In this document: positions 1 to 29,241 of the stretch, one piece after another
How positions within the stretch are numbered: the stretch's first letter is position 1
How the letters are laid out: every line of letters starts with the position of its first letter
DNA from: Acidilobaceae archaeon
Lineage (GTDB): Archaea; Thermoproteota; Thermoprotei_A; Sulfolobales; Acidilobaceae
Reading direction: 5' to 3'
Length of the DNA: 29,241 bases
Assembly: GCA_038824665.1 (NCBI GenBank)
Contig: JAWBBK010000001.1
Location: 476,410-505,650, forward strand
Notes under the pieces: model-generated
Told to the model about the DNA's origin: nothing
Databases searched by the model: none
Seen by the model: only the letters and a program-made list of their open reading frames with translations
Position numbers and translations under genes: made by a program

Positions 1-70
1 GCAGGAACAGACTTGATGAAGAAATACCCATGGTCTGATCCTGTGCTTCAACTAGCTGAGCCACTCAAAA

Positions 71-631
71 TCACCAGAATCTCAACAAGCCAAGAACCAG
101 ACCGACTAAACCCGATAGCACGATAAGTAGCGCTGGGTCTATTTTGAACAACTGGAAGACCAGAAAGCAGGTTATCACAATTAGAGCAGTCACAGCTACC
201 TGTGAGGGGTTGAGGTCTGAGAAAGCAGCACTGCCTATCGATATCAATGCGCCAGCTATCAGTCCTACCACAGCTCCACGAACCCCTTTAAGAACGCTTT
301 GAACTAAAGGATTATCGTAATACTTAATAAGCGCAGACGCTATAGCTATGATTATCGTAAAAGCGGGAAGAGATACTGCTGTGGTTGCGACCAGAGCTCC
401 TAGAAGCCCAGCTTTCTTGAACCCCACATATGTAGCCATGTTTAGAGATATAGGACCTGGAGTAGATTCAGCAATAGCTAACACGCTTAGGAACTCTTCC
501 TCACTAAGCCATGCTCTCTTGGTCACCACTTCATGCTTAGCTAGCGGGATCATCGTATAACCTCCTCCTATCATAAAGAATCCTATTTTGAAGAACACAG
601 TGAAGAGATCGACCAGTAGTTTAACATCCAA
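71..631 (-). CDS. chrA: Short-chain chromate ion transporter (CHR family)
   Basis: 186 aa hydrophobic protein with FFKIGFFMIGGGY, AESTPGP and YVGFKKAG motifs typical of CHR monodomain proteins. Confidence 0.85.
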   Translation of the reverse strand: MDVKLLVDLFTVFFKIGFFMIGGGYTMIPLAKHEVVTKRAWLSEEEFLSVLAIAESTPGPISLNMATYVGFKKAGLLGALVATTAVSLPAFTIIIAIASALIKYYDNPLVQSVLKGVRGAVVGLIAGALISIGSAAFSDLNPSQVAVTALIVITCFLVFQLFKIDPALLIVLSGLVGLVLGLLRFW

Positions 632-694
632 AGTAGATAACCCGCATCAATAATTGCAAAGCTTAGAGACTAAAGAACATTATCTTAAAAAGCT

Positions 695-2236
695 TCAGCC
701 TCTAGGCCAATATCTTTCATATATGCCGATAGCCTCTCTCGCTACTGGTTCCACGTAAGCCCAAGGATCTATAGACTTGATCGCCACCGATTCGAGCACA
801 AAGCTCTTGAGCCAAAGAGTTCCTAGACCTAAAAACAGACTTAAAGCAATGCCTAAAGCAAATAGCGCTACGTACGTTTTTGAACACCCGTTATTTTCAC
901 TAAGACTTCTTGAGGAGACTCTGAGGATCGCTAGAAGAGACGCTACGCTACTGATCGCTACTGAAGGCATGAAGAGAAAGAGAGCTAAAGGCTTGTCTAC
1001 AAGCGCTAAGAGCGCTAGCAGTTTTGAAAAGAAGCTAGAGAAAGGAGGCACACCAGCTGCTGCCATAGCTCCGCTGATCACAACATAACTTCGTTTTTCT
1101 CTCTCCAGCAGTCCGCGCAAAGAGAAAAGAGCTATGGTTAGAACTGCATGACTGACCGCTAGGTACAAGAACGCTTCTATAACTTCGAGTTCTCCAACAG
1201 ACAAAACTGCAAACATGATCCCAGCGTCCATAATTAAGTAGTAGGCCAGCATCCTCCCAAAGCTTTTCTCCGCTAGGATCGATAGAGCTCCATAAATGAT
1301 CCCAGCTACTCCTAGAACGAATAGAGTTCCTCTAAGCACTACAAATATTTCTTCAGAGCCTAACTGTTCGAAATGTAATGTGTAGAAGTTTCTAATAACG
1401 ACGTAGACCGCTACGACCTCTTTGCCTCCAGCTAAGAGCATAGCTGTTGGTGGTGAGATCCTCTCGTAGAGGTCTGGCATCCAAAAGTGTAGAGGAAAGA
1501 GTCCAGCAGAAAGTCCAAACGCTATCGCTACGCTCATCATAAGAAGCCCTGTAGCGAGTTCTGTATTTCCGAAAACGCCTCCACTGAGTCCTGACATCCC
1601 TTGAGAGTACTTTAGCTTATAAATGTAGTCGGGAAAGCTTAAAGTACCGTAGGACCCATATACTGTTAGAACCACAACGAACATGTAAAGCGTGGTAACC
1701 AAAGTAGAACTAAGAGCATACTTTAAAATCGCTCGAGCTACTCCACGATCAGAACTTCCCACTATAGCCAGTCCAACGCTGGCTATGCTCACTACCTCCC
1801 ACGTGACGAAGAGATGGAAGAAGTCAGCAGCGAAAAGAGCTCCCAAAAGTCCTGCTTCAAGAACTAATGCAAACGTTTGAAATAAGATCTTGCGTTCAGA
1901 AGACTCTATTGAAGTCCACGAAACTATAACGCCAACTGTAACTACTAAGATTATAAGCAGAGCTAGCGAGAAGCTCAAAGAGTCCGCTATATAGACTACA
2001 CCGAGAGGCGGAGGCCAGCCTCCGTACATGTAAACTAAAGGCTCTTCTCCTTTAAGAACAGTGTGAATAAAACCTGAAACCACAGTCGTGAAAACAAAGG
2101 TCTGTGCGATCGAGAAAACGGCTATAGCGTAAAGAGTTCGAAACCTATTAGGTAATAACAAACTTAATGCTCCCGCAAAGCCAGCTAGGACGAGCACTAT
2201 AGGAGCTATGAGAGCGATCTCCTTCATAGATTCCAC
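695..2236 (-). CDS. mnhD: Mrp/Mnh antiporter subunit D / MbhH-like proton-translocating membrane subunit
   Basis: 513 aa multi-TM protein; GGWPPPLG, FHLFVTWEV, GLFPLHFWMPD and GVPPFSSFFSK motifs of the NuoL/M/N-MrpA/D family. Confidence 0.85.
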   Translation of the reverse strand: MESMKEIALIAPIVLVLAGFAGALSLLLPNRFRTLYAIAVFSIAQTFVFTTVVSGFIHTVLKGEEPLVYMYGGWPPPLGVVYIADSLSFSLALLIILVVTVGVIVSWTSIESSERKILFQTFALVLEAGLLGALFAADFFHLFVTWEVVSIASVGLAIVGSSDRGVARAILKYALSSTLVTTLYMFVVVLTVYGSYGTLSFPDYIYKLKYSQGMSGLSGGVFGNTELATGLLMMSVAIAFGLSAGLFPLHFWMPDLYERISPPTAMLLAGGKEVVAVYVVIRNFYTLHFEQLGSEEIFVVLRGTLFVLGVAGIIYGALSILAEKSFGRMLAYYLIMDAGIMFAVLSVGELEVIEAFLYLAVSHAVLTIALFSLRGLLEREKRSYVVISGAMAAAGVPPFSSFFSKLLALLALVDKPLALFLFMPSVAISSVASLLAILRVSSRSLSENNGCSKTYVALFALGIALSLFLGLGTLWLKSFVLESVAIKSIDPWAYVEPVAREAIGIYERYWPRG

Positions 2237-2761
2237 CTAGTCTATGATCTTTCTGACAAGTTCTTCCATCCGACCTACTATCTTGTTCTTAGCCTCTACA
2301 TCGTCTAAAGTCGTAGGATTAAGCCAGTGGACATAAAGCGTTCCTCTCGACCCTTCGTTTTTCAGGTCTATTACAACGGTCCCAGGGGTGTTAGTTATCA
2401 AGTGAGCTAGAGCTACCAAAACGTATTCGCCCCCCTCGACTTCTATAGAGACTATTGCTGCATCAGCTTTGCTACGAGGGTCTATTACAGCTTTAGCCAC
2501 ATCGAGATGTGATTCTATTAAAGCCTTTAAGTAGAACAGAGACAGGCTAAGAAGCGAAGCAATTCTGTTAACATCTAAAACCTTGTATGGATTGAATACA
2601 AGAAATCCGGAAAGAGCGATCGCTATGAACAACGTAACCACCATAGCTTCGATAAGCGTCTCTTCAAGCATTTCGCGAGGAGGGAAAGCTATTCCTAAGT
2701 AGACGATCGAGAAAAGCGTCCACAAGATCAGGATTCTGAGAACTCTCTCCTTGACCCTTAT
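2237..2761 (-). CDS. mnhE: Mrp/Mnh antiporter subunit E
   Basis: SHLDVAK, LAHLITNTPGT and LYVHW motifs. The ORF track starts at TTG 2725, but the frame stays open to ATA at 2761, which overlaps the mnhC stop and has GGTGG 6 nt upstream; start uncertain. Confidence 0.85.
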   Translation of the reverse strand: MRVKERVLRILILWTLFSIVYLGIAFPPREMLEETLIEAMVVTLFIAIALSGFLVFNPYKVLDVNRIASLLSLSLFYLKALIESHLDVAKAVIDPRSKADAAIVSIEVEGGEYVLVALAHLITNTPGTVVIDLKNEGSRGTLYVHWLNPTTLDDVEAKNKIVGRMEELVRKIID

Positions 2762-3126
2762 GATTCGCCACCTTCTTCATAGCTCGACTCGAGAGTCAGA
2801 AAAGTCATTAATATCAGCGAAGCTAGCCCTATCACTAGAGCCGTTAGTACAAGACATTGGGTTAGCGGATCGACAGCTCTCGACGTCACCTCGTTGGGAG
2901 AGATCTCTCCCGTTATAGCGAAGATAGGCGGTAACGGACTCTTATCGATAATCCTATAGCCTAAAAACACTATAAAGATACACACAATGTCGGTAAACAT
3001 AGAGAACGCTATTATCTTGCTAAGAGAGTGAGTTCTAGCGATAACACCATAGAGAGCAATTGACATAGACGCGATGATGCTTGTGTAAGCTAGAACTCTG
3101 AACACAGCTTCTTCCATTACTTCCAC
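2758..3126 (-). CDS. mnhC: Mrp/Mnh antiporter subunit C (MbhG-like)
   Basis: 122 aa, about 3 TM, VDPLTQCLVLTALVIG (family motif DPLPQALVLTAIVI). Confidence 0.85.
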   Translation of the reverse strand: MEVMEEAVFRVLAYTSIIASMSIALYGVIARTHSLSKIIAFSMFTDIVCIFIVFLGYRIIDKSPLPPIFAITGEISPNEVTSRAVDPLTQCLVLTALVIGLASLILMTFLTLESSYEEGGES

Positions 3127-4169
3127 CTCAGCTTCTCTTTGAGAGCTACAGTTACCTCTGGGGGAGCCAAAAGGAACAAGAAGGTTAACGAGAAACCGCT
3201 AGCTACTATAACGGCTTCAAGAATATCAAACACCTTTATTGACGCAGTCAGATGTAAGGGACCCCAGCTCAACTCGAAACCCTTGAAGTCTAACCATGGC
3301 TTAGCCTGATTCTGTAAAGCTGCTCCTCCTAAAGCGATAGGTATGAGAGCTACAATCGCTAATATGGTCACACATAACACTAAAGCCGTCGTAAGCCTCC
3401 ACTCCGTGAAGCCTAAACGTTCGTACACACCGGAAAACGCTGCCATAAGCATAGCGGGAGCTACAGCTAAAGCTATACCGCTTTGAAAACCTCCTCCTGG
3501 AAGAAACTTAGACAACAGTAGAGCTGATGACATAACTACGACTAGAGCGGCAACGATCTTTAGACCTATTTTGGGTATTGGGGAGAGCTCTGCTCTATAG
3601 ATCTTGTCCGCTCTACTCCATAACAGCTTAAACGAAGCTACGCTTGCTACTATGGCAGTTGATAGCACTACGAGCTCAAAGAGTGTGTCTACGCCTCTAT
3701 AATCCCAGAGGATCGAAACCACGACTCTCTGCTCCTTACTCCACCACTCCTTAGCTGTCGAGTTGTATGCTATCCTCAGATAGGTGCTCCCTAGATCTTT
3801 AAGCTCGTCAGAAGGAGAGCCTCCAGTCACGTTATAAACAAATATTGCAGAGATTAACAGAAAAGTCAAAAGGGCTAAAACGACGCCAGTAGAGAGTTCA
3901 AACGTTTTCGCTCTTCTTTCATTGCTTTCATGTCTTCTCATCACCATAAGCGCGCTTATGAAGAGAATAGAGTAAGCTCCTACACCTATCGAGAGGTAGA
4001 CCAAGACGAGCTCAGGAGCTTGAAGCGTCACTAAGATCATCAGTAACGAGAGCGATTGAAGAGAGGATTTGATTATAGCTTTCATAACGTCCTTCTCGAT
4101 GACTGTAAACAGCGTTACTATAGGACACACCATAAGAAAATAGAGCATAATTATCTCATCAAGTCTCAC
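3117..4169 (-). CDS. mnhB: Fused DUF4040(MbhD)/MbhE-like/MnhB antiporter subunit
   Basis: N-terminal LQAPELVL (DUF4040-like), central VVSILWDYRGVDTLFE, C-terminal PGGGFQSG (MnhB); GTGA overlap with mnhG. Confidence 0.8.
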   Translation of the reverse strand: MRLDEIIMLYFLMVCPIVTLFTVIEKDVMKAIIKSSLQSLSLLMILVTLQAPELVLVYLSIGVGAYSILFISALMVMRRHESNERRAKTFELSTGVVLALLTFLLISAIFVYNVTGGSPSDELKDLGSTYLRIAYNSTAKEWWSKEQRVVVSILWDYRGVDTLFELVVLSTAIVASVASFKLLWSRADKIYRAELSPIPKIGLKIVAALVVVMSSALLLSKFLPGGGFQSGIALAVAPAMLMAAFSGVYERLGFTEWRLTTALVLCVTILAIVALIPIALGGAALQNQAKPWLDFKGFELSWGPLHLTASIKVFDILEAVIVASGFSLTFLFLLAPPEVTVALKEKLRWK

Positions 4170-4534
4170 GTAGTCTCACCTCTTTTTTCGCTAAGAGAGT
4201 CTTTGAGAAGTCTAACGGGCTTGACTTCACCGCTTCTGTACGCTGCTCTAGCTACTGCATGAGAAGCAATAGGAGCTACGAGCGTCACTACAACCGATGT
4301 GAACAGACTACCGCCGAATATCGCTAAACGAACGCTACCGAGTTCCTCAAGACTTAATGCTATGAGAGCAGACCCCACTAGAGGGACTGCAGCTCCTCCT
4401 ATAGCTCCTATAGTAGCAGCGTGAAGCCTTGTGTAGAAGTCTGGCAACCTCACTAGTCCTAGAGCCGCTATTAGGTCTAATATCGCTCCTAAGACTACGA
4501 GCGCTAGACCTAAGAGCCCTAATACCTCGATCAA
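4166..4534 (-). CDS. mnhG: Mrp/Mnh antiporter subunit G
   Basis: GLVRLPDFYTRLHAAT and APIASHAVARAAY motifs; TTGA overlap with mnhF. Confidence 0.92.
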   Translation of the reverse strand: MIEVLGLLGLALVVLGAILDLIAALGLVRLPDFYTRLHAATIGAIGGAAVPLVGSALIALSLEELGSVRLAIFGGSLFTSVVVTLVAPIASHAVARAAYRSGEVKPVRLLKDSLSEKRGETT

Positions 4535-4830
4535 CTCGTTTCCGACCTCCTTCTTGCAACGGACTCTAGGTATTTCGCTACGTAGAGATCTAACGTAAAG
4601 GTTAGTAGAACCAAAAAGAACGAAGCTACCGTAGGATAGTAGGAGCCTAAGTATAGAGCGAGAACGACCAAAAAGAAGCAGGTGTTGAAAGAGAAACTGG
4701 AAAGAGCTAAAACCATGTCGGGAACCGTTGGTCCTTTTATTATCCTAAATATATACAATGATGATGAAACTAAGTAAATAGGTAAGACAACATATGTGAA
4801 ACATAAATCCACAAGCGTCTTTAAGTCCAA
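4531..4830 (-). CDS. mnhF: Mrp/Mnh antiporter subunit F
   Basis: 99 aa, about 3 TM, RIIKGPTVPD and VAKYLE motifs; GAGGG upstream of TTG. Confidence 0.88.
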   Translation of the reverse strand: MDLKTLVDLCFTYVVLPIYLVSSSLYIFRIIKGPTVPDMVLALSSFSFNTCFFLVVLALYLGSYYPTVASFFLVLLTFTLDLYVAKYLESVARRRSETS

Positions 4831-5070
4831 CTGACTACCCTCGCAGAGACTGTACCTTCTACAAAAGCTTTCAAGTTGTTTTAGTTGCTGCGCGTACTTG
4901 AAATTGAGATAGGCATCAAGTGTATCAGGAAAGACTCGATAACGACAGAACAGCTACGGAGGAAGACTGAAAGACATACACAACTCTCGAGACCTACAAT
5001 AAGTGAATACTGAGGAAGAAACCCACGTCGACCTTATCTAGCGGACGCAGACAACCGCTCCCAATCAGGT

Positions 5071-6390
5071 CTAAATCTCATAAAAGTTGTACAATAACGA
5101 TAACCCTCCCACTATTAGAGCTAAGGAGAGAAGAGCTATAGAGACCAGAGGTCGAAGCGTTATCTCTCCTTTTCTCTTCGTTTCCCCGGTCCACACTATG
5201 TAAATGAAGCTTGTGGTAAGAGATGTCGCTAAAACGAAACACATCGCGAGAAATATGGTAATAGCTCCTGAAAGCAGAGACCCTGAAGGAGATAGCAATA
5301 CTACGAAGAGTTCGCTGAAGAACTTGAGAGAAGGAGGTGAGGGGAGTATCATAAAAAGAAGTGTGAGACCTAAGAAGTAGACTAGGGGGTCAGACTTCAC
5401 ACTACCTCTAAGCATCTCGAGATTTGAGCTACCGGAAGTTTTTTCGAGAACCCCCAAAAGAGTGAACCAAGCAGATTTGGATAATATGTACGCGATCGTG
5501 TAATACACAGCCGTTTCGAATAGACTAGAGACGCCTTCTGAGTTCTTGAAGAAACTACTCGCTAAGATCAGAAGAACGGAGTTGGTATAGATTATAGACG
5601 AAAACGCTAAGAGTTCTCTAGAACTCTTTGACGATAGTCCTTGGAGAGCTGAGTAGACCGCTGAAACAAGCCCTAAGCTTAGGAAGAGGAGAGTCGTTAC
5701 AAAGACCTCGTTAGACTCTGAGAGTGTTGGAATCATAAGAGTTTTACCCACTATCTTGAGCAAAAAGAACATAGTGGCTCCTTCGAGACAAACAGCTACT
5801 GCTCCTAGATGAGAAGGAAGAGCTGAATAGACTAGGACGAGCCAGAAGTGAAGAGGAACTATAGGAAGCTTTAGTAGTAATCCTAGAGCTACGAGAATTC
5901 CGGCTACTAAAGACCCTTCTCTAGTTACTTCGTTTATCCAAAAGCTACCTGTATCCAAATAAGCTATGAGGACTCCAAGAGCCACCAACATTCCTGAAGC
6001 CACAGTAAAGACAGCTAGAAGCGTTGCTGCTTTGCGACTCTCGACAGAGTTCTCGCTAGAAAAGAAGAGGTAGAGGATAAGAGGAAAGCTGGAGAGTTCG
6101 TAGAAGATCAACCATAAAATGAGGTGGTCCGAGCTAACAGCTAAAGCTAAAAGCAATCCCGTAGAGACTATTAGAGCTGAGCTTCTCGCCTTCAGTTCAA
6201 CTTCGAAATCCGTTGCTGAAAGAGCTACTGTAGCTAAAACTAAAGCTATTGTAGCAACGAACAGCAAAGCTTCTCGCTCGTAACTTATGAAAGCAAAGCT
6301 CTCAAAAACTCTGTCGAACGCTGAAACAGACATGAGAGACAAAAGCTCTGTCAACGTAGCTTCTAACTCGGTCACGTTCCAAAAGCGCAT
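5071..6390 (-). CDS. NuoM/MrpD-like antiporter-type membrane subunit
   Basis: 439 aa multi-TM; IFYELSS, LLKLPIVPLHFWL, LLAFSS and PPSLKFFSE (TM12 Glu as in NuoM). Confidence 0.75.
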   Translation of the reverse strand: MRFWNVTELEATLTELLSLMSVSAFDRVFESFAFISYEREALLFVATIALVLATVALSATDFEVELKARSSALIVSTGLLLALAVSSDHLILWLIFYELSSFPLILYLFFSSENSVESRKAATLLAVFTVASGMLVALGVLIAYLDTGSFWINEVTREGSLVAGILVALGLLLKLPIVPLHFWLVLVYSALPSHLGAVAVCLEGATMFFLLKIVGKTLMIPTLSESNEVFVTTLLFLSLGLVSAVYSALQGLSSKSSRELLAFSSIIYTNSVLLILASSFFKNSEGVSSLFETAVYYTIAYILSKSAWFTLLGVLEKTSGSSNLEMLRGSVKSDPLVYFLGLTLLFMILPSPPSLKFFSELFVVLLSPSGSLLSGAITIFLAMCFVLATSLTTSFIYIVWTGETKRKGEITLRPLVSIALLSLALIVGGLSLLYNFYEI

Positions 6391-6396
6391 AGAGCT

Positions 6397-7317
6397 TCAC
6401 CTAGCTACAAACATGATCCATAGAGTCAAGGTCACCACTAACGCTATGAGAGCTAGCACGTGATAACTGAAGTCTGCTCTCGCATAGCTTTCAGCTATGC
6501 GCTGAAGACGAAAAACAATGTCTTCAGATATGAGATAGACTCCTCTATAGCTCTCTTCGAGCTTTCTAGAGCTTTGAAAGACTTTTAATAGAGTCCTCCT
6601 AAAGTGACTAGAAACAGTTAGCGTAGTTAAGAGCACTACGTTTAGCATAAGTAGAGAGATCCCTTCTAAGAGTTTGTAAGCTAACTCAGCAACGGTCGGA
6701 ACTAAATTTAGCATAAGTAGAGAGATCCCTTCTAAGAGTTTGTAAGCTAACTCAGCAACGGTCGGAACTAAAGTCACGAAAACCGAGGCACTCTTCAAAC
6801 GCTCTAAGAGATACAACTCTAAGCTCTTTCTGTCTAACTTAAACACAAACAAGATGATAGTTAGTATCGTTGCTAGAAAAAAGGAAATAAACGGGTTATA
6901 GCGGTGAAGCAAAGCCATCGTAGCAACTAGAGACCAAACTGATGAAAACACAAAAGTTTTGAGAAGTCTGAAGCTTAAGACCGAGCTTTTGTAATCTGCA
7001 GAAGTCAACAAAAGTCCTAACGTCGATATAGCTACAAGAGCAAAAGTGAGAATCGACTCTAGCTTTATGTGAGTTAATACTACAGCGTAGTAAGGAACGG
7101 CTAGCAGTGTGAATACAGCTATCCCTTCTAGCACTATCACGCTAGGTTCTACAACCTCTTCTCTTAGGCCTTTAGCTAAAGACGTTAGATAAGCTGAGAG
7201 AGCTAGAGATATTAAGAGTTCTTGAGCTAAGTGATCGCCAAGTAATGCTATAGGAACAGTGACTACCGCTAGAAGCGTCAGAGCCTTTTCGGTTAAGTCG
7301 AGCAATCTCGAAATCAA
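6397..7317 (-). CDS. Hypothetical multi-pass membrane protein, possible lateral-helix subunit of the antiporter module; contains a 22-aa tandem duplication
   Basis: 306 aa hydrophobic; long amphipathic stretch followed by a single C-terminal TM; 6 bp from the next gene. Confidence 0.6.
   Translation of the reverse strand: MISRLLDLTEKALTLLAVVTVPIALLGDHLAQELLISLALSAYLTSLAKGLREEVVEPSVIVLEGIAVFTLLAVPYYAVVLTHIKLESILTFALVAISTLGLLLTSADYKSSVLSFRLLKTFVFSSVWSLVATMALLHRYNPFISFFLATILTIILFVFKLDRKSLELYLLERLKSASVFVTLVPTVAELAYKLLEGISLLMLNLVPTVAELAYKLLEGISLLMLNVVLLTTLTVSSHFRRTLLKVFQSSRKLEESYRGVYLISEDIVFRLQRIAESYARADFSYHVLALIALVVTLTLWIMFVAR
6641..6772. repeat. Perfect 66-bp tandem duplication (2 copies)
   Basis: 6641-6706 is identical to 6707-6772 (tttagcataagtag...gtcggaactaaa); encodes LVPTVAELAYKLLEGISLLMLN twice. 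Confidence 0.97.
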
Positions 7318-7329
7318 TACGATTGCCCT

Positions 7330-7884
7330 CTAGATGTTCTTAGTCTCTCCGCTTGCACTCATATAGCTAGACCTCCATATGTGAAATGGTACCCGGTACG
7401 AGGAGGGATCAGGTGGGGTCGTTCCTTCTTTAACGTAAGAGGCTTCTACACGTCCTACTACAAACCTGTGATCGCCTCCTAAATCAATATCGCTATGTAG
7501 TCTAGCCTCGATCACAGCTACTGATTCAGCGATCACTGGTGCTTTAAGAAGTCTAGCGCGAATCTTTGTAAGCCCTGCTGTAGAGATCTTGTCTTTGACC
7601 TCTCTACCCGTAGTCCATCCAAAGAAGTTAATCTTGTCTACTAGCTCCCATGGCAAAAAACAGAGCGCGAACTCTTTGGTCTCAGAGATCTTCTCATAAG
7701 TGTATCTCTCAGACGATATCGCTACGCCAACTAGAGGAGGGCTTCTAGAGATGGGAGTGAGCCACGATGCAGCCATAGCACTATAGTCCTCCCAAGTACC
7801 CGATACTACAACAGCTACCGGTCTCGGATGTAACAAATAGACCCAGTTCCTCAAAGGAAAGTCCTTGAAGTTCGTTGAGGACAA
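7330..7884 (-). CDS. Flavin reductase-like protein (flavoredoxin/DIM6-NTAB family)
   Basis: LLHPRPVAVV, MAASWLTPIS..PPLVGVAI and GDHRFVVG motifs. Confidence 0.88.
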   Translation of the reverse strand: MSSTNFKDFPLRNWVYLLHPRPVAVVVSGTWEDYSAMAASWLTPISRSPPLVGVAISSERYTYEKISETKEFALCFLPWELVDKINFFGWTTGREVKDKISTAGLTKIRARLLKAPVIAESVAVIEARLHSDIDLGGDHRFVVGRVEASYVKEGTTPPDPSSYRVPFHIWRSSYMSASGETKNI

Positions 7885-7931
7885 TTTGTTCTACCCTCAA
7901 CGGGTAAAGCTGAGAAAACATATAAATTACG

Positions 7932-8996
7932 CTAGGCTAGACCGAGTCTAACCATGAGCTCCGCTATAAGGACTCCGGTACCCGCTGCCCCTCGAATTGT
8001 ATTGCTGCCCAAAACTACGTATTTGACTCCTCCCAAAGCTTCGTCAGCTCTAAGCCTACCTACCACGACGCTCATACCGTTACCCTCTAGTCTGTCTAAT
8101 CTAGGCTGAGGTCTATCGATCTCCTTTCTTACCACAATGGGTTTGATTGGCTTAGAGGGAAGGTCTAAGCTCTTGATCTTGTTCGTACGGAACTCCTCAA
8201 GAGCTCTAGCGATCTCTTCGAGACTGGCTTTCCTCTCTAGCTCAACAAACACAGACTCTGTGTGACCTTCTAAGACTGGAACTCTACAACAGGTTGCAGA
8301 GACCTTGATGTCTGTTCTAGGGCTTATCTCGTTTGAGTTCGAGAACCCTAAGATCTTCAGCGACTCTTTTTCTACTTTTTCCTCCTCTTTTTCAATATAC
8401 GGTATTATGTTGTCTAATATGGCCATAGCTGCTAATCCCTTTAGTCCAGCTCCAGAAACAGCTTGCATTGTCGACACTATGACCCTCTTCACTCCGAACT
8501 CGTCTAGAAGCGGCTTGAGAGACAACGTGAGAATAGCTGTAGTACAGTTGGGAACCTTTACTATAGCTCCGCTCCACCCTCTTCTTCTGCGCTGAGCTTC
8601 AAGAACTTCGATATGATCTGCATTGACTTCAGGATTTAACAGAGGAACATCAGGGTCTAGTCTCATGTTGCTAGCGTTAGATATAACGATAACTCCTCTT
8701 TTAACTAGCTCTAGTTCAACCTCCTGAGCTATCTCCGCAGGAAGAGCTGAGAAGGCTATCTCAACGCCTTCTTTTACTATAGAGTCTGGAGAGGTCTCAA
8801 GCACTGTGATATCCTTGATGTGTTCTGGGAAGGGGGCTTCTATAGCCCACTCAACTGTATCTCCGTATTTGAGTCCAACGCTTCTCTCAGAACCTGTAAG
8901 GACTTCTAGACTAAACCAGGGATGTCTTGCAAGTAAAGACACGAACCTCTGGCCTACGAGACCTCCTGCGCCTAAAACAGCCACTCTTCTCTTCAA
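7932..8996 (-). CDS. asd: Aspartate-semialdehyde dehydrogenase
   Basis: VLGAGGLVGQ, PNCTT (catalytic Cys), QAVSGAG, RVPVLEGH and NTIRGAAG motifs. Confidence 0.97.
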   Translation of the reverse strand: MKRRVAVLGAGGLVGQRFVSLLARHPWFSLEVLTGSERSVGLKYGDTVEWAIEAPFPEHIKDITVLETSPDSIVKEGVEIAFSALPAEIAQEVELELVKRGVIVISNASNMRLDPDVPLLNPEVNADHIEVLEAQRRRRGWSGAIVKVPNCTTAILTLSLKPLLDEFGVKRVIVSTMQAVSGAGLKGLAAMAILDNIIPYIEKEEEKVEKESLKILGFSNSNEISPRTDIKVSATCCRVPVLEGHTESVFVELERKASLEEIARALEEFRTNKIKSLDLPSKPIKPIVVRKEIDRPQPRLDRLEGNGMSVVVGRLRADEALGGVKYVVLGSNTIRGAAGTGVLIAELMVRLGLA

Positions 8997-10108
8997 CGCC
9001 TCCCACCCAGAAGCTCGTCGTGAAGTCTACGAAGGATTAGATTGACGTCTTTCTTAGCTATTTGTATTTTTAAAACTGGTCTTCCTAGAGGTAGCTCTAA
9101 GCTTTCCACGTCTGCTCCAGCTTCTTTTATCACTTCGAGAACTTGAAGAACCTCTTTTGTTTTGTCTCCCAGCTCTCCCACGAGAGCTATAAGAGGACGA
9201 TTTGCGCTAGGAAGAGCTACGATCTTGAAGCCGTAGCGTAGAGACCTATTAGATATAGTGGTACCTTTCGATTCCCAAGAACGAACTCTTATCTCGATCG
9301 GGCTGACTTTAATGGGTGGCTCTAAAGCCTTAGGATTCATTCTCTTAACGCCGTTCAGCGAAGCCTCGAACGCTTCAACATAGCTTAAGCTATCTACAAC
9401 TCTAGCTGTAGGCACTAAACGAGGATCAGCACTCATCACTCCGTCTACATCTGTAACGAGTTCAGCATCTGCCTCTAGTATTGAAGCTATTGCTGTAGCT
9501 GTATAATCTGAGCCTCCGCGACCTAAGGTTGTCACCCTTCCGTGCGGTGTCGAACCTATGAAGCCTTCGAGAATAGGTATAGCTTCGCTCTCAATAGCTG
9601 CACGATACATCTTCTCTACTCTTGGCCTCGTCAACTCGTAATCTATGCTAGCGTCTCCATGTCTTTCGTTAGTAACTATTACGTCTCTGGAGTCTACTCC
9701 GAAAACCTTCAAGCCTTGAGCTTCTAGGACCTCCCTCATGATCATCTTACTAAGCCTCTCTCCGAAAGACAAGATGTAGTCCGTAAGAGCAGGAGAGTCA
9801 GGATCTCCTAGTCGCACAGCTCTTTCTAGCTCCAAAAGCTCCTCTTCTAATCTTCTCATGGTAGTCGTGGAACAAACTTCTCTACATATTTCTTTATATA
9901 AGCGATCTACTTCAATATATGCATCATAAGAGCCTCTGGCCGCTTGGAGAAGCAAGTCTGTCACGCCTCGAGCTGCTGAAACCACTACGATCAGCCTTTT
10001 GTCTCGACTTTCTCTCATTTCAACTATGTGTGTAGCCGCTTCTAAATAGGACTTAGAGTTTCGAAGAAGAGAGCCACCGACTTTTACAACTACTGCCTCT
10101 CTCGCCAC
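8993..10108 (-). CDS. lysC: Aspartate kinase
   Basis: VVKVGGS, VVSA..GVTD, SFGERLS, TTLGRGGSDYTA and TDVDGVMSADP motifs. Confidence 0.95.
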   Translation of the reverse strand: MAREAVVVKVGGSLLRNSKSYLEAATHIVEMRESRDKRLIVVVSAARGVTDLLLQAARGSYDAYIEVDRLYKEICREVCSTTTMRRLEEELLELERAVRLGDPDSPALTDYILSFGERLSKMIMREVLEAQGLKVFGVDSRDVIVTNERHGDASIDYELTRPRVEKMYRAAIESEAIPILEGFIGSTPHGRVTTLGRGGSDYTATAIASILEADAELVTDVDGVMSADPRLVPTARVVDSLSYVEAFEASLNGVKRMNPKALEPPIKVSPIEIRVRSWESKGTTISNRSLRYGFKIVALPSANRPLIALVGELGDKTKEVLQVLEVIKEAGADVESLELPLGRPVLKIQIAKKDVNLILRRLHDELLGGRR

Positions 10109-10109
10109 G

Positions 10110-11138
10110 TTATCTCATCACCTCGATGGCTAAGCTCAAAACGTCATCAAGAAGCGTATGAGCGGTCTCTAGAGTTCCTCCGCCTCTCCCAATCAGCGCA
10201 ACATTTCCTACGTCTGTCTCGATAACTACTCCGTTATCTAGCCCTTTTACGTTAGCTAGAAGCGACCCTTTCGATAAGGCCTTTACCGCAACCTCAGCTC
10301 GACTCTTTTTCACATCTAGTTCTGCCACATACTTCAAAACCTGTCCTCGTTTGGCTACGAAAACCACATCTCTTAGAGTCACTGAGTCTAAAGGTTCTAT
10401 CTTTATGTTCTCTAGCCTTACGGGATATCCTACTAGATGAGAAACGATCGTGAGCTTAGCTGCTGAATCTAGCCCCTTTATATCGAGAGAGGGGTCTGGC
10501 TCAGCTACCCCTATAGCCTGAGCCTCGCGAAGAGCTCTTTCGAACTCCATTAGCTCTTCTTGCATTAATGTGAGTATGTAGTTAGTTGTAGCGTTAAGAA
10601 TCCCCTCTATTCTGATCACCTCACGACTTCGCATTGAAGACAGCATGGATATGAATGGCGATCCACCCATAACTGTAGCTCCAAACTTCACTATCGCGTT
10701 CTTAGTTTTCGCTATACTCATTATCTCCTCAAACCGTAAGGCAAGCGGTGCTTTATTGGCAGTCACTACATGAATCCCTCTATTTAAAGCTGTCTTGATG
10801 TGTGAGAGTCCAGGTTCTCCTGTCTCATAGTTAGAAGGCGTGACCTCTACATGTACGTCTGGCTGAGTCTCCTCAAGAAGCACATCTAAGTTTGTGCCTT
10901 CTCTTCCGTAAGGCTTGAAGTCCTTCAGTCCAGACCTTGGAGCTTCCACCATTTTCATTAATTCGTAAGGAGTGAAGCCGTCGCGTTTTATAGCTATACC
11001 TTTAGAGTCTGCAACTCCTACTATTTTAATCGAAATCTCATATCTTTTAGCTAGCTCTTCTTGCTTTACAGCTACAGCTTTAACAAAAGACCTACCTACG
11101 CCCCCAAAGCCTGCTATAGTTACTTTAACTATCTTCAA
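10110..11138 (-). CDS. hom: Homoserine dehydrogenase
   Basis: GFGGVG, HVVTANK, GILNATTNYIL and AEPDPSLDI.G.DSAAK motifs. Confidence 0.96.
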   Translation of the reverse strand: MKIVKVTIAGFGGVGRSFVKAVAVKQEELAKRYEISIKIVGVADSKGIAIKRDGFTPYELMKMVEAPRSGLKDFKPYGREGTNLDVLLEETQPDVHVEVTPSNYETGEPGLSHIKTALNRGIHVVTANKAPLALRFEEIMSIAKTKNAIVKFGATVMGGSPFISMLSSMRSREVIRIEGILNATTNYILTLMQEELMEFERALREAQAIGVAEPDPSLDIKGLDSAAKLTIVSHLVGYPVRLENIKIEPLDSVTLRDVVFVAKRGQVLKYVAELDVKKSRAEVAVKALSKGSLLANVKGLDNGVVIETDVGNVALIGRGGGTLETAHTLLDDVLSLAIEVMR

Positions 11139-12069
11139 AGTCCACCACCTTCGCTCCTCTACTTGAAACCTCGCTCACTATTGTCTCAACAGATACTCCT
11201 TTATTCTCAAGATATCTCTTGAGTTCTTCCGCGATCTGAGCTGTTTTCTCTGAGCTTTCGGTAAAGAAGAACACAGAAGGACCTGCTCCGCTTATATTGA
11301 AGCCCAAGGCACCTAACTCTAAAGCTAGTTTCTTAAGTTCATTGTAATAAGGTATGATTTGTGACCTTCTAGGCTCAGCTATTAGGTCAAAAGAAACGGC
11401 TTCTCCTAACTTCTTGAGGTCTCCTGAGAGAAGCGCATAGACGAGCTTAGCTACGTTAAAGGATTGAAGTACCTGGTCCTCTAGGCTTATAGCACGTGGA
11501 AGCAAAGACCTAGCGTACTCTGTCTTTCCACTTGGAAGCTCAATAAGAGGAACTACTATTCCTACCGGTATTCTCATAGGAGGCTCTATTCTAATGAACT
11601 CATCTCCACGAGGGTTCGAGATCACGAAACCTCCTAAAAGGCTTGCAGCTACGTTATCGAAATGTCGTGCTTTTGAAGCATGCTCTTCTCCTCTTACGGC
11701 TATAGAGAGGAGATCTTTTTCGTTGAGTTCTATTCCGAAAAGCGTTGAAAGAGCTTTGGCTGTAGCTACAGCTGAAGCAGCTGAGCTACCGAGCCCTTTT
11801 GCTGGAGGAACCTTTTTGTTTATCACTATATCCAGACCGACGTCTAGAAGCCCGAATTCTTCAAGAAAAGCTTTAGCTACAGCATATGCTACATTAGCCT
11901 CTCCTGATGGAACTCTGGGATCCAAAGACTTAACCCGTATGTCTGACGAATCTTCTCTGAGAACGACCTTTACTATATCTCTAGGACCTTCTAGAGCAAA
12001 GCTCAGAATATCGAAACCTGGGCCTACGTTGGCCACAGTTGCAGGCGAAGAGACAACAACGCTTTTCAA
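11125..12069 (-). CDS. thrB: Homoserine kinase
   Basis: PATVANVGPGFD, PAKGLGSSAAS (GHMP kinase), HFDNVAAS and ISGAGPS motifs. Confidence 0.96.
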   Translation of the reverse strand: MKSVVVSSPATVANVGPGFDILSFALEGPRDIVKVVLREDSSDIRVKSLDPRVPSGEANVAYAVAKAFLEEFGLLDVGLDIVINKKVPPAKGLGSSAASAVATAKALSTLFGIELNEKDLLSIAVRGEEHASKARHFDNVAASLLGGFVISNPRGDEFIRIEPPMRIPVGIVVPLIELPSGKTEYARSLLPRAISLEDQVLQSFNVAKLVYALLSGDLKKLGEAVSFDLIAEPRRSQIIPYYNELKKLALELGALGFNISGAGPSVFFFTESSEKTAQIAEELKRYLENKGVSVETIVSEVSSRGAKVVDFEDS

Positions 12070-12146
12070 AACGCCTTTACCGATAGACCTCCTTCCAAGT
12101 CCGAACGACCCCCCAACGTTTTCAATGTTTGGCGCAAACGAGCCAC
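12066..12146 (-). CDS. Putative 26-aa leader peptide/uORF coupled to thrB (MARLRQTLKTLGGRSDLEGGLSVKAF)
   Basis: GTG with AAGGAG 6 nt upstream; its TGA overlaps the thrB TTG (TTGA); lies just downstream of a TATA-like element. Confidence 0.35.
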   Translation of the reverse strand: MARLRQTLKTLGGRSDLEGGLSVKAF

Positions 12147-12174
12147 CTTTAGCTCCTTGGCTAACGAATCAGAG

Positions 12175-12203
12175 CTTAAATATTTGTCGGTAATATCGGA
12201 CAA
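12175..12203 (-). promoter_or_regulatory. Putative TATA box of the thr operon with an adjacent TTGTC-N10-GACAA dyad
   Basis: Minus strand reads AAATATTTAAG at 12175-12185; inverted repeat at 12184-12188/12199-12203. Confidence 0.35.
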
Positions 12204-12286
12204 CAACGAATAAGCTTTAATGTCAAGAGCTTCGTTATCTCAAGACTAGATAAGGGTTGAAGCTGGTTTTGTGATAGAGGCTATAG

Positions 12287-12967
12287 TTGATCGAGTACAT
12301 CCATTGTTTAGCTGTCCTCGTTTTTCTATCGATCGCGGGAATCATGGACCTCAGGTCGAGAGAAACGCCTCCTTTCCTCTGGGCGTTAGCAACCATTATA
12401 TCGATGCCCTTAGCCTTTTACTCTTATAGAACTCTAAGCTTGAGCTTTGTGCAGATAGTCATCTCGATTATGCTTTCGCTTTCTGTCACGCTTGTTGTGT
12501 ACGTTCTTTACAAAAAATGTATGATGGGAGGAGCTGACGTTTTGGCCTTACTCTTTCTATCTCTTTGCTCGCCTGTTCTACCGGACTCTATAGTCCCAGC
12601 TCCTTTTCTAACGATAATATATGCGTCTATACCTGGTTTCATATATCACGTCTACTCAGTCAAGCTGGTATGTAAAGACCTTAGCTGTTTCTTAAAACAT
12701 CGTTTCGAAGTTCCGGCTAAGAGGCTTGCTGAGGACCCTCGTTTGCGTTGGTGGATGATAGTTGATGGCGAAAGCTCCTGTGTAATAGACGTAGATACGC
12801 CTACGCTTGCCGCTTCTCTCGCTAGAGAAAACCCAGAAAGGTTGGTGAAAGCGACTCCAGGACATCCTTATGTGACTCATCTAGCTATAGGTTACGCTAT
12901 TGCTTGTGCTATCAAGGACTTCCCTATTCTTGCCTTATTAGTGACTATTCAAAGCCTCTCTTTCTAG
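12287..12967 (+). CDS. A24 family prepilin/preflagellin peptidase (FlaK/PibD-like)
   Basis: Membrane protein with both catalytic Asp motifs (IMDLRSRE, MMGGADV) and a C-terminal V.ATPG.P segment. Confidence 0.8.
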   Translation: MIEYIHCLAVLVFLSIAGIMDLRSRETPPFLWALATIISMPLAFYSYRTLSLSFVQIVISIMLSLSVTLVVYVLYKKCMMGGADVLALLFLSLCSPVLPDSIVPAPFLTIIYASIPGFIYHVYSVKLVCKDLSCFLKHRFEVPAKRLAEDPRLRWWMIVDGESSCVIDVDTPTLAASLARENPERLVKATPGHPYVTHLAIGYAIACAIKDFPILALLVTIQSLSF

Positions 12968-12996
12968 TCTAGTTAGATCGCAGAGGGCGATGTCTG

Positions 12997-14325
12997 CTGA
13001 GAGTGCTCTTGATTCATGCGGAAAGGTTCTCGTACAAGCCTGAGGCTGAAGCTCTAGAAAGTCCTCCAGATCCTCCAACGTCTAGAAGCTTTGAGAACTG
13101 TCTCGTAGTTTTTGTCTCAGTGGAAGAAGGCGATGGAGTCGAAGAAGCCAAGCTTGCCGCAATGGACGCTGTAAACCACGCTAGAATCATTAAAGCCGAC
13201 AGCATCGTGATCTATCCCTATGCACATCTCTCAAGCAGACTTGCGAGACCCGAAGAGGCCTATAAAGTGCTTCTAGAGATAGAGAAGAACGTCGCCAGCC
13301 TTTGGGACAAAGTAGTGGCTAGAGCTCCTTTTGGTTGGTATAAGTCTTTCGAACTCTCTTGCAAAGGACATCCTCTAGCTGAGCTATCTCGGTCTTTCAT
13401 AGGAGCCCAAGAGGTCAGATACAAAGGGGTAGCTTTTGAAGAAGTTGTCGCTAAAGGTCTAGCTGAGGAGAGTTATTTAAAGAAGAACCCATGGAGAAAA
13501 GATGTGCTTGAAACCTATTCTAGATTGAAATTCGATTCCCTTTGGGGAAGGAGAGCCAGACTCGAGTTAGAAGAGAGAGCTTGTAAGAAGTTAGAGCTGA
13601 AAAAAGTCTCTAAAGTAGAAGAACCTAAGTGGTTGTATGGACTTTGGGGAGTTGCGTCTTTAGCTTCTCTTTGTTCTAAGCTAGAGCCTGGCACTTTAGC
13701 CCTTTGGGGCGATTTGAGCGAGTCTTTAGCCTCAACTGCTCGAGACCCTCTAAACTTTCTAAGCGAGATAAGCCCAGAACTGCTCTCAAGACTTGAAGAA
13801 ATCAAATTAGGACCTGAAGCTCTAAGCGTCTCAGGACTTGAAGGAGTAGCGTATGCGTACAAGACCAGAGACGGAGGGTTAGCTCCTCTAGTATTCGATT
13901 TAGGTTCCATTAAGTGTGTCGGACCTTTCTCTTCGCTATTGCTAAGCCTCATCGATTTAGGGCTCAGAATAGCTGAAAGCGGTAAAACTCCTTACCTACC
14001 GTTCTGGCTTTCGCCCATTCAGATCGCTCTCCTGCCCGTCTCAGAAAAACAGTTGAGCTACGTAGAACGTGTTGTCAATGAGCTTGAAAACATAGAAGTG
14101 AGAGTTGTGGTGATGAAAGAAGGAGGGCTAGGCTCGAGGATAAGAGATGCCGGTAGAAGCTGGATTCCAATAGTAGCAGTTGTTGGAGACAGAGAGGTTG
14201 AAACCGAGACTCTTTCGATAAGAAAGAGATGGGAAGAAGGAAGACAAGAAGTGGTTCCTCTAAGCGAGTTTCTCTCTATTGTGAGAGACCTCAAGAAGAA
14301 GAACATACCTCAAGGTGAGTTCTGA
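12997..14325 (+). CDS. Freestanding threonyl-tRNA synthetase editing protein (archaeal editing domain plus anticodon-binding domain, no catalytic core)
   Basis: LLIHAE, IYPYAHLSS.LA, RAPFGWYKSF.LSCKGHPLAELSR; C-terminal LPFWLSPIQ...WIP...VGDRE; too short and lacking class II catalytic motifs. Start is CTG 12997 (MRVLLIH) or GTG 13003. Confidence 0.9.
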   Translation: MRVLLIHAERFSYKPEAEALESPPDPPTSRSFENCLVVFVSVEEGDGVEEAKLAAMDAVNHARIIKADSIVIYPYAHLSSRLARPEEAYKVLLEIEKNVASLWDKVVARAPFGWYKSFELSCKGHPLAELSRSFIGAQEVRYKGVAFEEVVAKGLAEESYLKKNPWRKDVLETYSRLKFDSLWGRRARLELEERACKKLELKKVSKVEEPKWLYGLWGVASLASLCSKLEPGTLALWGDLSESLASTARDPLNFLSEISPELLSRLEEIKLGPEALSVSGLEGVAYAYKTRDGGLAPLVFDLGSIKCVGPFSSLLLSLIDLGLRIAESGKTPYLPFWLSPIQIALLPVSEKQLSYVERVVNELENIEVRVVVMKEGGLGSRIRDAGRSWIPIVAVVGDREVETETLSIRKRWEEGRQEVVPLSEFLSIVRDLKKKNIPQGEF

Positions 14326-15548
14326 TGCAGTCAGTTAATGAAAGAAGAAACGAACTTAGTAAGAAAGTCGCTATAAGCTTAGTCTTCAGAGAGAACCCAG
14401 AGCTCGCGCTAAAGCTAAGAGAGTATATAAACAAACTCTTTGAGAAGCTGAAAGAAAAGAACGGCTCTAACTTTAAGCTCAAGATCATGGACTTCTGTGG
14501 TACACATGAATGGACCATAACTCATTATGGTTTAAGGAGCTTGATGCCTGAAGGACTAGAACTCGTAGCCGGTCCAGGCTGTCCTGTCTGCATAACTCCT
14601 TCTAAAGACGTAGAGGCAGTTGTAAAGCTCTCTCTTGAAGGCGTAACTGTCTACACGTATGGAGATGCCTATAGGCTGAGAGCTCTTAACCCCGTTAACG
14701 GAGCTTACTCGCTTTCTGACGCAAAGACGTTAGGAGGCGATGTAAGAGTAGTGACAAGCTTTTACGATGCTGTAGTAAATGCCAAAAAGCTCGGAAAAGC
14801 GTCTGTGTTCTTCGCTATAGGATTTGAAACTGTAGCTCCAGGCTATGCTAAAGCTCTGTTAGCTAGAGCTGTGCCTGAGAACTTGAAGATCCTCAGCTCC
14901 GTTAGACTCACGCCTCCAGCTATGTTCTATTCTTTGAGTATACTGAGAGAAAAGCCTCCAGAACCTCCTGTCATGGGAGTCATAGCTCCAGGCCACGTAT
15001 CGACGATCGTAGGAGCTAAAGCTTGGGTTCCTGTAGCTGAAGCTTTTGAGATACCGGTGGTGATAGCGGGCTTTGAGCCAATAGACGTGCTATTAGCTAT
15101 AGCTTCTATACTAAGACAGTTGCTTCAGAGAAAAGCTGAAGTAGAGATCGAGTACAAGAGAGCTGTGACGTTTGATGGAGATTTGAGCGCACAATCAGCT
15201 ATAGCTAAAGTTTTTGAAACCGTAGACGCTGCTTGGAGAGGTATAGGGTTTCTTCCAAGAAGCGGACTAGAGCTAAGAGAAGAGTACTCAGAATATAATG
15301 CGAGAAGAGAATATGGGATCAAGCCTGAAGGTCCTCAAGAATGGAGGAAGGACACACCGCCAGGTTGCAAGTGTGCAGAAGTGGTCTTAGGTAAAGCTAA
15401 GCCTACAGACTGTCCTTTGTTCATGAAGGCATGTACGCCAAGTAATCCCTATGGTCCTTGTATGGTATCTTCTGAAGGGACTTGCGCTATTTGGGCTCGA
15501 TTTGGCGGCTGGGCTGTTGAAGATATAGCTAGAGAACTAGAGATTTGA
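14325..15548 (+). CDS. hypD: [NiFe]-hydrogenase maturation protein HypD
   Basis: CGTHE, GPGCPVC, GFET, PGHVS and the C-terminal Cys cluster (C.C...CPLF...CMVSSEG.C). Confidence 0.97.
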   Translation: MQSVNERRNELSKKVAISLVFRENPELALKLREYINKLFEKLKEKNGSNFKLKIMDFCGTHEWTITHYGLRSLMPEGLELVAGPGCPVCITPSKDVEAVVKLSLEGVTVYTYGDAYRLRALNPVNGAYSLSDAKTLGGDVRVVTSFYDAVVNAKKLGKASVFFAIGFETVAPGYAKALLARAVPENLKILSSVRLTPPAMFYSLSILREKPPEPPVMGVIAPGHVSTIVGAKAWVPVAEAFEIPVVIAGFEPIDVLLAIASILRQLLQRKAEVEIEYKRAVTFDGDLSAQSAIAKVFETVDAAWRGIGFLPRSGLELREEYSEYNARREYGIKPEGPQEWRKDTPPGCKCAEVVLGKAKPTDCPLFMKACTPSNPYGPCMVSSEGTCAIWARFGGWAVEDIARELEI

Positions 15549-15564
15549 AATTAGGGTAGCTCTA

Positions 15565-15882
15565 ATGTGCTGGGGAACGCCCGCTATAATAACTAGAGTT
15601 GTTGACGACCTAGTTGCTGAAGTCGATTTCGGAGATGGAGTAACGAGAAGAGCGATCTTGGGACTGTCCTCCGATAAAGTCAGCTCTGGAGACGTAGTGA
15701 TCGTTCACGCTGGCGTGATAGTTTCAAAGCTAACGTATGAGGAGATCGAAGACCTAATGAGATATCTGTTAGAGCTCTCCTCTCTAGCTGGAGAAGACCC
15801 TCCACAAGACCTTATGAAGAAGCTCGAGAAAATCCTCGAGGCAGCAAAGACTGCAAAAGGAGGTAGCGGTAATGATCGATAA
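15565..15882 (+). CDS. hypC: Hydrogenase maturation chaperone HypC
   Basis: N-terminal MC.G.PA and GDVVIVHAG; extended helical C-terminus. Confidence 0.93.
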   Translation: MCWGTPAIITRVVDDLVAEVDFGDGVTRRAILGLSSDKVSSGDVVIVHAGVIVSKLTYEEIEDLMRYLLELSSLAGEDPPQDLMKKLEKILEAAKTAKGGSGNDR

Positions 15883-16918
15883 ACGCGTAAGGCTAGCCCA
15901 CGGTTCTGGAGGCGTGGAGATGCATGAACTCATAGAGAAGGTGATATTCTCTAAAGCCAAAAAGAAGAAGACTGAAGGAGGGCTAGGTATAGACCATCCT
16001 GACGACGGAGCTCTCATCCCTCTCGGCAACGGAGAGTATTTAGTAGTGTCTACAGATAGCTATACAGTAAACCCTCCTTTCTTTCCAGGAGGGAACATAG
16101 GGACTCTAGCTGCCTCCGGCTCTATAAACGATGTGCTTATGATGGGAGGAAGGCCTATAGCTGCTCTCGACTCTATAGTCGTAGAGGAAGGCTTTCCACT
16201 TAGCGATTTAGAGACCATAGTTCAGTCCATGCTTGAAGTTTTCAACAATGAAGATGTAGCTGTGATAGGTGGAGACTTTAAAGTAATGCCTAAAGGCTCG
16301 CTAGACAAAATAGTGATAAACACTACGGTTATGGGAGTAACTAAGAAGCCTATAGTCGATAGGCTTCAAGAAGGAGACAAGATAGTGGTGGCAGACTATC
16401 TCGGCGATCATGGAGCAGTGATTCTCCTTTTACAGATGGGATTAGAGAGCAGAGTCGAAGAGCTTGAAAGAGGAACGCTAAAAAGCGATGTGAAGTCTCT
16501 CACTAAGCTCATGTTGCCTCTGATAGAAAGATATGGAGAGTTCATACATGCTGCTCGAGACCCTACGAGAGGTGGGCTAGCTGGAGTTCTTAACGAATGG
16601 GTTAAAGGTTCAAGCTTCGCTATAGTGGTGAACGAGAGCGAAATTCCCATAAGAGCTCCAGTTAGAGACTATGCTGAAATGCTTGGAATAGACCCGCTAT
16701 ACCTGGCTAGCGAAGGAAACGCTGTGCTCTCTGTAGATAAGAGCATAGCCGATGAAGTAGTGGAGTTCATGAAAAGCTTGGGCTTTGAAAACGCTAGAGT
16801 TATCGGAGAAGTCAAAAAGAGCGAAAAGCGAGGAGGCTATGTGTTTATGAAGACCGTGGTTGGAGGTCTTAGAGTTCTAGAGCCGCCGAGAGGAGAGCTG
16901 GTTCCTAGAATATGTTGA
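15872..16918 (+). CDS. hypE: Carbamoyl dehydratase HypE
   Basis: LAHGSGG, STDSY.V.PPFFPGGNIG, GGDFKV, RDPTRGG and terminal PRIC. Confidence 0.97.
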   Translation: MIDKRVRLAHGSGGVEMHELIEKVIFSKAKKKKTEGGLGIDHPDDGALIPLGNGEYLVVSTDSYTVNPPFFPGGNIGTLAASGSINDVLMMGGRPIAALDSIVVEEGFPLSDLETIVQSMLEVFNNEDVAVIGGDFKVMPKGSLDKIVINTTVMGVTKKPIVDRLQEGDKIVVADYLGDHGAVILLLQMGLESRVEELERGTLKSDVKSLTKLMLPLIERYGEFIHAARDPTRGGLAGVLNEWVKGSSFAIVVNESEIPIRAPVRDYAEMLGIDPLYLASEGNAVLSVDKSIADEVVEFMKSLGFENARVIGEVKKSEKRGGYVFMKTVVGGLRVLEPPRGELVPRIC

Positions 16919-16927
16919 GGGTTTGAG

Positions 16928-17518
16928 ATGCCGAAACGGCTTCGTATAGGACCTTTGCTTCTTGAAAGAGAAGGTCTAGCTGGAGTTAGAATCTTCGACC
17001 TAGCAAGCGAAGTCGCGCTTTGTATAGACGTGTTAAGCCCAGAAGGCTGTAAGTATAAACTGTACACACACTCTCATCCTAACCATTTTCCTGAAAGAGC
17101 TCCACTTGACGCCTTTTCTCCTGCAGGTCCTTTTTTGGTTCGTCCAGGAGAGACTTTGAATCTGCCTCCTTTCGAGATCTTGACAGTTCATGCATATAAT
17201 AGAGAAGATCTGGGAAGACCTCCTAGACACAAAAAAGGAGAGAGCGTAGGCTATTTGGTATCTCATGGAAGACACAAAGTCTATCACGTAGGAGACTCAG
17301 ACCTAGTTTCTGAGATAGTGTCCTTAAGAGAGTTCAAAATAGACGTAGCGTTAGTCCCTATAGGAGGGAGTTCAGTTATGAACGTTGAAGAAGCCTTTGA
17401 GTTCGTGAAGAGCTTAAGGCCTTCGATAGCTGTACCGATACACTACAGCTCTCTAAGAGATGCTGAGAAGTTCAAGCTTCTTTCACATGTCTACACTCAA
17501 ATAGTAATCTTGTCTTAG
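16928..17518 (+). CDS. MBL-fold metallo-hydrolase
   Basis: THSHPNH (HxHxDH variant), YHVGDS, LVPIGG and VPIHY motifs. Confidence 0.8.
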   Translation: MPKRLRIGPLLLEREGLAGVRIFDLASEVALCIDVLSPEGCKYKLYTHSHPNHFPERAPLDAFSPAGPFLVRPGETLNLPPFEILTVHAYNREDLGRPPRHKKGESVGYLVSHGRHKVYHVGDSDLVSEIVSLREFKIDVALVPIGGSSVMNVEEAFEFVKSLRPSIAVPIHYSSLRDAEKFKLLSHVYTQIVILS

Positions 17519-17529
17519 AGGGCTCAGCC

Positions 17530-19332
17530 GTGGAGCTAGTAGTCCCTCCCTCTATGAAGTACAACGTCGTAGCTCCTGAAGAATATATCAAGATCCAGAG
17601 AGAGACGATCGCAAACCTTGAGAGCTTTTGGGCTTCTCAAGCTCTTCAGCTATCGTGGAAAAAGCTGTGGGACAAAGTCTTAACTGGTAACGGACCTAGA
17701 GCTAGATGGTTTGAAGGAGGAACTCTCAGCCCTTATTTTAACGTAGTCGGAAAACACGCTTTAGGAGAAACGGCTAACAAGCCGGCTTTGATAGAGGAAG
17801 ACGAAGAAGGAACGTCATTTATAGCGAGCTATAGAGAGCTCGATCTTTTTGCAAGATCTATCGCCAAGACTTTTCGAGAACTAGGAGTTTCCTCTAGAGA
17901 CTGGGTTCTGATCTATGCACCTTCATCTATCGAAGCTGTGTCCACAGCTCTCGCATCTATGATGCTAGGAGCTCCTGTAGAGTTTGTCTTCACAGGATTT
18001 GGTTGGTGGGAGTTAAGAAGAAGGATTAAGAACAGAAGACCTAAAGCAATCGTAGCCTTCGATTCCCTGACCAGAAGAGGAAAGAGAATAAGTCTCTTAG
18101 AGAACTTGAAGAGAGCTCTCGAAAACGTTGACGTAAAGCCTGAGGTCTTTGTAGTCGAGAAGTTGAGATCTTCTCCAAAAGAGTGGAGAAGTTTCGACGA
18201 GCTCCTCGAAAAAACTTCGCTAACTGAAGAGAGCGTTGTAGAGTCCTCTCATCCTCTTCTAGGATTTCATATAGGATACGAAGAGAGCTTTAAGCCTCTA
18301 ACTCACGGAGTTGGAGGCTACTTAACTCAAACGGTTTCAATCACTCGCTGGCTTGGTCTCAGGTCTAGAGACACTTTGTTCTGTACGGTAGGACTAGGAT
18401 GGATAACGGCTGTCTCTCACTGCTTTATAGGAGCTCTATCCGTCGGATCGACGATACTTGTGTATACAGGAGCTCCAGACTATCCTGATTGGGGACGTTG
18501 GCTCGAGCTGATCGACTACTACTCCGCTACGGTCTTTTTGACTACAAGTTCTGCTCTCAGACTGATCTTAAAGAAAACTGATGTGAAAGATCGCGAGCTA
18601 GACTCACTTAAAATGATCGTTACAACAGGCGAGCCTATGGAGGAAAGCCTTTGGTGGAACGCTTATCTAAAGCTTGGTTCAGGGTCTTCGCCTCTCATAG
18701 ACTCAATCCCTAGTAAAACAGGAAGGATCCCTGTCTTCAATATGTACATCCAAACAGAGATAGGGAGCTTCGCTACAGGAAATCTGCCAAGTTCCGCTTT
18801 CGCTCCTATAGCTCCAGGTTCAGCAGGTCTTCCGTTGCTAGGACTTGCTGTAGATGTGACCGATGAGAGCTGTGCTTCTCTAAGAGGAGAATGGGGAAGG
18901 CTGGTCTTGAGAAAGCCTTGGCCTGCTCTCCCTGTAGAGAGTCCTGAAGAGTTTGAGAGAAGCTGGAACGGAGATTGCTACGATACTGGAGATCGCGCTT
19001 TAATGAACGAACTAGGCTATATCTATATCAAAGGAAGAAGAGATACAGTCATAAAAGCTAGCGGTTACAGACTCAGCCCAGGAGCCATAGAGTTCGCTCT
19101 CGAAGAGATCGGAGTTACGAGAAGAGCCGTGGTTTTCGGAGTTCCTGATGAAGAGAGGTTTGAGGTCATAGCTGTAGCTACAGAAGGCGGTGAGCCTTCT
19201 TCTATAAAGAAGGCAGTTAGAGAGCTCATAGGACCTATAGCTGAGCCCTCTCTAGTCCTCCAGCTAGAGGAATTCAAGGGTGATAAGAAATCGCTACGGA
19301 GAGAGCTGAGAGAAAAAAGTGTAATGAGGTAG
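17530..19332 (+). CDS. Divergent AMP-forming acetyl-CoA synthetase-like (ANL superfamily) protein
   Basis: ACS-like FW...A..L.W, WFEGG.L, VFTGF, GWIT, QTEIG, YDTGD and GRRDTVIKASGYRL; the P-loop and C-terminal Lys motif are degenerate. Confidence 0.8.
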   Translation: MELVVPPSMKYNVVAPEEYIKIQRETIANLESFWASQALQLSWKKLWDKVLTGNGPRARWFEGGTLSPYFNVVGKHALGETANKPALIEEDEEGTSFIASYRELDLFARSIAKTFRELGVSSRDWVLIYAPSSIEAVSTALASMMLGAPVEFVFTGFGWWELRRRIKNRRPKAIVAFDSLTRRGKRISLLENLKRALENVDVKPEVFVVEKLRSSPKEWRSFDELLEKTSLTEESVVESSHPLLGFHIGYEESFKPLTHGVGGYLTQTVSITRWLGLRSRDTLFCTVGLGWITAVSHCFIGALSVGSTILVYTGAPDYPDWGRWLELIDYYSATVFLTTSSALRLILKKTDVKDRELDSLKMIVTTGEPMEESLWWNAYLKLGSGSSPLIDSIPSKTGRIPVFNMYIQTEIGSFATGNLPSSAFAPIAPGSAGLPLLGLAVDVTDESCASLRGEWGRLVLRKPWPALPVESPEEFERSWNGDCYDTGDRALMNELGYIYIKGRRDTVIKASGYRLSPGAIEFALEEIGVTRRAVVFGVPDEERFEVIAVATEGGEPSSIKKAVRELIGPIAEPSLVLQLEEFKGDKKSLRRELREKSVMR

Positions 19333-19859
19333 TTCTAGTCGGCGTTGGGAACAAACTCTTCAGTGATGACGGTATTGGGAGCTGTTTAGCTGAAGCTGTC
19401 TCTAAATGTCATAAAGACTTCGAAATAAGGGTTTATGAAACTCTAGGGCTCTGGGAATTAGATGTCTTTCAAAACAAGAAGCTCGTGATATTTGTAGATG
19501 CCGTTAGCGAAGAATTCGAAGCTCCTAAGGTGATGAAGGTAGAAAGCAAAGGTCTCAGCACAGAGGAGCTAGCTATAATAGCTAGCTCTATAGACCCTCA
19601 TGACGTAGCTCCTTCAACTCTCGCTCTTATCGCTTTAGCTAGCGGAACTCTAAAAGGAGACTGTTACATCATCGGAGTTCCCATTGAGAGTTTAGAACTC
19701 GGCTTTAGAGTTTCTCAGAAAGCTCTAAACGGAGCCTTAGCGTCTTTGAAGTACGTAGAGCTTCTCTTAGAAAAATATGGTTGTAAAGTCGAGTTAAACA
19801 AAGCCTGTATAGAAAAAGAGATAGAAGAGAGTTGTAGAAATCAGAGCATAGCAATATAA
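19290..19859 (+). CDS. Hydrogenase maturation endopeptidase (HycI/HybD/HoxM family)
   Basis: In frame upstream of the ORF-track start (19485) lies VVLVGVGNKLFSDDGIG, followed by VIFVDA and DPH. No ATG/GTG/TTG between the in-frame stops at 19281-19286 and this motif; ATC 19290 follows AGGGTGAT. Confidence 0.85.
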   Translation: MATERAERKKCNEVVLVGVGNKLFSDDGIGSCLAEAVSKCHKDFEIRVYETLGLWELDVFQNKKLVIFVDAVSEEFEAPKVMKVESKGLSTEELAIIASSIDPHDVAPSTLALIALASGTLKGDCYIIGVPIESLELGFRVSQKALNGALASLKYVELLLEKYGCKVELNKACIEKEIEESCRNQSIAI

Positions 19860-19889
19860 TTAGGCTGAACGAAAACCAGTGATAAGGCT

Positions 19890-20639
19890 ATGGTGTTGGT
19901 AGTGAGCATAATAAGAGCTGTGTGTGAACAAGACGAGTACTGCTACGTAGAGCTGTGGAGCTTCACAGAATCCCTCAAAGAGCTCGATAGAAAGCTTGAT
20001 GACATTAAAATAGAAGGATCTCTAGGAGTTTCTGCTCCGATAGCTGTTAGCGTTCCCGAAGAGACTCTAAGCGAGATGAGCGATAAGCTTTTCGAAGCTC
20101 TTAGAGACCTAGGCTATGATGTAGATAAAGAAAGCGTAGAAAAAGGGGCTAGAGGCTATTACTCACCTGAAGACCAAGCTTCCTCTTTTGCCTCTTTTGC
20201 TTTCAAAAGACTGCTTTACAAAGTCTCAAAGAGTTCTCAACATCAGCTTCTTTCTAAGCCTTGGACCGAAACCCGTTGTCCCGTTTGTGGTCTCGTACCT
20301 ATCGCATCTATTGAAGAGTTTGAAGATGAAAAAGCTCCAAAAGTTAGATATAAATGTATGTGTGGTAACTCCTGGGAGTTCGATCACTTCGTGTGTCCAA
20401 ACTGTAAAAACGATAGAGCTGAAGACTTTGAAATACAACATGTAGGAAGAGTGCCTGTATACATCTGTAAGAAATGCGGTCACTTAGTTTTAATGGCTAA
20501 CTCTAAAGACATAGTCTCTCCAGGAGATGAAGAGGTATTGCCAATAGTAGCCGCTATCGCTATAAACGCTATGATGAGTTCTGAAGAAGAGGAAGACTTT
20601 ATAGAATCTCCTGAAGGAGATGAACACGACGAGACTTAG
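19890..20639 (+). CDS. FdhE-like Cys-rich accessory protein
   Basis: CPVCG, CMCG, CPNC and CKKC pattern as in the FdhE C-terminal half; acidic tail. Confidence 0.7.
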   Translation: MVLVVSIIRAVCEQDEYCYVELWSFTESLKELDRKLDDIKIEGSLGVSAPIAVSVPEETLSEMSDKLFEALRDLGYDVDKESVEKGARGYYSPEDQASSFASFAFKRLLYKVSKSSQHQLLSKPWTETRCPVCGLVPIASIEEFEDEKAPKVRYKCMCGNSWEFDHFVCPNCKNDRAEDFEIQHVGRVPVYICKKCGHLVLMANSKDIVSPGDEEVLPIVAAIAINAMMSSEEEEDFIESPEGDEHDET

Positions 20640-20673
20640 CTCTAAGCTCCAATAGGTAGGAAACGCGTAAACT

Positions 20674-21708
20674 CTAAAGGTAGTATTTATCTTCTTCATG
20701 CTCTTTTATCGGTAACCTAGGAAGAGGTTCTTTCTTAACTTCTCTAGCGAGCTTCCAGGCTACATACTTAGTCAAAGCTCTAGGCGTAAGTCTGGAAAGT
20801 AATCCTATTAAGAACGGGATCTTGAGCTTAGCTCCAGCGGCTCTTGGATGTCCTCCTCCTCCTAATCTTCGAGAGAGAGCTTGAACGTCAACTGTTCTGC
20901 TACGTAAAGACAAACCCCCGTTAGGTCTGACTACACAAACCACGTCTGCTGAATACCTAGCCATAAGTATAGCAGCAAGTATTCCGTTTGCAGGAGGACC
21001 TTCGTCTTTAAGAACTACCGCTATCCGTATTCCATCGACTTCAGTTAAAGAGACTGTAGAAAGAGTTCTTTTCACGTTCTCTAGCTCCAACGATATGTAC
21101 TCTTCAAGTCTTGAAGCCAATTCCTCGTCCCAGAGAACGCCGCTGACCAGTTTCTCCAAGACTTTGAGCTTCCATTTATAGCTAGACTCCTTAGCTCCTA
21201 CGGCTCTAAACAGCTTAGGAGAGTAAGGATTGTTCCACTTCCAAAGGTCTGCAGAACATACAACATCTACAAGGTTTTTGATGTAATCATCAGCAGAGTT
21301 TTGCCATAAAGAGGATGCATATTTAGCGACTACTCCCGTAGCGCAAGTGGTTCTATCTATAAACAGATTGACTCCAAGCTTTCTGAGCGCTTCTATTTCG
21401 CTATTGTTCCAGACGTGATGGTCGTACCACTCTATCCTAACCCCTTTGCTGATTAGTGAGGAAACGGAGTCGAGAAGTTCTCTCCAGTGCTCTGGATTGG
21501 TCCCTAGGTCGCTTACCGCTATGCAGTCGTTTCGAGAGACATGTTCAATAAGATTAGAGAATACTAAGTGTAACTCGTAGGGTTCTGCAAACGCTACTGT
21601 AGCGTCGTAACCAAGCTTTCTTTCAGCTATTCTAAGGAGCGTTGCTGCTGCTCCAACTCCGTCTAAATCTGTATGAGTTACTATGAAGAGATGATTGCAT
21701 TTACTCAT
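20674..21708 (-). CDS. DHH/DHHA1 family phosphoesterase
   Basis: THTDLDG, SDLG, YDHH, SLRSR and GGGGHPRAAG motifs. Confidence 0.92.
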   Translation of the reverse strand: MSKCNHLFIVTHTDLDGVGAAATLLRIAERKLGYDATVAFAEPYELHLVFSNLIEHVSRNDCIAVSDLGTNPEHWRELLDSVSSLISKGVRIEWYDHHVWNNSEIEALRKLGVNLFIDRTTCATGVVAKYASSLWQNSADDYIKNLVDVVCSADLWKWNNPYSPKLFRAVGAKESSYKWKLKVLEKLVSGVLWDEELASRLEEYISLELENVKRTLSTVSLTEVDGIRIAVVLKDEGPPANGILAAILMARYSADVVCVVRPNGGLSLRSRTVDVQALSRRLGGGGHPRAAGAKLKIPFLIGLLSRLTPRALTKYVAWKLAREVKKEPLPRLPIKEHEEDKYYL

Positions 21709-22238
21709 CTAGACTCCCCTAGAGTTTCAGAGAAAGCTTTTCTAAGAATAGACCAAGTGTCTGAAAGAAGCTGAGGCATAACCTTAGTCTTCCCCACCAC
21801 GACCATGAAGTTAGAATCTCCGAACCACCTAGGTACTACATGAAGATGGAAATGACCAGGAACGCCTGCACCAGCTACTTCTCCTATGTTAGCTCCTACA
21901 TTAAAGCCATGAGGTCCAAACGCTTTTTTAAGAGCCTTCACGCTTATCGCTAATAGCTCGAAGATCTCGATAGCCTCTTCTTTAGAGAGGTCTTCAGGTG
22001 ATGCTATATGGCGATATGGAGCGATCATGATGTGTCCTGTGTTGTAGGGATACTTGTTTAAGATCGTATAAGCTAATCTGCCTCTATACACTATCAAAGC
22101 TTCCTCATCACTAAGACGTGGAGCACTACAAAAGATACACTCTCTGTTCTCACTCTTACCTGCAGACCTAGCTACATCTTGAACGTAAGCGAGTCTCCAC
22201 GGAGCCCAAAGCACTTCGATACAAGGCTTTTCTGTCAA
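21705..22238 (-). CDS. HIT family hydrolase (Fhit/Ap4A hydrolase or phosphorylase-like)
   Basis: LWAPWR, CIFC, LNKYPYNTGH and AGAGVPGHFHLHVVPRW.GDSNF; ATGA overlap with the DHH gene. Confidence 0.93.
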   Translation of the reverse strand: MTEKPCIEVLWAPWRLAYVQDVARSAGKSENRECIFCSAPRLSDEEALIVYRGRLAYTILNKYPYNTGHIMIAPYRHIASPEDLSKEEAIEIFELLAISVKALKKAFGPHGFNVGANIGEVAGAGVPGHFHLHVVPRWFGDSNFMVVVGKTKVMPQLLSDTWSILRKAFSETLGESR

Positions 22239-22334
22239 CTGTTCTCCACACCTCTAAGCTATCTTCAACTCTCTCATCGGAAATTAATAAGATTCAAGAA
22301 GAAGCTACAGGTCGTTTCCTCTTACTGTTGAGGT

Positions 22335-22386
22335 CTGTCAGGTCCCCACTCTTCATCTATCAGTCTTCGGCAAACTCTTCATCCCT
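22335..22386 (-). ncRNA. Box C/D methylation guide sRNA candidate
   Basis: Minus strand: GG-ATGAAGA-gtttgccgaaga-CTGA-tag-ATGAAGA-gtggggac-CTGA, i.e. C, D', C', D boxes in about 50 nt of the ftsY-HIT intergenic gap. Confidence 0.75.
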
Positions 22387-22440
22387 ATAGAGCGTAGCCG
22401 AAGGAGCCTAATAGAGTTCTGTCGCGCTGAGGCTTACGAG

Positions 22441-23352
22441 CTAGTCAAGACCTCGCAAAAGCTGTTCTATAAACTCTTTAGAGTTGAAAGGCTTAAGGTC
22501 TTCATAGCTCTGACCTACTCCCAGATATAATATCGGCTTGTTTATAGTCGCTACCACAGATATCACGACACCGCCTTTGGGATCAGCGTCAGCTTTAGCT
22601 ACTATCACTCCATCAACTCCTACTCCTTCATTAAAAGCTCTAGCCTGTTCTACAGCGTCGTTTCCAGTCAGGGAGTCTACGACGAGCACTTTTAAGTTAG
22701 GTTTGACCACTCTCACGACTTTTCTAAGCTCTTGCATTAAGTCTTCATCTACATGAAGCCTTCCAGCTGTATCCGCTAAAACAACACATAGCCCTCTAGA
22801 CCTAGCGAAGCCTATAGCGTCTACCACAACGCTAGCAGGGTCAGCTCCGTATCTCCCTTTAACTATTGGAACTCCTATTCTTTCTGCATGAACTGCCAAC
22901 TGTTCTTGAGCTCCAGCTCTGAATGTATCAGCAGCTGCTATCACGGGCCTAAGGCCTTTAGACTTCATCATATAAGCTATTTTGGCTATTGTCGTAGTTT
23001 TTCCGACGCCGTTGACTCCGAAGAAAACTATAGTGTAAAGAGACCTAGAAGAACATGCCTTAGCGCACTCCTCTAAGATGTTGATGGACTCAATGGAGAA
23101 CAGTCTCTCTAGCTCTCTTCTCAAAACGTCTACGACTGCAGACTCTGGTTCTCCAAATCTCTGAACTCTAACTTCGCGTAACTTCATAGCTACTCTTTCA
23201 GCTATGAGTTCTGAGACATCTAGCGCAACATCTGCTTCAACAAGCTTTAAGATTAAGTCTTTGCGAATCTCTTCGATCTCTTCATCTGAAAGGCTTCTAT
23301 ACTTGACTCTTTCTACCAGCTCTGAGAAGACCTTCCTGACTCTGTCGAACAC
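22441..23352 (-). CDS. ftsY: SRP receptor FtsY
   Basis: GVNGVGKTTTIAK, DTFRAGAQEQL, DTAGR, DSLTGND and K.D.D.KGG motifs. Confidence 0.98.
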   Translation of the reverse strand: MFDRVRKVFSELVERVKYRSLSDEEIEEIRKDLILKLVEADVALDVSELIAERVAMKLREVRVQRFGEPESAVVDVLRRELERLFSIESINILEECAKACSSRSLYTIVFFGVNGVGKTTTIAKIAYMMKSKGLRPVIAAADTFRAGAQEQLAVHAERIGVPIVKGRYGADPASVVVDAIGFARSRGLCVVLADTAGRLHVDEDLMQELRKVVRVVKPNLKVLVVDSLTGNDAVEQARAFNEGVGVDGVIVAKADADPKGGVVISVVATINKPILYLGVGQSYEDLKPFNSKEFIEQLLRGLD

Positions 23353-23801
23353 TACTTCTTCCTCTCTGCTTGAGAAGCTGTGAGCTGTTGAAGAAGTAAA
23401 GAGTAGTTGTTATATAGAGAGACCAATTGTGAAAGAGTTTTAGAAACAGCCTCGATGCTCTTCTCTATCTTAGCTCTCCTCCCTTCTAAAACCTTTACAG
23501 CCTGGTCTATAGAGAGTCTTGCATAAATGTTGAAACCTAAGAAGACTAACGCTTTTCCTTTCTCTATAGAAGTTGCTGTAAGCGCTGCATTATATTTAGG
23601 GTCTAAAAATATAGTCAGTTGTTCTCCTGCTTCACTCATACTCTTTAATCCAGCGATAGCTCTTTCAAGGCTCTCCTTTTCTTCTACCAATTTTCTTAAG
23701 TTGTTTGTCATCAGCTCTATGCGTTCTCTCAAGACTTCTATGTTTAGAAGTAAAGTCCTTATGTCCTCTTCTAGTCTCTTCGAGTCTAAATGAGAACTCA
23801 A
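23352..23801 (-). CDS. pfdA: Prefoldin subunit alpha
   Basis: Coiled coil/beta-hairpin/coiled coil with V.LG.NIY; conserved position between rpl18a and ftsY. Confidence 0.85.
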   Translation of the reverse strand: MSSHLDSKRLEEDIRTLLLNIEVLRERIELMTNNLRKLVEEKESLERAIAGLKSMSEAGEQLTIFLDPKYNAALTATSIEKGKALVFLGFNIYARLSIDQAVKVLEGRRAKIEKSIEAVSKTLSQLVSLYNNYSLLLQQLTASQAERKK

Positions 23802-23807
23802 AGCACG

Positions 23808-24068
23808 CTACACCACTATCCTATCTAATAGCGGTAGTTTGATGATGTTCTTGTCTTCAACTTCCGTTATCGGTATCTCGACCACTCTTTCTATATTTAT
23901 ATGGCTTCTCTTTAACTTGTGTTTGCTACCTAGCTCTGAGTAAACCAGCTCTAGAGCATGCTCTGGTTTCAGAGCTCTAACGTATTTTCTGAACTTTCTC
24001 CACTCAGGGTTTTTATCGTGAGCTACGAGCATATACCCTTCAACTAAATAGACCTTCACCTCGTTCAT
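23808..24068 (-). CDS. rpl18a: 50S ribosomal protein L18Ae (LX/eL20)
   Basis: FRKYVRALKPEHALELVYSELGSKHKLKR. Confidence 0.95.
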   Translation of the reverse strand: MNEVKVYLVEGYMLVAHDKNPEWRKFRKYVRALKPEHALELVYSELGSKHKLKRSHINIERVVEIPITEVEDKNIIKLPLLDRIVV

Positions 24069-24752
24069 TTATCTACCCCCCAGAGCTGTCTGAATCCTCA
24101 GCACCTCTGGACCCGTAGTCTCAGAGCCTACCAAAGCTCCTTTGGAGTTTGCAACTAATCCTGCTCTTATAAAAGATACTCCGAAGTTCACCGTAGCCGA
24201 TACTATTGGAACTCCAAAAAACTTCTCTAACTCTTTTATCTCGTCTTCCGATACTTCAGGACAGACTACTCCTCCTCTATTCGTTACCACCAACACCGAG
24301 CCTACTACGTTAAACCCTCCAACGCTTGCTCTTCTAACCTCAACCCCTAAAGCGTCTGCTATTGCTTCAACTAAATCGTCATTAAAGAAAGGATATACTA
24401 GAGCTGCTTTATCGTTAGCGCTTATCAGGTTTCCTAGAGCGTTCTCCACGGAGTCTAGGAGCACTATATTGATATCGCCTAGCTCTTTCCTTATCTTAGC
24501 GACCTCTTCTTCTGGAACTCCTTTAGGTAAGACGAGACCGTTGCTATTACCTCCTGCGAAGACTCCAATAAGTTTGGTGTTGAAGAGCGTAGTCTTAACG
24601 ATCTTATCCACCTTAAGCACGTTTTTCACTAGCTGTTCTTCTTCTTCAGTGAAAGTAGGAGGAACAAGAGCGTAACTGTCTGTAGCGTGTACATAAACGC
24701 CTATGTTTGGATTACCTTCTATACTCATTTTAACGATCTCAAAACTACTCAT
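24069..24752 (-). CDS. eif6: Translation initiation factor 6 (aIF6)
   Basis: GNPNIGV, ALGNLI.AND, TVN.G and G..TTGPE motifs. Confidence 0.97.
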   Translation of the reverse strand: MSSFEIVKMSIEGNPNIGVYVHATDSYALVPPTFTEEEEQLVKNVLKVDKIVKTTLFNTKLIGVFAGGNSNGLVLPKGVPEEEVAKIRKELGDINIVLLDSVENALGNLISANDKAALVYPFFNDDLVEAIADALGVEVRRASVGGFNVVGSVLVVTNRGGVVCPEVSEDEIKELEKFFGVPIVSATVNFGVSFIRAGLVANSKGALVGSETTGPEVLRIQTALGGR

Positions 24753-24774
24753 GATCTGAAGAGCCCTCCTCTGA

Positions 24775-25086
24775 TTAACTGAGAGGCCCGGGTCGAAGGT
24801 TTTCAGGAGCCAGCTTAACTAATGCCACCTTAACTGGACTCTCTCCTTCTCCCTTCTCTTCTCTTACCTCTACGAGAACCTTGAGTCTTGCTGGAGGTTT
24901 CTCTCTACCTCTAGACCAAATGACGTTGTTTACCTCGTTATAAACGATAACCTTATTCGCCTTAACGTGTCTAGATATGAAATCCTTCAGAAGCCTTACT
25001 GCTCTATCTGCTCTGTTTGATCTGCGTCCCCAATAAGTTCTACGTAGATTGACCACGTAAACTAACTGCTTTGAGGCTTTGCTCAT
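24775..25086 (-). CDS. rpl31e: 50S ribosomal protein L31e
   Basis: RA.RAV, FI.RH.K and N..IWSRG...PP motifs. Confidence 0.96.
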   Translation of the reverse strand: MSKASKQLVYVVNLRRTYWGRRSNRADRAVRLLKDFISRHVKANKVIVYNEVNNVIWSRGREKPPARLKVLVEVREEKGEGESPVKVALVKLAPENLRPGPLS

Positions 25087-25090
25087 AGCT

Positions 25091-25246
25091 CTACACCTTC
25101 AGCTTACTCCTTCTCCAGTGTCTGAGAGCTGGTCTCCAGGTGACCCTTCTTCTAGTTTTGGCTACAACCCATATAGGTATGGCTCTATTCGAATTCTGTG
25201 CTGCAGCTAGACGTAGCTTCTTGCCTAAAGGCTTATTTCTAGCCAT
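25091..25246 (-). CDS. rpl39e: 50S ribosomal protein L39e
   Basis: 51 aa [14 protein letters not shown]...IPIWV..KT...[10 protein letters not shown]; ATG at 25246 preceded by GAGGTGA (the ORF-track start at 25288 is over-extended). Confidence 0.96.
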
Positions 25247-25256
25247 AAGCCTCACC

Positions 25257-25610
25257 TCATTTCCTCTTGAACGTGATCTTGTACTCACGTCTAGTCCTAC
25301 TATCTAGCTCAGCTAATAAGCTCTTGACGAATTCCTCGCCAACAGGAGGAGCTATCCTTCCTGAGGAAACTAACTGTATTATGTAGTTTTCCGCTAGCTC
25401 TACTAATTCGGGTCTCACAAGCTTAAGGTTCTCTAGTCTAGCTCTTGCCTCGCTTGTAAGAATAGATCTGAGTATAGCTTTCTTCTTCTCCTCTACTTCG
25501 AGTTTTCTTCTCTCCTCTTCAGCTCTTCTCTTTAGTTCTTCAAGCTTTCTCCTTTTGACTTCTTCTATCTCGAGAGCCTCAACCCCCTCCTCGTCTGGGA
25601 GATAGCTCAT
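25257..25610 (-). CDS. PDCD5/TFAR19-like dsDNA-binding protein
   Basis: [23 protein letters not shown]...AEN..IQL. Confidence 0.93.
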
Positions 25611-25663
25611 AACTTACCCCCGGGAGTTCTCGTAGCAACGCTACCCTATAAAAACGAACAACT

Positions 25664-26125
25664 TCACAGATATCTGGCGAGCTCCCGACTCTCTTTGACC
25701 AGCTCTGTAGCTATCTCTCGCGCTACGTTATCTAAGAGGCTTCTACCAGCAGGAGTAAGCTTTCTGCCTTGACCAGGAACTTTAGATACTAGCCCTGCGC
25801 TTTCTAATTGCTGTAAGAGCTTTCTTATAGCTGAACCTCCGCTAGGTCTGAAGTGAGGTGGAGCTGTTCCTCGTCTCTGTCTACCTCCATAAATTATTCT
25901 AAAAGCTCCGACGCCTACGGGCTCTTCTGCTTTGTAGAGCTTTCTCAAAATCGATGCTGCTCTAAGATACCACCATTCAGAATCTTGAGGTGGTCTGGTT
26001 TTGTGAGGTCCTGTTTTTGCAAAGTAGGCCCAGTAAGGAGGCTTTATCTGAGGGTACTTCTCTTTCAGCAATACGGCTACTCTTTTTATCAGCAAGTTAG
26101 CCGGTACCCAGAGAGCTGAGACCAT
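25664..26125 (-). CDS. rps19e: 30S ribosomal protein S19e
   Basis: PP.WA.FAKTG, WWYLRAASILRKLY, YGG and LQQLE.AGLV motifs. Confidence 0.98.
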   Translation of the reverse strand: MVSALWVPANLLIKRVAVLLKEKYPQIKPPYWAYFAKTGPHKTRPPQDSEWWYLRAASILRKLYKAEEPVGVGAFRIIYGGRQRRGTAPPHFRPSGGSAIRKLLQQLESAGLVSKVPGQGRKLTPAGRSLLDNVAREIATELVKESRELARYL

Positions 26126-26128
26126 ACG

Positions 26129-26431
26129 CTATCCCTTCGGCATCTTCTTAACTCTAGGCTTATATAGTATGAACGTTCTTCCTCTCACATCGACTAACGT
26201 TGCTCTAACAGCATGACTTACCTTTTCGGCTATCTCTTGTCTCGTGAGTCCTGTGACCACTAGAGCTGACTTTAAAATCTTGACCTTAACTATCTCTTTT
26301 TTCTCGAGTCTAGCTTTTATTTCGTTGATTACTCCTTCTGTAAGTCCTTGCTTGCCTATCTGTACTTCGCTAGGACCGTGAACGCTCTTAGCGACTCGCT
26401 CCTTTAAGTTCAAAGCTAACCCCTCTAACAC
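26129..26431 (-). CDS. YhbY/CRM-domain RNA-binding protein
   Basis: VQIGKQGLT, L.K.EIVKVK and GRTFILYK; the true start may be TTG 26413 (GAGGGG upstream). Confidence 0.92.
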   Translation of the reverse strand: MLEGLALNLKERVAKSVHGPSEVQIGKQGLTEGVINEIKARLEKKEIVKVKILKSALVVTGLTRQEIAEKVSHAVRATLVDVRGRTFILYKPRVKKMPKG

Positions 26432-26760
26432 TTCTTGAATGGACGCCTATGTATATATCCGCAGAGCTTACACTTAATCACTATGTATGAGAAGCTTCTG
26501 CTTTGAGACCTAACTCTAACTGTACACGTAGTCCCCGGAAGAAGAACAACGTAGCAGTTGCGACATATAGTTCTCTTAAGCTGTCTAGATAATCTAACGC
26601 CTGTTCTCATAGCTAGCTCTCTTAAATAAAATCCTAACTCCTTAGCTCTTTCATAGTCTCCACTCCTAACAGCTTCTACTGCTTGAGAAAACACTATCTT
26701 AGCTCTCTGACGAACTAAATCTTTAAGTAACTTCTTGACCTTCTGTTGTCGCTTCTTCAA
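26425..26760 (-). CDS. rnp4: Ribonuclease P protein component 4 (Rpp21)
   Basis: KR..CRNC...L.PG...VRVR...CKLCG...R.P zinc ribbon. Confidence 0.93.
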   Translation of the reverse strand: MKKRQQKVKKLLKDLVRQRAKIVFSQAVEAVRSGDYERAKELGFYLRELAMRTGVRLSRQLKRTICRNCYVVLLPGTTCTVRVRSQSRSFSYIVIKCKLCGYIHRRPFKKC

Positions 26761-28534
26761 TTCTCCTCAACTGTCTCTTGTACATCTCAACGATCTCTTC
26801 TTCTGTAGTCACATCTTCTGGGCTTTTGTCTGGTCTCCACCTAATGAACCTTGGGAATCTTATAGAAATTCCTACGCCAGGTCTTATCATATCGAGACCG
26901 CATGTATGCATAGGAGAGAGAGTTAGTTCCGCTCCTAGAACTTCAGCAACAAAGATAGGCTCAACCCAAACGTCTGGTTTCAGCTTGCTCACCACTCTGG
27001 CGTGTTTGTGAGATATGATGTAAGGCTTCAACATTTCATTCATTTTGTCTAGCTCTTCGTCAGTGAAGCCTGTAGCTACTTTGCAAACTGTCTTAAAGAC
27101 GTCAGCTTTGTGATCGTAAGCTGCCATCAGCAGGCTGCTCAACTTTCCTCCACGTTTTCCTTTACCGTAAAAAGCGCCTACCACAACTAAGTCGACTGTG
27201 TCTATCATCTCGCTCTTATAGTCTCTCTTAAACTTAACCCAAAGCCACCCTCTAACGCCTGCAGTATAGACGCTACCGCTATGAAGAGCTTTGATCATCA
27301 AGCCTTCAGCGCCTTCCGCTACGGCTTTATAGAAAAAGTTCATCACGTCGTTTGGGTTGTCTGTAACTACGTGTTCCGCTATCAGCCAGTTCTCGTCTTC
27401 AATCACTACGTTCTCTAGGTACCGTCTTCTTTCAGACAAAGGCTTTACGGTTAGGTCAATACCATCAACATAGAGAACGTCAAAAAGAAACACCTTAACA
27501 GGTACCTCTTTCATTATCTTATCGATCTCGTGTTTCCTCTTCCTCTGCATAAGTTCTTGAAACGGCTTCAGCTCTCCGCTTTCCGGGTCGTACGCTACTA
27601 TCTCGCCTTCTACTATGACCTCTTTAGCTTTTAGACCTCTTTTCGCATACTCGATCACGTCAGGAAACATGTTAGTTATGTTTTCCAATCTCCTTGAGAA
27701 TATCACTATCTTATCTCCTGATCTGTGGATCTGAGCTCTCTCCCCATCGTACTTGTACTCAACTAACGCCTTTCCTCCTACTTTCTTCAAGACCTCATCT
27801 ATGTCTTTACCTCTCTCCGCTAGCATGGGTCTGATGGGAATACCGGGCACAGGAGTGATTTGTTGAAGAGCTTCAACACCGTTACTGGCTACGGTTTTAG
27901 CTATAGCCCCTAAGTCTGTTCTCAAGTTATAAGCTCTCTCGATCACAGGTCTAGCTGTCGAGCCTCCTCCAAAAGCCACAGCTAAGGCATCAAGTATTGT
28001 AGCATCTCCTACTCCAAGCCTCAGTCTGCCCTCAACAAACCTCACTATATACTTGGCCTCAAGAGGCTCTGCATCAGCAAGAAGACCTGCAAGCAGTCTT
28101 ATCTTGACATCTTTACTTCCTTCTCCAACGGTTTCCGCTATCTTATGAAGAGTATCGAAAACCCTGGTTACAGTCAGCTTCTGTTGTGTACTCCCTATGA
28201 AGAGTTCGAGACCTGAAGGCTTTTGTCGCGACTGTCTGGAAAGTCTTTCCGCTACTGAACCCAAGTCACCTAGACTCTTGAAAAGCTTTTCTACAGAGTC
28301 TGTAGAGACTCTATAAGCTTGAGCTAAAGAAGCCATCAACAGCTTTTCTCCTACACCTAGCTCCGGTATCTCCATCCAGTCGGGTCCTAGCTTACCTTGA
28401 ATTAGATACACGACTTTGTCTATGACGTCAGGAGGAGAAGCCTTAAACAACTTAACCAAAATTAGCGTGAGCTGAGTTCTAGCTGTGACCCTTTCTAGAC
28501 TTTGAAACGCTTCTGCGACTTTGTAGAACTCCAT
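26723..28534 (-). CDS. lig: ATP-dependent DNA ligase
   Basis: PMLA, EYKYDGERAQIH, EGLMIK, WVKFK, DLVVVG and RFPRF.R.R.DK motifs. Confidence 0.98.
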   Translation of the reverse strand: MEFYKVAEAFQSLERVTARTQLTLILVKLFKASPPDVIDKVVYLIQGKLGPDWMEIPELGVGEKLLMASLAQAYRVSTDSVEKLFKSLGDLGSVAERLSRQSRQKPSGLELFIGSTQQKLTVTRVFDTLHKIAETVGEGSKDVKIRLLAGLLADAEPLEAKYIVRFVEGRLRLGVGDATILDALAVAFGGGSTARPVIERAYNLRTDLGAIAKTVASNGVEALQQITPVPGIPIRPMLAERGKDIDEVLKKVGGKALVEYKYDGERAQIHRSGDKIVIFSRRLENITNMFPDVIEYAKRGLKAKEVIVEGEIVAYDPESGELKPFQELMQRKRKHEIDKIMKEVPVKVFLFDVLYVDGIDLTVKPLSERRRYLENVVIEDENWLIAEHVVTDNPNDVMNFFYKAVAEGAEGLMIKALHSGSVYTAGVRGWLWVKFKRDYKSEMIDTVDLVVVGAFYGKGKRGGKLSSLLMAAYDHKADVFKTVCKVATGFTDEELDKMNEMLKPYIISHKHARVVSKLKPDVWVEPIFVAEVLGAELTLSPMHTCGLDMIRPGVGISIRFPRFIRWRPDKSPEDVTTEEEIVEMYKRQLRRIEEATTEGQEVT

Positions 28535-28588
28535 GTCTATGTTGACTCACCATATTAGCGATCTATAGAAAGCAAGCCTAAAACGGAG

Positions 28589-28650
28589 AGGGCTCAGCGC
28601 TTGCACACCTCGGGCACTTAGAGCCCTGCGCGCGAGCTCTTCACAGCCCT
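28589..28650 (-). ncRNA. Box C/D-type sRNA candidate immediately 3' of tRNA-Leu
   Basis: Minus strand: AGGGCT-GTGAAGA-gctcgcgcgcagggctCTAAgtgcccgaggtgtgcaagcg-CTGA-GCCCT, giving a terminal stem with box C and box D; GC-rich. Confidence 0.6.
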
Positions 28651-28656
28651 GAAAAG

Positions 28657-28744
28657 TGGTGCGGGGGGTGGGATTTGAACCCACGCAGGCCTACGCCATC
28701 GGGTCCTGAGCCCGACCCCTTTGACCAGGCTCGGGCACCCCCGC
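28657..28744 (-). tRNA. tRNA-Leu(CAG), intronless, CCA encoded
   Basis: GCGGGGGTGCCCGAGCCTGGTCAAAGGGGTCGGGCTCAGGACCCGATGGCGTAGGCCTGCGTGGGTTCAAATCCCACCCCCCGCACCA; anticodon arm TCGGG-CTCAGGA-CCCGA; long variable arm. Confidence 0.97.
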
Positions 28745-29063
28745 ATTATATGTTCTAAAGAGCTTCTTTCTACGCTAAGCTACAAGTAACTCTTTACTTT
28801 CTGAACTATATAGAGCTTTCCTCTTCGTTAAACGATTCCTAAACGTTAGCTTTGTTTCGACTTTGATAAAGAGGCGTTATAACGGCTTTATTGTAGCGAT
28901 TCCTTACAAAACTCGATGACTCAAAGGTCGAGATGAAACTAACCCTTTAGGATATCTAAAATAGTACGTGGTGCTTAGAAGATATTAGTGACGAGCGACC
29001 CCCCAGAGGTTCGAACAGACCTAACCTCTCGCCCCCGGGCCCGGTGGGCTCTGGGATAAGCGC

Positions 29064-29241
29064 TAAAAAGTAAGGATTGAGAACAGAAAGACAAGATAAT
29101 CAATACAGAGTAGTAAGGATATGGGCTTTAAGAGAGTTCGCGCCCGGGCCCCCCTTGGGGCTTCGGGCCTCTCTTAAAGCCCATATCCTTACTACTCTGT
29201 ATTGATTATCTTGTCTTTCTGTTCTCAATCCTTACTTTTTA
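29064..29241. repeat. Perfect inverted repeat, arms of at least 73 bp around a 32-bp GC-rich hairpin core
   Basis: 29064-29136 is the exact reverse complement of 29169-29241; the right arm runs to the window end. Confidence 0.97.

Follow-up and report, generated by a model that had tools for sequence, protein, structure and literature searches.

An MBL-fold protein and an acetyl-CoA synthetase-like partner form a putative accessory factor of [NiFe]-hydrogenase maturation in thermophilic Thermoproteota

The hyp operon of an Acidilobaceae archaeon contains two adjacent genes, encoding an MBL-fold protein and an acetyl-CoA synthetase-like protein of the ANL fold (ACSL), both of them undescribed in the literature that we searched. 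We consider it fairly probable that the two proteins constitute a heterodimeric accessory factor in the maturation of the [NiFe]-hydrogenase cofactor, with the link to maturation based on gene context. Most likely, the pair acts in addition to a complete set of HypA, HypB-type, HypC, HypD, HypE, and HypF proteins and is a feature of a single hyp-operon lineage among thermophilic Thermoproteota.

In the window (the entire stretch of 29,241 nucleotides analyzed), seven genes are tightly packed on the plus strand in the order hypD-hypC-hypE-MBL-ACSL-protease-zinc-ribbon gene. The preliminary description of a one-strand operon with overlaps or gaps of at most 30 bp was borne out by the coordinates of all seven genes and by profile matches, provided that the protease gene starts with an ATC codon. 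HypD (14325..15548; 407 aa) is identified by Pfam HypD (415 bits) and TIGR00075 (375 bits; cut-off 192.8), and HypE (15872..16918; 348 aa), which ends in PRIC, by TIGR02124 (345 bits; cut-off 251.6). HypC (15565..15882; 105 aa) begins with MCWGTP and matches Pfam HupF_HypC with 55 bits (cut-off 28.5); its TIGR00074 score is just 26 bits, below the cut-off of 48. They are followed by the genes of the MBL-fold protein (16928..17518; 196 aa; Lactamase_B_3, 54.7 bits, cut-off 24), ACSL (17530..19332; 600 aa; AMP-binding, 127.8 bits, plus ACAS_N), a hydrogenase maturation endopeptidase (19290..19859, with the probable ATC start), and an FdhE-fold zinc-ribbon protein (19890..20639; 249 aa; four Cys pairs). 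Intergenic spacings are +16 bp (hypD-hypC), −11 bp (hypC-hypE), +9 bp (hypE-MBL), +11 bp (MBL-ACSL), and +30 bp (protease-zinc-ribbon gene). Upstream on the same strand lies a gene for a threonyl-tRNA-synthetase editing-domain protein (13003..14325; tRNA-Thr_ED, 139 bits, plus HGTP_anticodon), whose stop overlaps the start of hypD by 1 nt and which is also the neighbor in a sister genome.

The first ATG, GTG, or TTG codon of the protease gene is at 19485, 152 bp past ACSL, but no stop codon interrupts the frame from 19287 onward, and 5′ of 19485 it encodes the conserved motif GVGNxLxxDDGxG of the N-terminus. The probable start is an ATC codon at 19290, which in the alignment coincides with the GTG start of the sister genus and is shared by a second genome of the same genus; it would give an overlap of 43 bp with the 3′ end of ACSL. 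The 124-aa piece obtained TIGR00072 at 25 bits, below the cut-off of 47.45, and the 184-aa reading yielded no Pfam match.

The arrangement is not a product of chance, as 24 of the 30 ACSL loci in the order share the sequence hypE-MBL-ACSL. Of the 325 genomes of the order, 30 contain a member of the ACSL clade. In 27 of the 30 loci, a hyp gene lies no more than 1.5 kb away, and the three others are truncated by the end of a contig. The three remaining arrangements (one locus each) are hypD|MBL-ACSL, hypE-(degenerate MBL)-ACSL, and ACSL|hypD. In a species-wide collection, 33 of 35 loci are hyp-linked, and among the members with readable flanks in both sets, none was found outside hyp clusters. 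The two genes, which had been noted as unexplained enzymes amid maturation genes, are thus a conserved part of hyp clusters. Co-occurrence with hypCDE across Thermoproteota, proposed earlier as a check, was examined, and linkage is kept both in the order and beyond it. ACSL is found also in records of Pyrobaculum, Vulcanisaeta, Caldivirga, Thermofilaceae, and Methanomethylicia, where the gene orders are rearranged but still hyp-linked: hypA-hypB-ACSL-hypE-MBL in Pyrobaculum oguniense TE7, hypD-C-F-E-MBL with divergent ACSL in Vulcanisaeta, hypA|ACSL|NikR-MBL in Caldivirga, and hypF-D-C-E-MBL-ACSL in Methanomethylicia.

Within the order, the MBL clade (members scoring at least 180 bits) occurs in 25 genomes, 24 of which also encode ACSL; the remaining genome has a contig end at the expected position of the ACSL gene. 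One carrier (G282) has ACSL adjoining hypD and no MBL gene nearby. HypE is encoded in 28 of the 30 ACSL-bearing genomes; in the 96%-complete G007, which has just a broken piece of ACSL at a contig edge, neither hypE nor hypF was found. Of the 209 genomes of the order that encode HypE, about 181 do so without the MBL-ACSL pair, and maturation in general can thus proceed in its absence. All 24 ACSL-linked HypE proteins, including that of the window, fall into one clade of 31 rows (SH-aLRT 98), which suggests a single origin of the ACSL-linked hyp operons. Part of the conserved synteny could therefore be a legacy of common ancestry within a single operon lineage instead of a result of selection, although the rearranged gene orders in Thermoproteales argue against this. 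The pair does not track hydrogenase type; a large subunit of the PF00374 type was found in just 5 of the 30 carriers (E ≤ 1e-25).

ACSL cannot be an ordinary acetate-activating enzyme. Its scores are below both curated acetate-CoA ligase cut-offs (310 versus 657 and 303 versus 725 bits). Judged by identity, it represents a distinct clade, whose members share 42-67% of their residues before identity falls sharply to about 30-34% with canonical ACS, a paralogue of which is encoded elsewhere in the same genome. The ATP-phosphate loop (TSGSTGKPKG) is missing in all 38 ACSL sequences examined, 36 of which show H-x-[GA]-Y at this site, followed by a short run of mostly acidic residues. The canonical C-terminal lysine motif (PKTRSGK) is likewise present in none of the 38, and about six end before that point. 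At least 90% of them keep E368-P369, Q408, E410, D488, G502-R503-D505, G512-R514, and R564; the core motifs QSE, TGD, GRxD, and SGxR are retained, as is the Arg of VRxxxGP, a residue that in bacterial Acs contacts the phosphate of CoA. Ile stands where the canonical acyl-pocket motif has its second Trp, so that the acyl pocket should not be smaller.

The MBL-fold protein (model pLDDT 95.7) carries the motif HSHPNH (HxHxxH) together with H101, D123, and H172. The full HxHxDH motif is kept in the copies of Vulcanisaeta and Pyrobaculum oguniense, whereas all metal ligands are lost in three or four lineages (genus g7, G122, G030) that have kept the gene and its interface motif, as would fit an obligate subunit. 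Models of the MBL-ACSL complex scored 0.83, 0.84, and 0.83, against 0.00 for the best of three controls; 116 of 157 solved complexes attain this mark, as do 2 of 215 mismatched pairs, counts that are rough since own alignments were used. At least 91% of the contacts are common to the runs, the pLDDT of the partners is at least 89, and the interface includes the N-terminal strand of the MBL-fold protein and its conserved C-terminal QPYTQV motif. The two proteins therefore probably form one complex, as far as can be judged from the models.

The loss of the phosphate loop and lysine motif, together with the retention of the core motifs, suggests that ACSL is most likely a binder of an AMP- or CoA-type ligand, capable of thioester-type chemistry only. 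It might hold a small acyl group (formyl, carbamoyl, or similar) or pass it to or from a thiol, for which CoA and the C-terminal Cys of HypE are candidates; activation of a free acid with ATP would not be its step. The MBL subunit could supply a metal-dependent hydrolytic or eliminating step, and the pair might serve CO supply, CN supply, or proofreading. Considering the motifs lost from the ANL-fold protein and the metal ligands lost from several MBL copies, it may be that neither protein is catalytic.

This leads to an alternative that is unlikely but deserves weight, namely that the pseudo-enzymes serve as a non-catalytic scaffold or chaperone, which at high temperature stabilizes or bridges Hyp complexes or the apo large subunit. 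It agrees with the loss of hallmark motifs in all ACSL, the persistence of metal-free MBL copies, the confident heterodimer model, and the names of all carriers, which are those of thermophilic Thermoproteota; however, His/Asp ligands in most MBL copies (with the full HxHxDH in those of Vulcanisaeta and Pyrobaculum oguniense) and the many conserved nucleotide-core residues of ACSL are unexpected of a pure scaffold. Somewhat less probable still is that ACSL makes or holds formyl-CoA or a formyl-S-HypE and that the pair releases CO to the iron of HypCD, as an anaerobic counterpart of HypX. The cited passages of PMC12134894 describe the CO source in anaerobic maturation as unresolved and discuss formyl-CoA, formate, and CO2. 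The proximity of the pair to hypE in most arrangements, the thioester-side motifs of ACSL, and the metal site of most MBL copies would suit such a synthase, but the pair is missing from most hyp-bearing relatives, the MBL-fold protein is metal-free in some carriers, the acyl pocket should not be smaller, and Pfam reveals no homology to HypX domains. Of the formyl- or acyl-CoA route to CO suggested in the preliminary description, ATP-dependent acid activation is unlikely because ACSL lacks both motifs required here (38 of 38), which weakens this route; a role in CO supply itself is conceivable but unsupported.

The pair might also be metabolically unrelated to maturation (e.g., acyl-CoA-handling) and have hitch-hiked in one hyp-operon lineage. 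Its presence in just about 14% of the hypE-bearing genomes of the order and the restriction of linked HypE to one subclade, which implies partly inherited synteny, point in this direction, but other observations make this reading improbable: the linkage has persisted through four or more arrangements of gene order and strand in different taxonomic orders, every clade member whose flanks can be read belongs to a hyp cluster, and the genome already encodes a canonical ACS. Least credible is a replacement of HypF, in which the ANL-fold protein would make carbamoyl-adenylate for HypE. The idea arose because an ANL-fold gene adjoins hypE in a window that, as correctly noted, lacks hypF, hypA, and hypB, but their absence only reflects where the window ends. 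The same genome encodes a full-length HypF with all five domains (G000:C1:18707-20977; 744 bits), which excludes the substitution; hypF, hypA, and an adjoining ParA/NUBPL (Mrp/MinD-type) ATPase, the candidate HypB, lie next to a [NiFe] hydrogenase outside the window. No hypB of the TIGR00073 type was detected in the genome, which is 83% complete. Moreover, hypF is present in 27 of the 30 ACSL-bearing genomes of the order and in four of five carriers tested outside it, in several cases within the same cluster, and the adenylation motifs are lost in ACSL. A substitution of HypF by ACSL is thus contradicted.

The accessory factor favored here differs from each of the known systems that it resembles. 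ACSL has the fold of AMP-forming acetyl-CoA synthetases (8rpk, 1pg3/1pg4, 1ry2) and the same succession of domains (ACAS_N, AMP-binding, C-terminal domain). It aligns with them along almost its entire length at about 30% identity (207 bits for the best PDB match) and has the same QSE, TGD, GRxD, and SGxR motifs, but lacks TSGSTGKPKG and PKTRSGK, has an insertion of 13-14 residues ahead of the QSE motif, and is hyp-linked wherever flanks are readable, with an MBL partner. The MBL-fold protein has the compact fold of small stand-alone hydrolases of the UPF0173 type (closest folds 3kl7, 3x2z of T. maritima, and Igni18 6hrg; Foldseek E 1e-13 to 1e-11, TM 0.75-0.81), and most hyp-linked copies have the His/Asp metal ligands. 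However, it scores below the NF001911 equivalog cut-off (64 versus 144), falls short of the target chains by about 30 residues, carries Asn, Arg, or Lys instead of the Asp of HxHxDH in most copies of the order, forms a clade of its own that a gap in score sets apart from its paralogues, and has a predicted obligate partner in ACSL.

The zinc-ribbon protein (model pLDDT 87) resembles FdhE (2fiy) in its helical N-terminal part and paired Cys-x2-Cys ribbons, and two chains of 2fiy are the sole Foldseek matches at E ≤ 0.001 (E 1e-4), but the TM scores are merely 0.45-0.48, the FdhE profile scores are far below their cut-offs (PF24859, 18 versus 27 bits; NF002925, 24 versus 426), and the gene follows a hydrogenase protease within a hyp operon. 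A homolog is named FdhE in one source. The sole molybdopterin oxidoreductase found in the genome is encoded about 300 kb away. Downstream of ACSL, protease and zinc-ribbon genes are confined to four loci, those of the family whose genomes encode, in addition, a PF00374-type hydrogenase, presumably of the uptake type. The earlier hint of a formate-hydrogenase system is therefore weak: the FdhE-like fold speaks for it, the confinement to these four loci against it.

HypX, the aerobic CO-ligand synthase, combines a formyltransferase with a crotonase-type domain and has no homology to the ANL-fold and MBL-fold pair, whose carriers mostly bear names of anaerobes. Nevertheless, in the cited passages of PMC12134894 and PMC6802093, HypX likewise appears as an extra enzyme-like protein that some organisms encode together with hyp genes, and it handles a CoA thioester.

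The hyp operon of the Acidilobaceae genome (1.10 Mb, 83% complete; window at G000:C1:476410-505650, with G000 denoting the source genome) comprises seven consecutive ORFs on the + strand (14325-20639). HypD (NCBIfam, 375 bits versus a cut-off of 192.8; Pfam also well over cut-off) is followed by HypC, which exceeds the Pfam cut-off (55 versus 28.5), scores below that of TIGR00074 (26 versus 48), and has the N-terminus MC, and by HypE (345 bits versus 251.6), whose C-terminus is PRIC. The next two genes encode a 196-aa protein with a metallo-beta-lactamase fold (MBL; 16928-17518) and a 600-aa acetyl-CoA-synthetase-like protein (ACSL; 17530-19332); a hydrogenase-protease-like ORF (probable start 19290) and a 249-aa zinc-ribbon protein with four Cys pairs complete the set. 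The tight one-strand run outlined in the preliminary description is confirmed, with successive spacings among the ORFs of +16, -11, +9, +11, and +30 bp and a probable overlap of the protease gene with ACSL.

Upstream of the operon (13003-14325), there is a stand-alone threonyl-tRNA-synthetase editing-domain protein that combines tRNA-Thr_ED with an anticodon-binding domain and lacks the catalytic core; its gene reaches 1 nt into the start codon of hypD, and the sister genome has the same neighbour (69% identity). The minus strand carries an Mrp-antiporter-like set (695-6390; two MrpD-like proteins and MnhE, C, B, G, and F), which is not flanked by hydrogenase catalytic subunits, and a 306-aa ORF without a Pfam match (6397-7317), whose neighbours are the Mrp-like genes on one side and a flavin-reductase-like gene on the other.

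Members of the ACSL clade (E ≤ 1e-100) are present in 30 of the 325 species genomes searched in the order of the source genome, representing 9 of 97 genera and 6 families. The corresponding counts in the same order are 209 genomes for hypE, 216 for hypF, and 62 for a large subunit of the PF00374 type (E ≤ 1e-25). When the 30 ACSL loci are read with flanks of 1.5 kb, 24 of them have the order hypE-MBL-ACSL. One locus each has the arrangement hypD|MBL-ACSL, a 184-aa ORF between hypE and ACSL that profile comparison identified as a degenerate MBL (probability 98.9%), and ACSL|hypD without MBL (genome G282, in which two neighbouring ORFs are both negative against the MBL profile); three loci are cut by a contig end. 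The two ACSL genomes in which hypE was not found (28 of 30 have it) both carry ACSL at a contig edge. The pair shows no association with the type of hydrogenase; a PF00374 match at E ≤ 1e-25 was found for only 5 of the 30 carriers, and a tie to uptake-type hydrogenases was rejected on this basis.

Signs of module decay are seen in two loci of genus g21 (L023 of genome G030 and L025 of G040). hypE is in pieces or contains a stop, ACSL of G040 is interrupted by a TAG codon, and the MBL of G030 is devoid of any metal ligand; the matching 184-aa ORF of G040 presumably is as well. In G050, a third genome of the genus, the genes are intact, and the defects could be assembly errors or gene decay.

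A scan of a collection of 185,579 species yielded 80 loci, 35 of which were assigned to the ACSL clade (at least 40% identity); many of these are from the same genomes as the 30 loci of the order, and others bear names from other orders. Of the 35 loci, 33 contain hyp genes, the other two starting within ACSL, and 27 contain MBL. The order is hypA-hypB-ACSL-hypE, adjoining hydrogenase genes, in Pyrobaculum oguniense TE7 and two relatives, with MBL next in the two loci that extend that far. ACSL of Vulcanisaeta is divergent from hypD-hypC-hypF-hypE-MBL, and Caldivirga sp. MU80 has hypA|ACSL|NikR-MBL. The arrangement is hyp(F)(D)CE-MBL-ACSL in Thermofilaceae, Infirmifilum, and Ignisphaera, and hypF-D-C-E-MBL-ACSL in a Methanomethylicia MAG. 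The view that the pair works with Hyp proteins rests mainly on its linkage to hyp genes, which is kept through such reshuffling of gene order. Two loci have further features: the NikR-type nickel regulator of Caldivirga sp. MU80 (L086 10841-11257), located between ACSL and MBL, lies beside a CCG-domain protein, and a Desulfurococcaceae MAG has a second, partial MBL-like match upstream of hypF (L085 2863-3213) besides the copy adjacent to hypE.

The history of the operon is reflected in a tree of 44 HypE sequences (quick search, SH-aLRT support only, three long branches), which comprise 24 ACSL-linked copies and 20 ACSL-free copies; the latter were selected by hand, not at random, from about 181 so as to cover different families. 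A single clade of 31 members (SH-aLRT 98) contains every linked copy together with seven ACSL-free copies, whereas the remaining 13 ACSL-free copies fall outside it. The synteny is therefore partly inherited, and the tree fits a single gain of the MBL-ACSL pair in one hyp lineage with subsequent losses. Among the 20 ACSL-free loci, 13 have hypF within the same 15-kb stretch as hypE.

ACSL is an ANL-fold protein, with 127.8 bits against AMP-binding PF00501 (cut-off 29.9) and 51 bits against ACAS_N, and aligns over its full length with solved chains of acetyl-CoA synthetase (ACS). Its scores against the acetate-CoA ligase models TIGR02188 (303 versus 725 bits) and NF001208 (310 versus 657 bits) are less than half of the cut-offs. 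In a search of 5.8 billion proteins, 16 further clusters match ACSL with 42-61% identity (456-861 bits), beyond which the match list drops to canonical ACS at about 32% identity or lower; matches in the ESM Atlas are generic AMP-binding clusters only. A canonical ACS paralogue with 34% identity to ACSL is encoded in the source genome as well. By sequence comparison, ACSL is a clade of its own and not an ordinary synthetase.

Sequence motifs were compared among 38 clade sequences (22 locus ORFs and 16 database clusters, with some duplicate rows) and 8 canonical ACS. The phosphate-binding loop rich in Ser, Thr, Gly, and Lys, which we take to be motif A3 of ANL proteins, is present in all 8 canonical ACS but missing from all 38 clade members, 36 of which have H-x-[GA]-Y at this position, followed by a short, mostly acidic stretch. 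Also missing from all 38 is the canonical PKTRSGK motif (about six of the sequences stop ahead of it), which corresponds to A10, presumably the C-terminal catalytic lysine motif; the Lys-rich GDKKSL stretch in ACSL of the window aligns with it only uncertainly. At least 90% of the 38 sequences retain residues E368-P369, Q408, E410, D488, G502-R503-D505, G512-R514, and R564, which also occur in canonical ACS, and the nucleotide-core and hinge motifs QTE/QSE, TGD, GRxD, and SGxR are present in the clade. Another 49 positions are clade-specific, including E151, H247, Y250, and K509. Based on the structures of bacterial Acs, we assume that the lost motifs are those for the ATP-dependent adenylation step, whereas the retained ones bind nucleotide or CoA or belong to the domain hinge.

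The fold of MBL is supported by a match to Lactamase_B_3 (54.7 bits) and a model with a pLDDT of 95.7, which has 149 PDB matches at E ≤ 0.001, with those listed being largely MBL-fold proteins. The UPF0173 model NF001911 matches only the C-terminal part (64 bits versus a cut-off of 144). The copy in the window has HSHPNH, with Asn replacing the Asp of HxHxDH, plus H101, D123, and H172. HxHxxH is present in 22 of the 25 MBL copies of the order, most of which have HxHx(N/R/K)H plus His, Asp, and His; the full HxHxDH occurs in the copies of Vulcanisaeta and Pyrobaculum oguniense. In genus g7 and in genomes G122 and G030, all metal ligands are gone, but the gene and a C-terminal QPYTQV-type motif are retained. 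A clade profile separates MBL members (at least 180 bits) from paralogues (at most 140 bits) and recovers the clade from 25 genomes of the order; ACSL accompanies it in 24, and the remaining genome has a contig end at the expected site of ACSL. An intermediate relative (G316:C137:1028-1570; 140 bits) comes from a genome in which no match to the ACSL clade was found, and it could represent a remoter form of the pair.

Structure prediction supports the view that MBL and ACSL bind each other. The modelled complex scores 0.83, 0.84, and 0.83 in three runs, which share at least 91% of their contacts, with a partner pLDDT of at least 89, whereas three controls all score 0.00; the mark applied, which 116 of 157 solved complexes but only 2 of 215 mismatched pairs pass, is only roughly calibrated here because custom alignments were used. 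To our knowledge, no ANL-MBL complex has been solved, so a score derived from a memorised structure seems unlikely. The predicted interface joins the N-terminal strand (residues 1-8) and the C-terminal motif (residues 183-194) of MBL to residues 82-106 of ACSL and a few around 280-359. Such binding would account for the retention of metal-free MBL copies. No fused forms were found among 7999 longer candidates for the MBL profile or among 78 ACSL relatives of 330-1050 aa, a negative result that counts as weak evidence.

The preliminary description had emphasized the absence of hypF, hypA, and hypB. They are missing from the window, but hypF, hypA, and an Mrp/MinD-type ATPase are located about 460 kb from the operon on the same contig, so that their absence is an effect of the window's end. 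In this second cluster, the genes for the ATPase (ParA/NUBPL type) and HypA diverge from a row that encodes a small [NiFe] subunit, a membrane protein, the large subunit (623 aa), a 190-aa ORF, and HypF. We assume that an ATPase of this type can serve as archaeal HypB; the classical hypB model found nothing in the source genome (83% complete). The 190-aa ORF (L051 10130-10702, equal to G000:C1:18129-18701), located between the large subunit and hypF, has no Pfam match and occupies the position where relatives carry a second maturation protease. Contig 3 (locus L052) contains a respiratory-complex-type [NiFe] module with a subunit of the complex-I-49-kDa/[NiFe] type and Mrp subunits.

The genes downstream of ACSL have a narrower distribution; among the 30 loci of the order, protease and zinc-ribbon genes lie 3' of ACSL only in the four loci of the family of the source genome. 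In the sister genus, hypA, hypB, hypD, hypC, hypE, MBL, ACSL, protease, and zinc ribbon are all located beside hydrogenase structural genes. No ATG, GTG, or TTG precedes the conserved N-terminal motif in the frame of the protease (window 19287-19485). The gene probably starts at the ATC at 19290, overlapping ACSL by 43 bp, because this codon coincides exactly, in the alignment, with the GTG at which the sister-genus protease starts and is conserved in the second genome of the genus; a run of six A (19313-19318) lies inside the overlap. The ORF carries GVGNKLFSDDGIG, a conserved N-terminal Asp motif. A 124-aa piece reaches 25 bits against TIGR00072 for HycI/HybD-type maturation endopeptidases (cut-off 47.45), the 184-aa reading has no Pfam matches at E 0.01, and tblastn gives weak matches (23-31% identity) that adjoin the large-subunit gene of hydrogenase at loci of the Pyrobaculum type or, in other genomes, lie within hyp loci.

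The zinc-ribbon protein was previously described as FdhE-like; the only fold match of its model (pLDDT 87) at E ≤ 0.001 is FdhE 2fiy (E 1e-4, TM 0.45-0.48), whereas its scores are far below the cut-offs of the FdhE models TIGR01562 (16.5 versus 187.65) and NF002925 (24 versus 426). It is FdhE-like by predicted fold and a putative member of the FdhE family at most. The four Cys pairs are conserved in all six sequences. A function with hydrogenase instead of formate dehydrogenase is conjectural; a single molybdopterin oxidoreductase was found in the source genome, encoded about 300 kb away.

The analysis establishes MBL and ACSL as a conserved pair of genes that is almost always linked to hyp genes and exists in addition to a full Hyp set, with both adenylation motifs lost from ACSL and a confidently modelled heterodimer. 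We infer that the MBL-ACSL pair is an accessory factor of [NiFe] cofactor maturation. It would most likely act near HypE and bind a nucleotide or a CoA-type ligand without ATP-dependent activation of an acid, with an MBL subunit that would have a structural role in all lineages and a catalytic one in most. A purely structural role of the pair is a rival explanation, for which the metal-free copies and the predicted interface have to be set against the metal ligands kept in most copies of MBL. An unrelated pair that hitch-hikes with the hyp genes is another; here, the inherited part of the synteny stands against the linkage retained in rearranged loci. Substitution for HypF, as initially proposed, was rejected. 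The source genome encodes a five-domain HypF (744 bits; G000:C1:18647-21001), hypF was found in 27 of the 30 carriers of the order (all except G007, G148, and G269) and in 4 of the 5 carriers tested from other orders, and Pfam searches of ACSL and MBL found none of the HypF domains (acylphosphatase, zinc fingers, YrdC-like, Kae1-like).

A specific role of the accessory pair in CO supply, also raised initially, is improbable. As an O2-free enzyme for the CO ligand, ACSL would be confined to thioester-type chemistry and carry a formyl group, held on CoA or the C-terminal Cys of HypE, and the metal site of MBL would free CO to the HypCD-bound iron. HypX presumably consists of formyltransferase-like and crotonase-like domains; neither Pfam domain was found in the 13 ORFs scanned (12287-23801, including all seven operon genes). 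A 2025 review (PMC12134894) describes the anaerobic source of the CO ligand as still open. Six Hyp proteins are considered sufficient for anaerobic assembly of the NiFe(CN)2CO cofactor.

Within the openly accessible article texts covered, which include the genome papers of Thermoproteus tenax and Pyrodictium delaneyi, the presence of the pair in hyp clusters is not mentioned. Whichever step it serves, this conserved, previously undescribed two-protein unit of hyp operons is a concrete new candidate, and its carriers include the sequenced isolates Pyrobaculum oguniense TE7 and Caldivirga sp. MU80. ACSL is also an unusual case of protein evolution; all members examined have lost the two adenylation motifs of the ANL fold, but the protein is conserved together with an MBL-fold partner. 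The partner resembles small, stand-alone MBL hydrolases, such as 3kl7, 3x2z of Thermotoga (with nickel), and Igni18 (6hrg).
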